Part shown: piece by piece, positions 1-46,892 of the stretch
Layout of the letters: the number at the start of each line of letters is the position of its first letter
Position numbering within the stretch: the stretch's first letter is position 1
Source: Chloroflexota bacterium
GTDB taxonomy: Bacteria > Chloroflexota > Dehalococcoidia > UBA2979
NCBI GenBank assembly: GCA_002707835.1
Contig: PANZ01000004.1
Location: 1 to 46,892, forward strand
DNA: 46,892 bases
Direction of reading: 5' to 3'
The notes under the pieces: generated by a model
What the model saw: only the letters and a program-made list of their open reading frames with translations
Told to the model about the DNA's origin: nothing
The model's database searches: none
Translations under genes and position numbers: made by a program

Positions 1-384
1 TCACATGCGAATATGAGATTTCGAGTGATTGTTGAAACACAAGAGGGATATGATGCTTGGGTGGCGAACCAAACCAATGATGCACTACCAGCTGTAGGAA
101 CTGAAGCTCAAGCTGGAGAAAAAATAGCCACTACACTTTGCGCTGCGTGCCATATGATTAGAGGTACCAGTACCAATACTGCTTTTGCTATTAAGGGACC
201 CGATTTAACACATGTTGGAAGTAGGAATCATATTGCGGCTGTTACCATGGAAAATAATAGTGAAAATTTAGCACAATGGTTGAAAAACCCTCCAGGAGTC
301 AAACCAGGATCGCGAATGCCAGTACTTGCATTAAGTGATGAGCAAATTAGTCAGTTAGTCGCATATTTGCAGGAGCTTCAGTAA
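1..384 (+). CDS. ctaC: cytochrome c oxidase subunit II, C-terminal part (5' end outside window), with fused cytochrome c domain (caa3-type)
   Basis: The frame is open from nt 1 (SHANMRFRV...). H-x-x-M is the end of the CuA ligand motif of subunit II. It is followed by a c-type haem motif (CAACH) and a distal Met region (GSRMP). Lies directly upstream of subunit I. Confidence 0.85.
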   Translation, partial: SHANMRFRVIVETQEGYDAWVANQTNDALPAVGTEAQAGEKIATTLCAACHMIRGTSTNTAFAIKGPDLTHVGSRNHIAAVTMENNSENLAQWLKNPPGVKPGSRMPVLALSDEQISQLVAYLQELQ

Positions 385-416
385 TTTATTGAAGTCATTT
401 TAGTAAGGAAATATAG

Positions 417-2219
417 ATGGCCACAGCCACAACTTCAATGTCACAGTCACACCAAAAATCTGGTGTTTGGGATTGGTTGACTACGGTTGATCATAAAAAA
501 ATTGGAGTTTTGTATGGTGTCAGTGGTTTCTCATTCTTACTTTTGGGCGGTATTGAAGCGTTATTGATTAGAACGCAACTTGCTGTTCCTAACGGAACAG
601 TGCTAGATGCTGAATTGTATAATCAACTTTTCACCATGCATGCATTGACTATGATTTTCATGGCTATCATGCCAATGGGTGCTTCATTCTTTAATTATTT
701 TATTCCGTTAATGATTGGTGCTCGTGATGTCGCTTTCCCTCGTCTAAATGCTTTGTCCTATTGGATATTTCTTTCAGGTGCTTTGATTCTTACGAGTAGT
801 TTTATATTCGGTGGTGCTCCAGATGGCGGTTGGTTTGCATATGCTCCCTTAAGCTCTGAAGATTATGCTGTTGGACGAGCAATGGATTTCTATACTGTAG
901 GTTTAGTTGTCTTAGGATTATCTTCATTAATGGCATCACTTAATTTTGCAGTGACCATAATAAATATGCGTGCTCCTGGTATGACGATGATGCGTTTGCC
1001 TGTTTTTATGTGGATGACGATTGTAGTAAATTTCTTACTGATACTTTCACTTCCGGTTATTACAGTTGCTTTAGCACAACTTTATTTTGACAGAAACTTC
1101 GCTACTAATTTCTTTTCTCCTGCACAGGGAGGCGATCCTATTTTATGGCAGCATTTATTCTGGGTCTTTGGTCACCCTGAAGTATATGTCTTAATTCTTC
1201 CATCTATGGGAATAATTTCAGAGGTTTTGCCTGTTTTTTCACGAAAACCTCTCTTTGGATATGCTGCTATCGTTTTTGCGGGAGTTGCTATTGCCGTTCT
1301 AGGATTCGCTGTTTGGAGCCATCACATGTTTACTACGGGGCTCGATACTGTTCCCAAGATTGTATTTTCTGCCAGTACTATGGCTATTGGAGTACCTACC
1401 GGTATTAAGATATTCAATTGGTTAGGAACTATGTATGGCGGGCAAATAAGATTTACTACAGCTATGTACTTCTCAGTATCTTTTATTGCACTTTTTACAA
1501 TTGGAGGTATTTCTGGTGTGATGCACGGTTCTCCTCCAATTGATACACAACAACAAGATACATACTTCATTGTTGCACACCTTCACTATGTTCTCTTTGG
1601 TGGCGCGATAATGGGAATTTTCGCTGGTATATACTACTGGTTTCCTAAGATGACAGGTCGGTTTTTGAATGAAACTCTTGGCAAAATCAACTTTTGGTTG
1701 ATGTTTTTCGGAATGAATTTAACTTTTTTCCCTATGCATTTTCTAGGTTTATCTGGCATGCCACGTAGAGTGTATACTTATGATTCTGGCTTTGGTTGGG
1801 ATGCATGGAATATGGTCGCTACTATAGGTTCATATATTTTAGCTTTTGGCATTTTGATATTCCTTTTCAATTTTTTCAAGACTATGCGTCAAGAACCTAC
1901 AGCGGGGAATAACCCGTGGGATGGAGCTACTCTAGAATGGGCAACATCTTCACCTCCTCCAGAGCATGACTTTGATGTAATTCCCGAAGTACGTGATCGT
2001 GATCCATTATGGTATGACCGAGATAACAATATTCAACAACCAGAGCCACCGGAGGAAAACCATATTCATTTGCCACCACCATCGTATATGCCATTGATTA
2101 TGGGTTTTGGTGTCGCATTAATTGGGATCGGTGCGCTATCTCACCTTGCTATGACTGGTTTAGGTGTGGCGGTAGTGATTTATTCTATTTGGGGCTGGGT
2201 GTTAGAGCCCATTGATTAG
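417..2219 (+). CDS. ctaD: cytochrome c oxidase subunit I (haem-copper oxidase catalytic subunit)
   Basis: 600-aa polytopic protein with signature segments LFWVFGHPEVYVLILP, WSHHMFTTG and AHLHYVLFGG. AGGAA-type RBS lies ahead of the ATG. Confidence 0.97.
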   Translation: MATATTSMSQSHQKSGVWDWLTTVDHKKIGVLYGVSGFSFLLLGGIEALLIRTQLAVPNGTVLDAELYNQLFTMHALTMIFMAIMPMGASFFNYFIPLMIGARDVAFPRLNALSYWIFLSGALILTSSFIFGGAPDGGWFAYAPLSSEDYAVGRAMDFYTVGLVVLGLSSLMASLNFAVTIINMRAPGMTMMRLPVFMWMTIVVNFLLILSLPVITVALAQLYFDRNFATNFFSPAQGGDPILWQHLFWVFGHPEVYVLILPSMGIISEVLPVFSRKPLFGYAAIVFAGVAIAVLGFAVWSHHMFTTGLDTVPKIVFSASTMAIGVPTGIKIFNWLGTMYGGQIRFTTAMYFSVSFIALFTIGGISGVMHGSPPIDTQQQDTYFIVAHLHYVLFGGAIMGIFAGIYYWFPKMTGRFLNETLGKINFWLMFFGMNLTFFPMHFLGLSGMPRRVYTYDSGFGWDAWNMVATIGSYILAFGILIFLFNFFKTMRQEPTAGNNPWDGATLEWATSSPPPEHDFDVIPEVRDRDPLWYDRDNNIQQPEPPEENHIHLPPPSYMPLIMGFGVALIGIGALSHLAMTGLGVAVVIYSIWGWVLEPID

Positions 2220-2268
2220 TTGCGAAATAATTATTGTATAATTGATTGATAGATATAGGAGTAGTGAA

Positions 2269-2865
2269 GTGAGTGAAGCAGTAACACACGCAGAGCATCA
2301 TACATCTACTGGTGTAGATAATCGTATGCTGATGATGTGGATATTTTTAGCTTCTGAATGTTTGTTCTTTGGATCTCTTATTTCTACATATCTTATATAT
2401 CAAGGTGAGTCTTTAGTAGGTCCTCTCCCTGGTGAACTTTTAAATATACCTATTACATCTGCAAGTACTTTTGTTTTGTTGATGAGTTCAGTGACTATGG
2501 TGTTAGCAGTTTATGGCGCTCAACATAAAGAGTTCCTGATGATGAAGCTTAATTTACTGGCCACGATTATACTGGGCACAATTTTTCTTGGTTTCCAAGT
2601 TGTTGAATTTACAGAATTTGTTCACCATGGCCTTCTTTTGTCTACAAATCAATTTGGTTCGTCATTTTATTTATTGACTGGCTTGCATGGAACACATGTT
2701 GGTATAGGAGTTATATACCTGATTTCATTATTAATTGGTTCCTCAAGACGAAATGGATTAGGCAAAGATGCAGGACTTAATTTAGAAATTGCCGGTTTAT
2801 ACTGGCACTTTGTTGATATTGTATGGATTGTAATCTTTACGATTATTTACCTCATTCCGTCATAG
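2269..2865 (+). CDS. ctaE: cytochrome c oxidase subunit III
   Basis: Multi-TM protein with the subunit III C-terminal motifs (YWHFVDIVWIVIF, GLHGTHVGIG). The ORF track starts at TTG 2242, but the in-frame GTG at 2269 sits 7 nt after AGGAG (2257-2261), so 2269 is preferred. Confidence 0.88.
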   Translation: MSEAVTHAEHHTSTGVDNRMLMMWIFLASECLFFGSLISTYLIYQGESLVGPLPGELLNIPITSASTFVLLMSSVTMVLAVYGAQHKEFLMMKLNLLATIILGTIFLGFQVVEFTEFVHHGLLLSTNQFGSSFYLLTGLHGTHVGIGVIYLISLLIGSSRRNGLGKDAGLNLEIAGLYWHFVDIVWIVIFTIIYLIPS

Positions 2866-2885
2866 TAAGGATGTAATTAACTATC

Positions 2886-3269
2886 ATGTCGACTGAAGCT
2901 CAAACTACAGAATCACATGGATCTCCGCTTACTCCGAGAGATTACATAAAAATAGGATTGATTCTTACTGTAATTACTATTGTTGAATTAATTGCTTCTT
3001 ATGTTGAATTGGGTGCTTTACTTATTCCGATACTGCTTTTCTTGTCCCTTGTTAAATTTGTGGCTGTAGTAGCACTGTTTATGCATCTTAAGTATGAGGC
3101 AAGAATACTGACTCAGATGTTTGTGATGGGTGCAGTATTAGCGACATGCATCTTAATTGGTTTGCTCTATTTATTTCGTAACGATCCAACAGATGCTTTA
3201 GGTGGAGTTGATCCAGCATCAGGCGGTCATGCCGCAAGAATTTGGATAGGGCACTACTTGCATATTTGA
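2886..3269 (+). CDS. ctaF: cytochrome c oxidase subunit IV (prokaryotic COX4-type small membrane subunit)
   Basis: Small protein with 3 TM segments containing VKFVAVVALFMHLKYE, typical of bacterial oxidase subunit IV. It is the last gene of the cta operon. Confidence 0.75.
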   Translation: MSTEAQTTESHGSPLTPRDYIKIGLILTVITIVELIASYVELGALLIPILLFLSLVKFVAVVALFMHLKYEARILTQMFVMGAVLATCILIGLLYLFRNDPTDALGGVDPASGGHAARIWIGHYLHI

Positions 3270-3408
3270 TCGATTTCAATATTTTATTTTTCTTGTTTAT
3301 TTTATGTTAATGGATATCATTTTTATCGATTTCTATTTAATGATGATTTTTTTAAGACTACCTGTATAAAATCAACTAAATGATCACCAAATTTAGGAAG
3401 GTCAGAAT

Positions 3409-4191
3409 ATGAAGCTGAAAGGAAAAGTAGCAATAGTGACAGGTGCTGCACAAGGGATCGGAAGATCTATAGCGCTTGAATTGGCATCTGCAGGTGCACA
3501 TGTGCTTGTTTCGGATATACAAGATCAGAAAGTGTCTGAAGTCGCAAAAGAAATCACAAATATGGGGCAAAAATCTTTGCACATGTCGATAGATGTGACA
3601 ATAGCTGAGCAAGTTATATATATGGCCAAAAGTGCAAAATCTGAATTTGGAAGGATAGATATTTTAGTTAATAATGCTGGTGGTAGTGGAAATATTGGAA
3701 TTAAGGATATTGAAGAAATTCCTGAGAAAATATGGACTGATCAATTATCCTTGAATTTGAGTGCGACATTTCTCTGCTGTCAGGCCATTATTCCATATAT
3801 GAAAGAACAAAATTCTGGACGAATTGTAAATTTATCATCCTTTACATCTAAAGGTACATTTGGTGATCTAACGACTACCGGAGCTCGTATTCCATATGCT
3901 GCCGCTAAATCAGGGATTCTCGGTCTTACATATCAATTAGCTAAAGACTTAGGTCCAAATGGGATATATGTTAATGCCGTGATGCCTGGTCTTATTGTTA
4001 CTGAGCCCGGGGCCCGAGTTCGAGAACGCTATGATGTTTTGGATGAAGAAATGCAGAGAAATATGGATCAGTCTATTCCCTTAGGTAGAGCTGGAAGACC
4101 TGATGAAGTTGCTAAGGCTGTAGCTTTTTTAGCATCAGATGATGCTAGTTATATTACAGGTACTGTATTAGAGGTCACTGGAGGTAGTTGA
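3409..4191 (+). CDS. short-chain dehydrogenase/reductase (FabG-like)
   Basis: TGAAQGIG cofactor loop, NNAG motif and Y-x-x-x-K (YAAAK). AGGAAGG RBS. Confidence 0.9.
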   Translation: MKLKGKVAIVTGAAQGIGRSIALELASAGAHVLVSDIQDQKVSEVAKEITNMGQKSLHMSIDVTIAEQVIYMAKSAKSEFGRIDILVNNAGGSGNIGIKDIEEIPEKIWTDQLSLNLSATFLCCQAIIPYMKEQNSGRIVNLSSFTSKGTFGDLTTTGARIPYAAAKSGILGLTYQLAKDLGPNGIYVNAVMPGLIVTEPGARVRERYDVLDEEMQRNMDQSIPLGRAGRPDEVAKAVAFLASDDASYITGTVLEVTGGS

Positions 4192-4247
4192 GCTTAATTT
4201 AGACTATTAACTTGATTGCTATAAAGTTAATAATTTGGAGGCACATT

Positions 4248-5477
4248 ATGAAAGTTATAAAAGGTGTAAAACTAATAGATGGTACTGGTGAAGAACCAAT
4301 TGATGATTTAACGATTGTGATTAATGAAGATAAAATAGAATCAATAGGTACTGAACCAGAAATTTCAATTCCTCATAATGCTGAAATCATAAATGCCTCG
4401 GGAATGAGCCTTCTCCCAGGCTTGATTGATTGCCATGATCACTTAGCCTATTTTGGATATGACATTGCTGGAAGATGGGGGTTAGACGAGCGTCGTAGTC
4501 CCCGCCATATGCGGATAGCTTCTGTTCTCAACCAAACATTAATAAGTGGCTATACGACTGTAAGAGATGCTGGAGGGCTTGATGCTGGTTTTAGAGATGC
4601 TATTGATCAAAAGCTTATATCTGGTCCGCGACTACAAGTTTCGGTAAGCATCATTTCACCTACAGGTGGTGTAGGTGAAGAAACTAGTATTTCTGGGTAT
4701 AAGAATCCTAGCTCCCCAGATCCTAGTGTTCCTTCAGGTGTAGCAAATGGAGTTGAAGGAATGCGTAAAAAAGTTAGAGAAATGATTCATGCAGGTGCTG
4801 ATGTGATCAAATTTGCTACTACAGGAGGTGCAAGTTCAAAAGCAGGTCTTGGTCCAAAAGATATGGTCATTAGTCTTGATGAAATAAATGCATTAGTCGA
4901 TGAAGCTCACCATCTTGGGAAGAGAGTCATGTGCCATGCTCTAGGTGGTCCTGGATTGCGGCATGCTATTGAGGCCGGCGTTGATTCGATAGAACATGGA
5001 GCTTATTTAGATGAAGATCCTGATCTTCTGGAAATTATGTTGCAGAAAGATATATTTTTTACTCCGACCTTTAGTGTATATACGTTCCATGAAAAATTCG
5101 GTACCCCTCATGGTAAAGAGCGCGCACTTGATATGAGGGAACATCATATTCGGAGTGTTCAAATGGCATTGGAAGCAGGTGTAAAAGTAGTTGCTGGGAC
5201 TGATGCAGGAGGATGGGTTCACGGGAATAATGCACAAGAGATTACATGTCTTACTAGTGCTGGTATGAGTTCTTCTCAAGCTATAGTGGCTGCTACAAAA
5301 AATGCTGCTGAATGCATTGGGCTTGATGAAGAAATAGGAACCATAGAAGTTGGAAAAAAAGCTGATTTAATTTTGGTAGAAGGAAATCCTATTGATGATG
5401 TTAGTATTTTGGAAAAGGGCAGTTCAGTGAAATTCGTTATGAAAGATGGGCAAATATATCTAGATTACGTAAGTTAA
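4248..5477 (+). CDS. metal-dependent amidohydrolase (imidazolonepropionase / Xaa-Pro dipeptidase-like superfamily)
   Basis: LPGLIDCHDHL (HxH metal motif), VIKFATTGG (candidate carboxylated Lys), GTDAG Asp motif. The ATG at 4248 is preceded by GGAGG at a 7-nt spacing, so the upstream 12 codons of the track ORF are rejected. Confidence 0.85.
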   Translation: MKVIKGVKLIDGTGEEPIDDLTIVINEDKIESIGTEPEISIPHNAEIINASGMSLLPGLIDCHDHLAYFGYDIAGRWGLDERRSPRHMRIASVLNQTLISGYTTVRDAGGLDAGFRDAIDQKLISGPRLQVSVSIISPTGGVGEETSISGYKNPSSPDPSVPSGVANGVEGMRKKVREMIHAGADVIKFATTGGASSKAGLGPKDMVISLDEINALVDEAHHLGKRVMCHALGGPGLRHAIEAGVDSIEHGAYLDEDPDLLEIMLQKDIFFTPTFSVYTFHEKFGTPHGKERALDMREHHIRSVQMALEAGVKVVAGTDAGGWVHGNNAQEITCLTSAGMSSSQAIVAATKNAAECIGLDEEIGTIEVGKKADLILVEGNPIDDVSILEKGSSVKFVMKDGQIYLDYVS

Positions 5478-5489
5478 GATTTATTGAAG

Positions 5490-5524
5490 AATTCTTACTT
5501 ACAATTAATTTGTAAGTAAGAATT
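5490..5524. terminator. perfect 15-bp-stem hairpin (loop TTAAT) just after the amidohydrolase stop; possible intrinsic terminator or protein-binding palindrome
   Basis: AATTCTTACTTACAA (5490-5504) is the exact reverse complement of TTGTAAGTAAGAATT (5510-5524). The stem is AT-rich and no T-tract follows, so the terminator call is weak. Confidence 0.35.
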
Positions 5525-5560
5525 GACGAACTGTACACACATGGATACGCTATACTATAT

Positions 5561-5585
5561 ACTTTGTGTATATTATACACAAAGT
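5561..5585. promoter_or_regulatory. 25-bp perfect palindrome (candidate operator) 19 nt upstream of the nadE start
   Basis: ACTTTGTGTATA-T-TATACACAAAGT: 12-bp arms verified base by base around centre nt 5573. The centre (TATATTATA) looks like a -10 region. Confidence 0.45.
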
Positions 5586-5603
5586 TTTAATTGGGATGGA
5601 ATT

Positions 5604-7325
5604 ATGAAAAATCTCCGTGTTGGACTTGCTCAATTGAATACGACCGTTGGTGATTTTGATTCAAATATTAGACTTATTCTTGATGCTGCAACGAAGGCAA
5701 AAGAAAGTGATGCTGATGTAGTTATTTTCCCTGAATTAGCTATAACTGGTTACCCTCCCGAAGACTTACTGTTAAGACGTCCTTTTATTGATCAAGCTAT
5801 GACAAAATTGAAATCCTTAGCCGAACAGGCTAAAAATTTGCCTCCCATAGTTGTGGGATGTCTCGATTTTGAACAGCATCTCTATAATTCTGCTGCTGTA
5901 CTTTATGAAGGTAAAATTCAAGGAATTTATCACAAACAAATGCTCCCAAACTATGGAGTCTTTGATGAAGAAAGATATTTTCAATCAGGTGATTCAATTG
6001 AAATGTTTGAAATTGGAGGTGTATTGACTGGAGTAACCATCTGTGAAGATATGTGGTATCCAGAAGGTCCAGTTAGGCAATTATCTTTAGAAGGTGCCCA
6101 AATAATCTTGAATTTAAATGCATCTCCTTTTCATGCAGGAAAGACAGATTACCGTGAACGAATGATCTCTACACGTGCTACGGATAATACAGTAGCAATT
6201 GCATATGTTAATCAAGTTGGTGGACAAGATGATTTGGTTTTTGATGGCAATTCTATCGTAGTAGATGCAAAAGGAAATGTAATTGGTCGTGCTTCTTCGA
6301 TGTGCGATGACCTATTAGTTGTTGATATTGCTGTAGATGAAATTGCTCAGCAACAATTACATGAATCTCGTTTACGTCGAGTTGTTACATCTACTTCTGT
6401 GAAACCACCAGTATTGATTTCTAGTAGTAAATCTGATCAAAAAAATGTATTAACTACATCATCAATAGATAGAAAAGAAGACGTAGCTGAAATTTATGAT
6501 GCACTAGTTTTGGGGACTCGTGATTATGTGAAAAAAAGTGGTTTTAATAGTGTATGGGTCGCTCTTTCAGGTGGCATCGATTCAGCGTTGGTTGCAGCTA
6601 TAGCCGTAGATGCCTTGGGACCATCATTTGTACAAGGTCTATCAATGCCATCAAGATATTCTTCAGGTGGATCTATTACAGATGCCGAAGAACTTGCGAA
6701 CAATTTAAAGATTTCATTGTCCTCCATTCCGATAGAAAAGATTCATGAAAAAGCATTACTTAGTTTGGAAAATGAATTTAAAGATCTGCCTTCGAATACT
6801 GCAGAGGAAAATTTGCAATCTAGGATCAGAGGTATGTTAGTTATGGCTCTTTCTAACAAGCAATCAGGTTCATTGGTTTTGACAACTGGAAATAAATCTG
6901 AATATGCGTGTGGTTATGCAACATTATACGGAGATATGGTGGGGGGATTTGCTGTTATCAAGGATGTCCCTAAGACAATGGTTTGGGATCTTGCAAAATA
7001 TCGAAACACACTAACTTATGTTATTCCACAGAATTCTATCGACAAACCACCATCTGCTGAGTTGAGACCAGATCAATTGGATACTGATTCATTGCCAGAA
7101 TATGACATTTTAGATCCTATAATTGAGGCATATGTGGAAGAGGACCTTTCACTTGAGGCAATAGTCAGTAGAGGATTTGATGAAAAAATTGCTCGTAATG
7201 TAATTGATATGATTAATCGTAATGAGTATAAAAGGCGACAATCACCACCTGGAGTAAAAATTACACCTAGAGCTTTTGGTCGAGATCGTCGACTTCCCCT
7301 TGCAACCAGATATGCTGGTTATTAA
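5604..7325 (+). CDS. nadE: glutamine-dependent NAD+ synthetase (N-terminal CN-hydrolase/glutaminase domain plus C-terminal NAD synthetase domain)
   Basis: Nitrilase-type catalytic residues in context (FPELAITGY, KQMLPNYGVFDE, ICEDMW) and the PP-loop SGGIDSA. The ATG at 5604 gives the canonical MKNLRVGLAQLN N-terminus. The track extension back to 5523 runs through the palindromes and is rejected. Confidence 0.93.
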   Translation: MKNLRVGLAQLNTTVGDFDSNIRLILDAATKAKESDADVVIFPELAITGYPPEDLLLRRPFIDQAMTKLKSLAEQAKNLPPIVVGCLDFEQHLYNSAAVLYEGKIQGIYHKQMLPNYGVFDEERYFQSGDSIEMFEIGGVLTGVTICEDMWYPEGPVRQLSLEGAQIILNLNASPFHAGKTDYRERMISTRATDNTVAIAYVNQVGGQDDLVFDGNSIVVDAKGNVIGRASSMCDDLLVVDIAVDEIAQQQLHESRLRRVVTSTSVKPPVLISSSKSDQKNVLTTSSIDRKEDVAEIYDALVLGTRDYVKKSGFNSVWVALSGGIDSALVAAIAVDALGPSFVQGLSMPSRYSSGGSITDAEELANNLKISLSSIPIEKIHEKALLSLENEFKDLPSNTAEENLQSRIRGMLVMALSNKQSGSLVLTTGNKSEYACGYATLYGDMVGGFAVIKDVPKTMVWDLAKYRNTLTYVIPQNSIDKPPSAELRPDQLDTDSLPEYDILDPIIEAYVEEDLSLEAIVSRGFDEKIARNVIDMINRNEYKRRQSPPGVKITPRAFGRDRRLPLATRYAGY

Positions 7326-7326
7326 A

Positions 7327-8109
7327 TTATCGAAAGATAACAGTCTGATTCTCGTAAGCTATTGATGAGGCGATATCTATTAATCCCTTGAGTGTGGTGT
7401 CTTCATTTACTACAGGTCTCGTCACATCAATTTTTCGATCCCATCCACTCAAAGTCGTTATAATTTCGTCGATTAAATTAGAGGTTTCTTTTGAATGCAT
7501 ATAAATTTTCTTTAAATCTAGTGAATTAGCGATTTCAAATATTTTTTTACTTAATTGTTCTTGGTCTAAGGTAATTGCATGTTTGGAAGAGTTTTTTCCA
7601 AATTGAAAATAATCGCCTGGAAAATATAATCCACCAACCTTAATAGTTGATATACAAAATCCATCTTCAAAATATATGAATAGTGCGTCATTATTATCTT
7701 GGTTTTTATTTAAACCCGTGACTCTATGGAACATAGCTTGTACACGATCAAGTACTGCTATAGGAGTATCTATGTGACGTCGAATTGCATCAGTAATGTG
7801 GAAATCTTTGAATGTATTATTACCTCTGGAATCGAGAATAACACCGTTACTATTGTCTATAATTCCTGGACATCCTACAGCGATTGCAAGTGCATAATAT
7901 GGTTTTTTATCTTGTATAAATGATGTAGCTATTCTTCCTCCAATTTCCCATGACCATTCATTCTCAGATTCTAATTTTGGGAGTTGCCATTCACCCTGGT
8001 ATATGACCTTAAGTTCCATTGAAGTGAGGAGGATACTTAATTTTTCTTCAGTAAAATCTACAGCCATTAAAGATGGTATTAAATTTTTAGTATTGCCTTG
8101 CTTATCCAT
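7327..8109 (-). CDS. hypothetical protein, degenerate ROK/ASKHA-fold-like
   Basis: Layout resembles ROK proteins (AIAVGCPGIIDNSNGVI..., PIAVLDRVQAMF..., FIYFEDGFCISTIKVGGLY). However, the N-terminal phosphate-binding motif is AVDFTEEK instead of DxGGT, and no Cys-rich zinc motif is present. Confidence 0.4.
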   Translation of the reverse strand: MDKQGNTKNLIPSLMAVDFTEEKLSILLTSMELKVIYQGEWQLPKLESENEWSWEIGGRIATSFIQDKKPYYALAIAVGCPGIIDNSNGVILDSRGNNTFKDFHITDAIRRHIDTPIAVLDRVQAMFHRVTGLNKNQDNNDALFIYFEDGFCISTIKVGGLYFPGDYFQFGKNSSKHAITLDQEQLSKKIFEIANSLDLKKIYMHSKETSNLIDEIITTLSGWDRKIDVTRPVVNEDTTLKGLIDIASSIAYENQTVIFR

Positions 8110-8131
8110 TATCTACTCTCTAATGGCTTTC

Positions 8132-9223
8132 TTATTTAATACTGGCGGCTTCAACTTTTTTAAGGCCACTTAAGATTTTTTCAATATCTTGATAATTCAT
8201 TCCTCCATGTAGTGGTAATGCAATAGATTCTTTAGGTAATCTATTCGCTACTGGATATTCAGGCCTTGGAGAATCACCATTTTTTTCACTTAATCTATTC
8301 TTGTTGGAATCTTTAAAAGGTCTATAGGCAGCTTCACAATGAATACCTTCTGCTAAAAGTGCATTGACAGTATCTTCTAGATTTCGTTCCCACATAAGAC
8401 TTCTAATTCTAAAAACATACTTATCATATGAATGTTTTATTCGACTCGAATGTTTCATTTTTTGAATACCTTTGAAAGTTCGAAGTTCTAGATCCAACTC
8501 CCAGGCAAGTTTTCTTCTATTAAGTAATTCAAATTCAGCATTTCTAAATTCGGCAAGTATGAGTTGTAAAGTTTTATTACTTGGTGCTTGAATTTTTGCA
8601 TTTAATTTTTCTGCTACTGCTAAATCCTTGGCTACTAAGATTGCACCACTATCTCCTTCTGCATTTAAAAGATGGCTTTCTCCAAAACCAAAAATTGCAA
8701 TATCACCGAATAAACCAGTTTTTATACGATTATAAGTTGCTCCCATACTGGCAGACGCATCTTCTATAATTAATGAGTTGTGAGATTTTGCGATCATTGA
8801 TATTTCATCAAAATTGACCGGATGCCCAAAATTATGTCTACATATCATAACGTGTATATTTTCAGTGAATGAATTTGCAATTCCTCTAGCACTAATGTTT
8901 CCAGTATCTGCATCAGCTTCTCCAAGGTATAAATTGATATCAAAATTTCTGAATTCTCCAGATATCCGTTCTGCACCTATTGCAGGAACTAAAATATTAT
9001 CGAGTTGTATATCGGAAGATTTAAGTACGCTGACTATCTCTTGACAGGCTAATTTGTATGATACAGCTGGTATTATTTTTTTAGGATCGATATTAAAATA
9101 ACTGGATAATTCTTCTTGGATTGAAGTTTTAGGGTTTGCATCATTTTCTGGATTTATTTTCGGTCGAATAGGAAAAGGTTTTTTATATATTGGTTCTCCA
9201 CCATCAATTGCGAGTTTTTTCAT
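8132..9223 (-). CDS. DegT/DnrJ/EryC1/StrS-family (fold type I PLP/PMP) protein lacking the Schiff-base lysine
   Basis: N-terminus MKKLAIDGGEPI, IIEDASASMGA (cofactor Asp) and FGDIAIFGFGESHLLNAEGDSGAILV. The last segment aligns with the FSFxxxK...GEGG active-site strand but has His where Lys is expected. Confidence 0.7.
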   Translation of the reverse strand: MKKLAIDGGEPIYKKPFPIRPKINPENDANPKTSIQEELSSYFNIDPKKIIPAVSYKLACQEIVSVLKSSDIQLDNILVPAIGAERISGEFRNFDINLYLGEADADTGNISARGIANSFTENIHVMICRHNFGHPVNFDEISMIAKSHNSLIIEDASASMGATYNRIKTGLFGDIAIFGFGESHLLNAEGDSGAILVAKDLAVAEKLNAKIQAPSNKTLQLILAEFRNAEFELLNRRKLAWELDLELRTFKGIQKMKHSSRIKHSYDKYVFRIRSLMWERNLEDTVNALLAEGIHCEAAYRPFKDSNKNRLSEKNGDSPRPEYPVANRLPKESIALPLHGGMNYQDIEKILSGLKKVEAASIK

Positions 9224-9322
9224 TTTTGTCCTTAGGTTACAGCTGAATTTCAGTGGAGATAGTTGTTAGAACAGAGATTATTACAGTTCTCAGTATAATA
9301 ATAGTTTGAGGAGAAATTTAAG

Positions 9323-10189
9323 ATGGCATTGAACAATATGTCACGTATTGGAATTATCGGAGCTGGTAGACTAGGAAGTGCGCTTGCTCATGCATTATTA
9401 GCTGCTGGTTATCCTTTAGAAATGATATCTAGTCGTCAACTTTCTGATGCAGAACGATTAGTCTCCTCATTACCTGCGGTATCGTCTGTAACTGTAGACA
9501 ATCTAGTCCAAGAATGTGATTTTGTTTTTCTTGCAGTGCCAGATGAATATATTTCAGAGTTGGCATCCTCATTGCCATGGAGTTCCTCTCAGGCGGTTAT
9601 TCACTCTAGTGGATCTTTAAATTTAGATGTTTTGTCAGTAGCTAAAAAAAAGGGTTCATTGACAGGATGTTTACACCCTGTCCAAACTTTTCTAAAAAGA
9701 GATTCACCTTTAGAATCCCGGGATCGATTTGCCAATATCGTTTGTGGTATCGAAGCAGATTCACCTTTGGATATTTGGTTAGTAGAGCTTGTAGAATCTT
9801 TAGGTGCCTACTCAATTCGTTTAGAAAATGCAGACAGAGCGCTGTATCATTCTGCCGCTGTTTTTGCCAGTAACTATGTAGTTGCTTTGTTATCAGCAGC
9901 AACTCGTATTTGGACCCTCTCAGGGCTGTCTGAGAGGGAGGGAAGAATGGCATTGCAACACATAATGAATGTAAGTGTAAATAATTTGGCGGACAGTACT
10001 TTTTCTGATGCTATGACAGGTCCTATCGCACGTGGAGATTGGCAGACAGTAAAAAAGCACTTAAGTGCTCTTGATTCTGAACCAGAGATGCAAAAATTAT
10101 ATTCTCGATTAGGTTTAGAATTACTATCAGCTTCCCAAATCGATTTAGATGTAAAAATTAAGATTACTAAATTATTAGAAAGTAATTAA
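9323..10189 (+). CDS. Rossmann-fold NAD(P)-binding protein with DUF2520-type C-terminal domain (PanG-like ketopantoate reductase is one possibility)
   Basis: IGIIGAGRLGSALA dinucleotide loop, LHPVQTF, ALYHSAAVFASNYVVAL and LTGP-type IARGD segment (MTGPIARGDWQTV), as in DUF2520 proteins. GAGGAG RBS. Confidence 0.6.
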   Translation: MALNNMSRIGIIGAGRLGSALAHALLAAGYPLEMISSRQLSDAERLVSSLPAVSSVTVDNLVQECDFVFLAVPDEYISELASSLPWSSSQAVIHSSGSLNLDVLSVAKKKGSLTGCLHPVQTFLKRDSPLESRDRFANIVCGIEADSPLDIWLVELVESLGAYSIRLENADRALYHSAAVFASNYVVALLSAATRIWTLSGLSEREGRMALQHIMNVSVNNLADSTFSDAMTGPIARGDWQTVKKHLSALDSEPEMQKLYSRLGLELLSASQIDLDVKIKITKLLESN

Positions 10190-10194
10190 CAAAA

Positions 10195-11040
10195 ATGGAA
10201 TTAGTATTTCACGACAGGATTATTGACTGTACAAACCGGACAATATTGATGGGTATTCTTAATGTTTCAAATGATTCTCCCATTCATGAATCTATATTTC
10301 GGGAAGAAAAAATATTGGATCGAGCAATTCAATTGCACTCAGAAGGTGCGGATATAATTGATATAGGTGCTGTTTCTACTTCTTCTTTGGCTGAACAGCT
10401 AAGTACTTCTGAAGAAATAGATCGTGTATGTACTGCAATTTCTCAAATTTCAAAGGAAGGGATTCTCACCTCAATTGATACATGGAATCCTCAAGTTGCT
10501 GAAGCAGCTGTAAGTGCGGGCGTGCATTTGCTAAATGATGTTAGTGGTTTTAGGAAAAATGAGATGATCGCTGTCGCGGTTAAAAATTCTACTCCAGTTT
10601 GCGTAATGCACATGCGAGGTGAACCTCGTAAGCATTACGACGTTGACCAAGAGTATTATGATATCAATCATGAGGTAACTACATTCCTTGAAAATAAAGC
10701 ATTAGAATTAGAAAATGCAGGAACTGGTCAAGTATGGATTGATCCTGGATTCGAATTTGGAAAATCTGTTTTAGATAATGTAAAGATGTTTGATGATCTG
10801 AAAAATTTATTGATTTTAGACAGGCCTGTTTTGATTTCAGCTTCGCGAAAAGGTTTTCTTGCTGAATTATTGGGTTATCAAAAACGTCAAGATATTCCTG
10901 AATTGCTAGATGCCACTCTTGCATTCAATGTGCTTTGTGCATTTGAAGGAGTACATATCGTCAGAGTACATGACGTTAAGACTGTCAACAGTGGAATTAC
11001 TATAGTAAATGGAATACGTGAGCTTCTTGCAGAAAATTGA
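10195..11040 (+). CDS. folP: dihydropteroate synthase family protein (pterin-binding domain) with divergent loops 1 and 2
   Basis: LMGILNVSNDS, ADIIDIGAVSTSS, SIDT, LNDVSG, CVMHMRGEP, IDPGFEFGKS, SASRKGF and VRVHDV line up with E. coli FolP motifs. See the finding on loop divergence. Confidence 0.8.
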   Translation: MELVFHDRIIDCTNRTILMGILNVSNDSPIHESIFREEKILDRAIQLHSEGADIIDIGAVSTSSLAEQLSTSEEIDRVCTAISQISKEGILTSIDTWNPQVAEAAVSAGVHLLNDVSGFRKNEMIAVAVKNSTPVCVMHMRGEPRKHYDVDQEYYDINHEVTTFLENKALELENAGTGQVWIDPGFEFGKSVLDNVKMFDDLKNLLILDRPVLISASRKGFLAELLGYQKRQDIPELLDATLAFNVLCAFEGVHIVRVHDVKTVNSGITIVNGIRELLAEN

Positions 11041-11044
11041 ATCC

Positions 11045-11407
11045 CTAACGGCTTAACAATTCCTCTACGGCTTTCACTGCTTTACGTGCATTTTCTCTTG
11101 ATTCTGCTCTACTAAGAAGCATGGGGGCAATAGATTCAACAGTTGCAGCTAATTCTGGGTCTGACGCGCGTAACAATCTATGAGCAGTGCCAGGGCTGTT
11201 ACCATCTACCCAATGGGGCCTTAATGCTTCCATTACTAGTGCGCTTCCCAATAATTGGACTCGATCTTCACGGGATAATGAGACAGTATCAAAAATCACC
11301 GACAGTAGTTCTGCAACAGTTTCGGAGTCTACATTAGTAAAATCAATATCTAGAAATTGTTGGATGGTGTTTTTGGATGTTGAATCCTTGTAATCGGGAT
11401 CAGTCAT
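11045..11407 (-). CDS. hypothetical protein (helical, no recognised family)
   Basis: Intact ORF. The ATG at 11407 (MTDPDYKD...) is preceded by GAGGAAG. The upstream 14 codons of the track ORF lack an RBS. Confidence 0.5.
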   Translation of the reverse strand: MTDPDYKDSTSKNTIQQFLDIDFTNVDSETVAELLSVIFDTVSLSREDRVQLLGSALVMEALRPHWVDGNSPGTAHRLLRASDPELAATVESIAPMLLSRAESRENARKAVKAVEELLSR

Positions 11408-11545
11408 TAACTTCCTCAAATAGAAAAAAATGCATGAATGCTTATGCACATTAGCAATTATCGTATTTATGTTTGGAGCATACTTGTAGTTTTTTGCAAA
11501 TGCAAGAGATCTACTTATTAATGCATTTTTGGATACAGAAGGTAT

Positions 11546-11818
11546 TTATCTAGCACCACCACCAAGCGCAGGAATAAAAAATATTTGTGAATTTTCACTT
11601 ACTTTTTCGAGTAGGCCATTTTCAGTTATTTCACTGTCTATTGCGATAGCAAGGTCAGATCTTATCGAACCATTAATTAATATTTCTTCTCCAAGATGAG
11701 GATTTTTTTGGATTAGAAGATCGATTACCTGACCGAGCTTTTCGCCAGGTATTTCAATGCTTACTGCCCCATTAGTTGCGTGTTGCATGTGTGCGGGAAT
11801 ATGAACCAGTGCCACCAT
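11546..11818 (-). CDS. MoaD/ThiS-family ubiquitin-like sulfur-carrier protein with a C-terminal extension
   Basis: 90 aa, beta-grasp-like pattern (…VIDLLIQKNPHLGEEILINGSIRSDLAIAIDSE…IFFIPALGGGAR). It ends in GGG followed by A-R. Located immediately downstream of the Mo-hydroxylase large subunit. Confidence 0.65.
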   Translation of the reverse strand: MVALVHIPAHMQHATNGAVSIEIPGEKLGQVIDLLIQKNPHLGEEILINGSIRSDLAIAIDSEITENGLLEKVSENSQIFFIPALGGGAR

Positions 11819-11863
11819 AAACTCTATCTGAGGAAAAATCTAAATCTTTTAAGATATATTCAG

Positions 11864-14164
11864 CTAAAATCTTCCTTCACCAGTACCGTGTCCATTGCTA
11901 GACAAGTTCTCGGATTCTAATAATTCTTCAAGTAGCACTCGAGGTGAGACTGGCATCTGATAAATATGTAAGCCAGTTGCATCAGTTATTGCCTGTTGAA
12001 TTGCCGGCATTGGTGGAACTATAGGAACCTCTCCTACACCTCTGACACCATATGGATGACCAGGATTCGGTACTTCTACAAGCTCAGTATCGATCATTGG
12101 CAAGTCAAGTGCGGTTGGCATACGATAGTCGAGGAAACTACTATTTACGAGGTGGCCATCATCGTCATAATAATATTCTTCTGTGAGAGCCATCCCTAGT
12201 CCTTGAGCTACTCCACCATGAATTTGCCCTTCAACATAAGAAGGATGGATAGCTGTCCCAACATCTTGGATAGCAGTGTATCTCAAGATCGTTACTTTCC
12301 CAGTATCCTTATCTACTTCTATATCAACGATATGACCAGCATAAGCTGGACCTTGACTAGTTTTATTTATACTTACCGTGGCAGATATTTGCCCACCGGT
12401 AGTAGCCATTTTTTTTGCTAATTCAGAGAATGTGAATGCTTTTTCCTCATCAGAATTAACTTTAATAATTGCATCATCTGTATATTCAACTTCTTCAATA
12501 TCGATATCCCAGATATCTGCAGCACGCTGACGCATTTTTTCCCGTAATTCGACTCCTAGTTCATATGCTACCCATCCACCTGCGAAAGTCGTTCTACTTC
12601 CACCAGTTACATGCGTAAAAGGTACAGAATCAGTGTCCGCGACGTGGGGCTTGATTTGCTCATAGGTGAGTGCAAGAGTTTCAGCTAATTGCATTGCAAG
12701 TGATGCACGTGTACCACCAATATCAACTGATCCAACAGATAAGGAAACACTTCCATCTGAATTGATAGTTGCAGAAGATCCTGATTCTAATCCAGCATTA
12801 TGCCAAAATCCCAAAGCAACACCACGACCTACATCATCTCCTTGAAGCTCAGAATTATAATGTGGATGATTTTTCACTGCATCCATAACTTCTTTAGCAC
12901 CGATACGCGGGAATGGAGCCCCTGCAGAATTGGGCTTTCCTTCTGAAGTAGCATTTTTAATTCTTAATTCCATCGGGTCCATTTCAAGTCGTTCTGCTAA
13001 TTCATTGATTGTGGACTCTACGGCATATTCAGAAGCTGGTGCCCCTGGTGCTCTATAGGCAGCACTTTTGGGAGAATTTGTTACAACATCGAACCCATCG
13101 ATGAGTTGATTTTCAAAATAATATGGTCCGAATGCACAACTAACACCTGGATTAATAGGTGATCCAGGGAATGCGCCTGCTGCAAAAGCTAAATATGCTT
13201 GCGCTGCAATTATGGTTCCGTCATGCATTGCCCCAAGTTTGATTCTGTTATAAGTCGCTGAAGTTGGCCCTGTAGCTTGAAAAACGGCTTCTCTTGTCAT
13301 TGTTAGGCGAACCGGTTGTGCTGTTACTTTTGATAAAACTGCTGCAATGGGTTCTAGATAGACAGAGATTTTCCCACCAAAGCCTCCCCCAATTTCTTGC
13401 GGTATAACTGTAATGTCTTGGGCAGTTAAATTTAACAATCGCGCAATGCTATCTCTTTGAACAAAAGGCCCTTGGCTACTATTCCAGATTGTAATTTGTC
13501 CATCATGGCTCCAGAAAGCGGTTGCACTGTGTGGTTCAATATAGCCTTGATGAAACCAGCTTGTTTCGAATTCTCGTTCTATTATTACATCTGAATTTTC
13601 GAATGCATTTTCTACATCACCGCGTTCTTGCCTCAGATGAAGTGCGATATTTGTTTCAATATCTGTTGCTGTGTCTACATTTGTTGCTTGTAAGCTTGTT
13701 CGAAGATCAGGATGAAGTATTGGTGCATCAGAGAGCATTGCTTCCCGGACATCAGTTACTGGAGTAAGTATCTCATATTCTACTTCGATTAGGTCTAATG
13801 CATCTTCAGCTATGTGGACATCAATAGCAGCAACTGCAGCAACTGCATGTCCGTGATAGAGTGCTTTGTTCGATGCAATGACATTATCGAGCAATTTTTG
13901 TGTGCTGTCGCTATCAGTATCGGGGAGATCTGCAGCTGTAATCACTGCCTTTACCCCAGGAAGTGCAAGTGCTTTGGATGCATCAATAGATTTAATCACT
14001 GCATGTGCATGAGGGCTTCTTAAAACTTGCGCATGTAGTAGGTTAGTCATTTGTGTATCGGCAGCATAAGCTGCACGGCCCGTGACCTTATCTGTTCCAT
14101 CTGGACGTACAGGACGTGTTCCGATGACTTTGTATGTGTTTTTATTTTTTTCTGTTGCAACCAT
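11864..14164 (-). CDS. molybdopterin-dependent hydroxylase large subunit (xanthine dehydrogenase / aldehyde oxidoreductase family; not form I CO dehydrogenase)
   Basis: 766 aa with VTGRAAYAAD N-terminus, GGGFGGK motif and AAYRAPGAP active-site loop. M-S-L gene order with the 2Fe-2S and FAD subunits. Confidence 0.92.
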   Translation of the reverse strand: MVATEKNKNTYKVIGTRPVRPDGTDKVTGRAAYAADTQMTNLLHAQVLRSPHAHAVIKSIDASKALALPGVKAVITAADLPDTDSDSTQKLLDNVIASNKALYHGHAVAAVAAIDVHIAEDALDLIEVEYEILTPVTDVREAMLSDAPILHPDLRTSLQATNVDTATDIETNIALHLRQERGDVENAFENSDVIIEREFETSWFHQGYIEPHSATAFWSHDGQITIWNSSQGPFVQRDSIARLLNLTAQDITVIPQEIGGGFGGKISVYLEPIAAVLSKVTAQPVRLTMTREAVFQATGPTSATYNRIKLGAMHDGTIIAAQAYLAFAAGAFPGSPINPGVSCAFGPYYFENQLIDGFDVVTNSPKSAAYRAPGAPASEYAVESTINELAERLEMDPMELRIKNATSEGKPNSAGAPFPRIGAKEVMDAVKNHPHYNSELQGDDVGRGVALGFWHNAGLESGSSATINSDGSVSLSVGSVDIGGTRASLAMQLAETLALTYEQIKPHVADTDSVPFTHVTGGSRTTFAGGWVAYELGVELREKMRQRAADIWDIDIEEVEYTDDAIIKVNSDEEKAFTFSELAKKMATTGGQISATVSINKTSQGPAYAGHIVDIEVDKDTGKVTILRYTAIQDVGTAIHPSYVEGQIHGGVAQGLGMALTEEYYYDDDGHLVNSSFLDYRMPTALDLPMIDTELVEVPNPGHPYGVRGVGEVPIVPPMPAIQQAITDATGLHIYQMPVSPRVLLEELLESENLSSNGHGTGEGRF

Positions 14165-14205
14165 TTTCTACCCCTAAAATTATCTAATAGTGAAAAATTA
14201 ATATC

Positions 14206-14685
14206 TTATGAAGAGGAGTTTATTCGCTGTGCACTGTCTTGCACTGCACGAATAATTTTGTCATACCCAGTGCATCTACAAAGGTTACCAGCTAACCACC
14301 ATCGTATTTCTTCTTCACTTGGATCTGGATTTTCATCGAGCAGTGCTTTTGAAGCCATTAAGAACCCTGGGGTACAGATCCCACATTGTAAGGCAGCATT
14401 TTCAAGAAAAGCTTCTTGCAAAGGGTGTAATGAGTCTGCATCAGCTAGACCTTCAATTGTATTTAGCTCAGCACCTTCAATTTCAGCTGCCATTACACAA
14501 CATGAATTAACTAGACGTCCGTCCATAATTACTGCACAAGCACCGCAGTTCCCATTATTACAACCTTCTTTCGCACCCATTAACCCTAGGCGTTCTCGAA
14601 GTGCTTCTAGTAAGCTATCTCTTTCATCTGCTAAAAATTCACGATTTTCACCATTAATGATTGTGTTAAGAACTATTTTTGCCAT
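14206..14685 (-). CDS. (2Fe-2S)-binding small subunit of the molybdenum hydroxylase
   Basis: Both cluster motifs are present: CNNGNCGACAV (plant-type) and CGICTPGF...CRCTGY. Confidence 0.95.
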   Translation of the reverse strand: MAKIVLNTIINGENREFLADERDSLLEALRERLGLMGAKEGCNNGNCGACAVIMDGRLVNSCCVMAAEIEGAELNTIEGLADADSLHPLQEAFLENAALQCGICTPGFLMASKALLDENPDPSEEEIRWWLAGNLCRCTGYDKIIRAVQDSAQRINSSS

Positions 14686-14714
14686 ATTTTCCTCATTTCA
14701 ATTGTATTTGTAAG

Positions 14715-15581
14715 TTAGGATTGAGCTCTTTCAGCAGCTATTGCAAGAGTTCGCTTTGTTAAAACTCCTGCAAGATGTTTTCTCTGCTTAACAGAACCTC
14801 GCATATCTTCAATTGGTGTAGCTGCTTCACTAGCTGCATCGGCTGCCATATCTATAATTTCGTCATTTAATGCTTGTCCGATTAAAATTTCTGAAATAGC
14901 TGGAACCATGATTGGTGTAGCTGCGACGGCACCTAATGCAACTCTCGCATTCGTCACAGAACCATTTTCCAGAGCGAGGTATGTTCCACAATTGACTACT
15001 GCAATATCCATTTCATTTCGTGGAATGAATCTTTGCCAAGCTCCACCTGTTCCTGATTGGTGAGGTGCGATATGGATATTTACTACAAATTCACCAGCTT
15101 CTAAAACATTACGGCCCGGTCCAGTAAAAAAATCCTCTACGGGGACATCACGTTCACCTTGTGGACCTGCAATATGCGCTATTGCATTGATGGCCATCAT
15201 AGCTGTAAGTGAATCTCCTGCAGGTGAAGAGTTACAAAGATTCCCACCAAGGCTTGCTCGTCCTTGTATTGCAGTTCCTCCAATTACACTTGAAGCTTCT
15301 ACGATAGAGGGGTAGTGCTCCTTTACGTCCTTATTTCCATACACTTGATAAAGCGGGGTTGCAGCACCAATAACTAATCCAGTATCGGGACTATAACTGA
15401 CCCCAATTAATTCTGGGATATGTTTTACATCTACCAGAAGTGAAACATCTCTTTTACGCTCTCTTGCTTGAACGATTAGATCAGTTCCACCTGCTAGTAC
15501 TCTAGCTGTATCTCCCCCATTTTGGAGTAAACTAACAGCTTCACCAATGCTTGTGGCTCTTTGATATGTTAGTGATTGCAA
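14715..15581 (-). CDS. FAD-binding medium subunit of the molybdenum hydroxylase
   Basis: LAGGTDL and GGNLCNSSPAGD motifs of the CoxM/XdhB FAD-binding domain. TTG start. Confidence 0.9.
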   Translation of the reverse strand: MQSLTYQRATSIGEAVSLLQNGGDTARVLAGGTDLIVQARERKRDVSLLVDVKHIPELIGVSYSPDTGLVIGAATPLYQVYGNKDVKEHYPSIVEASSVIGGTAIQGRASLGGNLCNSSPAGDSLTAMMAINAIAHIAGPQGERDVPVEDFFTGPGRNVLEAGEFVVNIHIAPHQSGTGGAWQRFIPRNEMDIAVVNCGTYLALENGSVTNARVALGAVAATPIMVPAISEILIGQALNDEIIDMAADAASEAATPIEDMRGSVKQRKHLAGVLTKRTLAIAAERAQS

Positions 15582-15695
15582 TGTCGCCCGCCCATCTTTT
15601 AGTTGTACATAATTTTAGCATAGAGGGATGTTTTTCGCAGAGAAGTTGATTTAACTCACTTAAAAAGAAAAAATTAAATCACTTCAATGACAAAA

Positions 15696-16463
15696 TTATA
15701 AAATACCCCCACCATCGAGTACCATCGTTTGTCCTGTAACAAAAGAACTTGCATCACTTGCTAAATAAACTGCCGCTCCAGCCATATCTTCAGGTAATCC
15801 AAAACGACTCAATGCTACACCTCCGTGTTGGATATCTTTTGCTTCATTACCATCCCATAATGCACGTGAAAAATCAGTTTTAATTAGCCCTGGAGCTATG
15901 CAATTGACCCGTATATTGTCATTTCCCCATTGTGCAGCTAAAACTTGAGTCATCATAATAATTGCTGCTTTTGATACTGAATATATTGGTAATTGTACTG
16001 AAGCTCTTAGTCCACCGACTGAACTAATATTAATTATCGAACCACCTTCACCATGCTGTTGTATTGCTTCACGAAACATTTTTGAGAGAAAAAAAGCAGA
16101 TTTTACATTTGTATTCATTACAACGTCCCAAGCACGCTCATCAACATTGTCTACTGGTCCCATTAAAGGATTTGTCGCGGCATTATTGACGAGTATGTCG
16201 ACTCGTCCTAATTGGCTTTGTGTTTCATCCACTAGTGATTGAATCGAGTCCATATCTCGAACATTAGTTGCTACACCGATAGCTTTTTGGCCAGTTTTTT
16301 CGACAGCTTGGACGGCTTCCTCCAATGATTCAGGTTTTCTTGCAGCGATACTGACATTTGCTCCAGCTTCAGCTAGGCCAATCGCGATTGCTCTTCCAAT
16401 GCCCCTACTGCCTCCAGTTACGATAGCTACCTTACCTTCAAGCGAAAAATCCACGATAGGCAT
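15696..16463 (-). CDS. short-chain dehydrogenase/reductase
   Basis: TGGSRGIG, NNAA and YSVSK (Y-x-x-x-K). The ATG at 16463 (MPIVDF...) follows AAAGGAAA; the track start at 16478 has no RBS. Confidence 0.9.
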   Translation of the reverse strand: MPIVDFSLEGKVAIVTGGSRGIGRAIAIGLAEAGANVSIAARKPESLEEAVQAVEKTGQKAIGVATNVRDMDSIQSLVDETQSQLGRVDILVNNAATNPLMGPVDNVDERAWDVVMNTNVKSAFFLSKMFREAIQQHGEGGSIINISSVGGLRASVQLPIYSVSKAAIIMMTQVLAAQWGNDNIRVNCIAPGLIKTDFSRALWDGNEAKDIQHGGVALSRFGLPEDMAGAAVYLASDASSFVTGQTMVLDGGGIL

Positions 16464-16569
16464 AAAATTTCCTTTCAATTCGTCAATTTAAATTAAACAC
16501 TACACTAAATTAATTAATAGTCGTATGGAAATACTATTGTACCATCTATGCAGAGACTAAGGGATAAGT

Positions 16570-16839
16570 ATGCGAATTGTTGCAAAATTACTTGAAGATT
16601 TTTCTGAAGATTGGCATTGGGTTGAGTTAGAAAATCCTCAAGAAATAGATCATGATGAAAGGGTTTTTGAGATTGATAGTGCAGAAACACTTTGCGGGAT
16701 TCTTCTTAGTGGTCCTACTAGAACTCGATTACACGATACGGGGGCACCATCACAACCTGATTGCCCATCATGTTTAAAAATTGTTAAACCTTTGTCTGCA
16801 GAGCTTATTCAAGATATTTCAGAAGCACTTGGCGATTAG
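16570..16839 (+). CDS. hypothetical small protein (89 aa, contains CPSC)
   Basis: Intact ORF with an AAGGGA RBS. No recognisable family. Its stop abuts the stop of the convergent gene. Confidence 0.4.
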   Translation: MRIVAKLLEDFSEDWHWVELENPQEIDHDERVFEIDSAETLCGILLSGPTRTRLHDTGAPSQPDCPSCLKIVKPLSAELIQDISEALGD

Positions 16840-17748
16840 TTATTTGAAGTTCTTTGCAACTTCTTCCATAAATTGATCATATGCTTCAATTTGTTGATCC
16901 AGTGAAGAACCTAAGTTGAAGTTGGGCAGTATGAACTCTGATACTCCTGCGTCGAGGTAGTCTTGCATAATTTGACATAACTGTTCAGAATTTCCTGCAA
17001 TCATTTGGCGTTCTGTATTTTCTAAGGCTTTTTCAATTATTTTCGGATCATCACTATGCACAACTAAGGCCTGCGCTGATCGTTGTATTTCATTTATATC
17101 GCGTCCTATTGTTGTTGCGTGTGCTTCTAAGATAGGGCCTTTTGCTGCTAGAACCGTAGGAGTTCCCCATACATTCCACTCATCTGCATATTGTGCAGCA
17201 ATGCGCATTGTCACTTTTTCTCCACCTCCTCCGATGAGTAATGGTGGTCCATTTTGTTGTAGGGGTTTTGGTGAAAGTGGAGCTTCTTGTAGAGTATAGA
17301 ATTCACCATCGAAATTAGTTCTTTCTTTCGAAAATAAGTTTTTTATTATTTGAACAGCTTCTTCGAGTCGGCGCATGCGCCCGCCTACAGTTGAATACTC
17401 GATCCCATAGGCACGGTGCTCGTTTTCTTGCCACCCTGCCCCTAGTCCAAAAACTAAACGTCCTTTGCTAATGATATCTACTTGTGCCGCCTGTTTCGCC
17501 AGTACTGCAGGATGTCGATATGTGTTGCCAGTAACCAAAGTTCCTAAACGTATCCTAGGTATTTTGACAGATAAAGCAGAAAGAATAGTCCATGCCTCGC
17601 CTGTGGGACCAGTATTATCGTCATCACGATTGGGCATGAAATGATCTGCAATCCACAAGCCATCCCATCCTGTTTTTTCTGCGTGTAGTGCTAGTTTTTC
17701 AATTTGATCGTAAGGTGCTGCAGAACCTGGCCAGATACTAAATTTCAT
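16840..17748 (-). CDS. luciferase-like monooxygenase family oxidoreductase (probable F420- or FMN-dependent)
   Basis: MKFSIWPG...GWDGLWIADHFMPN N-terminus and GLGAGWQENEH segment, typical of the LLM-class F420-dependent oxidoreductases. AGGAAG RBS. Confidence 0.85.
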   Translation of the reverse strand: MKFSIWPGSAAPYDQIEKLALHAEKTGWDGLWIADHFMPNRDDDNTGPTGEAWTILSALSVKIPRIRLGTLVTGNTYRHPAVLAKQAAQVDIISKGRLVFGLGAGWQENEHRAYGIEYSTVGGRMRRLEEAVQIIKNLFSKERTNFDGEFYTLQEAPLSPKPLQQNGPPLLIGGGGEKVTMRIAAQYADEWNVWGTPTVLAAKGPILEAHATTIGRDINEIQRSAQALVVHSDDPKIIEKALENTERQMIAGNSEQLCQIMQDYLDAGVSEFILPNFNLGSSLDQQIEAYDQFMEEVAKNFK

Positions 17749-17829
17749 TTATCTTCCTGTCATTTGCTATTAAATAAGTTTACTGAATTCAGTGCTATCA
17801 TACTTACTATATAGAGGATAAGTAACATT

Positions 17830-18153
17830 TTGGCGTGGATTTTACTGGTCATAGCAATATCTGTTGAAGTTGGAGCCACTTTTTCTTTACGTGCTTCAGA
17901 TGGATTTTCACGTCTTCCTTACACGATTACGACTTTAGTGGGTTATGCAATAGCTATTTCGTTAATGGCGATTATCGTTAAATCCTTACCAGTCGGTCTG
18001 GTTTATGCTATTTGGGCTTCTAGTGGCATTGCTCTTGTTGCAATAGGGAGTTACATCATATTTGGTGATGCACTTCCTCCCATGGCTATCCTTGGGATAG
18101 CGCTTATTATTACAGGAGTTGTGGTACTTAGGCTTTCATTATCTTCGGTATGA
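17830..18153 (+). CDS. small multidrug resistance (SMR, EmrE/QacE-like) transporter
   Basis: 107 aa with four TM segments and a membrane-embedded Glu in TM1 (AISVEVGATFSLRAS). TTG start. Confidence 0.85.
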   Translation: MAWILLVIAISVEVGATFSLRASDGFSRLPYTITTLVGYAIAISLMAIIVKSLPVGLVYAIWASSGIALVAIGSYIIFGDALPPMAILGIALIITGVVVLRLSLSSV

Positions 18154-18156
18154 AAT

Positions 18157-19146
18157 TTAAATTGCCTGAGCCGCATCTATATATGTAGGGACTTTTTCCT
18201 CTTCAAATATTTGATCAATTTGTGATCTAACTTCATCAGATAGACGCCAATCTGCAGCAGCAACATTTTCTTGTAATTCTTGTTTGTTTCTCATCCCAAC
18301 TAACGCAACAGAAACTGCAGAATTACCTAATACCCAAGCAATTGCAAGTTGCGGTAGTGATTTACCATGTTCTGCAGCTAATTTTTTTAGTCTTTCTGAT
18401 ACACGTATTTCTTTCTCAAAATCATCAGGTTGAAAAAGTGGAAGTCCAAATGCAACACCACGACTTCTCCAATCCCAATCTACAAAACGAGTCTCAGTGG
18501 TGAAAGCACCAGATAACAACCCGAAACCAAGACTTCCATAGGCCATAAAGCCAGTGTTGCTTTCCTTACAATATGGAAGTACTGCTGATTCCATCCTGCG
18601 ATCAAACATGTGGTATCCAACTTGATTTGCAGCAAGTGAGCCATTTTTTTCACATTCCTGCATCATTTCAACTGTGAAGTTTGAAACGCCGTAGTGACGA
18701 ATTTTTCCAGATTTTTTTAGTTCTTCCAATCCTTGCATTGTTTCATCAAATGGGGTGTCATGATCGGGCCAATGGATTAACAATAGGTCAATGACGTCAG
18801 TTTGCAATCTATTTAAGCATGCCTCTGCTCGTTCAATAATATGTTCTTTTTTAGAGTTTCTACCAATATTTTTTGGGGTGTCGTCATATTCAAATCCAAC
18901 TTTTGTAACTAAGGTAATATCTTTTCTTCTCGGTCCAAGTGCTTTTGCTAGCAATTCTTCAGAATGATAAGGTCCATATACTTCGGCCGTGTCAAACAAT
19001 GTAATCCCTGCATCGATTGCTTGATTAACAGCTAAAGCAGCTTCATTAACGTCAATTTCTCCGTATGCAGTAGTGCTCATTTCCCAGGTTCCAAAACCTA
19101 CTGCAGAAACAATTAAGTCGGTATTACCAATTTGTCGCTGTTCCAT
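18157..19146 (-). CDS. aldo/keto reductase
   Basis: GFGTWE, LFDTAEVYG, IDLLLIHWPD and HYGVSNF motifs. GGGAGGA RBS. Confidence 0.92.
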   Translation of the reverse strand: MEQRQIGNTDLIVSAVGFGTWEMSTTAYGEIDVNEAALAVNQAIDAGITLFDTAEVYGPYHSEELLAKALGPRRKDITLVTKVGFEYDDTPKNIGRNSKKEHIIERAEACLNRLQTDVIDLLLIHWPDHDTPFDETMQGLEELKKSGKIRHYGVSNFTVEMMQECEKNGSLAANQVGYHMFDRRMESAVLPYCKESNTGFMAYGSLGFGLLSGAFTTETRFVDWDWRSRGVAFGLPLFQPDDFEKEIRVSERLKKLAAEHGKSLPQLAIAWVLGNSAVSVALVGMRNKQELQENVAAADWRLSDEVRSQIDQIFEEEKVPTYIDAAQAI

Positions 19147-19193
19147 AAAATCCTCCCTAGCTAGGAGTGCATACTAACTAAAAATCCAAATTT

Positions 19194-20273
19194 TTAGTAG
19201 TTTGACTCAACCGTTACCTTAATCGATCCACTTTTTTTATTTCCTGCCAACTCTATACCTTTTGCCACGTCTTCCAAAGGTACACGGTGTGTAATCAATT
19301 TTGCCATTTTCTCTCTATGTGAACTGAGAAGCTGTGTAGCTATTTCATAGTCATGATGGAATCCTATATAGCCATAGAAAATTGTTCCTGCAATTCTGAG
19401 TTGTTTTGAGACAATTGATCTTGCTGGAAGGGGGTTATCTCCAGAGAAAACACCCAAAAGAAGAATTTTCCCTCCAATGCGCGAAATACGTGATGCTAAT
19501 GTTGGTGTTTGTGCCGTTCCACCAACTGTTTCCATAACTAAGTCCACAGGATTTTGTTTTGACCAGTGTTCCAATCGCTCAGGACCATCTTCATCTGACG
19601 GGAAGACGTGTGTTGCTCCTAGCATTTTTGCGGCTTCGATTTGTTGAGGATATCTTGCTGTAACTGCAATATCTCCTGCACCAGCTTGTCTGGCATAAAA
19701 GACTGACATTAATCCAATCGGCCCTGCTCCAAGTATTACTACTCTTTCGCCGTGAGTTGTAGTCATAGGATCAAGTTGTGTTGCCACACGATGACCGTGA
19801 ACAGCAACTGATAGAGGCTCGGCAAGAGCAGCAATTGCAAAATCTAAATCATCATCAACAGGAAATAGATTTACTTCTGGTACAACTAATGTCTCTCTAA
19901 AACCCCCAGGCAATTGCGTTCCATTGGTGAAAAATGTTGCACCGTGTAATCCTCCTGCATTTTGACATAATTCAGTTCGTCCACCTTGACATGATGAACA
20001 AATACCACAAAATAGACGAGGTTGAAACGCTACACGTTGACCTATTTTGACTCTGGTGACTTTGTCTCCAATTGATTCTACTTCCCCTGCTATTTCATGT
20101 CCCAATACTCGACCTGCAGTCCATTTTTCAGGTTCACGATATGCATGAAGATCTGAGCCACAAATTCCACTAGCTTTAATTTTAATCAATACTTCATTTG
20201 ATTGTGGTTCTCGTTCATCGAATTCTACGATATCGAATGAAGATGGATTTTTTGTTGTTACAGCTTGTTTCAT
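19194..20273 (-). CDS. zinc-dependent medium-chain alcohol/polyol dehydrogenase
   Basis: GICGSDLH and GHEIAGEV zinc motifs, a structural-Zn Cys cluster (CGICSSCQGG...C) and the GAGPIGL Rossmann loop. The ATG at 20273 follows GGAGA; the upstream 12 codons are rejected. Confidence 0.9.
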   Translation of the reverse strand: MKQAVTTKNPSSFDIVEFDEREPQSNEVLIKIKASGICGSDLHAYREPEKWTAGRVLGHEIAGEVESIGDKVTRVKIGQRVAFQPRLFCGICSSCQGGRTELCQNAGGLHGATFFTNGTQLPGGFRETLVVPEVNLFPVDDDLDFAIAALAEPLSVAVHGHRVATQLDPMTTTHGERVVILGAGPIGLMSVFYARQAGAGDIAVTARYPQQIEAAKMLGATHVFPSDEDGPERLEHWSKQNPVDLVMETVGGTAQTPTLASRISRIGGKILLLGVFSGDNPLPARSIVSKQLRIAGTIFYGYIGFHHDYEIATQLLSSHREKMAKLITHRVPLEDVAKGIELAGNKKSGSIKVTVESNY

Positions 20274-20373
20274 GCTAAATCTCCATATGTACGGGGGATT
20301 AATTTTCATAATACTGGTCAGATTACTGTATGAAGTCTATTCTCATTTCATCAGAATAACTAGGAGTGGGTTG

Positions 20374-21150
20374 ATGCAGAAAAATTTTGAAGAAAAAATT
20401 GTAATTGTTACCGGTGCTGCGGGAGGAATTGGTTTTGCTGCATGTCAAAAATTTTTAGCGCTAGGAGCTAGAGTAGTCAGGGTTGATATGGACCAACAAG
20501 CCCTTGAAAATACTGCAAAACAACTAGGTCAATATGATGGAAGAGCTATTGAAATTGTTGCAGATATGACTCTTACTAATGATGTGGAGAAGATCGTTTC
20601 AACAACAGTTAGTACATTCGGAAGAATAGATTGTTTTTTTAATAATGCAGGGATTGAAGGTGTAATACAACCAATAACACAATACCCGGAAGAGATATTT
20701 GATAAAGTCATTGCGGTCAATGTTAAGGGTGTTTGGCTTGGATTAAAATATGTAGGCGAGGTGATGTTAAAACAACATTCTGGAGTGATTGTGAATACAG
20801 CTTCTACTGCAGGACTTGGTGCTACTGTTGATATGGTTGCTTATGGCGCAAGTAAACATGCTGTAGTAGGGATGACTAAATCAGCAGCAGTTGAATGGGG
20901 TCCCGAGGGTATTCGCGTAAATGCTGTAGCACCTGGTCCTACCGAAACTCGAATGATGAGATCAATTGAAAGACAAAGAAACCCTGATGATCCTGATGAT
21001 GTACACGTGCAATACGCTGCCAGATCAGCATTAAAGCGTTACGGAGATCCTGAAGAAATAGCAGATTTAGTGGTTTATCTATGCAGTGATGAAGCTTCAT
21101 ATATAACAGGTACAATAATTCCCGTAGACGGAGGAAGACGTGCTAATTAA
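20374..21150 (+). CDS. short-chain dehydrogenase/reductase
   Basis: TGAAGGIG, NNAG and YGASK. The ATG at 20374 follows AGGAG at a 7-nt spacing. The track start at 20272 would overlap the divergent ADH gene. Confidence 0.92.
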   Translation: MQKNFEEKIVIVTGAAGGIGFAACQKFLALGARVVRVDMDQQALENTAKQLGQYDGRAIEIVADMTLTNDVEKIVSTTVSTFGRIDCFFNNAGIEGVIQPITQYPEEIFDKVIAVNVKGVWLGLKYVGEVMLKQHSGVIVNTASTAGLGATVDMVAYGASKHAVVGMTKSAAVEWGPEGIRVNAVAPGPTETRMMRSIERQRNPDDPDDVHVQYAARSALKRYGDPEEIADLVVYLCSDEASYITGTIIPVDGGRRAN

Positions 21151-21173
21151 GTCTATATCGAAAGGTAAAAGAG

Positions 21174-22265
21174 ATGACAGCTGAACATGATGATAATCGT
21201 CGAATACTTGAACGTTTATCAAATGCACTGGGCCCAACAGGATTTGAAGGACCGGTACGAGAAATTGTGAGAGAAGAACTTGAATTAGTAGTCGATTCAA
21301 TTGGAAATGATGGATTAGGATCAGTTATCTCAGAATTAAAAGGTGCTTCTTCTTCTCCACGCATCATGTTTGCTGCACATATGGATGAATTGGGGCTAAT
21401 GGTTCGAAGAATTACCCCAGAAGGGTACATAAAAATTCAACCTTTAGGTGGTTGGTTAGATCAAGCATTGATTAACCAACGTTGGATTATACTCACACGT
21501 GAAGGTGAGGTTCCTGGTGTGAGTGGTATTAAAACTCCACATGTAATGTCTCAAGATGCACGATCGAAAATATTTAAGCGTGATGACATATTTATCGATG
21601 TGGGTGCAAGTTCAAAAGAAGATGCTGAAGATCGCTTAAATATTCGTCCTGGTGATGCAATCGCACCAGCATCATATTTTCAAGAAATGGAAGGTAATTG
21701 CCTATATATGGGCAAAGCTTGGGATGATCGTGCCGGAGTTGCAGTAATGCTGCAAACTATAAAAAGATTAAAGCAATTAGGTCATCCCAATACTGTTTAT
21801 GGAGTTGCAACTGTACAAGAAGAAGTTGGACTAAGAGGTGCTCAGACAAGTGCATTTGCAGTATCTCCGGATATAGGTATCTCTCTTGAATCAGGTGTCG
21901 CTGGAGACTATCCAGGTATTACTGCTGATGAAGCTCAAGAATTAGTTGGAAGTGGCCCAGGTATTTTCCTTCATGACTCTTCGATGTTACCTAATAACCG
22001 CTTACGTGATTTAGTTGTGGATATCGCCCAAGATCTTAATATCCCTTTGCAGTTCAATGTTTTAAGTGGGTATGGGCAAGATGGTGCAGCTATACAGAAA
22101 ACAGGTGCTGGTGTCCCTGCGATTAATGTGACAGTACCGACACGATATTTACATAGTCATACCGGAGTAATCCATCGAGATGACGTTGAAGGTGCTATAC
22201 AACTTATGGTGGAGCTAGTCCGGCGTCTGGATGACATGACTGTTGAAAAAATAAAGCAATTTTAA
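21174..22265 (+). CDS. M42 family metallo-aminopeptidase (FrvX / glutamyl aminopeptidase-like)
   Basis: FAAHMDELGLMV, KAWDDRAG and VQEEVGLRGA motifs of the M42 family. Confidence 0.88.
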   Translation: MTAEHDDNRRILERLSNALGPTGFEGPVREIVREELELVVDSIGNDGLGSVISELKGASSSPRIMFAAHMDELGLMVRRITPEGYIKIQPLGGWLDQALINQRWIILTREGEVPGVSGIKTPHVMSQDARSKIFKRDDIFIDVGASSKEDAEDRLNIRPGDAIAPASYFQEMEGNCLYMGKAWDDRAGVAVMLQTIKRLKQLGHPNTVYGVATVQEEVGLRGAQTSAFAVSPDIGISLESGVAGDYPGITADEAQELVGSGPGIFLHDSSMLPNNRLRDLVVDIAQDLNIPLQFNVLSGYGQDGAAIQKTGAGVPAINVTVPTRYLHSHTGVIHRDDVEGAIQLMVELVRRLDDMTVEKIKQF

Positions 22266-22283
22266 ATAAGAAATAACTAATTA

Positions 22284-25200
22284 TTACCAAGTATCAATAT
22301 AGGGTCTTTTCTTATTAGTCCGTTTTGGAACAGGTGGGAGACTACGTAACCCGTTGGCAATCCATCTCCGTGTATCTGCAGGATCAATAACATCATCGAT
22401 ACCAAAATAGATTGCTGTATTTACCGCTTTAGCATTTTCATATTTTTCAGCAACCATTCTTTCATAAGCATCTATTCTTTCATCAGGATTCTCTATGGCA
22501 GCAAGATCGTCGCGATATCCAAGTTTTACAGCCCCTTCAATATTCATTCCCGCAAATTCTGCGGTTGGCCATGCAACAGTGAAAAATGGCACTAAAGAGC
22601 TAGCTCCACACATCGCTTGCACTCCTAGTCCATATGATTTTCTTATTACGATACCAAACATGGGGACGGACAAATTAGCCCCAGTGTTAAACATTCGTGC
22701 ACAGTGTCTGACTAAAGCCGTTCTTTCAACTTCAGGACCTACCATCATGCCTGGACAATCCATCAAACTAATAACAGGAAGATCGAAAGCGTCACATAAT
22801 TGAAGGAATCTTGCTCCTTTATCTGCTCCGTCACTATCGATAGCACCTGCAAGATGATGAGGGTTGTTTGCGATTAACCCGAGAGGTTTTCCTTCTATGC
22901 GAATGAAACAAGTAATAATCCCTACACCAAAATTTTCTCTGATTTCAAGGACTGAATCTTTATCGGCTAATGTTTTTATTATTTCCCGCATGTTGTACAT
23001 GCGTAGACGATTTTCAGGCACTATGTGTCGCATTGATCTTTGATCTGATTCCTCCCAATTTTCAATAGATCCTTGAAAGTATGATAAATATTTTTTTGCA
23101 ACACTTGTGGCTTCAGTTTCATCTTTGACAAGAATATCGACAACTCCATTTGGAACTTGAAAAGACATAGGTCCAACTTCTTCCGGTGTATAAACACCTA
23201 AGTTGCCTCCTTCAATCATGGCTGGTCCGCCCATTGCAATAGTCGAGTTCTCTGTTGCGATAATTACATCACAGCAGGCAAGTAGTGCGGTGTTTCCAGC
23301 GAAACAGCGCCCTGAATTGACGCCTACTAAAGGCACTAAACCACTAAGTTTTGAAAATTGTGTGAATGTGTAGGTATCAACTGCAGCGCTACCTTCTCGT
23401 CCTGTATCACCAGGTCGTCCACCACCACCTTCAGAGTACAGAATCACAGGAAGCATGTATCGATGAGCAAGGTCGTACATACGGTCTTGTTTATAGTGGT
23501 TGCGATTACCTTGCGTTCCTGCAAAAACTGTGTAGTCATAATGCACTGCAATGGATCTCGCATTTTCTTTGCCAACTAAATCTTCATTGATTTGACCTGT
23601 CCCAGCCACTAAACCATCAGCAGGAGTTCGTTCACGTAGCCATTGTTCCGTCCTACGTGAACGCTGTGCTGCTACTACTAAAGGACCAAATTCAGTAAAT
23701 GTATCTGCATCGAATAGATCACTTAAATTTTCCCGTGCTGTACGTTGTCCTTTTGAGTGTCTACGTTCAACTGCGTCAGGTCGATTTTCATCAAAAATAT
23801 ATGATCGACGTTCATTAAGTTCCTCCAAATCGGAACGAATGAAATCGAGGTCGATATTATCATTAGAACCTTCATATTCATCTGTGCTGTCTATTTCCTC
23901 CACGTAAATTAGTGCAAAACCTTCTCGAATGACATCTCCTATTGATATATGTACTTCTCGTACAATACCTGAACAACTTGCTTCGATGACATGTTCCATT
24001 TTCATAGCTTCCATTACTGCTATGGGTTGTCCTTTTAAGACTCGATCTCCCTCTGCAACATTAATTTCTAAAATGGTTCCTTGAATTGGCGCAAATATTC
24101 CTTCAACACCTTCAGTATCAATTGACTGACTTGTGTTCTGTTGTACTTCATTTGTTTGCAGATTTTGTGAATGTTTTACAGCTGCATCGTGTGCAAAAAG
24201 CGCTAGGGGATCTTTGCTTTCAATTTGTGCTCCCGCAAATCCAGTATCATTCTCGACCTTTGCAGTTGTATTGATTGAATATCGTTGTTCGATCAATGCT
24301 GAATTTTCAACTAATTCCTTTATGTTTTCATCAATAAAGCGTGTGTAGAAATTACCAGTTATAAAATCTTGGTGTTTTAGGATTGTTTGTAAAAATTGAA
24401 TATTGGTGGTGATTCCTTCTATTCGAAATTCATTGAGTGCTCTAAGTGATTTTGCTGCTGCTTTTTCAAATTGTGAGGATTTCGAATGGATGATTAGCTT
24501 TGCTAGTAGAGAGTCAAAAGATGGACTTGTTTCATAACCTGTGTAACCAAAACCATCTACTCTAATTCCCGGTCCCCCTGGTATGTCGTAGGCAGTTAGT
24601 ACTCCACCTGATGGTCGAATATTTCCATTATTATCGAATGCTTCCATATTGACTCGAGTTTGAATAGAGTATCCCGTCGTAGTGATATTTTTTTGTTCAT
24701 CCAAGCCAAGATCCTTGAGGCTTACGCCCTGTGCAATATGAAGTTGCGATTGGACAATATCTACACCAGTGACTTCTTCAGTGACAGTATGTTCGACTTG
24801 AAGACGTGCATTAGCCTCTATAAAAACGAAGGGCTCTCCTCCTTCATCAGAATTAGTATTTACCAAAAATTCAAAAGTTCCTAAACTTTGGTAATTCACT
24901 TTTTTTGCAAACTGTACAGCGGCGGTACTAATTTTTTCTCTTAATGCTTCAGGAAGATATGGTGCCGGTGCGATTTCAATTAATTTTTGGTGGCGTCGTT
25001 GCACACTACATTCTCGTTCACCTAGATGTATTATTTTACCAGTATGGTCACCAATGATTTGTACTTCTATGTGTCGAGCCCTAGGTAAAAATTCTTCGAT
25101 ATATAAGTCTTCATTTCCAAAAGCAATTCTTGCCTCAACTTGACAGCTCTTAAATGCACTTTCAAGCTCAGCTAAATCAGTTACTGCACGACTCCCTCGC

Positions 25201-25697
25201 CCTCCTCCTCCAGCCATTGCTTTGATCATTACAGCAGGATTTGATCCTAATGATTGAAAAAATTCAGAAGCTTCTTCTAATGTTATTGAGTGACTGATTC
25301 CATTTAGGGTGGGGATGCCAATTTCTTTGGCTGCAGCAATTGCCTGACCTTTATTACCAAACAATTCTAAATTCTCAATTGAAGGCCCTACAAAAACTAG
25401 ACCTTCTTCTTTACAGCGTTGTGCGAACAGAGAATTTTCAGACAAAAACCCATAACCTGGATGAATTGCATCACATCCATTAATTTTTGCTTGTTCAATG
25501 ATGTTTTCAATATTGAGATAAGCAGTGGCCCCTTTTTCTTCTAATGAAATTGAGTTATCAGCAGCTTGAGTATGTATTGAATTAGCGTCATCAGTCGAAA
25601 AGATTGCTGTAGTTTTTATTCCTATGTCTTCAGCTGCACGGATTATTCGAATAGCTATTTCACCACGATTTGCGACTAGTAGATTTGAAAGCACCAT
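22284..25697 (-). CDS. single-chain biotin-dependent acyl-CoA carboxylase (biotin carboxylase + BCCP + carboxyltransferase fused, LCC-like)
   Basis: The first ~450 aa form an ATP-grasp biotin carboxylase (MAGGGGRG, EANARLQVEHTVTE). The biotinyl domain has AVMEAMKMEH (Lys codon at 24000-24002). The C-terminal ~520 aa form a crotonase-fold carboxyltransferase (AccD/PccB-like). AAGGAAA RBS. Confidence 0.92.
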   Translation of the reverse strand: MVLSNLLVANRGEIAIRIIRAAEDIGIKTTAIFSTDDANSIHTQAADNSISLEEKGATAYLNIENIIEQAKINGCDAIHPGYGFLSENSLFAQRCKEEGLVFVGPSIENLELFGNKGQAIAAAKEIGIPTLNGISHSITLEEASEFFQSLGSNPAVMIKAMAGGGGRGSRAVTDLAELESAFKSCQVEARIAFGNEDLYIEEFLPRARHIEVQIIGDHTGKIIHLGERECSVQRRHQKLIEIAPAPYLPEALREKISTAAVQFAKKVNYQSLGTFEFLVNTNSDEGGEPFVFIEANARLQVEHTVTEEVTGVDIVQSQLHIAQGVSLKDLGLDEQKNITTTGYSIQTRVNMEAFDNNGNIRPSGGVLTAYDIPGGPGIRVDGFGYTGYETSPSFDSLLAKLIIHSKSSQFEKAAAKSLRALNEFRIEGITTNIQFLQTILKHQDFITGNFYTRFIDENIKELVENSALIEQRYSINTTAKVENDTGFAGAQIESKDPLALFAHDAAVKHSQNLQTNEVQQNTSQSIDTEGVEGIFAPIQGTILEINVAEGDRVLKGQPIAVMEAMKMEHVIEASCSGIVREVHISIGDVIREGFALIYVEEIDSTDEYEGSNDNIDLDFIRSDLEELNERRSYIFDENRPDAVERRHSKGQRTARENLSDLFDADTFTEFGPLVVAAQRSRRTEQWLRERTPADGLVAGTGQINEDLVGKENARSIAVHYDYTVFAGTQGNRNHYKQDRMYDLAHRYMLPVILYSEGGGGRPGDTGREGSAAVDTYTFTQFSKLSGLVPLVGVNSGRCFAGNTALLACCDVIIATENSTIAMGGPAMIEGGNLGVYTPEEVGPMSFQVPNGVVDILVKDETEATSVAKKYLSYFQGSIENWEESDQRSMRHIVPENRLRMYNMREIIKTLADKDSVLEIRENFGVGIITCFIRIEGKPLGLIANNPHHLAGAIDSDGADKGARFLQLCDAFDLPVISLMDCPGMMVGPEVERTALVRHCARMFNTGANLSVPMFGIVIRKSYGLGVQAMCGASSLVPFFTVAWPTAEFAGMNIEGAVKLGYRDDLAAIENPDERIDAYERMVAEKYENAKAVNTAIYFGIDDVIDPADTRRWIANGLRSLPPVPKRTNKKRPYIDTW

Positions 25698-25720
25698 AGA
25701 AATTTCCTTATATTATTTTC

Positions 25721-28141
25721 TTAATTTTCCTGAGAAGTTTCATATAACGTCCCGGTAATTCTATCTTTGACTAATTCCTTATACCTTTGTATCCCGATAT
25801 CTAATTCTTGTAAAAAAACCTCTTGACTATGTTCTCCAACACAGGGTGATGGTCTAATACCTGGATTAGGTGAATGTGATAATTTCCAAGGTCGTAAAGG
25901 TAAATAAGTTGGACCTGTCTCAGGATGGTCGATTTCTTTGATAAACCCTCTGTCTAGAGAGGATTTACTTGGACTACTATAAACTTCATATAAAGGGACC
26001 ACACGCGCGGCAGCAATTCCAAGTTCACATAGATTATTCTCTAAGATTTTAGCATCTTGTTGAATAGTCCAATTCTCGATTAACAAATCTAAGCTCTTTT
26101 CATTTTTTTTACGATTTCGCATGCTGTTAAATTCAAGGTTTTTCAAATGAGGTATATCGGTGAATTGTACAAATTTTTCCCAAACATTGTCCGATTCAAT
26201 TGCTATTGCGATCCATTCATTATTCGTTGTTGGGTAAATATTATGAGGAGATATTCGAGGGTGGTGGTTGCCTTGGGGTTTTGCAATCGATCCTAACCCA
26301 TCATATTCAGCTACGGCATCTCCACATACTGTAATCATTGCTTCCAACATCGATAGTTCAATTCTTTGAGGTTTATTAATTATATCGCGCTGATATAAAG
26401 CTCCTATCACTGAACCTGCAAAATAGTAGGCAGCTACTGAATCTGGGTAGAGCCCTCCTGTATTCATACCGGCCTCATTTTCATATCCATGAATAGATGA
26501 CAAACCGGACATGGGCTCAATAGTGGTACCTATACCAGGGAAATCTTTATAAGGGCCATATGCTCCATATGATGAAATTGAAGCATAAATAATTTTGGGG
26601 CAAACTTCCTCAAGTTTTTCTAATGTAATACCCCAGCGTTCCATTACATTTGGTCTAAAATTATCTGCGAGAATGTCGAATTTTGGTAACATCTGCCAGA
26701 ACATCGACAGACCTTCTTCTTGTGATAAGTCAAGAGTAATTGCTCGTTTGTTCAGGTTTACAGAATTATAAAGACCTTGAGTATTTAGAGTGTGTTGTTT
26801 TTTGGCAGGATCTTTTATACCAGCCGGAATTGTGTCACGAGTACGCCGCCATACATCTTGTCGGTCGACTGTTTCAATTTGGATAACATCTGCACCAAGT
26901 AGTCCTAGTAGTTCAGTTCCAAAAGTACCCGACCATGCCTGTCCAAAGCTAAGTACACGAACTCCATGCAAGGGACCTTCTGAATGTGATGCGTTTTTTA
27001 CTGTTTGAGTTTTTTTTGAATTATTCGGGGATACACGTTTGAATGTCGAAGTATGTTGCCCGTGTTGAGGTGCTGATTTCTTCAGCTCCCAACTTACAGG
27101 AGTTGATTTTGTCCAGGCTCCTGGCATACGAATAGATTTGTCTAGTATAGAAGTTGTTCTTAAGAAATCACGTTGTTCTAGGTGCGGATTCTCAATGATA
27201 TCTTTCATATCTTGTACAACTCCTGAAACACATCTAAGTTCTGACAGGGCATGAAATAAGGGCCAACGTTCTAAATTGAAGAGCTCACGCGCTGCACCGG
27301 CTCGAACTGGGTCCAAATCTTTTGCATGTCGTCCTATATCTGGCACTAAATCAGGATGATCTGCGAATTCAGGAAGATTAAGTATATCCATTGCCTTTTG
27401 CCAATGATGCCAATCACCAAATGCTAAGGCTATCTGTCCGTCTGATGTTGAAAATAATGGATGAGGCTCTCCTCTTTGTCGTCCACCAGCGGGTCCATAA
27501 GTTGATCCAATACCTTGATATACCGCTGCTACTCCCCAAGGATGGACGGTAAGTGAGAATGCATCAAATTCACTGACATCTGCTAATTCATATGTTGGTG
27601 ATTGATCCTTTCGAAGTAATGCAGCGCTCGCTACCATGAAGCCGGCTATTCCAGCTATGTATCCGCTTTGTCTATTAGGCATCTGCAAAGGTGACTCATC
27701 TAGGTAGCCGTTGATATAGGCCCATCCAGTTCGTGCACTGTGAGTAAGATTATTACCAGAGACAGATGATAATTCTCCTTCGAGTCCGTGCGGTGTAATC
27801 GAAAGATGGATGGCGTTACTTTTTAATGATGCAATTAAATTTTGTAATTCTAAACTGATGGGGCTTGCCGTAGTAATAAGTATATCTGTTTGTGAAACGA
27901 GTTCGTTAATTTCATCAAGTCGCTCGTAAATTAAGGATGATTTGTTCCAATTAACATAGTTATGTAGAAGGCTATTTTCTTTTCCAGCTTCATTGTTTAT
28001 GAATGGAGGTTCATGTCTTAATGAATGTCCGAAATTTGATTCAGCTAAAATTACATCTGCACCGAGATCCCCAAACATTCTTGCAGCATAAGCTCCTGAG
28101 AGTCGGTCAGATAAATCTACGACACGTATATTTGTGTAAAT
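25721..28141 (-). CDS. tandem-fused double family III (CaiB/BaiF) CoA-transferase; start codon uncertain (first canonical ATG at 28078)
   Basis: Two complete family III modules joined by a low-complexity linker (…HGQHTSTFKRVSPNNSKKTQTVKNASHSEGPL…). The second module starts GVRVLSFGQAWSGTFGTELLGLLGADVIQIE. The matching start of the first module (NIRVVDLSDRLSGAYAARMFGDLGADVILAE) extends in frame upstream of the ATG at 28078. ATT at 28141 with AGGA 8 nt upstream is my best guess for the start. Confidence 0.8.
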   Translation of the reverse strand: MYTNIRVVDLSDRLSGAYAARMFGDLGADVILAESNFGHSLRHEPPFINNEAGKENSLLHNYVNWNKSSLIYERLDEINELVSQTDILITTASPISLELQNLIASLKSNAIHLSITPHGLEGELSSVSGNNLTHSARTGWAYINGYLDESPLQMPNRQSGYIAGIAGFMVASAALLRKDQSPTYELADVSEFDAFSLTVHPWGVAAVYQGIGSTYGPAGGRQRGEPHPLFSTSDGQIALAFGDWHHWQKAMDILNLPEFADHPDLVPDIGRHAKDLDPVRAGAARELFNLERWPLFHALSELRCVSGVVQDMKDIIENPHLEQRDFLRTTSILDKSIRMPGAWTKSTPVSWELKKSAPQHGQHTSTFKRVSPNNSKKTQTVKNASHSEGPLHGVRVLSFGQAWSGTFGTELLGLLGADVIQIETVDRQDVWRRTRDTIPAGIKDPAKKQHTLNTQGLYNSVNLNKRAITLDLSQEEGLSMFWQMLPKFDILADNFRPNVMERWGITLEKLEEVCPKIIYASISSYGAYGPYKDFPGIGTTIEPMSGLSSIHGYENEAGMNTGGLYPDSVAAYYFAGSVIGALYQRDIINKPQRIELSMLEAMITVCGDAVAEYDGLGSIAKPQGNHHPRISPHNIYPTTNNEWIAIAIESDNVWEKFVQFTDIPHLKNLEFNSMRNRKKNEKSLDLLIENWTIQQDAKILENNLCELGIAAARVVPLYEVYSSPSKSSLDRGFIKEIDHPETGPTYLPLRPWKLSHSPNPGIRPSPCVGEHSQEVFLQELDIGIQRYKELVKDRITGTLYETSQEN

Positions 28142-28247
28142 AGTTATAATCCTGTCAAAAGTTAATATATTATGTCTTTTTATAGCAAAACTGAGAGAAA
28201 TGTATAAGGGTTTGCTTGTTTTGCAGAAGATTTGGTGGTGACATAAA

Positions 28248-29222
28248 GTGCGAATCCATAACGTACAAGTTAATCGTGTTGTTGATTTTCCTATGATTAC
28301 TCCAAGTAGCGATTCTAGTATTGGTACTAATATACAAGGCCCTTCAGTAATAAAGGTTCCTGAATGGATTAAGAATCCTTTAGGTGCCTATTATCTTTAC
28401 TTTGCAGATCATAAAGGGAGTTATATTAGGCTGGCTTATGCAGATAATCCTTTGGGACCGTGGGCAATTTATTCTCCCGGCAGCCTTCAGCTCTCTGAAT
28501 CTTGTTTCCTTACAGAGGCACCAGAAATTTCTCCAGAAATGCTCAAGGAATATGAACTGCGCAGACAAGGTGCAGCGATATCTCATGATTTGTTAACGGA
28601 AATAAGTACCCCGCATATTGCATCACCAGATGTGATTGTGGATTCTTCAAATAAACTAATCCTAATGTATTTTCATGGGTTAGAATCTGCTGGTAATCAA
28701 GTATCACGCTTAGCATTTTCGGATGATGGGATTTCATTTCGTGCGAGATCAGCGATCCTTGGACGTACTTATATGCGAATTTTTAAGTATGAAGGTGAAA
28801 CTTACGCTCTTTCTATGCCCGGACAGGTGTATAAATCAGCTAACGGTCAGGATGATTTTAAAGAAGGCCCTTTGTTATTTAATCCTAATATGCGTCATTC
28901 TGCTGTTTTAGTACGTGATAACGTTCTTTTGGTTTTTTGGACTCAAGTAGGTGATATTCCTGAAAGTATACTGTTAAGTCGTATAGACCTAACGAACCAT
29001 TGGATGGACTGGCAAGCAGAAGATGCTATTGAATTACTTCATCCTGAATTTGATTGGGAAGGAGCTAATGCTCCTTTAGTTCCATCGGTGCGAAGTACAG
29101 CTTACGGGCATGTCAATCAATTGAGAGATCCAGCTATCTTGGTAAATAATGATGAAGTCTTTTTATACTATGCAATCGCAGGTGAAAGTGGAATCGCTGT
29201 AGTTAAGATAGAAATTGACTAA
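28248..29222 (+). CDS. hypothetical protein, possibly a five-bladed beta-propeller glycoside-hydrolase-like fold (GH43/GH32 clan)
   Basis: Repeated beta-strand-rich pattern with acidic motifs (HIASPDVIV, QLRDPAILV, IAGESGIAVV) reminiscent of clan GH-F/GH-J. GTG start 7 nt after GGTGGTG. The fold assignment is tentative. Confidence 0.35.
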   Translation: MRIHNVQVNRVVDFPMITPSSDSSIGTNIQGPSVIKVPEWIKNPLGAYYLYFADHKGSYIRLAYADNPLGPWAIYSPGSLQLSESCFLTEAPEISPEMLKEYELRRQGAAISHDLLTEISTPHIASPDVIVDSSNKLILMYFHGLESAGNQVSRLAFSDDGISFRARSAILGRTYMRIFKYEGETYALSMPGQVYKSANGQDDFKEGPLLFNPNMRHSAVLVRDNVLLVFWTQVGDIPESILLSRIDLTNHWMDWQAEDAIELLHPEFDWEGANAPLVPSVRSTAYGHVNQLRDPAILVNNDEVFLYYAIAGESGIAVVKIEID

Positions 29223-29226
29223 TGCC

Positions 29227-29850
29227 TTATAAAGGCTCTCCCCAAACTCCAAGAGATGTGACTTCAGCAAGCGGTTTCCTTTGTACAGGTCCAAAATTTC
29301 CTTTTGGATATCCTATTGGCACACAATAAACAATCTGTACATTTTCTGGCATGTTGAACATAGATTTTACTTGATCTTCTACAGATGGATGAAGTGTTGT
29401 AATTGTACCTCCTATACCCAATGAACGTGCAGTTAGTAGTAAGTTCTGCACTGCAGGAATTACTGATCCCATAGGACCAGAACCTTGTGCGGTTGCACAA
29501 ATAAGAATAATGGCAGGTGCTGTTGCGATCTCATCAGAAAGTTTCATGGCAGACAGAGTGGTTTTATTGTTTTCTGCGATATCTTCAGGTTTATATATCC
29601 CTTGGTCTGCACGTTTTGCCCACCATGCCTGATGATATAACTCTGCGAATTCTTGTTTCTGCTTTTTATCTTTGATAACTAGAAAATGCCAAGGTTGTGA
29701 GTTTCCACCTGAGGGTGCTTGGGTGGCAGAAAGTAAAATGTCCTTAATGATTTCATTGTCAATAGGTTCATTTTTGAAACGTCGAATTGCTCTTAAAGTG
29801 AAAATGGCTTCTCCCAAGCTAATTGGAAATCGTTCGTTAGGGTTCATCAT
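29227..29850 (-). CDS. nitroreductase family (FMN-dependent) oxidoreductase
   Basis: LRAIRRFKNEPI...ATQAPSGGNSQPWHFLVI signature. AAGGAA RBS. Confidence 0.9.
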   Translation of the reverse strand: MMNPNERFPISLGEAIFTLRAIRRFKNEPIDNEIIKDILLSATQAPSGGNSQPWHFLVIKDKKQKQEFAELYHQAWWAKRADQGIYKPEDIAENNKTTLSAMKLSDEIATAPAIILICATAQGSGPMGSVIPAVQNLLLTARSLGIGGTITTLHPSVEDQVKSMFNMPENVQIVYCVPIGYPKGNFGPVQRKPLAEVTSLGVWGEPL

Positions 29851-29856
29851 GTTTCC

Positions 29857-30771
29857 TTAATTATCTTCCATGATTGGTGGGTTTGAATAACTTTCAGATG
29901 GGTTCTTTTTGGAAAGAATAGGGTTTTGCATTTCTATAATGTGTTCCGTCCTGTTCTTAATTCTATTGAGAGGTACATCTTCAGTGAGAATCCAAAATTG
30001 TTCATCTTGGATAGCTTGCATTACCTGCTTTGCAACTATTTCAGGAGGGAGACCATGGCTAAAATGTTTATCTCCTTGTCTAATTTGTTCATCTATCATT
30101 TTTAGTGTTGGTTTTTCACTATTTTCCCACATGCTATCTGGCCTATTTCGACCAGATGAGAAAATGCGCGTATTAATAATACCTGGGCATAGTACAGATG
30201 CTTTGATAGGAGAATCAATTTCCTCTAATTGAAAGAAAAGTGCTTCTGAGATCCGAACTACAGCATGTTTTGTTGCTCCATAAATTCCTGAAGTAGATCC
30301 TCCAAGTAGGCCAGCCATTGAAGCTGTATTGACTATATGTCCAGGTTCATTTTGTTTTAACATTGAAGGAAGGAATTCTTTTATTCCATTAAGTACTCCT
30401 GAGACATTGACACCAAATGTCCAATCCCAGAGAGAAGATGATTGTTCCCAAAGTGGTTTGTTCCGTTGCCCGACAAAGTCCAGATCTCCAGCCACACCTG
30501 CATTGTTGCAAAGTATATGGACCTTACCGAAATGGTCGATGGTTTTTTTGTATAAATTTGCAACATCTTTTTGATTGCTGACATCTGTAATTATTCCAAT
30601 TACATCAATATCATGTGATTGAAGTTCATTCACAGCATTATCAAGCGAATTTTCCTCTATGTCAGCTATGACTACTTTCATTCCTTCTGTACCAAATTGA
30701 TATGCAAATGCTTTACCAATTCCTGATGCACCGCCAGTTATGACTGCTACTTGATCTTTAAAAATGTGCAT
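29857..30771 (-). CDS. short-chain dehydrogenase/reductase (extended C-terminus)
   Basis: TGGASGIG, NNAG and YGATK motifs. GAAGGTGA RBS. Confidence 0.9.
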   Translation of the reverse strand: MHIFKDQVAVITGGASGIGKAFAYQFGTEGMKVVIADIEENSLDNAVNELQSHDIDVIGIITDVSNQKDVANLYKKTIDHFGKVHILCNNAGVAGDLDFVGQRNKPLWEQSSSLWDWTFGVNVSGVLNGIKEFLPSMLKQNEPGHIVNTASMAGLLGGSTSGIYGATKHAVVRISEALFFQLEEIDSPIKASVLCPGIINTRIFSSGRNRPDSMWENSEKPTLKMIDEQIRQGDKHFSHGLPPEIVAKQVMQAIQDEQFWILTEDVPLNRIKNRTEHIIEMQNPILSKKNPSESYSNPPIMEDN

Positions 30772-30784
30772 AAATCATCACCTT

Positions 30785-31240
30785 CTATGTCAATCCATCT
30801 TGATTATCTAGCGTAGCGAGTAAATTGTATGCCCACCCGGCCATCAGCGTAGAATCTTCTTCATCATTCCAATCGAATGCATTATGCAGAACGGAATCTT
30901 CAGGTTTTGCTAAATCTGTTAAGGAGGTTAGCGGGATGTCATCAAATGATGACACTCGCATAGTTTCTTTAAGTATATTTAGTTCTTCGAAGGCATCGTG
31001 TAAATCGATTGCACCAGGAAAAGGCATTAGAATTCCTTGTTGTGGAACAATTTGTGATGATGTGAGAGGTACATCATTAAAATTTTGCTGAGGGAAAGTC
31101 AGAATTTGATTAATAGAAGGTATGATGTGCATTTCTAGTGCTTCTGCAAGTGATTCAAAACTTGCAGAAAGTGCATTTAGCTTTTCTTCTAGAGCATTTA
31201 TTTTCTGTTCAAGTTCTTCGTGATTATGAATTTCCGTCAT
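30785..31240 (-). CDS. hypothetical acidic protein with N-terminal coiled coil and an internal duplicated motif
   Basis: EELEQKINALEEKLNAL heptad-like N-terminus. Duplicated NFNDVPLTS / SFDDIPLTS and DLHDAFEE / VLHNAFDW motifs. The start overlaps the stop of the upstream small ORF (ATGA). Confidence 0.5.
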   Translation of the reverse strand: MTEIHNHEELEQKINALEEKLNALSASFESLAEALEMHIIPSINQILTFPQQNFNDVPLTSSQIVPQQGILMPFPGAIDLHDAFEELNILKETMRVSSFDDIPLTSLTDLAKPEDSVLHNAFDWNDEEDSTLMAGWAYNLLATLDNQDGLT

Positions 31241-31434
31241 GATGTCCCCTGTATAAAAAGATCACTAACAACAAGATAGACTCCGATACCTCCTGTAAAA
31301 ACAATCCATAACCAGCTATCTCCAACTAGAAAGATTGATGGTCTAGTTTCGTTTGGATCACGCTGTCTTTTTCTGTACGTTTGTATTCCAGCCACAAAAA
31401 TGCACAATAACCCGACTAGCAGTTCGTAGGACAT
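31237..31434 (-). CDS. small membrane protein (65 aa, two predicted TM helices)
   Basis: The internal ATG at 31434 (MSYELLVGLLCIFVAG...) is preceded by GGGGG 5 nt upstream. Two hydrophobic helices flank a KRQRDPNETR loop. The longer 199-aa track ORF would run antisense into the dehydrogenase gene. Confidence 0.5.
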   Translation of the reverse strand: MSYELLVGLLCIFVAGIQTYRKRQRDPNETRPSIFLVGDSWLWIVFTGGIGVYLVVSDLFIQGTS

Positions 31435-31552
31435 AATACCCCCAGTTATAGTATTACCTTTCAGTATAGAGTAACTGGTTTTTCGGAGCACTCCTAGTGA
31501 TGTAATTTTACAGAGGTGTGGTAGTTTAGTTGATGATAGTAAGGAGTTACTA

Positions 31553-32617
31553 ATGACGATTCGAGTTTTTAATGGTGGTCGACCACTTTCTGACCCTACA
31601 TTTTTTACAGCACACGGTTTTGAATTAGTTGAGCAATCAGTTAATGCACGTACTTCGAAAGAAGAATATATAGATCTATTAAGAGATGTTGATGGTGCTA
31701 TGGTTGGCACATTACCTTTAACGGATGCAGAAGTACTTCGATCTTGCCCGAAGTTGAAAGTACTTAGCAGATCTGGAGTTGGAGTAGACTCCATAGACTT
31801 AGATACAGCCACTGAATTGGGTATATTAGCTTGCAATACACCTGGTGTTAATACTACTGAAGTGGCAGATCACGCGATGGGTCTTTTATTAGCTTTAACC
31901 AGATTGATTCGCGAATTTGATGGAGAGGTAAAATCTGGGAATTGGAGTTCTAATCCAGCACTTGTTCGTGAAAAAGTTAGTGATCTTCGTCGTATAGCTG
32001 GAAGTACAGTAGGCATAGTAGGTTTTGGAAATATTGGAAAAGCATTTGCGACACGCGTACGTGGTTTTGGTCCCTTCAAAATCCTTGCGTATGACCCTTA
32101 TATTGCTCAAACGACAGCAGATTTATTTGGGGTTCAACTGGTTGAATTCAAGGAACTGTTAACAGAATCTGATTTTATTAGTGTTCACGCCCCTTCAACA
32201 ACTGAGACAAACCATCTATTCAATCCCGAAGCATTCAGAACGATGAAAACTTCTAGTATTCTTGTCAATACTGCTAGAGGTCCGATAGTAGATGGGAGCG
32301 CACTGTATGAAGCACTAGTAAATTCTGAAATTAGTGCTGCAGCTTTGGACGTGACAGAGATAGAACCTATTGATGCTCAAGATCCTTTGCTTAATTTAGA
32401 TAACTTGATTATTACTCCTCACATTGCCACTGGGTCACCTGTGTCTGCGCGTGAAATGAGTCGTAAACAGGCAGAAAATATTGTTCGTGTATTGACAGGC
32501 GTTGCGCCACATGGCATTGGTAATCCTGAAGCAATTAAGACTATTGCTATAATGAGACAAAATGGAGACGTTCGTTGGGAGGGAATTCCCGATTTCTCCA
32601 CAGCTTTGGCACTATAA
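31553..32617 (+). CDS. D-isomer-specific 2-hydroxyacid dehydrogenase (glyoxylate/hydroxypyruvate reductase or PGDH/CtBP-like)
   Basis: GFGNIGKAFA NAD loop and the catalytic triad context NTARG / LDVTEIEP / ITPHIA. AAGGAG RBS. Confidence 0.9.
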   Translation: MTIRVFNGGRPLSDPTFFTAHGFELVEQSVNARTSKEEYIDLLRDVDGAMVGTLPLTDAEVLRSCPKLKVLSRSGVGVDSIDLDTATELGILACNTPGVNTTEVADHAMGLLLALTRLIREFDGEVKSGNWSSNPALVREKVSDLRRIAGSTVGIVGFGNIGKAFATRVRGFGPFKILAYDPYIAQTTADLFGVQLVEFKELLTESDFISVHAPSTTETNHLFNPEAFRTMKTSSILVNTARGPIVDGSALYEALVNSEISAAALDVTEIEPIDAQDPLLNLDNLIITPHIATGSPVSAREMSRKQAENIVRVLTGVAPHGIGNPEAIKTIAIMRQNGDVRWEGIPDFSTALAL

Positions 32618-32641
32618 ATTGTTCTTATCCGGAGTGTACCT

Positions 32642-33058
32642 TTGAAGGCCGATACCATATTGATATATGTGCGTCATATAGTTTCATTTCTTGTGGGAAT
32701 TGGTTTTATTTATATTGGTGTCGATCATTTTCTCGATCCAAATTGGTTTAAACCGATCGTTCCAAATATTATTGGATTCCCTATGTTTTGGGTGTTGTTG
32801 AGTGGGTTGTGTGAAGTAATTTTAGGATTTTTATTGATATTGCCTAAATCACGACGATTGGCTGCTTTGGGACTGGTATTACTGTTAATTGTGTTGTACT
32901 CAGCAAATTTAAATATGTGGATCAATAATATTGCATTGGATGGAATATACCTAAGCCACACATGGCATACTGTTAGAGCTGTGATTCAAATTCTATTAAT
33001 CTTTATTGCACTTTGGCTAGGTGAATTTATTCCATTTACCAGAGGTAAAAAAAGGTAA
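32642..33058 (+). CDS. DoxX-like small membrane protein
   Basis: 138 aa with four TM segments and a GLCEVILGFLLILPKSRRLAALG pattern typical of the DoxX/MauE-like family. TTG start 7 nt after GGAG. Confidence 0.5.
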   Translation: MKADTILIYVRHIVSFLVGIGFIYIGVDHFLDPNWFKPIVPNIIGFPMFWVLLSGLCEVILGFLLILPKSRRLAALGLVLLLIVLYSANLNMWINNIALDGIYLSHTWHTVRAVIQILLIFIALWLGEFIPFTRGKKR

Positions 33059-33075
33059 ATCCAACTTTCGATGTA

Positions 33076-33609
33076 TTAGATCCCTAAACCTGGTTTTCCA
33101 ACCATTGTGAGTGCCATATTGATTTGTCCATAATGATTATTACCGTGATTTATAATAACCTGCCCAATAATATCTTTTTTGGCAAGATTACCATTCGGCT
33201 TGATATCGATGCGCTCTAATAAATATTCATCACTCATTGCTCCTATTCGTGGAACAATGGCAGTTGAAACGTCACGTGAATATTGGGCGAGTTGCGCTGC
33301 ACCTGGGAATCGAAGTGCATATGCCTCCTCTGGTGTCATGCCAGTTCCTTGGTCCGCCTTAGGAAGCCCCCATTTTTCATTTAGTCCTTGCACAATCCAA
33401 ATAGGCATTTCTCGTTCAAAAGCAAAGTGAATGAGATTATCTGCTGTTCTAATAATGTGCCATGCATCGAACGCGATTGAATTACACGGGCCATCAGGTC
33501 GGTAGTGTAATTCCTCTAGATTAAGATCTTCAATAGCAGTGGCAGTCTGCTTAAGCAAATTTTCTGTATATTTTGCAAGGTAGTTTTGTAGATTCACTGT
33601 ATCGCTCAT
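33076..33609 (-). CDS. DinB-family (four-helix-bundle, putative metal-dependent) protein
   Basis: HYRPDGPCNSIAFDAWHIIRTADNLI and C-terminal INHGNNHYGQI His motifs typical of the DinB/YfiT-like family. Confidence 0.75.
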   Translation of the reverse strand: MSDTVNLQNYLAKYTENLLKQTATAIEDLNLEELHYRPDGPCNSIAFDAWHIIRTADNLIHFAFEREMPIWIVQGLNEKWGLPKADQGTGMTPEEAYALRFPGAAQLAQYSRDVSTAIVPRIGAMSDEYLLERIDIKPNGNLAKKDIIGQVIINHGNNHYGQINMALTMVGKPGLGI

Positions 33610-33724
33610 TATGCCTCTATCTCTAATATTTATCTAATATACCATGATTTGCATCAAGATATTTTCTTCAGTTTTTGATATGATGCCGCTAAATAGCACT
33701 GCTTTTTAGCTGAGAGAGAATTTG

Positions 33725-35434
33725 ATGACTACTACTACGAAGAGCAATTTTACGGATAGTGCCAATAATCTGTATGCATCTCTTGAAGAAAAAGTTATGG
33801 ATCGTGATCAAGTTGGTGCTAGTAATGTTTTCTATGAATTATTGAGGCAAGGACGTCCATTAAATGAGATGATTCGTGAAACTGTTCGTATCCACGCTCC
33901 GTATACTCATACACCCTTCCATCAACGTATTGATAATGGCGTTGTCAGATTTGTTAATAATGATCATTGTTTACTTAGCGCTCGTGCAAGTTGGCGTATG
34001 CCAGATTTCTTACCAGAGCGATTAAAATTTCTACCGATGGCACAGACGATTTGGTATGTACCAACTGGTCTTGATGTATGGAATCAATTACTCGGACGTG
34101 CACCTGGCCATTATGGCCGACGAGTCTATGATGAAGCGAAATTTCCTGAACCTCCTCTTCCTGAAGCGCACTGGGAGGACAGTGATGCTATGGATATAGA
34201 GGGATCACTTGATGAACGCCTTAATTATTGGTTGACATTGGTTCAATACAGCAAAGCTGAAGAGTCTTACGCTGTTTTCCGTGGTTTATTAAAAAATGAA
34301 AAAGATCGTCCACAAGTATTCGCTCATCTTATGTTTGCTGGACTTATCGATGTCCAAGATCGCATTTTGTATAACCGTAGTTACACCACAGGGCATAAGT
34401 CGTATCGAGCACGTGCCACAATTGAATTATCTAGTGCAGTTGGCTGGGAAAAAGCACACGACGTAATATATGCTGGAGTTCCTGATATTGCTGTTGGTCC
34501 ACACTGGTACTCTGCTTATGAAATGGCATGTGAGGTTGAGAAAAATTTTCTTGAACTGAATCCTCCAACTTCATCGTTGGCTCCTACACTTGTTACTACT
34601 ACTGATAGTAATCTTTTTGCGCAAGAAACAGATTTGTCACATGCGGAACAAGCAATGTTAATGCGTTCATTGTTAGAAGAAGTAGAACCTTCATACATTG
34701 AAGCTATTATCGGATTGTTGAAATCTGGAAAGTCCCCACAAAAAATACTCGATGCAATTCAAATTGCTGCTGCAGAAATTGTGCTTCGATGTGGGACACC
34801 ACAAAGCTTTTCAATGCCTCAGCATGGTTATGAATATACGAATACTCTTTCTTGGTTTTATGCTAATTTCCAGCATCCTCACAAAACAAAATTACTTTTT
34901 GTGGCGGGGTCTTTTATCAATCAGTGTGCGATGTTAATAAAGAACACTCCTGGTAATGGTCGTCCAACTTTTACTCCTCCTCAAGCAGCAGATGCTCTGT
35001 CCAAAGAAAAACTGTTGTCACAACTTGATGCTGCAATCACAGCACTACAACCTGATGAAGCAGCGTCCTGGACACAAGCTTACTTAGATGCCGGACACGA
35101 AAGAAGATCTTTGGTTGCGACCCTTACTTTTGCAGCTGCTAAGCAGGGCAATGATCCACATAATCAAGAAATTGGATTATGCATGATTGAAGATTATGCC
35201 CGTACCAGTTCTCCTTTACGAGATCGATTGTTATTGGCTTGTGCAAAACATACTGCTGGTCATATTAAATATGGCAATCCTATGGAATCGTACAGTCGTT
35301 TTGCTAGTGAATTTGATCTGCCTTCGACTACAGATGTAAACGGTCAGGCTGAGCCTTTCGAAGCGCTACTAGACGAATTGGAGGAAGTTCCATTGGAAGA
35401 TATTGAATCTACACCTCCAAGGATACAGTTATAA
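33725..35434 (+). CDS. hypothetical protein (569-570 aa, soluble, His-rich motifs, no recognised family)
   Basis: Long intact ORF with a GAGAGAGA RBS. It stops 4 nt before the malate synthase G start. No TM segments or known motifs recognised. Confidence 0.6.
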   Translation: MTTTTKSNFTDSANNLYASLEEKVMDRDQVGASNVFYELLRQGRPLNEMIRETVRIHAPYTHTPFHQRIDNGVVRFVNNDHCLLSARASWRMPDFLPERLKFLPMAQTIWYVPTGLDVWNQLLGRAPGHYGRRVYDEAKFPEPPLPEAHWEDSDAMDIEGSLDERLNYWLTLVQYSKAEESYAVFRGLLKNEKDRPQVFAHLMFAGLIDVQDRILYNRSYTTGHKSYRARATIELSSAVGWEKAHDVIYAGVPDIAVGPHWYSAYEMACEVEKNFLELNPPTSSLAPTLVTTTDSNLFAQETDLSHAEQAMLMRSLLEEVEPSYIEAIIGLLKSGKSPQKILDAIQIAAAEIVLRCGTPQSFSMPQHGYEYTNTLSWFYANFQHPHKTKLLFVAGSFINQCAMLIKNTPGNGRPTFTPPQAADALSKEKLLSQLDAAITALQPDEAASWTQAYLDAGHERRSLVATLTFAAAKQGNDPHNQEIGLCMIEDYARTSSPLRDRLLLACAKHTAGHIKYGNPMESYSRFASEFDLPSTTDVNGQAEPFEALLDELEEVPLEDIESTPPRIQL

Positions 35435-35438
35435 AAAT

Positions 35439-37622
35439 ATGAATGAAAAATACGTTGATATAGCAAACCTCAAAGTTGCTGAACCACTGTACCAGTTAGT
35501 TGATGAAACTATTCTTCCTGGGTTAGAAATTTCAAGTAATCAAGTTTGGAAATTACTTAGCCAGCTTGTCACAGATTTAGGGCCTCGTAATCAAGATCAC
35601 TTAGATTTACGTGATGATCTTCAAAATCAAATTGATGAATGGTTAAAAATCTCTGCCGATAATAAGTTCTCTGAAGAAGACTCGTTGACATTTCTTCAAT
35701 CAATAGGATATTTGGTTCCTGAGGGTCCAGATTTTCAAGTTGTAACTACTAATGTCGACACAGAAATTGCCCATTTGGCAGGACCACAACTTGTTGTTCC
35801 TGTTGATAATGCTCGTTATGCATTGAATGCAGCTAATGCTCGTTGGGGGAGCTTATTCGATGCACTATATGGCACTAATATTATTTCTGAAAATAATGGA
35901 GCTGAAAAAACCTCTGGGTATAATCCAGTGCGAGGCGAACAGGTAATTACATACGTTAATATTTTGTTGGATGATATTATTCCAATACAAAATGCCCTAT
36001 GGAATGATGTGCGTTCATTTGCAGTGCAAGATTCCAAACTTTCTTTCGTAATGTCCGATGGATCGCTTGCCAGTTTAGTTGATCCTGAAAATTTTGTTGG
36101 CTATACAGGAGATCTTAGTAACTTATCAAGTGTTTTATTTCAACATAATGATTTACATATTGATTTGCTTATCGATCCTCATGACCCTGTAGGGGCCCAG
36201 CATTCTGCATCAATTAAAGATGTGATGTTGGAAGCTGCAGTAACTACAATTATGGATTGCGAAGATGCTGTTGCTGCAGTTGATGCAGAAGATAAAGTTA
36301 ATGTCTATGCAAACTGGTTAGGTTTAATGAAAGGGACTCTAGAGACAACTTTTATCAAAGCGGATGAAGAAATTATCCGAACGCTGAATGATGATCGAAG
36401 TTATACAGCCAGCGATGGTTCTGAAATAACACTTTCCGCTAGAAGCCTCATGTTAATTCGACATGTCGGAGCTCACATTTATACAGATGTAGTCACTACT
36501 GAATCTGGTGCATTGATCCCTGAAACTTTCTTAGATGCTGTCATTACTATTTTGGCATCTATACATGACATCAATAATCAGGGATTTTTGAAGAATAGTC
36601 TTCAGAAGAGTGTCTATGTTGTAAAACCAAAACAACATGGTCCTGATGAAATTGCCTTATCTGTAGAATTGTTTGAACGTATTGAAGAAGCTTTTGGTAT
36701 TGAAAGCGGGACTGTAAAAATTGGGATAATGGATGAAGAACGTCGAACTACTTTAAATCTTAAAGAATGTATTCGTGCTGCAAAAGATCGAGTAATTTTC
36801 ATTAATACTGGTTTTCTCGATAGAACAGGCGATGAAATACATACACATATGCATGCAGGCGCAATGATTCCAAAACCTGACATTAAATCTGCACGTTGGA
36901 TGGTTGCATATGAAGATTGGAATGTGGATATAGGGATTGCGACAGGACTTGCAGGAAATGCTCAGATAGGGAAGGGTATGTGGGCTCAACCTGATGAAAT
37001 GTTAGCGATGCTTGAAACTAAACATGGGCATCCCTATGCAGGTGCTAGTTGTGCATGGGTTCCATCTCCAACTGCAGCTACTTTACATTCTATTCACTAT
37101 CACCAAACCTATGTCCGTGAAAGGCAACGTATTATTGCAGATCGTACTCACGCTTCAATAAATGATTTACTTTCTCCGCCTTTACTAAAAGATCAAATAC
37201 TTAGTTCTGAAGATATTCAAAATGAGTTGGAGAACAACTTACAAGGAATTTTAGGATATGTTGCTCGTTGGGTAGAACAAGGTATTGGATGTTCTAAAGT
37301 TCCTGATATTAATGACGTAGGATTAATGGAAGATCGCGCAACTTTACGTATATCAAGTCAGCATGTGAGTAATTGGTTGTTACATGGGCTTATTGATGAA
37401 AATCAAGTATTGAAAACTATGGAAAAAATGGCAGAAGTTGTCGATCGACAAAATATTGATGATGCAGGATACACACCAATGGCCTCTGATTTTGAGAATA
37501 GCTTTGCCTTTCAAGCTGCTGTGGCATTAATTTTTGAAGGTAGAGAACAGCCGAATGGATATACAGAACTTTTGTTATGGAAGTATCGAAAAGCATATAA
37601 AGCTAATACCTTAATTGATTAA
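35439..37622 (+). CDS. glcB: malate synthase G
   Basis: Collinear with E. coli GlcB along the whole length (GPQLVVPVDNARYALNAANARWGSL, MDCEDAVAAVDAEDK, GIMDEERRTTLNLK, INTGFLDRTGDE, AWVPSPTAATLH, GCSKVPDI...MEDRATLRISSQH). The ATG at 35439 gives a 727-aa protein. Confidence 0.97.
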   Translation: MNEKYVDIANLKVAEPLYQLVDETILPGLEISSNQVWKLLSQLVTDLGPRNQDHLDLRDDLQNQIDEWLKISADNKFSEEDSLTFLQSIGYLVPEGPDFQVVTTNVDTEIAHLAGPQLVVPVDNARYALNAANARWGSLFDALYGTNIISENNGAEKTSGYNPVRGEQVITYVNILLDDIIPIQNALWNDVRSFAVQDSKLSFVMSDGSLASLVDPENFVGYTGDLSNLSSVLFQHNDLHIDLLIDPHDPVGAQHSASIKDVMLEAAVTTIMDCEDAVAAVDAEDKVNVYANWLGLMKGTLETTFIKADEEIIRTLNDDRSYTASDGSEITLSARSLMLIRHVGAHIYTDVVTTESGALIPETFLDAVITILASIHDINNQGFLKNSLQKSVYVVKPKQHGPDEIALSVELFERIEEAFGIESGTVKIGIMDEERRTTLNLKECIRAAKDRVIFINTGFLDRTGDEIHTHMHAGAMIPKPDIKSARWMVAYEDWNVDIGIATGLAGNAQIGKGMWAQPDEMLAMLETKHGHPYAGASCAWVPSPTAATLHSIHYHQTYVRERQRIIADRTHASINDLLSPPLLKDQILSSEDIQNELENNLQGILGYVARWVEQGIGCSKVPDINDVGLMEDRATLRISSQHVSNWLLHGLIDENQVLKTMEKMAEVVDRQNIDDAGYTPMASDFENSFAFQAAVALIFEGREQPNGYTELLLWKYRKAYKANTLID

Positions 37623-38200
37623 GATTTTTTAACGGGTTGCCCTAAAGTTTCCATTAATCTGTTCGCCCAACAAAAAATTGCTGCAGATAATGTGAGATCA
37701 AGGATTTCAAGATCCGTCAAATTTTCGATTTCGAGTGCGTTCAATTCTGATGTGGATGCATTAGAAGGAGTCTCTGATAAAGCTATCGAATAATTAAATA
37801 TTGCTTGTTCTCTAGATGGTAAATCGGCATTAGATTCTTGTTCAAAAATTTCATCGATGACTTCTGTTTGAGTTGTTAAATCAATATACCTACTGGCATG
37901 AACTGCGGTGCAATAAATACATTTGTTGAATTCTGATGCACCTATCGCACCAAGTTCTCGATCAGATCTGGAAAGACCTCCAGGTCCTCCATACATGATC
38001 GTGTTAAACAGTGGATTACGATGGATGAGTGATTCAGGATCATGTGCTAGTACCAAAACATAATCTGAGATTTTTGTATTTGAAGGAGTTACTTCTAATG
38101 CTTCTAACTGTAATGCTGTAGCATTTTCAAGATCAATTGGTTCTAAATGGGGACTCCATTTAGGCACTTGAGTTGTGAATTCATTGACTATTTCTGTCAT
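37619..38200 (-). CDS. AhpD/carboxymuconolactone-decarboxylase (CMD) family peroxidase-related protein
   Basis: CIYCTAVH (CxxC...H) AhpD-type motif within a helical CMD domain. The start overlaps the upstream gene stop (ATGA). Confidence 0.8.
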   Translation of the reverse strand: MTEIVNEFTTQVPKWSPHLEPIDLENATALQLEALEVTPSNTKISDYVLVLAHDPESLIHRNPLFNTIMYGGPGGLSRSDRELGAIGASEFNKCIYCTAVHASRYIDLTTQTEVIDEIFEQESNADLPSREQAIFNYSIALSETPSNASTSELNALEIENLTDLEILDLTLSAAIFCWANRLMETLGQPVKKS

Positions 38201-38721
38201 TTATTTTCCTTATTACTTTTATTAACTAAAAGTCGTATTCCTTGAATTAGTCTGACTTGATAGTTCACAAATCCAACCAGTTGCGTAATGCGTACTATGT
38301 CTGCTTCTGCTACGCCAGCGGTTTTTAATTCGTCGATACTAGCTTTAGTAGCCATTTGAGGAGAATGTGTCAGTAAATCAACATGATTGATAATAGTGCG
38401 CAGCCAATCATTCGTTTCTGCGTTAGGGAGAATGTGAGGATCACAGAATATTCCTACCATGTCTAATGATTCGTCTGAATCTTCCAGAAGTTTTAAGTAA
38501 TGCGATTGTAATTCATCTTCATGGATTGCTGAGATTCGTGTGGCAATTACAGCACGTAACGCATATGAGATTCCTCCGACATCATGCGGATGCAGCACTG
38601 CATCATGTGAATTTTCAGTCAATTGGAGAATCTCTGAACGCTGTTCTAACACTGATAGGACAGAAGAATTTTCCTTGACTCCAGCAATCCGAAGTGTGAC
38701 AGAATTAATGTTCACTAGCAA
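38197..38721 (-). CDS. CMD-domain protein without CxxC (partner of the adjacent AhpD-like protein)
   Basis: Helical protein with the RIAGV...SVL...R N-terminal pattern and a C-terminal ITQLVGFVNYQVRLIQGIRLL segment. I recall this from the CMD protein family that occurs as a gene pair with AhpD-like proteins. No Cys pair. Confidence 0.6.
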   Translation of the reverse strand: MLVNINSVTLRIAGVKENSSVLSVLEQRSEILQLTENSHDAVLHPHDVGGISYALRAVIATRISAIHEDELQSHYLKLLEDSDESLDMVGIFCDPHILPNAETNDWLRTIINHVDLLTHSPQMATKASIDELKTAGVAEADIVRITQLVGFVNYQVRLIQGIRLLVNKSNKENK

Positions 38722-38739
38722 TATTGCCCTTCAAAAATA

Positions 38740-39054
38740 TCAATGGCCAACTGAACTGAGTGGATTCACAGTTACTCTGCCTAATGTTTCTGATCCGGTA
38801 TTGGTGAAATGATGTTCACTATTCGGGGGGACGAGAACCGCATCACCTTGCTTAATGTCATATTCCACACCTTCGACCCAGAGTATCCCTGATCCCTTAA
38901 CTATGTAAGCTTCATGTTCCCATGGATGTGTGTGATGCTGGCTGGACTCACCAGGAAGATGTTCTATATACAACATGACATAGTTTGGAACACCATCTTC
39001 AAAACTTAGGATAGGGTTTTTATTATCGCTACTGTTCTTAATTACTGGTTTCAT
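38740..39054 (-). CDS. single-domain cupin (metal-binding)
   Basis: Cupin motif 1 (HTHPWEHEAYIVKGSG) and motif 2 (GDAVLVPPNSEHHFTN). AAGGAG RBS. Confidence 0.85.
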   Translation of the reverse strand: MKPVIKNSSDNKNPILSFEDGVPNYVMLYIEHLPGESSQHHTHPWEHEAYIVKGSGILWVEGVEYDIKQGDAVLVPPNSEHHFTNTGSETLGRVTVNPLSSVGH

Positions 39055-39073
39055 AAAACTCCTTCTATACGCA

Positions 39074-40339
39074 TTATTTGAATGATAGCGGATCGTTTGC
39101 TGTTACTCCAAGTGCGGCTAACTCTGTTATCTCTTCTTCAGACATACCTGCTACTTCACGTAATACTTCTTCAGTATGTTCACCTAAAAGTGGTGCAGGT
39201 AATTGTGTTGCTCCTGGTGTTTTCGAAAATTGAAATGGTCGACTTAAGTAGGGGCGTGAATCAGATGGTCCACGTCCGCTATATTCCCAAAACCCACTAC
39301 TTACTAATTGTGGATCATGTACTAATTGCTCTCCGGAGTTCACCACTCCTGCAGGAACGTTTGCAAGTTGCAGGATTTCCATAGCAATAAACGCATCCTT
39401 TTGACTTGTCCATTGAGCTATATGTTGATCAATTTCATCATGATGCTCACGTCTTCCTTCTGTATTAGTAAAACGTGGGTCATTTTCTAATACTGAATTG
39501 TCCATACATTGAGTAAGTGCTTTCCAATCGTCGTTATTTTCCACGCTTATGGATATCCACTTGTCATCTCCAAGACATGGATAGATACCTTGTGGAGCAA
39601 ATGTTCGATGACGGTTCCCTATAGGCACTTGAATATTATTGTTCATCGTATAGTCCATGACCATGTCACCAAGAATGGATGATGTCATTTCACGTTGTGA
39701 AAAATCGATATAAACACCCTTACCAGTTTCTCGATGTTGGCGAATTGCACTAAGAACTATTCCTACCGATGCTACCGCTACAAGAGGATCAGGGAACAAT
39801 ACTCCAGAAGTACTTGGATCACCCCCCAGATATCCTGTAATTGAAGCTACTCCAGCTGTTTGCTCCAACGTTACTCCAAAGGATCCATATGCTACTTCTG
39901 GGCCAGTTGCACCTTGACTACCTAAAGTCACCATAATTATGTCCGGCTTAATTTGCCGGAGATCTTCATAACTTAAACCAAATCGTGCCATTACACCTTG
40001 TCTATAATTTTCGATGACAACATCTGAATTCATTGCTAAGCGTTTAAATGCGTCGACACCTCGTTCGTGGGTGAGATCGAGACATATATTCCGCTTGCTA
40101 CGATTTCGATCTAAATATCTTCCTGTTCGGTCCCAAGGCTTATCAGTGGGTTCATTATCGAGATACATTCCTTGGTCTATCTGTGGGTTATGTGCATCAC
40201 CACGTGCAATATCCATACGCCTAGCAGATTCTACTTTAATGATGTCAGCACCTAAGTCACCTAAAATTTTCGTACATGTAGGGCCTGCCCAGACTTGGGA
40301 TGGGTCAAGTATGCGTATGCCTTCAAGTGGTAAGTTCAT
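39074..40339 (-). CDS. family III (CaiB/BaiF) CoA-transferase
   Basis: GIRILDPSQVWAGPTCTKILGDLGADIIKVE N-terminus. Candidate catalytic Asp in LFPDPLVAVASVGIVLSAI. AAGGAA RBS. Confidence 0.9.
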   Translation of the reverse strand: MNLPLEGIRILDPSQVWAGPTCTKILGDLGADIIKVESARRMDIARGDAHNPQIDQGMYLDNEPTDKPWDRTGRYLDRNRSKRNICLDLTHERGVDAFKRLAMNSDVVIENYRQGVMARFGLSYEDLRQIKPDIIMVTLGSQGATGPEVAYGSFGVTLEQTAGVASITGYLGGDPSTSGVLFPDPLVAVASVGIVLSAIRQHRETGKGVYIDFSQREMTSSILGDMVMDYTMNNNIQVPIGNRHRTFAPQGIYPCLGDDKWISISVENNDDWKALTQCMDNSVLENDPRFTNTEGRREHHDEIDQHIAQWTSQKDAFIAMEILQLANVPAGVVNSGEQLVHDPQLVSSGFWEYSGRGPSDSRPYLSRPFQFSKTPGATQLPAPLLGEHTEEVLREVAGMSEEEITELAALGVTANDPLSFK

Positions 40340-40364
40340 TTGTTCCTTCTTTAAATTAAAACTA

Positions 40365-41591
40365 TTAGACTATGCCGCTATTTTTCATTTGATTAATTTT
40401 CTCGTTGTCCCATCCCAAAAGGGAACCATACACTTCCTCATTATGCTGTCCCAGTGTAGGTGCTGGTTTAAGATCCCATTGATCACCTCCCCATTTCATT
40501 GGTAATCCTGGGTAGGTTAATTTTCCTGCAATGGGATGTTCGAGTTCTACAAAGTATTCTCTATGTTGATATTGAGGGGATTCAATCAAGTCTTTCGCAT
40601 CACATATATAACCCCATGTCATACCTCTTTCTTGTGAAGCATGGTAGAGGTCCTGTTTTTTCTTATCACTTGCCCATTCTGCTATAAGTGCTGTGATTTC
40701 ATCTTGGTTTTTTTCACGTGCATCCATATCTTTGAATTTTTCATCATGTTCAAGTTCTGGTCTTCCAATCATTTCACATACTCCTGGCCAGTCTGTTTGG
40801 CGGAGCGTGATTCCAACTTGCCCATCGGCAGTTTTATAGAGTGGGGAGGATGCTAGTCGGCGACCACGTTCTTTTCCAGTTAGGATGTAAGAGAGTCCTG
40901 AATACATTTGTGCCACACCTATACCAGCTTGCGCTGATACATCAACATGTTGTCCAACACCGCTGATTTCCTTATAGGTTGAGGCTACTAATGCTCCTGA
41001 GAAGCCTGATAATCCACAAAAATATTCTGCTGGTTCGCCACCTATTTGTAGTGGTTCCCTCGAAGGATCTCCAGTTACAAAGGCCAATCCTCCTAAAGAT
41101 TGTGCAGTTATATCATTCCCTCGGTAACCTTTATAAGGTCCAGTTTGACCAAAAGGCGAAAGTGAGACAAGGATTTTAGCAGGGTTAATTTGCTCAATTG
41201 CGGAATATCCAATGCCCCATTCATCCATTTTTCCTGGAAGAAAATTTTCGACAATAATATCCGCCCATTCAATCAATTGAGTGGCTATATCAATTCCTGT
41301 TTCATTATCGAGGGATAGTGTGATTCCTTTTTTGTTCATATTGAGATATAAGAATTGGCCACTTTTTTCTGGATGTGGAATATTGTCGATGAATGGTCCT
41401 CGTGAACGTGAAATATCTCCAGATTGAGGTGATTCAATTTTTATGACTTCTGCTCCCATTACAGCAAGCATTTTTGTTGCGATTCCTCCAGAGATGCCCT
41501 GTGAGAAGTCGAGTACTTTAATGCCATCTAAAGGTGAAGCTACGTTTGACAAGGTTTTTCCTTCCGTAAAATCATTAATTTTGGGCATCAT
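40365..41591 (-). CDS. family III (CaiB/BaiF) CoA-transferase paralogue (Glu at the position expected for the catalytic Asp)
   Basis: GIKVLDFSQGISGGIATKMLAVMGAEVIKIE N-terminus. The active-site segment reads GGEPAEYFCGLSGFSGALVAS. Confidence 0.88.
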   Translation of the reverse strand: MMPKINDFTEGKTLSNVASPLDGIKVLDFSQGISGGIATKMLAVMGAEVIKIESPQSGDISRSRGPFIDNIPHPEKSGQFLYLNMNKKGITLSLDNETGIDIATQLIEWADIIVENFLPGKMDEWGIGYSAIEQINPAKILVSLSPFGQTGPYKGYRGNDITAQSLGGLAFVTGDPSREPLQIGGEPAEYFCGLSGFSGALVASTYKEISGVGQHVDVSAQAGIGVAQMYSGLSYILTGKERGRRLASSPLYKTADGQVGITLRQTDWPGVCEMIGRPELEHDEKFKDMDAREKNQDEITALIAEWASDKKKQDLYHASQERGMTWGYICDAKDLIESPQYQHREYFVELEHPIAGKLTYPGLPMKWGGDQWDLKPAPTLGQHNEEVYGSLLGWDNEKINQMKNSGIV

Positions 41592-41645
41592 AGCTGATGT
41601 TTATCAATCTGTCTTGAGTTAAGCTAATCAAATGAGATTTCAATA

Positions 41646-41674
41646 TTATTTCACTAGATAATTTAGTGAAATAA
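41646..41674. promoter_or_regulatory. inverted repeat (11-bp perfect arms, 7-nt spacer) in the divergent intergenic region between the CoA-transferase operon and the PCuAC gene
   Basis: TTATTTCACTA (41646-41656) and TAGTGAAATAA (41664-41674) are exact reverse complements. Confidence 0.35.
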
Positions 41675-41710
41675 ATAGACTCAATTTATTTATGGTATGG
41701 GGATAAACTA

Positions 41711-42196
41711 ATGCACAAAACGCTGTTTCAAGTATCCATATTTTCTCTATTACTAACTACTTTGTTAAGTTTGGCGTGTGCTGATCAAAATTCATCAGAA
41801 GTGGTTCTTGAGAAGAATGGGATAGAAATTTCCTCTCCTTACATATTTGAAAGTGCTAGTAATACATCCGCTGCATATTTCCACATTAATAATAAAACTT
41901 CAGTTTCTGAAATACTCATGTCAGTAGACTCGAATTCTGGGACAGCAATGTTGCATGAAACTATTACTAGCAATGGGATGGTACAAATGCGATACCTTGC
42001 TGAAGGTATAGAGATTGCCCCAGAATCTCATTTACATCTTGAACCAGGAAGTTTTCATGTGATGTTGAACAATTTACCCAGTAATTTATCATTTGGAGAT
42101 AAAATTGAATTGATTTTAGAATTCAAAAATAGCGGCCAACTGGCTATTGAAGTTCCTGTAATCAAATCCACTGAGCACGCTGGACACACCCATTGA
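41711..42196 (+). CDS. periplasmic copper chaperone PCu(A)C (DUF461), probable lipoprotein
   Basis: Signal peptide with lipobox-like LSLAC. Cu(I) ligand pattern H-x10-M ... H-x-M (LHETITSNGMVQM ... FHVML). His-rich C-terminal tail (EHAGHTH). Confidence 0.85.
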   Translation: MHKTLFQVSIFSLLLTTLLSLACADQNSSEVVLEKNGIEISSPYIFESASNTSAAYFHINNKTSVSEILMSVDSNSGTAMLHETITSNGMVQMRYLAEGIEIAPESHLHLEPGSFHVMLNNLPSNLSFGDKIELILEFKNSGQLAIEVPVIKSTEHAGHTH

Positions 42197-42262
42197 ATTT
42201 ATTGTTTATATAGCAATCTAGGCTGTGAAGTTGTTTTTGATAATGGACTTCAGTAGACTGTC

Positions 42263-43393
42263 GTGATGGTAGAACAATTACCAAGCTATTTCCCTCCGTT
42301 AGGTGAATGGGCACGTTTAGAACCCGAAACTGTTGGCTTTAATAAAAGTGCACTTGATGCTGCTATTCAATACGCAATTGATACAGAGATCGATTGGCCT
42401 GAGGAAGTAGGTTTGATGGTAGGGCGTAATGACTTACCTCCCTATAATTCAACTCTTGGTCCTACAAAAACCAGAGGACCTGCAGCTGGTGTAGTAATTA
42501 AAAATGGATATTTAGTAGCTGAATGGGGTGATCCTGATCGAGTTGATATGACATTTAGTGCCACGAAAAGTTATCTATCGACGATGGTTGGACTAGCTCG
42601 TGATCGTGAAATGCTTGATTCGATGAATGAGTTAGTAAATGTACGAATTCAGGATGGCGGATTTGATTCTGAACATAATGCTGCTATTACCTGGGAACAT
42701 TTGTTACAACAAACCAGCGAATGGCAGGGCACGCTTTTTGATCGTCCTGATTCTGTTGATCACAATCGCTCGGTTGCCAATAATGCGAGTATGTCGGACT
42801 CAACGAATGATGCTCCTGCAAAAGGAGTGCTTCGTGAATTAAATCCTCCAGGTACATTCTATGAATATAACGACGTTCGGGTAAATCGATTAGGTCTATG
42901 CGCTTTGCGGATATGGAAAGAACCATTACCTGATGTCTTAAGACGTGAAATTATGGATCCAATCGGTGCTTCTGATAAATGGATTTGGCATGGCTATATC
43001 AATTCTTGGGTTGATGTAGAAGGAAAACAGATGCCTTCTGTTGCAGGAGGAGCTCATTGGGGTGGCGGGTTATGGATTAGCGCATATGATCATGCTCGTT
43101 TCGGATTATTGATGTTAAACCGTGGGAAATGGGATGGTCAGCAACTGATTTCTGAAGATTGGATTAATGATGCTCTTACTCCATGTGACGTAAATGAAAA
43201 TTATGGGTATATGTGGTGGCTTAATACTAATCAAGAACTTTACTCTAATGCTCCAGCATCCTCATTTGCTGCTCAAGGTGCAGGTGGGAATATAGTATAT
43301 ATCGATCCAGAAAATGATTTAGTTGTAGTTACACGGTGGTCTGGTGAACGCTCTGAAGTTGTCAATCGTGTTATTGCAGCCATTAAGACTTAA
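42263..43393 (+). CDS. serine hydrolase of the beta-lactamase/transpeptidase-like fold
   Basis: S-x-x-K nucleophile motif (FSATKSY) in the expected N-terminal third, with the size and layout of class C-like esterases/amidases. GTG or ATG start at 42263/42266. Confidence 0.75.
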   Translation: MMVEQLPSYFPPLGEWARLEPETVGFNKSALDAAIQYAIDTEIDWPEEVGLMVGRNDLPPYNSTLGPTKTRGPAAGVVIKNGYLVAEWGDPDRVDMTFSATKSYLSTMVGLARDREMLDSMNELVNVRIQDGGFDSEHNAAITWEHLLQQTSEWQGTLFDRPDSVDHNRSVANNASMSDSTNDAPAKGVLRELNPPGTFYEYNDVRVNRLGLCALRIWKEPLPDVLRREIMDPIGASDKWIWHGYINSWVDVEGKQMPSVAGGAHWGGGLWISAYDHARFGLLMLNRGKWDGQQLISEDWINDALTPCDVNENYGYMWWLNTNQELYSNAPASSFAAQGAGGNIVYIDPENDLVVVTRWSGERSEVVNRVIAAIKT

Positions 43394-43421
43394 TTTATTT
43401 TATCTAAAGTAAATTAAGTCG

Positions 43422-43874
43422 ATGTACAATGCCGTCATGGATCCTATTAAAGCAATGACACTAAGAGCAAAACATGAAGCTAGTCATGCAATTTATGCAT
43501 ACCATTTAAAATGTTCATTACCTGACCTTACAATTGAAGATGACGCTTGTACTTTTATTGAGAGAATGGGATTTGATTTGCATCCTGATTTTGCTGTGAA
43601 AATTTCTATTGGCGGTCAAGTTATAGTTCCAGATGGTGACTGCATGGATATCGCTCAACAGCTGGCATTGGATATATCTAGCGGGATGAATGACTTAGCA
43701 GAAGCATTAGTAAAAGGATATTTTGTAGAAGCGCAAGAAGTACTTGTGGGTGTTTCTGAAGAAGGTAGTGGTATGTATATGTCACAACTTGATTTGCTTG
43801 CTTCACGTTTGCAGCAAGATACAGATATTTCTGCTATTGAGGCAACTTTCCTTATAGAAAACACTGATAGCTAA
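43422..43874 (+). CDS. hypothetical protein with an HEXXH motif (possible minimal FtsH/M41-like metalloprotease domain)
   Basis: KHEASHAIYAYHL near the N-terminus resembles the AYHEAGHA zinc site of M41 peptidases. There is no AAA domain and no TM segment. The RBS is weak, so the coding call is itself moderate. Confidence 0.4.
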   Translation: MYNAVMDPIKAMTLRAKHEASHAIYAYHLKCSLPDLTIEDDACTFIERMGFDLHPDFAVKISIGGQVIVPDGDCMDIAQQLALDISSGMNDLAEALVKGYFVEAQEVLVGVSEEGSGMYMSQLDLLASRLQQDTDISAIEATFLIENTDS

Positions 43875-43884
43875 TTTGCTATGA

Positions 43885-45075
43885 ATGGATCTGCGAATGC
43901 TATCTAAACCTTTTTTAGTTTTATACTTTTCAGTACTTGTCGCTACTATGGGAATTTCACTAGTTAGCCCAATACTTCCTATTTTTGCAAAAGACCTCGG
44001 GGCAACTGGAATTTTAATTGGTCTAACTTTTGGAGTATTTGCAATTACATCAATGATTATCAGTCCTTTCGTTGGGATGTGGTCTGATCGATATGGCCAA
44101 AAACCATTTATTATTTTAGGACTTTTGGTGTATCTGATTGCCGCCTTTGGATACTTAATTTCCGATCAACTTTGGCAGGTAATAGCATTTCGAGCTTTTA
44201 GTGGTGTTGGGGGTAGTCTAATTTTTTCGGTCGCAAGGGCGTACCTTGGTTTAATTACACCTGAAGGCTATGAAGGGCGATGGACCGGAGTTTTTTCTTC
44301 TGCAGATATTATCGGATTTGGTACAGGTCCCCTAATTGCTGGATGGATTCGCCAGCAGTCTGGCTTTGATTTGGTTTTTATGTCTATGGCCGTACTGATG
44401 GGATTTGCTGCTCTTGCTGTATTATTATTCTTGCCTTCTAAGCCCAAAAATCGATCAATAACTCTTATCGATGGCATAGTTTTTTTACCTATAAAAAAAG
44501 CATTACAACATCGAATTGTTTTAGCATTAACTTTGAATTGGGCGATCATTTCTTTGACGTGGGGGACAGTCTTATCTTTTCTTGGTTTGCGTTTAGAAAA
44601 CTTAGGTGTAAGTGCAACTGCTATTGGGTTGGTCTTTGCGTTAGAGTCATTTTCAAGTGCACTTACACAACCTTTTTTCGGTATTGTGGTCGATCGTGTC
44701 AGTCGCCGTTATCTCAATATGATAGGAATATTGTTGGTCATAGTATTTTTCATCGCGCTAGGTTTCACAGAAAATCTTTTTTGGATTTATATAATGATGA
44801 TTGCAGTAGGAGCATCACTTGGTCTTGCAGTGGTTTCACTTACTGCAATGCAGGTCGATGTTGGTAGAAAACTTGGTATGGGAACTGTGATCGGTATCAA
44901 TCAAGCAGGAATGTCTGCTGGTGTTTTGTTTGGTGCTTTATTCTCAGGATTGGTAGTTGATCTTACTGGTAGGGATAATACTTTTTTCTTCTTTGCTGCT
45001 TTTTTAATGTTTATCGGCCTAATAATTTTTTATTTCTTGAGTCGCACACCAGTTGGAAATGTTGTATTAAAATAG
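43885..45075 (+). CDS. major facilitator superfamily transporter
   Basis: About 12 TM segments with the MFS loop motif GMWSDRYGQKP between TM2 and TM3. Confidence 0.9.
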   Translation: MDLRMLSKPFLVLYFSVLVATMGISLVSPILPIFAKDLGATGILIGLTFGVFAITSMIISPFVGMWSDRYGQKPFIILGLLVYLIAAFGYLISDQLWQVIAFRAFSGVGGSLIFSVARAYLGLITPEGYEGRWTGVFSSADIIGFGTGPLIAGWIRQQSGFDLVFMSMAVLMGFAALAVLLFLPSKPKNRSITLIDGIVFLPIKKALQHRIVLALTLNWAIISLTWGTVLSFLGLRLENLGVSATAIGLVFALESFSSALTQPFFGIVVDRVSRRYLNMIGILLVIVFFIALGFTENLFWIYIMMIAVGASLGLAVVSLTAMQVDVGRKLGMGTVIGINQAGMSAGVLFGALFSGLVVDLTGRDNTFFFFAAFLMFIGLIIFYFLSRTPVGNVVLK

Positions 45076-45078
45076 GTT

Positions 45079-46461
45079 CTAAATTTCAGTCATTTGTAAT
45101 GGAAATTTTATAGTTATCAAAGTTCCGTGTTCGATTGCATCTTGTATGTTGATTGTACCGGCATGTATATCAACCTGCTGAGTTACTAATGCAAGACCTA
45201 GTCCTGCTCCCAAATGAGCATCAGTTTTACCTCGTTCGAATCGTTTGAATATACGTTGGTGATCTTCCTGTGCGATACCTTCACCATTATCTTGTATTTG
45301 GAGAGTCCATGAATTTTCATCATGTGTAATTGTGATTATTACTTCTAAATGTTCTTGTGGGGGTGGCTTTGCGTGTAGGAGGGCATTACGTAAAAGATTA
45401 TCAATTAAGATCTTCATTCCTTCTGGCCAAATATTTACTTGAGGTAACTCATCACTAAATTCTAATTGTGGAACAGTTGGCCATGAAGAGTTTGTATATC
45501 TTGCGACTACTTCTTCTACGAGTTCAGTAAGATTAACTATTTGAAATAGATCAGCAGTCGCAAGATTACCTCGAGTTAACAATCTTAACCCTTCTAATAA
45601 GTTCACTAATTGCTGGTGTTCTAATTGGAGTTCATCGAGTATTTGTTTTTTTTCATCGAAGGGTATGTCCTGATTATTTTGCAAAATATCTAAATTCATC
45701 TTCAAACTCGTCAGTGGTGTTCTTAATTCATGGACGATATTACTTGCGAAATCTCTTGAAGTTTCAAGTGCAAGCTGGGTTTCATTCGCTCCATCTTCAA
45801 TACGTTCTAACATCGTATTAAGGGAATTTGCCAGTTGATCAATTTCTTTAGTTCCCTGGGATGTTGGAATTCTGACTGAAAGATCAACTGTTTCTGTTAC
45901 TTGTTCGGCTTCTCTACGTAGATTGAAAAGAGGACGCATAGCTACAGATCCTATGCACCAACCTGCTACGCCAGCACCAATAACTGCGAATGAGCCTAGT
46001 AAGAGAATAAGCTGTTGTAAATCTTTGATTTGTGAGTTAATTCCTGAAGTCGAAACTGCTATCTGAAGAAAGAAATCATCAAATCTTGATCTTCGGGTGA
46101 GGATAAGCCAATTTTCTTCATTGTTACTTACTAAGCTGGATCCAGTATTTTCTGTGGGGGGAATATCGGGGAAATCATAGGTTGCAAAAGATATTTTGCC
46201 ATTTTCGACAATTCTAATTTTCAATGCTAAATCACGACGAATGATGTTTTTTTGAATGTTTGGATTAAAATAACGTTGTGTGAGAATGCTCGTATTACCT
46301 CTACCACCTCTTTGAAATTCGATATTTGCTGCTTCCAATGTTGTGTTTAATGCTGATCTTTCTGAGCGTTCATATAGCGAAAGTAAAGTTAGACTTAAGA
46401 TAGTTACAACTATAAGTGTTGCAATCATTGATGCAAAAGCTATCCGTACTCTTAAGCTCAT
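45079..46461 (-). CDS. sensor histidine kinase (two TM segments, HAMP, HisKA, HATPase_c)
   Basis: H-box HELRTPLTSL, N-box DNLLRNALLHA and G-box GAGLGLALV. The start overlaps the regulator stop (ATGA). Confidence 0.92.
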   Translation of the reverse strand: MSLRVRIAFASMIATLIVVTILSLTLLSLYERSERSALNTTLEAANIEFQRGGRGNTSILTQRYFNPNIQKNIIRRDLALKIRIVENGKISFATYDFPDIPPTENTGSSLVSNNEENWLILTRRSRFDDFFLQIAVSTSGINSQIKDLQQLILLLGSFAVIGAGVAGWCIGSVAMRPLFNLRREAEQVTETVDLSVRIPTSQGTKEIDQLANSLNTMLERIEDGANETQLALETSRDFASNIVHELRTPLTSLKMNLDILQNNQDIPFDEKKQILDELQLEHQQLVNLLEGLRLLTRGNLATADLFQIVNLTELVEEVVARYTNSSWPTVPQLEFSDELPQVNIWPEGMKILIDNLLRNALLHAKPPPQEHLEVIITITHDENSWTLQIQDNGEGIAQEDHQRIFKRFERGKTDAHLGAGLGLALVTQQVDIHAGTINIQDAIEHGTLITIKFPLQMTEI

Positions 46462-46892
46462 TTGCGTAACACAAACCCAATGCCACGTACTGTCTGTATT
46501 AAATCAGGGTGATCATTATTATTTAGTTTTTTTCTTAAGTAACCTATAAAGACATCAACAACATTACTCTCAACTTCGAAATCATATCCCCATACTTTTT
46601 CCAATAATTCGAATCGTGATTGAACGATACCTTCATTCAATGCGAGTACCATTAAGAGGTCAAATTCACGTTTCGTCAATTCGACCTCTTGTGATCCTAT
46701 ATATGTTTGTCGACTTGCAGGATCTATTTTTATGTTGTCAATACTTATTACATCTGTTGCTTCATCCATAGGGTTTTTAACTCGACGTAATAAAGCATGT
46801 AAACGCGCAATCAATTCCGGTAATGCAAAAGGTTTTACCATATAATCATCAGCACCAGCTTCAAGACCTAAAACACGGTCAGCAATTTCATC
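46458..46892 (-). CDS. OmpR/PhoB-family response regulator (5' end outside window)
   Basis: The frame stays open to the window edge (DEIADRVLGLEAGADDYMVKPF is the end of a receiver domain). It is followed by a winged-helix DNA-binding domain (…LTKREFDLLMVLA…VRGIGFVLRK). Confidence 0.93.
   Translation of the reverse strand, partial: DEIADRVLGLEAGADDYMVKPFALPELIARLHALLRRVKNPMDEATDVISIDNIKIDPASRQTYIGSQEVELTKREFDLLMVLALNEGIVQSRFELLEKVWGYDFEVESNVVDVFIGYLRKKLNNNDHPDLIQTVRGIGFVLRK

Follow-up and report, generated by a model that had tools for sequence, protein, structure and literature searches.

A predicted single-chain acyl-CoA carboxylase of the LCC/YCC family beside a two-domain CoA-transferase gene in a Chloroflexota contig

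The carboxylase gene and its domains

The window analyzed here is the whole 46,892-nucleotide stretch of contig PANZ01000004.1 from a Chloroflexota bacterium. On its minus strand, one open reading frame with an ATG start (22284..25697) encodes 1137 amino acids plus a stop, which we annotate as a single-chain acyl-CoA carboxylase of the LCC/YCC family. Pfam placed Biotin_carb_N at residues 4-109, CPSase_L_D2 at 116-328, Biotin_carb_C at 346-457, Biotin_lipoyl at 539-597 and Carboxyl_trans at 646-1119, every score lying far over the curated cut-off. This map bears out a sequence-only reading of the locus, which had put the biotin carboxylase (BC), biotinyl (BCCP) and carboxyltransferase (CT) functions on one polypeptide.

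The ATP-grasp BC domain (residues 1-464; 24306..25697, minus strand; PF00289, PF02786, PF02785) carries the Gly-rich loop MAGGGGRG at residues 161-168, which had been picked out as the ATP-grasp motif and does start at residue 161, followed by ERECSVQRRHQK at 227 and NARLQVEHTVTE at 296. Among 120 homologues most of these motif residues are invariant or nearly so, the variable ones being Met161 (0.01), His236 (0.09) and Val232 (0.69). Between BC and BCCP lies a linker of 65 residues (465-529; 24111..24305, minus strand), delimited by the gap between the two stretches that align to the solved structure 4rcn; its mean identity across the 120 homologues is 0.32 versus 0.58-0.76 for the domains, no Pfam domain was found in it, and its length is insufficient for a BT domain. 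The biotinyl domain with its EAMKME motif follows (residues 530-600; 23898..24110, minus strand; PF00364 at 539-597, E=1.3e-13), and the computed position of the AAA codon for the biotin-attachment residue Lys566, invariant in the 120 homologues, is 24000..24002 on the minus strand, exactly where the earlier reading had located it. The CT domain (residues 646-1119; 22341..23762, minus strand; PF01039, E=3.2e-74) contains EGGGGRPGD at 756 and MDCPGMMVGP at 979 and is the best conserved of the domains (0.76, 120 homologues). The chain ends in a conserved basic tail, PVPKRTNKKRPYIDTW (residues 1120-1137; 22287..22340, minus strand), with a mean identity of 0.79 in the same homologues.

The adjoining CoA-transferase gene and the junction

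Upstream of the carboxylase, also on the minus strand, is a gene for a two-domain family III (CaiB/BaiF-type) CoA-transferase (25721..28150), in which PF02515 matches two stretches (E=2.1e-118). The fused double CoA-transferase that the earlier reading had described 23 nt from the carboxylase is thus present, and the gap is exactly 23 nt. The listed open reading frame spans 25721..28078 with its ATG at 28078; homology extends upstream to about 28150, where no canonical start codon was found at the ancestral position. Orthologues of 796-856 aa start with MxxPFEGIRVVDLSD, and the upstream frame in the window reads IITIYTNIRVVDLSDRLSG. Both CoA_transf_3 domains lie in tandem on one chain, and the two halves align to each other and to single-domain enzymes. 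Asp546 (codon 26441..26443, minus strand) falls in a column where every C-terminal half, along with two of three single-domain family III CoA-transferases, has Asp, and HMMER alignments to BbsF and YfdE span this stretch; from established knowledge of family III CoA-transferases we take the column to be that of the catalytic Asp. The corresponding position in the N-terminal domain is Gly139 (27662..27664, minus strand), and three orthologues have Gly there as well; we predict that the N-terminal domain is an inactive pseudo-domain and the C-terminal one is active. Among solved structures, the active half comes closest to two plain transferases, the benzylsuccinate transferase BbsF and YfdE. 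Two further CoA-transferase paralogues are found within the window.

The 23-nt spacer (25698..25720, minus strand) holds an AAGGA element, resembling a Shine-Dalgarno ribosome-binding site, 7 nt ahead of the carboxylase ATG, and a minus-strand scan of the spacer found no terminator-like hairpin. Metatranscriptome contigs from two runs span the junction (X26, 25638-25798; X27, 25671-25837), although these RNA contigs are few and shallow and may include DNA carry-over. Transcripts map to both the carboxylase and the transferase genes. A promoter scan returned fewer promoter-like sites than shuffled sequence and zero in intergenic regions. As part of the interpretation favored below, the carboxylase is probably expressed and co-transcribed with the upstream transferase.

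A divergent open reading frame of 324 aa (28248-29222) gave one tblastn hit among 80 related loci, stands beside the carboxylase-transferase pair in three assemblies of the same genome and matched no Pfam or NCBIfam model. We place it outside the system because it is unconserved beside the pair and lacks such a match.

Integrity and distribution of the fusion

A single chain of this kind could arise as an artefact, if an assembly chimera or a read-through had fused separate BC-BCCP and CT subunit genes, and the sequence-only reading had itself named a chimera, or a fusion unique to one assembly, as what would overturn it. Neither is what we found. The identical 1137-aa protein, with the same gene order, recurs in NCBI, ENA/Tara and Logan assemblies of independent projects, at least 22 contigs in all, and four independent marine metagenomes yield contigs that span 22000-28300 with even depth. 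Run X4 carries this whole region on a single contig; in the other three runs contig ends are scattered, and no end at a domain junction is common to the runs. The same fusion is seen in at least 120 protein clusters and in the 80 species-level loci kept, nearly all full length, and the solved 4rcn is likewise single-chain. Evidence in support of an artefact was not found, and we give that explanation a probability close to nil. We conclude that the fusion is real DNA and no chimera. In run X3, a 1396-nt contig of 6x depth shares no more with the locus than two stretches of 21-25 nt, attributable to chance or to a paralogue.

The sequence-only reading had also called the fused layout rare, and in this it was mistaken. 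Relatives of the fused carboxylase occur in at least 583 species-level genomes, full-length matches at 61-100% identity come from at least 120 protein clusters (90% identity), and 74 plasmid records align across 80% or more of the length. The fused BC-BCCP-CT layout is common in environmental bacteria.

Family membership

Over its full length, the closest solved relative of the carboxylase is the LCC of M. avium paratuberculosis (MAP; 4rcn_A, E=0, 1036 bits, two aligned stretches at residues 4-464 and 530-1114). The CT domain alone scored 624 bits against 4rcn and 563 bits against 5fif, whereas no other CT gave more than 243 bits; 5fif is the CT structure of D. radiodurans YCC, and 5h80 that of its BC. 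CT identity is 55% to 4rcn and 50% to the D. radiodurans YCC. After LCC/YCC, the CT most resembles methylmalonyl-CoA decarboxylase, the 12S subunit of transcarboxylase and the PCC beta subunits (200-243 bits for PCC beta and 12S). The beta subunits of MCC and GCC reach only about 104-123 bits, and the CT sits with the alpha-carboxylating, PCC-like enzymes. The protein shares the other hallmarks of the family: BC-BCCP-CT order on one chain of about 1050-1150 aa, a CT closer to LCC/YCC than to PCC, ACC, MCC or GCC, a short tether instead of a BT domain between BC and BCCP (in 4rcn the absence of BT is inferred from the 18-residue gap separating its aligned stretches), and an (E)AMKM biotinyl-lysine (Lys566) with intact BC and CT motifs when set against 120 homologues. 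Judged by architecture and motifs, the carboxylase is an intact member of the already known single-chain LCC/YCC family, as the sequence-only reading had proposed.

Other assignments were considered and rejected. The top NCBIfam names point to pyruvate carboxylase, but NF009554 scored 636 bits, short of its 965-bit cut-off, and matches only residues 4-464 and the BCCP, the C-terminal half being Carboxyl_trans. An MCC or GCC enzyme (gamma-carboxylating, leucine or geraniol type) does not fit the low CT scores given above or the single chain. The analogy to leucine, geraniol and acetone catabolism drawn in the earlier reading is weak on the same scores (104-123 bits against MCC/GCC beta versus 624 against LCC), and acetone carboxylase does not depend on biotin. 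The eukaryote-type multidomain ACC (e.g. SACE_4237), a chain of about 200 kDa with a large central non-catalytic domain (contrasted in PMC6491548), was ruled out by the 1137-aa length and the lack of a central domain.

Within the family, the window carboxylase falls in a clade (clade B) that is sister to the clade of MAP LCC and D. radiodurans YCC and is carried by marine Dehalococcoidia and Alpha- and Gammaproteobacteria. Ten clade-diagnostic CT positions, some of which flank conserved motifs, part the sister clades, and the substrate range of the characterized enzymes is therefore not transferable to the window enzyme. A possible equivalence between the PccB specificity position Asp422 and the Glu of the window GPE motif was considered and dropped.

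Conservation of the gene neighborhood

The earlier reading had suggested checking whether carboxylase and transferase co-occur across genomes, and we find that they do so recurrently, though facultatively. Of 80 loci, 38 have a family III CoA-transferase gene no more than 2.5 kb from the carboxylase. Such genes reach a density of 1.23 per 10 kb in that interval and 0.11 farther away, about an 11-fold excess over the flanks, and the Poisson P value for it is overstated because the compared loci are phylogenetically related. All-against-all clustering of 1262 ORFs from the 80 loci plus the window identified the two-domain CoA-transferase as the sole widely conserved neighbor (31/81 loci, 27 of them within 600 bp) and found no further one; genes for GMC oxidoreductase, MFS, RNase Y and the like recur only among closely related Dehalococcoidia genomes. 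Counting large neighbors within 1 kb, CoA_transf_3 accounts for 27/99 (a figure that adds in 11 known orthologues which the run itself had omitted), and the next family, MFS_1, for 4. In the reverse look-up an LCC adjoins two of five CoA-transferase orthologues and is absent within 6-8 kb of the other three, and scanning metagenomes with the transferase gave just two loci, which are near-identical. Roughly half of the LCC loci lack a nearby CoA-transferase, and the pairing is facultative.

An AMP-binding ligase directly adjoins the LCC in D. radiodurans, R. opacus, Tistrella, Paracoccus and Pseudosulfitobacter, and the partner in Haematobacter is a two-domain CoA-transferase; in cultured bacteria an AMP-forming ligase usually replaces the CoA-transferase. 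In cultured carriers, a transporter gene and one for a TetR or LysR regulator often accompany the LCC. The family is patchily distributed and frequently carried on plasmids or chromids, with tandem paralogues in one locus, and the R. opacus LCC adjoins a separate BC plus CT pair. SAR202-type genomes hold many CoA-transferase paralogues (PMC5395668), so some adjacency is expected by chance. Across phyla, LCC genes habitually adjoin the gene of an enzyme that converts a free acid to its acyl-CoA, an observation we regard as new; a literature search found no described link between LCC and CoA-transferase or between LCC and ligase.

Proposed function and alternatives

Taking these results together, we consider it fairly probable that an active LCC/YCC-type carboxylase and a co-transcribed transferase form a two-step module that activates and then carboxylates an acid. 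Judging from homologues, the N-terminal ATP-grasp domain would use ATP and bicarbonate to carboxylate the biotin of Lys566, the BCCP on its flexible tethers would swing to the CT active site, and the CT would pass the carboxyl group on to an acyl-CoA at its alpha-carbon; the product would be a malonyl-CoA derivative, a 2-carboxyacyl-CoA. The holoenzyme is probably a CT-cored hexamer, as is 4rcn. With one live and one dead active site, the transferase most likely forms the acyl-CoA from a free carboxylic acid without ATP expenditure, a role that an AMP-forming acyl-CoA ligase would fill in other LCC operons. The adjacency of a partner enzyme of either kind, CoA-transferase or ligase, supports the route from acid to acyl-CoA to carboxy-acyl-CoA, and with it the two-step logic first proposed from the sequence. 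The characterized LCCs, all of clade A, carboxylate C2-C16 acyl-CoAs according to PMC6491548 (which cites Tran 2015), and PA1400, their homologue in P. aeruginosa, carries biotin (PMC9894557). The host genome is probably that of a marine, SAR202-type Chloroflexota rich in oxidoreductases and CoA-transferases.

With the artefact already refuted, two other roles deserve weighing. The carboxylase could be a housekeeping acetyl-/propionyl-CoA carboxylase that feeds fatty-acid synthesis with malonyl-CoA or propionate assimilation with methylmalonyl-CoA, the CoA-transferase being an incidental neighbor or catalyzing succinyl-CoA:propionate CoA transfer. Such a role would suit the acceptance of acetyl- and propionyl-CoA by characterized LCCs reported in PMC6491548, the ranking of methylmalonyl-CoA decarboxylase, 12S and PCC beta as closest CTs after LCC/YCC, and the Ala found at 1046 and 1049 in the window clade, as in 12S and the decarboxylase (Gly in MAP); the CoA-transferase richness of SAR202 (PMC5395668) would permit chance adjacency. 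A housekeeping enzyme is harder to reconcile with a patchy family so often found on plasmids or chromids, with tandem paralogues and the adjoining BC plus CT pair of R. opacus, with ligase, transporter and TetR/LysR company typical of accessory catabolic operons, or with the roughly 11-fold enrichment of CoA-transferases, and conventional PCC/ACC are also reported in SAR202 genomes (PMC5395668). We consider this role unlikely.

The two-domain transferase might instead act as a CoA-transferase/lyase on a betaine or sulfonium-type acid, as DddD does on DMSP, yielding an enoyl- or 3-hydroxyacyl-CoA that is then carboxylated, perhaps after reduction. DddD is the best-characterized two-domain family III CoA-transferase (PMC6006322) and the top Swiss-Prot match of some SAR202 CaiB-like proteins (PMC5395668), and the window transferase likewise has two domains, the C-terminal one carrying the predicted catalytic Asp. 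Yet DddD is an outgroup to the other two-domain transferases (PMC6006322), the active half is closest among solved structures to plain transferases, ddd-type neighbors (BCCT transporter, DddB/C) were not found in the window, and the partner in other LCC operons is a simple ligase, all of which makes a lyase highly improbable here.

Returning to the two-step module, CoA transfer could also run in the alternative direction, recycling CoA from the product instead of supplying substrate. We speculate, and rate as rather doubtful, that LCC and two-domain transferase make up a self-contained, ATP-sparing acid-carboxylation module found widely among marine heterotrophs (SAR202 Chloroflexota, marine Pseudomonadales and Rhodospirillales) in which CoA is recycled catalytically. 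The carboxylated product or succinyl-CoA would donate CoA to the next acid molecule, so that acid, bicarbonate and ATP would give a substituted malonate or a methylmalonyl-type intermediate. If true, this would mean a specific substrate class for clade-B LCCs and bicarbonate incorporation as refractory organic acids are broken down in the ocean. The favored module would add modestly to the picture of ocean carbon cycling: SAR202-type catabolism would have one more expressed step that consumes bicarbonate. The partner enzyme, transporter and regulator of cultured carriers (Deinococcus, Rhodococcus, Tistrella, Haematobacter) offer a handle on the acid substrate.

Comparison with known systems

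The window enzyme represents a sister clade distinct from the characterized LCC/YCC enzymes. Like MAP LCC (4rcn), it has BC, BCCP and CT on one chain without a BT domain; its BC-BCCP linker is about 47 residues longer, and at clade-diagnostic CT positions it has MDCPG where the MAP LCC clade has CDTPG, and Ala, Ala and Asn at 1046, 1049 and 1052 where that clade has Gly, Gly and Gly. The conserved basic C-terminal tail and the two-domain CoA-transferase partner also set the window enzyme apart from MAP LCC. The D. radiodurans YCC, a single-chain carboxylase reportedly described by Hagmann and colleagues in Structure in 2016, has the same architecture, and its gene too directly follows that of an acyl-CoA-forming enzyme. 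The two belong to separate clades, and the Deinococcus partner is an AMP-binding ligase overlapping the carboxylase start, whereas that in the window is a family III CoA-transferase. PA1400 carries the EAMKM biotinylation motif (PMC9894557), as does the window enzyme.

The two-subunit carboxylases (PCC, actinobacterial ACC and the mycobacterial AccA3/AccD4/AccD5) share the chemistry and have homologous BC, BCCP and CT modules; unlike the window enzyme, they have separate subunits, a BT domain on alpha and in some cases an epsilon subunit (PMC13012033). The mycobacterial AccA3/AccD4/AccD5 "LCC complex" has the name alone in common with single-chain LCC. Two-domain family III CoA-transferases are a known, little-studied class (PMC6006322), and the upstream gene resembles DddD and PtmU4 in its two tandem CoA_transf_3 domains, of which only the C-terminal one keeps the predicted catalytic Asp. 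It differs from them in lacking a ddd or ptm context and in having ordinary transferases as best solved relatives.

Domain organization and family assignment of the single-chain carboxylase

The carboxylase ORF (22284-25697, minus strand) starts at an ATG and encodes 1137 aa, on which Pfam placed Biotin_carb_N (residues 4-109, E = 3.9e-40), CPSase_L_D2 (116-328, E = 6.9e-61), Biotin_carb_C (346-457, E = 1.1e-31), Biotin_lipoyl (539-597, E = 1.3e-13) and Carboxyl_trans (646-1119, E = 3.2e-74). Residue 161 opens the Gly-rich loop MAGGGGRG, and Lys566 of EAMKME is specified by an AAA codon at 24000-24002 (minus strand). A 23-nt spacer, reading GAAAATAATATAAGGAAATTTCT on the minus strand and holding an AAGGA ribosome-binding-like element before the carboxylase ATG, separates this gene from the upstream CoA-transferase. 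The sequence-only reading had described the fused carboxylase, its lysine codon and the 23-nt gap to a double CoA-transferase, and the ORF listing, Pfam and computed positions bore out every observed detail; the domain models it named for mapping (CPSase_L_D2, Biotin_lipoyl and Carboxyl_trans) all matched.

Across 120 homologues, Lys566 and most catalytic-motif residues were invariant or nearly so, and the carboxyltransferase (CT) was more conserved than the biotin carboxylase (BC), with mean identities of 0.76 and 0.58-0.60, respectively. The 65-residue segment between BC and BCCP gave no Pfam domain hit and showed the lowest mean identity anywhere in the protein (0.32 vs 0.58-0.76 for the domains), indicating that a BT domain is absent. 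The last 18 residues form a basic tail, PVPKRTNKKRPYIDTW (22287-22340, minus strand), that was conserved as strongly as the CT domain (0.79 vs 0.76).

[quoted passage not shown] Scores of the CT alone separated cleanly, reaching 624 bits against 4rcn and 563 bits against 5fif, the CT of the D. radiodurans single-chain carboxylase, compared with at most 243 bits against methylmalonyl-CoA decarboxylase, 12S transcarboxylase and PCC beta and 104-123 bits against MCC and GCC beta. CT identity was 55.3% to MAP LCC and 49.9% to the Deinococcus enzyme. These matches uphold the earlier assignment to the LCC type, and the CT phylogeny did not support the likeness also drawn to leucine, geraniol or acetone carboxylases. 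Pyruvate carboxylase and AccC, the highest-scoring NCBIfam names, were rejected, as all fell under their own cut-offs and matched the BC and BCCP parts only. Because the catalytic motifs are mostly invariant or nearly so and Lys566 is kept, we conclude that the window carboxylase is, judged by its sequence, an intact, ordinary member of the known single-chain LCC/YCC family.

The fusion could in principle have been an assembly chimera. The sole "joint" reported came from a 6x contig matching via 21-25 nt per side, which we regard as noise. Contigs of four unrelated marine metagenomes covered 22000-28300 contiguously and at flat depth, and one 19-kb metagenome contig spanned this entire interval with zero differences. 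Moreover, the identical 1137-aa protein occurs on at least 22 contigs with the same neighboring genes in all, including the NCBI MAG GCA_002450445.1 (DJZJ01000040.1), a Tara Oceans ENA scaffold and a Logan assembly. Two small stretches, 23251-23284 and 25434-25466, collect short pile-ups of many unrelated metagenome and metatranscriptome contigs that match there and diverge on both sides; these are attributable to highly conserved segments common to other carboxylase genes in the samples; the latter encodes the universal biotin carboxylase motif IHPGYGFLSEN. The even, contiguous coverage and the recurrence of the identical protein establish the locus as real DNA, and a chimera is rejected.

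The two-domain CoA-transferase

The listed transferase ORF (25721-28078, minus strand) matched CoA_transf_3 in two stretches (E = 2.1e-118). Of its two halves, the C-terminal one is a standard family III enzyme, with 9fn0_B, a benzylsuccinate CoA-transferase subunit (1.7e-48), and YfdE (1.2e-42) as best solved relatives. Both halves of four orthologues, the window protein and three others, were aligned with single-domain enzymes. In this alignment the C-terminal halves retain Asp at the catalytic column (Asp546, 26441-26443, minus strand) and all four N-terminal halves have Gly there (Gly139, 27662-27664, minus strand), and we therefore predict a fused pseudo-dimer with one live site. Two-domain family III enzymes are a recognized class of which DddD and PtmU4 are the only ones studied (PMC6006322), and large CaiB/BaiF expansions are known in SAR202 genomes (PMC5395668). 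The window also carries two tandem single-domain family III CoA-transferase genes (39074-40339 and 40365-41591, minus strand); the 408-aa single-domain copy has Glu for Asp at the catalytic column (GGEPAEYFCG).

The transferase frame is open upstream of the listed ATG at 28078, and 28078-28150 (minus strand) encodes IITIYTNIRVVDLSDRLSGAYAAR, which matches the orthologue N-terminus MxxPFEGIRVVDLSD. This upstream stretch holds no ATG, GTG or TTG start; the codon that lines up with the orthologues' Met is an ATT at 28148-28150, and the start called for P0121, a 97%-identical relative, is different again (MSDRLSG...). Translation may begin at a non-canonical codon; the alternative is that the first strand of the dead N-terminal domain has been lost.

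Distribution

Single-chain carboxylases have been termed rare, both by the sequence-only reading and in PMC6491548, a description that fails here. A protein search listed at least 120 clusters of 1130-1154 aa, each covering 100% of the query and 61-100% identical to it; most came from Chloroflexi/Dehalococcoidia MAGs and others from Gammaproteobacteria. In a scan of one genome per species, at least 583 stretches encode a relative. Matches over at least 80% of the length were also recorded on 74 plasmids or chromids, with carriers including Deinococcus, Rhodococcus, Cupriavidus, Paracoccus, Tistrella and P. aeruginosa. The 80 loci kept from the scan for context analysis came from Dehalococcoidia/SAR202, Alpha-, Beta- and Gammaproteobacteria, Acidimicrobiia, Binatia and others. 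A marine Pseudomonadales-type contig (L090, 10412-14424) encodes two tandem single-chain carboxylase paralogues of 1096 and 1168 aa, 2 kb from a two-domain CoA-transferase orthologue; L091 is arranged alike, which points to LCC subtypes of different function in a single genome.

Gene context

When all ORFs of the 80 loci and the window were clustered, the sole widely conserved carboxylase neighbor was the two-domain family III CoA-transferase, which occurred in 31 of 81 loci (27 copies lay no more than 600 bp away; 14 upstream on the same strand and 10 convergent downstream). In Dehalococcoidia, Phenylobacterium and marine Gammaproteobacteria, orthologues with 42-53% full-length identity are located 21-461 nt upstream; in two further loci the upstream distance is 1.5-2 kb. 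Any family III CoA-transferase was found within 2.5 kb in 38/80 loci, at a density of 1.23 per 10 kb near the carboxylase versus 0.11 further out in the same loci, which is about 11-fold (Poisson P = 2e-29, overstated since the loci are related to one another). Among large neighbors within 1 kb, a Pfam scan with 11 known orthologues added gave CoA_transf_3 for 27 of 99, followed by MFS_1 with 4 and AMP-binding with 1. In the reverse look-up of five transferase orthologues, one had an LCC 57 nt downstream, one had two tandem LCC paralogues 2 kb away and three had no LCC within 6-8 kb. The co-occurrence anticipated for the pair is thus frequent and not obligate.

Annotated records of cultured bacteria account for this pattern. 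In D. radiodurans, an AMP-binding (acyl-CoA ligase) gene and the carboxylase start overlap, and Tistrella has such a gene immediately upstream; Paracoccus has two such ligases upstream, with an ABC transporter between them and the carboxylase, and Pseudosulfitobacter has a ligase immediately downstream, then a TRAP transporter. R. opacus PD630 carries a CaiB/BaiF transferase, an AMP-binding ligase, the carboxylase and TetR; Haematobacter has a divergent 757-aa (two-domain) CoA-transferase, and P. aeruginosa only a LysR regulator. Running through these arrangements is an enzyme that converts a free acid to acyl-CoA, frequently accompanied by a transporter and a regulator. This recurrence of an acid-activating CoA-transferase or AMP-binding ligase beside LCC genes supports, at the level of gene content, the two-step route put forward earlier, in which an acid would be converted to acyl-CoA and then carboxylated. 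In the marine clade, the ATP-independent CoA-transferase replaces the ATP-dependent ligase.

The R. opacus plasmid pRoPD630_1 (L095, 1-15756) holds a fuller candidate pathway: NDMA-dependent alcohol dehydrogenase, aldehyde dehydrogenase, 4-hydroxyphenylacetate-3-hydroxylase-like monooxygenase, CaiB/BaiF transferase, AMP-binding ligase, LCC, TetR, MFS transporter, then a separate CT and BC pair. This cultured bacterium would be a tractable one in which to look for the substrate.

Other window genes encode SDRs, a Zn-ADH, an aldo-keto reductase, an F420-type luciferase-like oxidoreductase, a nitroreductase, a molybdenum hydroxylase and malate synthase G; they are typical of SAR202-type oxidative catabolism and are not conserved with the pair. 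Divergent from the transferase, a 324-aa ORF (28248-29222, plus strand) lacks a Pfam or NCBIfam match; tblastn against the 80 related loci gave one hit, and the three assemblies of this genome all place the same ORF next to the pair. A 570-aa ORF without a Pfam match (33722-35434, plus strand) ends 32 nt inside the start of malate synthase G (35403-37622).

Expression

Marine metatranscriptome assemblies contained fragments at least 99% identical to both the carboxylase and transferase genes. Contigs of two runs crossed the 23-nt spacer (X26, 25638-25798; X27, 25671-25837), at low depth and with possible DNA carry-over, and a scan of the spacer found no terminator-like hairpin. Both observations fit co-transcription.

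Proposed reaction and comparison with known enzymes

By analogy with homologues, biotin on Lys566 would be carboxylated with ATP and bicarbonate, the BCCP would translocate, and the carboxyl would pass to the alpha-carbon of an acyl-CoA within a CT-cored hexameric holoenzyme. Gene context suggests that the transferase would supply the acyl-CoA from the free acid, with the carboxylated product or succinyl-CoA as a possible CoA donor. We consider two findings worth keeping: across phyla, LCC genes are coupled to acid-activating enzymes, and there is an uncharacterized marine clade, both abundant and expressed, whose partner is a two-domain CoA-transferase with one dead half.

In a neighbor-joining tree of CT domains, the sampled enzymes fell into two clades. 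Clade A, whose members share about 50-54% identity with the window protein, comprises MAP LCC, the Deinococcus enzyme, Halopseudomonas, Burkholderiales and Acidimicrobiia; clade B unites the window protein with those of Dehalococcoidia and marine Alpha- and Gammaproteobacteria, which are 58-69% identical to it. The clades are told apart by ten diagnostic CT positions, among them 979 and 981 beside the conserved Pro-Gly motif (MDCPG in clade B vs CDTPG in clade A) and 1046, 1049 and 1052 within the WPTxE motif (Ala, Ala, Asn vs Gly, Gly, Gly). A passage of PMC6491548 citing Tran 2015 reports a C2-C16 range and long-chain preference for LCC; as clade-B enzymes are all uncharacterized, these properties are not simply transferable to the window enzyme. 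In architecture, 4rcn likewise has no BT domain, and the BC-BCCP gap that spans 65 residues in the window carboxylase spans 18 there.

Follow-up and report, generated by a model that had tools for sequence, protein, structure and literature searches.

A gene in a marine Dehalococcoidia genome encodes two family III CoA-transferase modules in a single chain, and this raises the question whether the two halves are equivalent subunits that have been joined or whether they have different functions. The gene is located in a stretch of 46,892 nucleotides (contig PANZ01000004.1 of assembly GCA_002707835.1), here called the window; its features are collected in Table 1. A Pfam search found two stretches of PF02515 (CoA_transf_3) in the protein (whole-protein E 6e-125), the better of which aligns residues 391-772 with profile positions 1-366 of 366, and a sequence search against the PDB showed that each half separately matches solved family III chains. 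At the NCBIfam level no family reached its cut-off, the best being succinate-glutarate CoA-transferase, whose 218 bits fall short of its cut-off of 750. The original prediction of two complete modules in one chain, joined by a linker rich in Ser, Lys, Thr and Gln, is thereby borne out: the reading frame is uninterrupted, and the region from about 361 to 392, which contains a linker of about 25-30 residues, is enriched in S, T, K, H, N and Q.

Table 1. Features of the fused transferase gene and of the adjacent carboxylase gene (positions in the window)
Feature	Position	Strand	Basis
Fused family III CoA-transferase gene, 806 aa plus stop	25721..28141	-	continuous ORF, two PF02515 stretches
Probable non-canonical ATT start codon	28139..28141	-	no canonical upstream start; N-termini of homologs; stop codon in L081
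AGGA Shine-Dalgarno-like motif, 8 nt 5' of the ATT	28150..28153	-	read from the sequence; kept in L081
N-terminal module, BbsE-like, without nucleophile (residues 2-365)	27047..28138	-	best PDB match 9fn0_A, E 6e-23
Inter-module linker (residues 366-388)	26978..27046	-	low pLDDT, poor conservation, S/T/K/N/Q-rich
C-terminal module, BbsF-like, predicted catalytic (residues 389-806)	25724..26977	-	best PDB match 9fn0_B, E 5e-49
Codon GGA, Gly160, aligned to the catalytic Asp	27662..27664	-	aligns to the SUGCT Asp; codon verified
Codon GAT, Asp567, predicted nucleophile	26441..26443	-	aligns with D178 of 9fn0_B; codon verified
Intergenic spacer of 23 nt with AAGGA ahead of the carboxylase ATG	25698..25720	-	read from the sequence
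Single-chain LCC-type acyl-CoA carboxylase (BC-BCCP-CT), 1137 aa, inferred to be co-transcribed	22284..25697	-	Pfam domains
Codon of the biotinyl-lysine K566, EAMKME motif, carboxylase	24000..24002	-	read from the sequence

Counted from the first ATG, the open reading frame listed for this locus spans 25721..28078 on the minus strand and encodes 785 amino acids; the frame is open upstream of that ATG up to an in-frame stop at 28388-28390. Because IRVVDLSDRLSGAYAAR, which is encoded upstream of the ATG at 28078, is conserved in all homologs, a start at this ATG would cut off a conserved strand and an ATT start is needed. No ATG, GTG, TTG or CTG was found in frame between the stop at 28388-28390 and position 28078. 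The N-termini of homologs begin 6-7 residues ahead of the motif IRVVDLS, and in a 96% identical relative (L081) an indel of one nucleotide places an in-frame TGA five codons 5' of the conserved ATT. Since a canonical start is missing, the ATT is preceded by AGGA and the relative carries this upstream TGA, position 28141, already given as the end of the gene by the original prediction, is the probable translation start, with a product of 806 amino acids.

The residues at the position of the catalytic Asp were compared between the two modules. The second module was predicted to carry this Asp at residue 546 counted from the ATG, which corresponds to Asp567 in the numbering used here and is located in YPDSVAAYYFAGSVIGAL. 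Asp567 aligns with the nucleophilic Asp of SUGCT, YfdE and chain B of BbsEF (D178), the latter being, according to the title of PDB entry 9FOL, the residue of a benzylsuccinate CoA-transferase subunit that forms the CoA adduct; the position is Asp in all 117 orthologs. For the first module a Gly with no acidic residue nearby had been claimed, and this reading also held. In the phmmer alignment G160 stands opposite the SUGCT Asp, and in an alternative profile register A163 takes this place, so that the profile alignment reveals no Asp at the catalytic position of this module; neither register places an Asp or Glu between N156 and R177, and position 160 is Gly in 111 of the 117 orthologs. The catalytic Asp of family III is hence present in the C-module and absent from the N-module, and the NFRPG and GNxHP motifs of canonical members are degenerate in the latter. 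Judged by its sequence, the N-module shares the family III fold and is not a catalytic member of the family.

The loss of the nucleophile is not accompanied by decay of the N-module. Mean pairwise identity among orthologs is 62% for the N-module and 67% for the C-module, while the linker shows 15% identity and varies in length from 26 to 69 residues. Residues invariant in the N-module in its own right include H39, R42, W65, K67, W140, R223 and R271. Such strong purifying selection indicates that the N-module is a working non-catalytic partner and therefore not a decaying copy. Several residues of the Rossmann region (R42, NWNK and invariant Gly residues) are conserved, so the N-module may have retained the ability to bind CoA or a nucleotide, beyond serving as a scaffold.

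AlphaFold modelled the whole 806-residue chain with a pLDDT of 93.1 and a pTM of 0.94. Residues of the N-module are mostly above 90, and only the linker is disordered, with values below 50 at residues 376-382. The pTM implies that in the model the two modules are held in a fixed relative arrangement. In a Foldseek search the solved BbsEF chains of both subunit types superposed on roughly one half of the model at TM scores of 0.85-0.94 (0.93-0.94 for 9fn0_B/D), without specification of the module that is matched.

The original prediction implied that the fused architecture is rare, which was not confirmed. At least 117 full-length orthologs (796-856 amino acids, 49-59% identity) were recovered from independent assemblies, some of them complete MAG chromosomes, this family alone has relatives in 333 species genomes, and 90 of the 150 best representatives of an exhaustive search are fused. 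These proteins of about 800 amino acids mostly obey one rule, a variable residue in the N-module and Asp in the C-module: the C-module Asp is present in about 88 of the 90 diverse fused representatives, and the N-module position is occupied in other subfamilies by Asp (8/90) or Glu (16/90). The fused gene thus belongs to a large unnamed class of single-chain family III CoA-transferases that is common among uncultured bacteria, occurs in several phyla and comprises many subfamilies beyond the 333 genomes. Annotations of the fused family record no biochemically characterized member; Rv1866 of M. tuberculosis is presumably a two-domain CaiB/BaiF protein of about 780 amino acids.

The original prediction regarded the protein as a tandem fusion of two homodimer subunits, one of which had lost its Asp. 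This part has to be revised, because the two halves match different subunits of BbsEF, the N-half chain A and the C-half chain B, and because unfused asymmetric pairs exist. Stand-alone N-like genes adjoin, and are translationally coupled to, genes for Asp-bearing partners (loci L083 and L084), and an unfused pair of the same kind is located inside the window at 39074-41591. The gene is for these reasons best read, on sequence grounds, as a fusion of an already heteromeric pair. A tandem duplication followed by loss of the Asp is less likely, since the similarity between the halves is lower than that of either half to a BbsEF subunit, a different one in each case, and to stand-alone relatives; the profiles of the N- and C-modules are 22% identical to each other.

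The gene directly downstream of the fused transferase encodes a single-chain carboxylase that had been named as its operon partner. The gap of 23 nt with its own Shine-Dalgarno sequence and the recurrence of the arrangement, with the carboxylase directly downstream in 39 of the 73 informative loci, agree with that assignment. No terminator-like site was found between the two genes; a promoter scan returned fewer promoter-like sites than in shuffled sequences and is hence uninformative for this organism. The pairing spans Chloroflexota, Alpha- and Gammaproteobacteria and Planctomycetia. It is frequent but not obligatory, since 29 loci with adequate flanking sequence lack the carboxylase and most relatives of the long-chain acyl-CoA carboxylase LCC lack the transferase. 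Other LCC relatives adjoin acid-activating enzymes, which are AMP-ligases or family III transferases with a single module. When 1027 ORFs from 80 loci were clustered, the carboxylase was the only conserved neighbor; an SDR (14 loci) and a GMC oxidoreductase (13 loci) came next in frequency, followed by an amidohydrolase, a TonB receptor and an MFS protein, and these surroundings gave no pointer to the substrate.

Taken together, these data make it probable that the gene product is a pseudo-heterodimeric family III CoA-transferase in one chain, of a fused BbsEF type, which would feed the co-transcribed carboxylase. Family III enzymes act through an acyl-aspartyl anhydride and then an aspartyl-CoA thioester. 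Asp567 of the C-module is predicted to attack the donor acyl-CoA, giving the anhydride and subsequently the aspartyl-CoA thioester, from which a free carboxylic acid, probably a diacid or a branched acid, would receive the CoA. The N-module, without a nucleophile, would be the obligatory interlocking partner that completes the fold and would probably line part of a single substrate pocket, so that each chain would have one active site. Either the GPAGGRQRG loop in the small domain of the N-module (residues 216-224) or the GNHHP loop of the C-module itself may line this pocket. The acyl-CoA formed in this way would be the substrate of the LCC-type biotin carboxylase and would be carboxylated with ATP and bicarbonate.

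The two enzymes could also form a CoA-recycling module in which the carboxylase product, an alkylmalonyl- or dicarboxylyl-CoA, is the CoA donor for the next free acid. In net terms, a free acid would be carboxylated at the expense of ATP to yield a free dicarboxylate, CoA acting only catalytically, and the N-module might bind the second CoA ester or provide a docking surface for the carboxylase. In favor of this reading, the two genes form a close and conserved pair and no CoA ligase or thioesterase is conserved nearby; moreover, in each of the named families nearest to the C-module (succinate-glutarate, oxalate, mesaconate, benzylsuccinate) a dicarboxylyl-CoA is the donor or acceptor, and the N-module retains conserved residues where canonical members bind CoA. 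However, the proposal is purely inferential, an adjacent carboxylase is missing in many orthologs, most LCC relatives lack a transferase, and the loss of NFRPG argues against a normal CoA site in the N-module. We therefore consider CoA recycling unlikely. A more far-reaching version would make the transferase and the LCC carboxylase one machine that converts free acid to free dicarboxylate with catalytic CoA: the C-module would shuttle CoA from the product to fresh substrate, and the conserved N-module, as a second site for docking or for a CoA ester, would channel intermediates towards the carboxylase. We put this forward as speculation with rather little chance of being correct; if true, it would represent a previously undescribed route of carboxylation in abundant marine heterotrophs (SAR202-type Dehalococcoidia, Pseudomonadales).

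It is improbable that both modules are catalytic, the N-module using another nucleophile or carrying out another CoA-dependent reaction (racemase- or isomerase-like, as MCR or Mct), which would make the protein a bifunctional enzyme. The strong conservation of the N-module with many invariant residues of its own would fit such a function, racemases and intramolecular transferases belong to family III according to the PDB matches, and the acidic residues in other fused subfamilies point in the same direction. Yet the predominance of Gly at position 160, the lack of a conserved acidic residue at the helix N-terminus in either register and the degenerate NFRPG and GNxHP motifs speak against catalysis, and 9fn0_A, the closest solved relative of the N-half, likewise lacks the Asp. 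Finally, an apparent merger of two adjacent genes through a stop lost to a sequencing error, or a truncated pseudogene, could be suspected from the unfused pairs, one of them within the window, and from the conserved N-terminus that no ATG, GTG or TTG precedes, but is hardly credible and was rejected, because the ORF is uninterrupted, the orthologs of about 800 amino acids (at least 117) were obtained in independent projects, some of them from closed long-read MAG chromosomes, and all contain the linker, though in variable form, the ATT and Shine-Dalgarno motif are kept in the 96% identical relative with a stop just upstream, and the AlphaFold model is confident over the whole chain.

The pseudo-heterodimeric reading bears on how the family is viewed. 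The usual description of family III CoA-transferases is that of homodimers with two equivalent active sites, and here one module has systematically given up its nucleophile, as in the heteromeric BbsEF. The fused proteins offer a natural system to study the role of the dead half of an interlocked dimer, be it pocket formation, half-of-sites control or docking. The two-gene module is relevant to the physiological role of LCC enzymes, and it could shed light on the processing of carboxylic acids of dissolved organic matter in SAR202-type bacteria. The fused gene does not represent a novel kind of system, and there is no sign of chemistry beyond the known mechanism of the family.

Among known systems, the carboxylase compares most directly with LCC (PDB 4RCN), chain A of which it matches with 1036 bits. 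Both have BC, BCCP and CT in this order in a single chain, of about 1100 amino acids in the window, and an intact AMKM biotin site, but most of the LCC relatives that were sampled from metagenomes are without a fused transferase neighbor. For the transferase the closest precedent is BbsEF, the succinyl-CoA:(R)-benzylsuccinate CoA-transferase (PDB 9FN0, 9FOL, 9FUN), a family III enzyme with two different types of subunit in an alpha2-beta2 arrangement. Its chain A has Tyr at the position of the nucleophile and its chain B carries the Asp, so that the one-nucleophile logic has a solved precedent in 9FN0 and 9FOL. The protein in the window likewise has two distinct module types and one nucleophile, whereas BbsE and BbsF are separate polypeptides; since it is encoded by a single uninterrupted ORF and is fused in at least 117 orthologs, it is a fused variant of the BbsEF type and not a member in the strict sense. 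Identity to BbsEF is only about 21-28%, and the bbs genes form a beta-oxidation operon in anaerobic toluene degraders, while the fused gene occurs beside an LCC-type carboxylase in aerobic marine bacteria. No bbs-type neighbors were found at the locus, where the context consists of the LCC carboxylase and variable oxidoreductases. Given the different context and the low identity, the substrate is very probably not that of BbsEF.

The homodimeric family III enzymes (FRC/YfdW, YfdE, CaiB and human SUGCT) share the Pfam family and the fold, and their Asp nucleophile motif recurs in the C-module. They consist of two identical chains of about 400 amino acids with two equivalent active sites, in contrast to the one chain with two diverged modules and one nucleophile described here. 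SmtAB of Chloroflexus, also a member of the Chloroflexota, is a succinyl-CoA:L-malate CoA-transferase and a heteromeric family III enzyme whose two genes are adjacent but not fused; by its description it resembles the unfused pairs in the window and at the two other loci. A more distant analogy is found in family I, where the alpha/beta enzymes AtoDA and GctAB of bacteria correspond to the mammalian SCOT, which is fused by a hydrophilic linker. Family I has an unrelated fold, a Glu nucleophile and another class of mechanism, and it is comparable only in that a two-subunit, single-nucleophile CoA-transferase also exists there as one chain.

The automatic ORF listing begins the fused CoA-transferase gene at the ATG at 28078, resulting in a protein of 785 aa. 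The reading frame stays open well upstream of this ATG, and the region 5' of it encodes IRVVDLSDRLSGAYAAR, which matches the N-terminus of every homolog and represents the first strand of the Rossmann-like domain in the homolog alignment and the AlphaFold2 model. No in-frame ATG, GTG, TTG or CTG is present from the upstream stop codon (28388-28390) to 28078. In locus L081, a 96%-identical relative, a 1-nt indel just upstream brings a TGA into frame five codons ahead of the ATT that corresponds to 28139-28141; thus, if the conserved strand is made, translation can only start at the ATA/ATT there. Taking together the missing canonical start, the conserved IRVVDLSDRLSGAYAAR and the L081 stop codon, we accepted a non-canonical ATT start, preceded by an AGGA motif, and with it the gene boundaries of the original prediction; the gene apparently starts at this rare codon. 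Automated callers chose the ATG at 28078 in the window and a TTG in the 96% relative, cutting off the conserved first strand. In the 806-aa numbering used here, the Asp546 that the original prediction counted from the ATG is D567. A divergently transcribed 324-aa ORF (28248-29222, plus strand) without Pfam or NCBIfam matches adjoins the fused gene; it is conserved in L081, where the arrangement is unchanged.

Positions of the transferase, carboxylase and unfused transferase genes in the window
Feature	Position	Strand	Remarks
Fused CoA-transferase gene	25721-28141	-	single unbroken frame, 806 aa, TAA stop at 25721-25723
Candidate ATT start codon	28139-28141	-	AGGA at 28150-28153, spacer 8 nt
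LCC-type carboxylase gene	22284-25697	-	23 nt after the fused gene, own AAGGA motif
Unfused pair, upstream gene	40365-41591	-	408 aa, Glu at nucleophile position
Unfused pair, downstream gene	39074-40339	-	421 aa, Asp at nucleophile position, BbsF-like, 9fn0_B E 1e-65

The fused protein contains two stretches matching CoA_transf_3 (Pfam, E 6e-125), bearing out the proposed two modules in one chain. Profile-profile comparison, using profiles from 117 orthologs, related the N-half to the C-half with 99.4% probability at 22% identity. The modules are joined by an S/T/K/H/N/Q-rich linker (about residues 361-392), which among orthologs has an identity of only 15% and a length of 26-69 residues; in pairwise comparison, orthologous N-modules are on average 62% identical and C-modules 67%. 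An AlphaFold2 model was built with the 117-sequence alignment, and the whole 806-residue chain was predicted with a mean pLDDT of 93.1 and a pTM of 0.94, the linker being the sole low-confidence part (pLDDT <50 at 376-382). Such a pTM over two modules of about 400 residues implies that they are held in a defined mutual arrangement, which is thus confidently predicted. Foldseek searches with the model returned as top matches chains B/D of BbsEF, the two-subunit succinyl-CoA:(R)-benzylsuccinate CoA-transferase (target-normalised TM 0.93-0.94), then SUGCT, formyl-CoA transferases and YfdE; BbsEF chain A was matched with a TM of 0.84-0.85. From the model we infer an interlocked geometry of the two modules.

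Among solved structures, the C-half matches the BbsEF subunit 9fn0_B (E 5e-49), YfdE, Brucella formyl-CoA transferase and SUGCT over its full length, and D567, located within GLYPDSVAA, aligns with the Asp of all four. The 9fn0_B residue opposite D567, counted in the alignment, is D178, and the title of PDB entry 9FOL names a 'D178-CoA adduct'. The best structural-database match of the N-half is the other BbsEF subunit, 9fn0_A (E 6e-23), followed by SUGCT (1.5e-13), with 9fn0_B matching much more weakly (3e-8). When the N-half is aligned with SUGCT, Gly160 of RQSGY sits opposite the catalytic Asp of SUGCT, and 9fn0_A carries a Tyr at the equivalent position. A profile-based register shifts the nucleophile position by three residues to A163; in either register, no Asp or Glu is present between N156 and R177 of the N-module. 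Of the 117 full-length orthologs, 111 have Gly at position 160 and three have Ser, and His, Asp and Glu occur once each; all 117 have Asp at position 567. Alignment of both halves therefore upheld the claimed asymmetry, with no Asp at the nucleophile position of the N-module and D567 in the C-module. The N-module has its own invariant residues, including H39, R42, W65, K67, W140, R223 and R271, and has lost canonical motifs (NFRPG is replaced by TTxxP, GNxHP by GPAGGRxRG). Together with its overall conservation, these features argue that it is a specialised partner without a nucleophile and not a relic.

In two other loci (L083, L084), an N-like gene stands alone, with Ser or Leu in place of the nucleophile, and overlaps or directly adjoins a family III gene that has the Asp; the window itself also encodes an unfused pair. 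Its two genes are separated by 25 nt, and their order corresponds to the N- to C-module order of the fused gene; the upstream protein shows 28% identity to the fused N-half, with SUGCT as best PDB match. Because the two halves resemble different BbsEF subunits and such unfused pairs exist, the most economical reading is that the fused gene arose from an already heteromeric pair; an origin from a duplicated homodimer gene with subsequent loss of the Asp is less likely. About 1.5 kb from the unfused pair lie two overlapping plus-strand genes (33722-37622): a 570-aa ORF without Pfam match and a malate synthase G-like gene (35403-37622), whose first 32 nt are shared with the ORF. This proximity hints at glyoxylate or malyl-CoA-type chemistry.

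A word-indexed search with the fused protein yielded 2205 clusters (E <1e-10), the best 120 of which are nearly all about 800 aa long and align almost over the full length with 49-59% identity. When each species was represented by a single genome, relatives were found in 333 genomes. The best 80 of these are all MAGs, from Dehalococcoidia and other Chloroflexota, Pseudomonadales including Azotimanducaceae, other Gammaproteobacteria, Phenylobacterium, Acidimicrobiales, Planctomycetia and Nitrospirales. Since the nearest relative (97%) is a Dehalococcoidia MAG from Station ALOHA (L006), the source of the window is a SAR202-type marine organism. With only the N-half as query, an exhaustive phmmer search returned 5949 matches; among the best 150 representatives (50% clustering), 90 are fused (at least 700 aa, 24-42% identity) and 23 are stand-alone proteins of about 400 aa. 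The nucleophile column of the fused representatives was located with an HMM built from C-modules: the C-terminal module carries Asp in about 88 of 90, and the N-terminal residue is Glu (16), Ala (at least 12), Ser (at least 9), Asp (8), His (6), Gly (at least 5) or another. Although these 90 were picked by likeness to an Asp-less module and are thus a biased sample, they indicate that a large, diverse class shares this layout, and the rarity implied by the original prediction does not hold. Relatives are named just 'CoA transferase' or 'CaiB/BaiF family' in the databases, and no NCBIfam model reaches its cut-off for the fused protein. Four loci (L002, L004, L005, L050) contain a second, deeply divergent fused gene for an approximately 800-aa CoA-transferase less than 8 kb from the first, and one Pseudomonadales chromosome (OY762456.1; L016 and L031) has two complete transferase-carboxylase cassettes. 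On the tree, the fused transferase of a 4.7-kb contig (L024, CAMDVY010000296.1) in a MAG labelled Klebsiella pneumoniae groups tightly with that of L036, an uncultured gammaproteobacterium; probably the contig was misbinned or the MAG mislabelled.

The carboxylase encoded downstream is a single chain of 1137 aa with Biotin_carb_N, ATP-grasp, Biotin_carb_C, Biotin_lipoyl and Carboxyl_trans domains (Pfam) and the biotinylation motif EAMKME, matching the long-chain acyl-CoA carboxylase 4RCN with 1036 bits. Such a gene lies directly downstream on the same strand in 39 of 80 transferase-centred loci (median gap 60 nt, identity 58-99%) and nearby in five more; 29 loci whose downstream flank spans 3.5 kb or more lack it, and in seven the flank is too short for scoring. 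On a neighbour-joining tree, adjacency occurs on Chloroflexota, alphaproteobacterial, planctomycete and many gammaproteobacterial branches, and a derived Pseudomonadales/Azotimanducaceae group has no adjacent carboxylase. No other conserved neighbour was found among the 80 loci. In the reverse sampling, which covered about 31 full-length LCC relatives (47-64% identity) from metagenome loci (L085-L119), a fused transferase gene lies directly upstream only in L119; in L096 and L109 the adjacent gene encodes a family III transferase with a single module, and other carboxylase genes adjoin those of AMP-dependent ligases, enoyl-CoA hydratases, SDRs or acyl-CoA dehydrogenases. LCC-type carboxylases thus tend to adjoin an acid-activating enzyme, the fused transferase being one option. 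L087 has two LCC-type genes in tandem. The flanks of the operon (16840-22265 and 29227-30771) are rich in oxidoreductase paralogs (luciferase-like monooxygenase, aldo-keto reductase, Zn-ADH, two SDRs, nitroreductase), a mix typical of SAR202-type genomes, and also encode an M42 peptidase and an SMR transporter.

In family III enzymes, attack of the Asp on the donor thioester yields a mixed anhydride, which gives way to an aspartyl-CoA thioester; the incoming acid then receives the CoA. D567 would perform this chemistry in a single pocket partly built by the N-module, and the acyl-CoA product would be carboxylated by the downstream enzyme; more speculatively, the carboxylated CoA ester could be reused as CoA donor. 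The chain has two modules and one nucleophile, with a conserved dead module, and its gene is paired in a conserved operon with one for an intact biotin carboxylase. The original prediction was accurate in describing a two-module chain with an Asp-less N-module, and its reading of the structure is a reasonable one; the gene is less novel than it suggested, the fused class being widespread. We know of no experimental characterisation of the fused BbsEF-type form. Taken together, the gene is no unique invention; it encodes a widespread, unnamed, fused form of a heteromeric BbsEF-type family III CoA-transferase. Whereas BbsEF has two separate subunit types, the fused gene encodes an N-half nearest to 9fn0_A and a C-half nearest to 9fn0_B.

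Follow-up and report, generated by a model that had tools for sequence, protein, structure and literature searches.

Family III CoA-transferases, whose catalytic aspartate is Asp169 in Frc/YfdW, include two-subunit enzymes. SmtA/SmtB, the succinyl-CoA:L-malate CoA-transferase of Chloroflexus, has this two-subunit family III design; it acts on a C4 dicarboxylate, and its substrate is related to malate and glyoxylate metabolism. BbsEF, the succinyl-CoA:(R)-benzylsuccinate CoA-transferase (PDB 9fn0), is likewise one enzyme made from a pair of neighbouring, paralogous family III genes, and bbsG and bbsH lie beside bbsEF. This two-subunit transferase depends on succinyl-CoA, and an acyl-CoA dehydrogenase and an enoyl-CoA hydratase then follow (PMC10818641). 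In SAR202, CaiB/BaiF transferases form a prominent paralogous family, and some CaiB-type proteins have DddD as their best match (PMC5395668).

A CMD protein without CxxC followed by an alkylhydroperoxidase-domain protein is the arrangement represented by the NCBIfam models TIGR04029 (CMD_Avi_7170) and TIGR04030 (perox_Avi_7169), and both families are themselves uncharacterised. The active site of Mycobacterium tuberculosis AhpD consists of Glu118/Cys130/Cys133/His137. AhpD alkylhydroperoxidases act together with an AhpC peroxiredoxin, whose gene usually lies close by. YciW (b1287) of E. coli is a CysB-regulon protein tied to cysteine tolerance. It is built of two AhpD-like domains (PMC11429811), and its own biochemical function is unknown (PMC10821248).

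In the window, that is, the whole 46.9-kb stretch of Chloroflexota DNA that was analysed, relatives of these systems are encoded in one block of five minus-strand ORFs (Table 1). The layout is as claimed in a preliminary description of the locus: the block covers 37619-41591, with spacers of 25, 19, and 18 nt and then a 4-nt ATGA overlap. The domain assignments of all five proteins were also upheld by HMM matching (Pfam, NCBIfam). We hold with moderate confidence that this block is a lineage-specific operon built from three modules, a transferase pair, a metal cupin, and the CMD4/AhpD5 pair, and not from five separate pathway enzymes. The modules have already been recognised, though they are uncharacterised; their joining is lineage-specific.

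Every downstream gene of the block is preceded by an AGGA/GGAG-like ribosome-binding site, and terminator-like sites were absent from the coding (minus) strand inside it. These own ribosome-binding sites, the tight gaps of 18-25 nt, and the absence of an internal terminator argue for a single regulated transcript, and the five genes are probably co-transcribed. Compared with the syntenic relative L097, dN/dS ranges from 0.017 to 0.18 across the block genes at dS values of 0.64-1.0, and the low ratios indicate that the five ORFs are real genes under purifying selection. For the first gene, a TTG codon at 41552, which is preceded by a GGAAGGA site and would give a protein of 395 aa, is probably the true, conserved start; in the relatives L097 and L006, the ATGATG farther upstream lies in a different frame and runs into a stop.

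Table 1. Positions of the five block genes and the neighbouring malate synthase gene in the window
Feature	Position	Strand	Protein	Family match	Remark
CoAT1	40365..41591	-	408 aa as called	PF02515, 1.6e-88	
CoAT2	39074..40339	-	421 aa	PF02515, 8.1e-95	
Small metal cupin	38740..39054	-	104 aa	Cupin_2, 7e-18	
CMD4	38197..38721	-	174 aa, TTG start	TIGR04029, 6e-24	
AhpD5	37619..38200	-	193 aa	TIGR01926, 167 bits	
glcB (malate synthase G)	35403..37622	+		NF002825, 1104 bits	context only, convergent neighbour

Both transferases match PF02515 (CoA_transf_3) over its full length (profile positions 1-366), with 297.7 bits for CoAT1 and 318.5 bits for CoAT2, and their active sites are asymmetric. Asp184 of CoAT2 is aligned to the catalytic Asp of BbsF, SUGCT, and 10uh, and Glu189 of CoAT1 to that of YfdW, SUGCT, and BbsF. 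The same asymmetry is found in other genomes, where the downstream (T2) subunit keeps the catalytic Asp at 79 of 80 related loci and the upstream (T1) partners at 67 related loci carry E (36), Q (16), D (6), A (5), G, F, or H at this position. A T1-like ORF ends no more than 200 nt from T2 at 67 of 78 genome loci, and this adjacency spans Chloroflexota, Gammaproteobacteria, and Desulfobacterales. Fused T1-T2 proteins with the same order also exist (P0060, P0100, P0113, P0116, and a 785-aa ORF within the window itself); they have E, D, Q, H, or G at the Asp position in the N-terminal half and Asp in the C-terminal half. The dN/dS values relative to L097 are 0.056 for CoAT1 and 0.060 for CoAT2. 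Since the catalytic Asp is present only in CoAT2 and fused forms exist, CoAT1 and CoAT2 almost certainly make up, as judged from their sequences, one heteromeric enzyme of the BbsEF/SmtAB type. CoAT1 is the upstream, probably non-catalytic subunit, although its Glu, the commonest state of upstream subunits (36/67), could conceivably still serve as nucleophile. From the active-site asymmetry and the fusions we infer a physical CoAT1-CoAT2 hetero-oligomer with a single type of active site. The suggested likeness to SmtA/SmtB is borne out by this conserved adjacent paralogous pair. That to YfdW/YfdE, with two transferase steps, fails because the catalytic Asp is found only in the second subunit and fused forms are known.

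Among solved structures, CoAT2 is closest to 9fn0_B, a subunit of the benzylsuccinate CoA-transferase (225 bits, E 1e-65; next structure 153 bits), and scores 97 bits against 9fn0_A. CoAT1 is not specifically BbsE-like, with 158 bits against 9fn0_A, 165 bits against 9fn0_B, and 193 bits against SUGCT. Both proteins fall far below the cutoffs of all seven NCBIfam equivalog models of characterised transferases, which include Frc/YfdW, YfdE, succinate-glutarate CaiB, mesaconate CoA-transferase, CaiB, and Mct; the best scores are 239 bits for CoAT1 (cutoff 504) and 203 bits for CoAT2 (cutoff 750). Transferase orthologues with 64-71% identity adjoin genes for enoyl-CoA hydratase (ECH), acyl-CoA dehydrogenase (ACAD), and MaoC, similar to bbsG and bbsH beside bbsEF. 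Unlike the BbsEF locus, the window lacks a bss/bbs context and beta-oxidation genes, and its host is aerobic, as cytochrome oxidase genes in the window indicate. Unrelated oxidoreductase genes also crowd the window.

By its described properties, SmtA/SmtB shares with the window pair the phylum and the two-subunit family III design. A malyl-CoA lyase gene was not found among the window ORFs scanned, and the malate synthase beside the block, encoded on the other strand, is a GlcB of the ordinary kind. As the first module, genes 1 and 2 would form a heteromeric family III CoA-transferase of the BbsEF/SmtAB kind that activates a carboxylic acid without ATP. Asp184 of CoAT2 would form the acyl-anhydride and thioester intermediates, and CoAT1 would be the structural, non-catalytic partner in an interlocked dimer. 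A substituted dicarboxylate is the probable acid, with succinyl-CoA or another CoA thioester like it as the probable donor.

The genes for CMD4 and AhpD5 are an obligate pair that abuts at 71 of 71 loci and retains the 4-nt ATGA/GTGA overlap at 61. As had been proposed, they represent a recurring gene pair related to the Avi_7170/Avi_7169 families, with the role of the pair unassigned. Membership in these families did not stand, as CMD4 scores 85.7 bits with TIGR04029 (trusted cutoff 100.75) and AhpD5 scores 135.8 bits with TIGR04030 (trusted cutoff 233.15). These remain the best-matching NCBIfam pair models, and they share order and adjacency with the genes in the window. Related pairs in L001, L005, and Rhizobium etli likewise score below both trusted cutoffs, and by these profile scores the window pair appears as a sister clade of the TIGR04029/TIGR04030 pair.

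AhpD5 matches Pfam CMD (32 bits, 1e-7) and exceeds the cutoff of TIGR01926 peroxid_rel (167.1 bits, cutoff 81.8). The CIYCTAVH motif noted earlier was confirmed, and all four residues of the site E82-x11-C94-x2-C97-x3-H101 are invariant in 34 homologues (57-87% identity). The fold and the E-x11-C-x2-C-x3-H spacing are the same as those of M. tuberculosis AhpD. AhpD5 differs from that protein by its obligate degenerate partner subunit and by the absence of an AhpC/TSA-family (AhpC-type peroxiredoxin) ORF from the 46.9-kb window. Its PDB relatives include 3c1l, 2prr, 6k40, and 2oyo, the closest structures being uncharacterised "peroxidase-related" proteins. CMD4 has no match to Pfam CMD. It had been described as free of cysteines; CxxC is indeed absent, but one non-conserved Cys (C93) is present. 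Alignment of CMD4 with the AhpD5 family by hhalign (probability 95%, E 3.6e-8) places the CxxC segment in a gap, and the best Foldseek matches of its AF2 model (pLDDT 83) are AhpD/peroxidase-related structures (TM 0.62-0.65). CMD4 is a degenerate AhpD-fold paralogue of AhpD5 that lost the redox site, and active-site asymmetry is a feature of both pairs in the block.

CMD4 and AhpD5 are, in this order, collinear with the N- and C-terminal halves of YciW, whose residues 120-177 match CMD4 and TIGR04029 and whose residues 189-373 match AhpD5 and TIGR01926. YciW is, however, one fused polypeptide in which the cysteines are spaced differently, and its similarity to the pair is weak (pairwise E 3e-7 and 1e-5). 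As a further module, genes 4 and 5 would encode a translationally coupled two-subunit AhpD-fold protein, a split form of the YciW architecture. Elsewhere, 30 of 42 loci have an FMO-like gene near the AhpD pair, which in 14 of them lies directly upstream of it, and 20 of 49 loci have an octopine-dehydrogenase-like gene. By analogy with the AhpD motif and with these neighbourhoods, the pair most likely performs thiol-based redox chemistry, for example by reducing a hydroperoxide, an oxidised sulfur species or an oxidised form of a substrate; the gene that adjoins it elsewhere encodes a class-B-like flavin monooxygenase.

Each pair is conserved independently of the other, and the distribution of the full block is narrow. 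Together with glcB it was found only in near relatives with 87-99% identity. Cupin and transferases are present at one of 80 metagenome loci anchored on AhpD5 (L102, 96% identity) and also in L097 (87% identity), which was found by look-up. In both, the relatives with enough flank, the genes around the block are syntenic as well. At the 80 genome loci with CoAT2 as anchor, CMD/AhpD genes were absent from the surrounding 10 kb. The block is lineage-restricted, being confined to a single narrow marine Chloroflexota group. The preliminary description had itself held that a lack of conservation of the block outside this genome would refute its proposal, and the result comes close to that, as conservation of the block as a unit ends with the near relatives.

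It is possible, though rather unlikely in our judgement, that the modules are functionally unrelated and merely packed head-to-tail in a compact genome, with co-transcription having no pathway meaning. The conservation of each pair alone with quite different neighbours, the restriction of the block to one clade with general synteny, and the dense filling of the window by unrelated oxidoreductase genes would fit such packing. The short gaps, the ribosome-binding site of each downstream gene, and the lack of terminator-like sites on the minus strand of the block argue against it. So does the position of the cupin, which holds the slot directly 5' of the AhpD pair that an O2-activating flavoenzyme gene uses in 14 other loci. 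In the three-module operon, the modules may be functionally coupled.

The preliminary description had instead joined all five genes into a single, new route for the catabolism of a dicarboxylic or lactone-type acid, in which two CoA transfers, isomerisation or oxygenation by the cupin, and decarboxylation of the CMD type would supply glyoxylate or acetyl-CoA to the adjacent malate synthase. We regard this as improbable. The composition matches no known pathway, the operon-like tight spacing and the cupin dN/dS of 0.017 would also fit a genuinely integrated pathway in the lineage, and the five genes and glcB are kept, with low dN/dS, in L010, L097, and L102. However, the two transferases behave as a single enzyme, and the block is found only with syntenic surroundings and is missing from the other metagenome loci with AhpD5 as anchor and from every one of the 80 genome loci with CoAT2 as anchor. 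The link to malate synthase is unsupported: glcB is convergent with the block, overlaps the 3' end of AhpD5 by 4 nt, is not co-transcribed with the block, and adjoins it only in these three near relatives. Decarboxylation by the CMD pair likewise found no support, given the invariant redox site of AhpD5 and the lack of a decarboxylase-specific family match; carboxymuconolactone-decarboxylase (PcaC) models were absent from the NCBIfam matches at E<=0.01, and pca genes were absent from the vicinity of the block. The AhpD site E-x11-CxxC-x3-H in AhpD5 points to thiol redox chemistry and not to decarboxylation, and genes 4 and 5 are unlikely to encode a decarboxylase. As two recognised pairs and a cupin have been joined in one clade only, the case for a novel pathway of five steps that leads into malate synthase is not a good one.

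The cupin has the full motifs that had been claimed, H41-x-H43-x3-H47-E48 and G70-x5-P76-x4-H81-x3-N85 (Cupin_2, PF07883, 64.5 bits), and H41, H43, H47/E48, and H81 can be read as its metal ligands. In the PDB it is best matched by the Mn cupin family of TM1459 (1e-10), followed by RemF (1e-8) and DddK (2.4e-6). DddK-type cupin DMSP lyases have a catalytic Tyr two residues after a metal-binding Glu; the window cupin has His47 in place of this Glu, and the Tyr is out of register. It does not fit a lyase of this type, with only 31 bits and with His47 and Ala49 at the corresponding positions. The architecture of DddD is two-domain, which the paired transferase domains resemble. A DMSP- or osmolyte-type system, in which these CaiB-like domains act as DddD (CoA-transferase/lyase) and the cupin as DddK, is nevertheless very improbable: the weak DddK match and the DddD best matches of SAR202 CaiB-type proteins (PMC5395668) are outweighed by the far closer match to TM1459, the lack of a DMSP-related family match for either transferase, and the beta-oxidation genes adjoining the transferase orthologues.

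In the three-module operon, gene 3 is the small His-rich metal cupin, which could plausibly catalyse an isomerisation or a reaction that depends on O2 or peroxide. TM1459, the manganese cupin of Thermotoga maritima, is its best solved relative and has the same H-x-H-x3-H...H metal-ligand pattern at low identity; since TM1459 itself has no known natural function, this match assigns no reaction to the window cupin. Across the genome and metagenome loci surveyed, the cupin accompanies the block only in close relatives, and its gene, with 96% identity to the L097 counterpart, is better conserved than the other four block genes.

The five minus-strand genes of the block resolve into three modules. 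Two family III CoA-transferase genes (CoAT1 and CoAT2) are followed by a cupin gene and by a pair of genes for AhpD-like proteins, one without (CMD4) and one with a CxxC motif (AhpD5). Both pairs combine a catalytic and a degenerate subunit and each is independently conserved, and the juxtaposition of the modules is lineage-restricted. The ORF listing confirmed the layout proposed in the preliminary description, with spacings of 25, 19 and 18 nt and then a 4-nt ATGA overlap, and genes 2 to 5 are each preceded by an AGGA/GGAG-type ribosome-binding site in the minus-strand sequence. The earlier domain calls were upheld by Pfam and NCBIfam profile matches, and the CIYCTAVH motif and both cupin motifs were found in the sequence.

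Table. Coordinates of the block genes and of other features in the window
Feature	Position	Strand	Remarks
CoAT1	40365-41591	-	408 aa ORF; CoA_transf_3 match 1.6e-88
CoAT2	39074-40339	-	421 aa ORF; CoA_transf_3 match 8.1e-95
Cupin	38740-39054	-	104 aa ORF; Cupin_2 match 7e-18
CMD4	38197-38721	-	174 aa ORF, TTG start; TIGR04029 CMD_Avi_7170 match 6e-24
AhpD5	37619-38200	-	193 aa ORF; CMD and TIGR01926 'peroxidase-related enzyme' matches
glcB	35403-37622	+	malate synthase G, 1104 bits; convergent to block
570-aa protein	33722-35434	+	directly upstream of glcB
785-aa fused CoA-transferase	25721-28078	-	N-terminal half Gly, C-terminal half Asp at catalytic position
1137-aa protein	22284-25697	-	biotin carboxylase, BCCP and carboxyltransferase domains
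Mo-hydroxylase and luciferase-like monooxygenase region	11864-15581 and 16840-17748	-	

Selection was assessed by comparing the window with L097, a relative with syntenic surroundings that is represented by a metagenome contig of 261 kb. Purifying selection acts on each of the five block genes (dN/dS 0.017-0.18, dS 0.64-1.0), and the cupin gene, with the lowest dN/dS (0.017), is the most conserved. The ATG start of CoAT1 at 41591 is likely wrong, and the conserved start is probably a TTG at 41552, which stands behind a GGAGAGGA/GGAAGGA site. In L097 and L006 the ATGATG that precedes it lies in another frame, with a stop after it. Over window positions 41552-41591 the relatives' version is frame-shifted and contains a stop, and they start at the equivalent of the TTG at 41552.

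Neither CoAT1 nor CoAT2 matched a characterised transferase family. Every NCBIfam equivalog scored far under its cutoff, and assignment to a characterised CoA-transferase was rejected. A genome search anchored on CoAT2 returned 80 loci (33-72% identity) from Chloroflexota, Gammaproteobacteria, Desulfobacterales and others. Where enough upstream sequence was available, a CoAT1-like (T1) ORF ended less than 200 nt before the CoAT2-like (T2) start on the same strand in 67 of 78 loci. When aligned with solved structures, the catalytic Asp of family III enzymes corresponds to Asp184 of CoAT2 and to Glu189 of CoAT1. The T2 subunit has Asp at this position in 79/80 loci. In T1 the residue varies (E 36, Q 16, D 6, A 5, and G, F and H 1 each), and because even orthologues at 45-65% identity carry E, D, A or Q there, the position does not seem to be kept for a catalytic role. 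Single-chain T1-T2 fusions in the same order (P0060, P0100, P0113, P0116 and the 785-aa ORF of the window) each have E, D, Q, H or G in the N-terminal half and Asp in the C-terminal half.

The closest solved relative of CoAT2 is chain B of benzylsuccinate CoA-transferase (9fn0_B; 225 bits versus 153 for the next), and 9fn0_A was the sixth-ranked match of a Desulfobacterales T1-like query. BbsEF is a two-subunit, succinyl-CoA-dependent enzyme, and an acyl-CoA dehydrogenase and then an enoyl-CoA hydratase come next in its pathway (PMC10818641). Genes of ECH, ACAD and MaoC-like type adjoin CoAT2 orthologues at 64-71% identity. Taken together, the pairing, the Asp asymmetry, the fusions and the likeness to 9fn0_B and BbsEF support a reading of CoAT1 and CoAT2 as subunits of a single enzyme, in line with the SmtA/SmtB analogy of the preliminary description. 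Its other analogy, read as two separate transfer steps by independent enzymes like YfdW/YfdE, was rejected on account of the Asp asymmetry, of the pairing kept across loci and of the fusions.

The CMD/AhpD genes had been suspected to be a recurring pair, and this was borne out. A metagenome search anchored on AhpD5 gave 80 loci at 54-73% identity, except for the near relative L102 (96%). Upstream sequence was available for 71 of these loci, and in every one a CMD4-like ORF adjoins the start of the AhpD5-like gene; the 4-nt overlap is kept in 61 (ATGA 58, GTGA 3), a signature of translational coupling. The suggested Avi_7170/Avi_7169 assignment held in part: CMD4 does match TIGR04029, but both proteins stay under the trusted cutoffs (85.7 bits versus 100.75 for the Avi_7170 model; 135.8 versus 233.15 for Avi_7169). 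AhpD5 scored 167 bits against TIGR01926 (cutoff 81.8). In the AhpD5 family E82, C94, C97 and H101 are invariant, with an E-x11-CxxC-x3-H spacing that is also the one in M. tuberculosis AhpD. CMD4, earlier described as free of cysteines, carries a single, non-conserved Cys. Its family is homologous to AhpD5 (hhalign probability 95%, E 3.6e-8), the CxxC segment falling in a gap, and its predicted model (pLDDT 83, pTM 0.81) reached TM 0.62-0.65 against AhpD and peroxidase-related structures.

E. coli YciW (375 aa; K-12 gene at L096 4981-6108) looks like a fusion of the two proteins. It is collinear with CMD4 and then AhpD5, its N-terminal half matching CMD4 and TIGR04029 and its C-terminal half AhpD5 and TIGR01926. 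This fused counterpart provides a Rosetta-stone argument for a CMD4-AhpD5 complex, and through the collinearity the family is tied to the CysB (sulfur) regulon. One paper describes YciW as made up of two AhpD domains (PMC11429811); the protein is part of the CysB regulon and has an effect on cysteine tolerance (PMC10821248). Decarboxylation had been proposed for the CMD pair. No carboxymuconolactone-decarboxylase model was matched at E<=0.01 in an NCBIfam scan of the block proteins, and this result, together with the invariant CxxC site, speaks against such a role; thiol-redox chemistry is the better-supported reading.

Among 130 ORFs flanking the AhpD pair elsewhere, a Pfam count gave 20 flavoproteins of the Pyr_redox_3/Lys_Orn_oxgnase type; further families were Octopine_DH (9), MFS (7), LysR (6) and solute-binding proteins (5), and neither cupin nor CoA_transf_3 was among the 25 commonest. 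With dedicated HMMs, a gene like those of flavin monooxygenases (FMO) was found near the pair in 30/42 loci (in 14 it immediately precedes the pair on the same strand), and an octopine-dehydrogenase-like gene in 20/49. A recurrent cassette of Proteobacteria consists of a class-B-like FMO (about 490-510 aa, weak ArsO-like match), CMD4-like and AhpD5-like genes and often a gene of the octopine/nopaline-dehydrogenase family (L115, L117, L143, L156, L160, L181 from R. etli p42e, L182 from an Aminobacter plasmid, and others), mostly with ABC transporters and LysR regulators close by. On the annotated plasmids of Rhizobium etli and Aminobacter the same cassette has ABC transporters nearby, and in R. 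etli its surroundings also include a class V aminotransferase, an MBL-fold hydrolase and a TauE sulfite exporter. The closest relatives of the AhpD pair outside the block clade (65-73% identity) were accompanied by no FMO-like gene, cupin or transferases.

The best solved relatives of the cupin are the TM1459 manganese cupin family (1e-10), RemF (1e-8) and DddK (2e-6), and its ligand set H-x-H-x3-H...H resembles that of TM1459. As the natural function of TM1459 is not known, no reaction can be assigned to the cupin. Its gene lies directly upstream of the AhpD pair, where 14 other loci have the gene of an O2-activating flavoenzyme; this likeness of position is an analogy and does not count as evidence.

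The full block was found only in L010 (97-100% identity, with glcB), L006 (77-96%), L097 (AhpD5 87%) and L102 (96%); L007 to L009 are shorter contigs with part of it. It was absent from the 80 CoAT2-anchored genome loci, and among the AhpD5-anchored metagenome loci it occurred in 1/80, the near relative L102. No CMD4 or AhpD5 relative lay within 10 kb of the CoAT2-anchored loci (0/80), and a cupin, weakly related, was near one of the 80. Since the block occurs only in near relatives, it comes close to not being conserved outside this genome, and the five-gene arrangement is local to a single clade. The L097 neighbourhood is wholly syntenic with the window, from a response regulator, histidine kinase, MFS transporter, beta-lactamase-like protein and PCuAC up to the block, and onward through glcB, the 570-aa protein, DinB, DoxX, a 2-hydroxyacid dehydrogenase, an SDR, a nitroreductase and the fused transferase. 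That the block is conserved in L097 therefore shows only that the two genomes are close relatives.

A link of the block to malate synthase, as earlier suggested, was not supported, as glcB is convergent. The stop codons of glcB and AhpD5 overlap by 4 nt (window 37619-37622), which leaves no intergenic room for terminators, so that a transcript coming from either gene must run antisense into the other. A promoter/terminator scan did not outperform shuffled sequence, with 30 promoter-like sites (33 expected) and 3 terminator-like sites (6 expected), and neither an Rfam family nor a tRNA was found in the window. The 570-aa protein next to glcB had no Pfam or NCBIfam match; its representative homologues number 584, of which 134 are at E<=1e-30, and its dS of 0.26 versus L097 is far below that of all neighbouring genes (0.64-1.0).

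We infer that CoAT1-CoAT2 and CMD4-AhpD5 would each form a physical heteromer. The transferase would use a CoA donor to activate a substituted dicarboxylate, the cupin would perform a metal-dependent conversion, and the AhpD pair would act as reductase on a hydroperoxide or on an oxidised species, either a thiol or a substrate. The main rival, which we consider unlikely, is that the modules share a transcript but have no function in common. A joint reading, in our view rather improbable, is that in this marine Dehalococcoidia (SAR202-like) lineage the three modules have come together as a new pathway, oxidative and dependent on CoA, for some recalcitrant carboxylic acid. The heteromeric transferase would convert the acid to its CoA ester, which the Mn/Fe cupin would then cleave or oxygenate, leaving a hydroperoxide or an oxidised intermediate for the CMD4-AhpD5 heteromer to reduce. 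In a broader form of this joint reading CMD4-AhpD5, as a split YciW, may be a widespread uncharacterised two-subunit redox enzyme, which would serve O2-activating enzymes: flavin monooxygenases in Proteobacteria and the cupin here. The integrated five-protein acid pathway of the preliminary description, which included a decarboxylation and fed malate synthase, is very doubtful.

The modules are of recognised, partly uncharacterised kinds (BbsEF/SmtAB-type heteromeric transferases, a TIGR04029/04030-like, YciW-like AhpD pair and TM1459-like cupins), and the five-gene arrangement alone is no indication of a new pathway. The most useful by-products are the CMD4-AhpD5 pair, a sharply defined and widespread target for characterisation, and a one-enzyme rule: adjacent CaiB-like genes in SAR202-type genomes should count as subunits of one enzyme and not as independent paralogues. 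Such counting alters estimates of catabolic breadth that are drawn from the great number of CoA-transferase genes. Among the paralogous families of SAR202, that of the CaiB/BaiF transferases is prominent (PMC5395668).

Homologues and genome loci were labelled Chloroflexota or Dehalococcoidia and the more distant ones 'SAR202 cluster', and the best species-representative genome reached a CoAT2 identity of just 71-72%. The window also encodes cytochrome c oxidase, a molybdenum hydroxylase, a luciferase-like monooxygenase, many short-chain dehydrogenases and a second, fused CoA-transferase, a repertoire that fits the SAR202 type. The three-subunit, CoxL/M/S-like molybdenum hydroxylase (MoCoBD, 2Fe-2S, FAD) lies near the luciferase-like flavin monooxygenase, and both are ordinary oxidative repertoire of the group. 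The 785-aa fusion has the 1137-aa protein as its immediate downstream neighbour, which suggests a CoA-ester carboxylation module.
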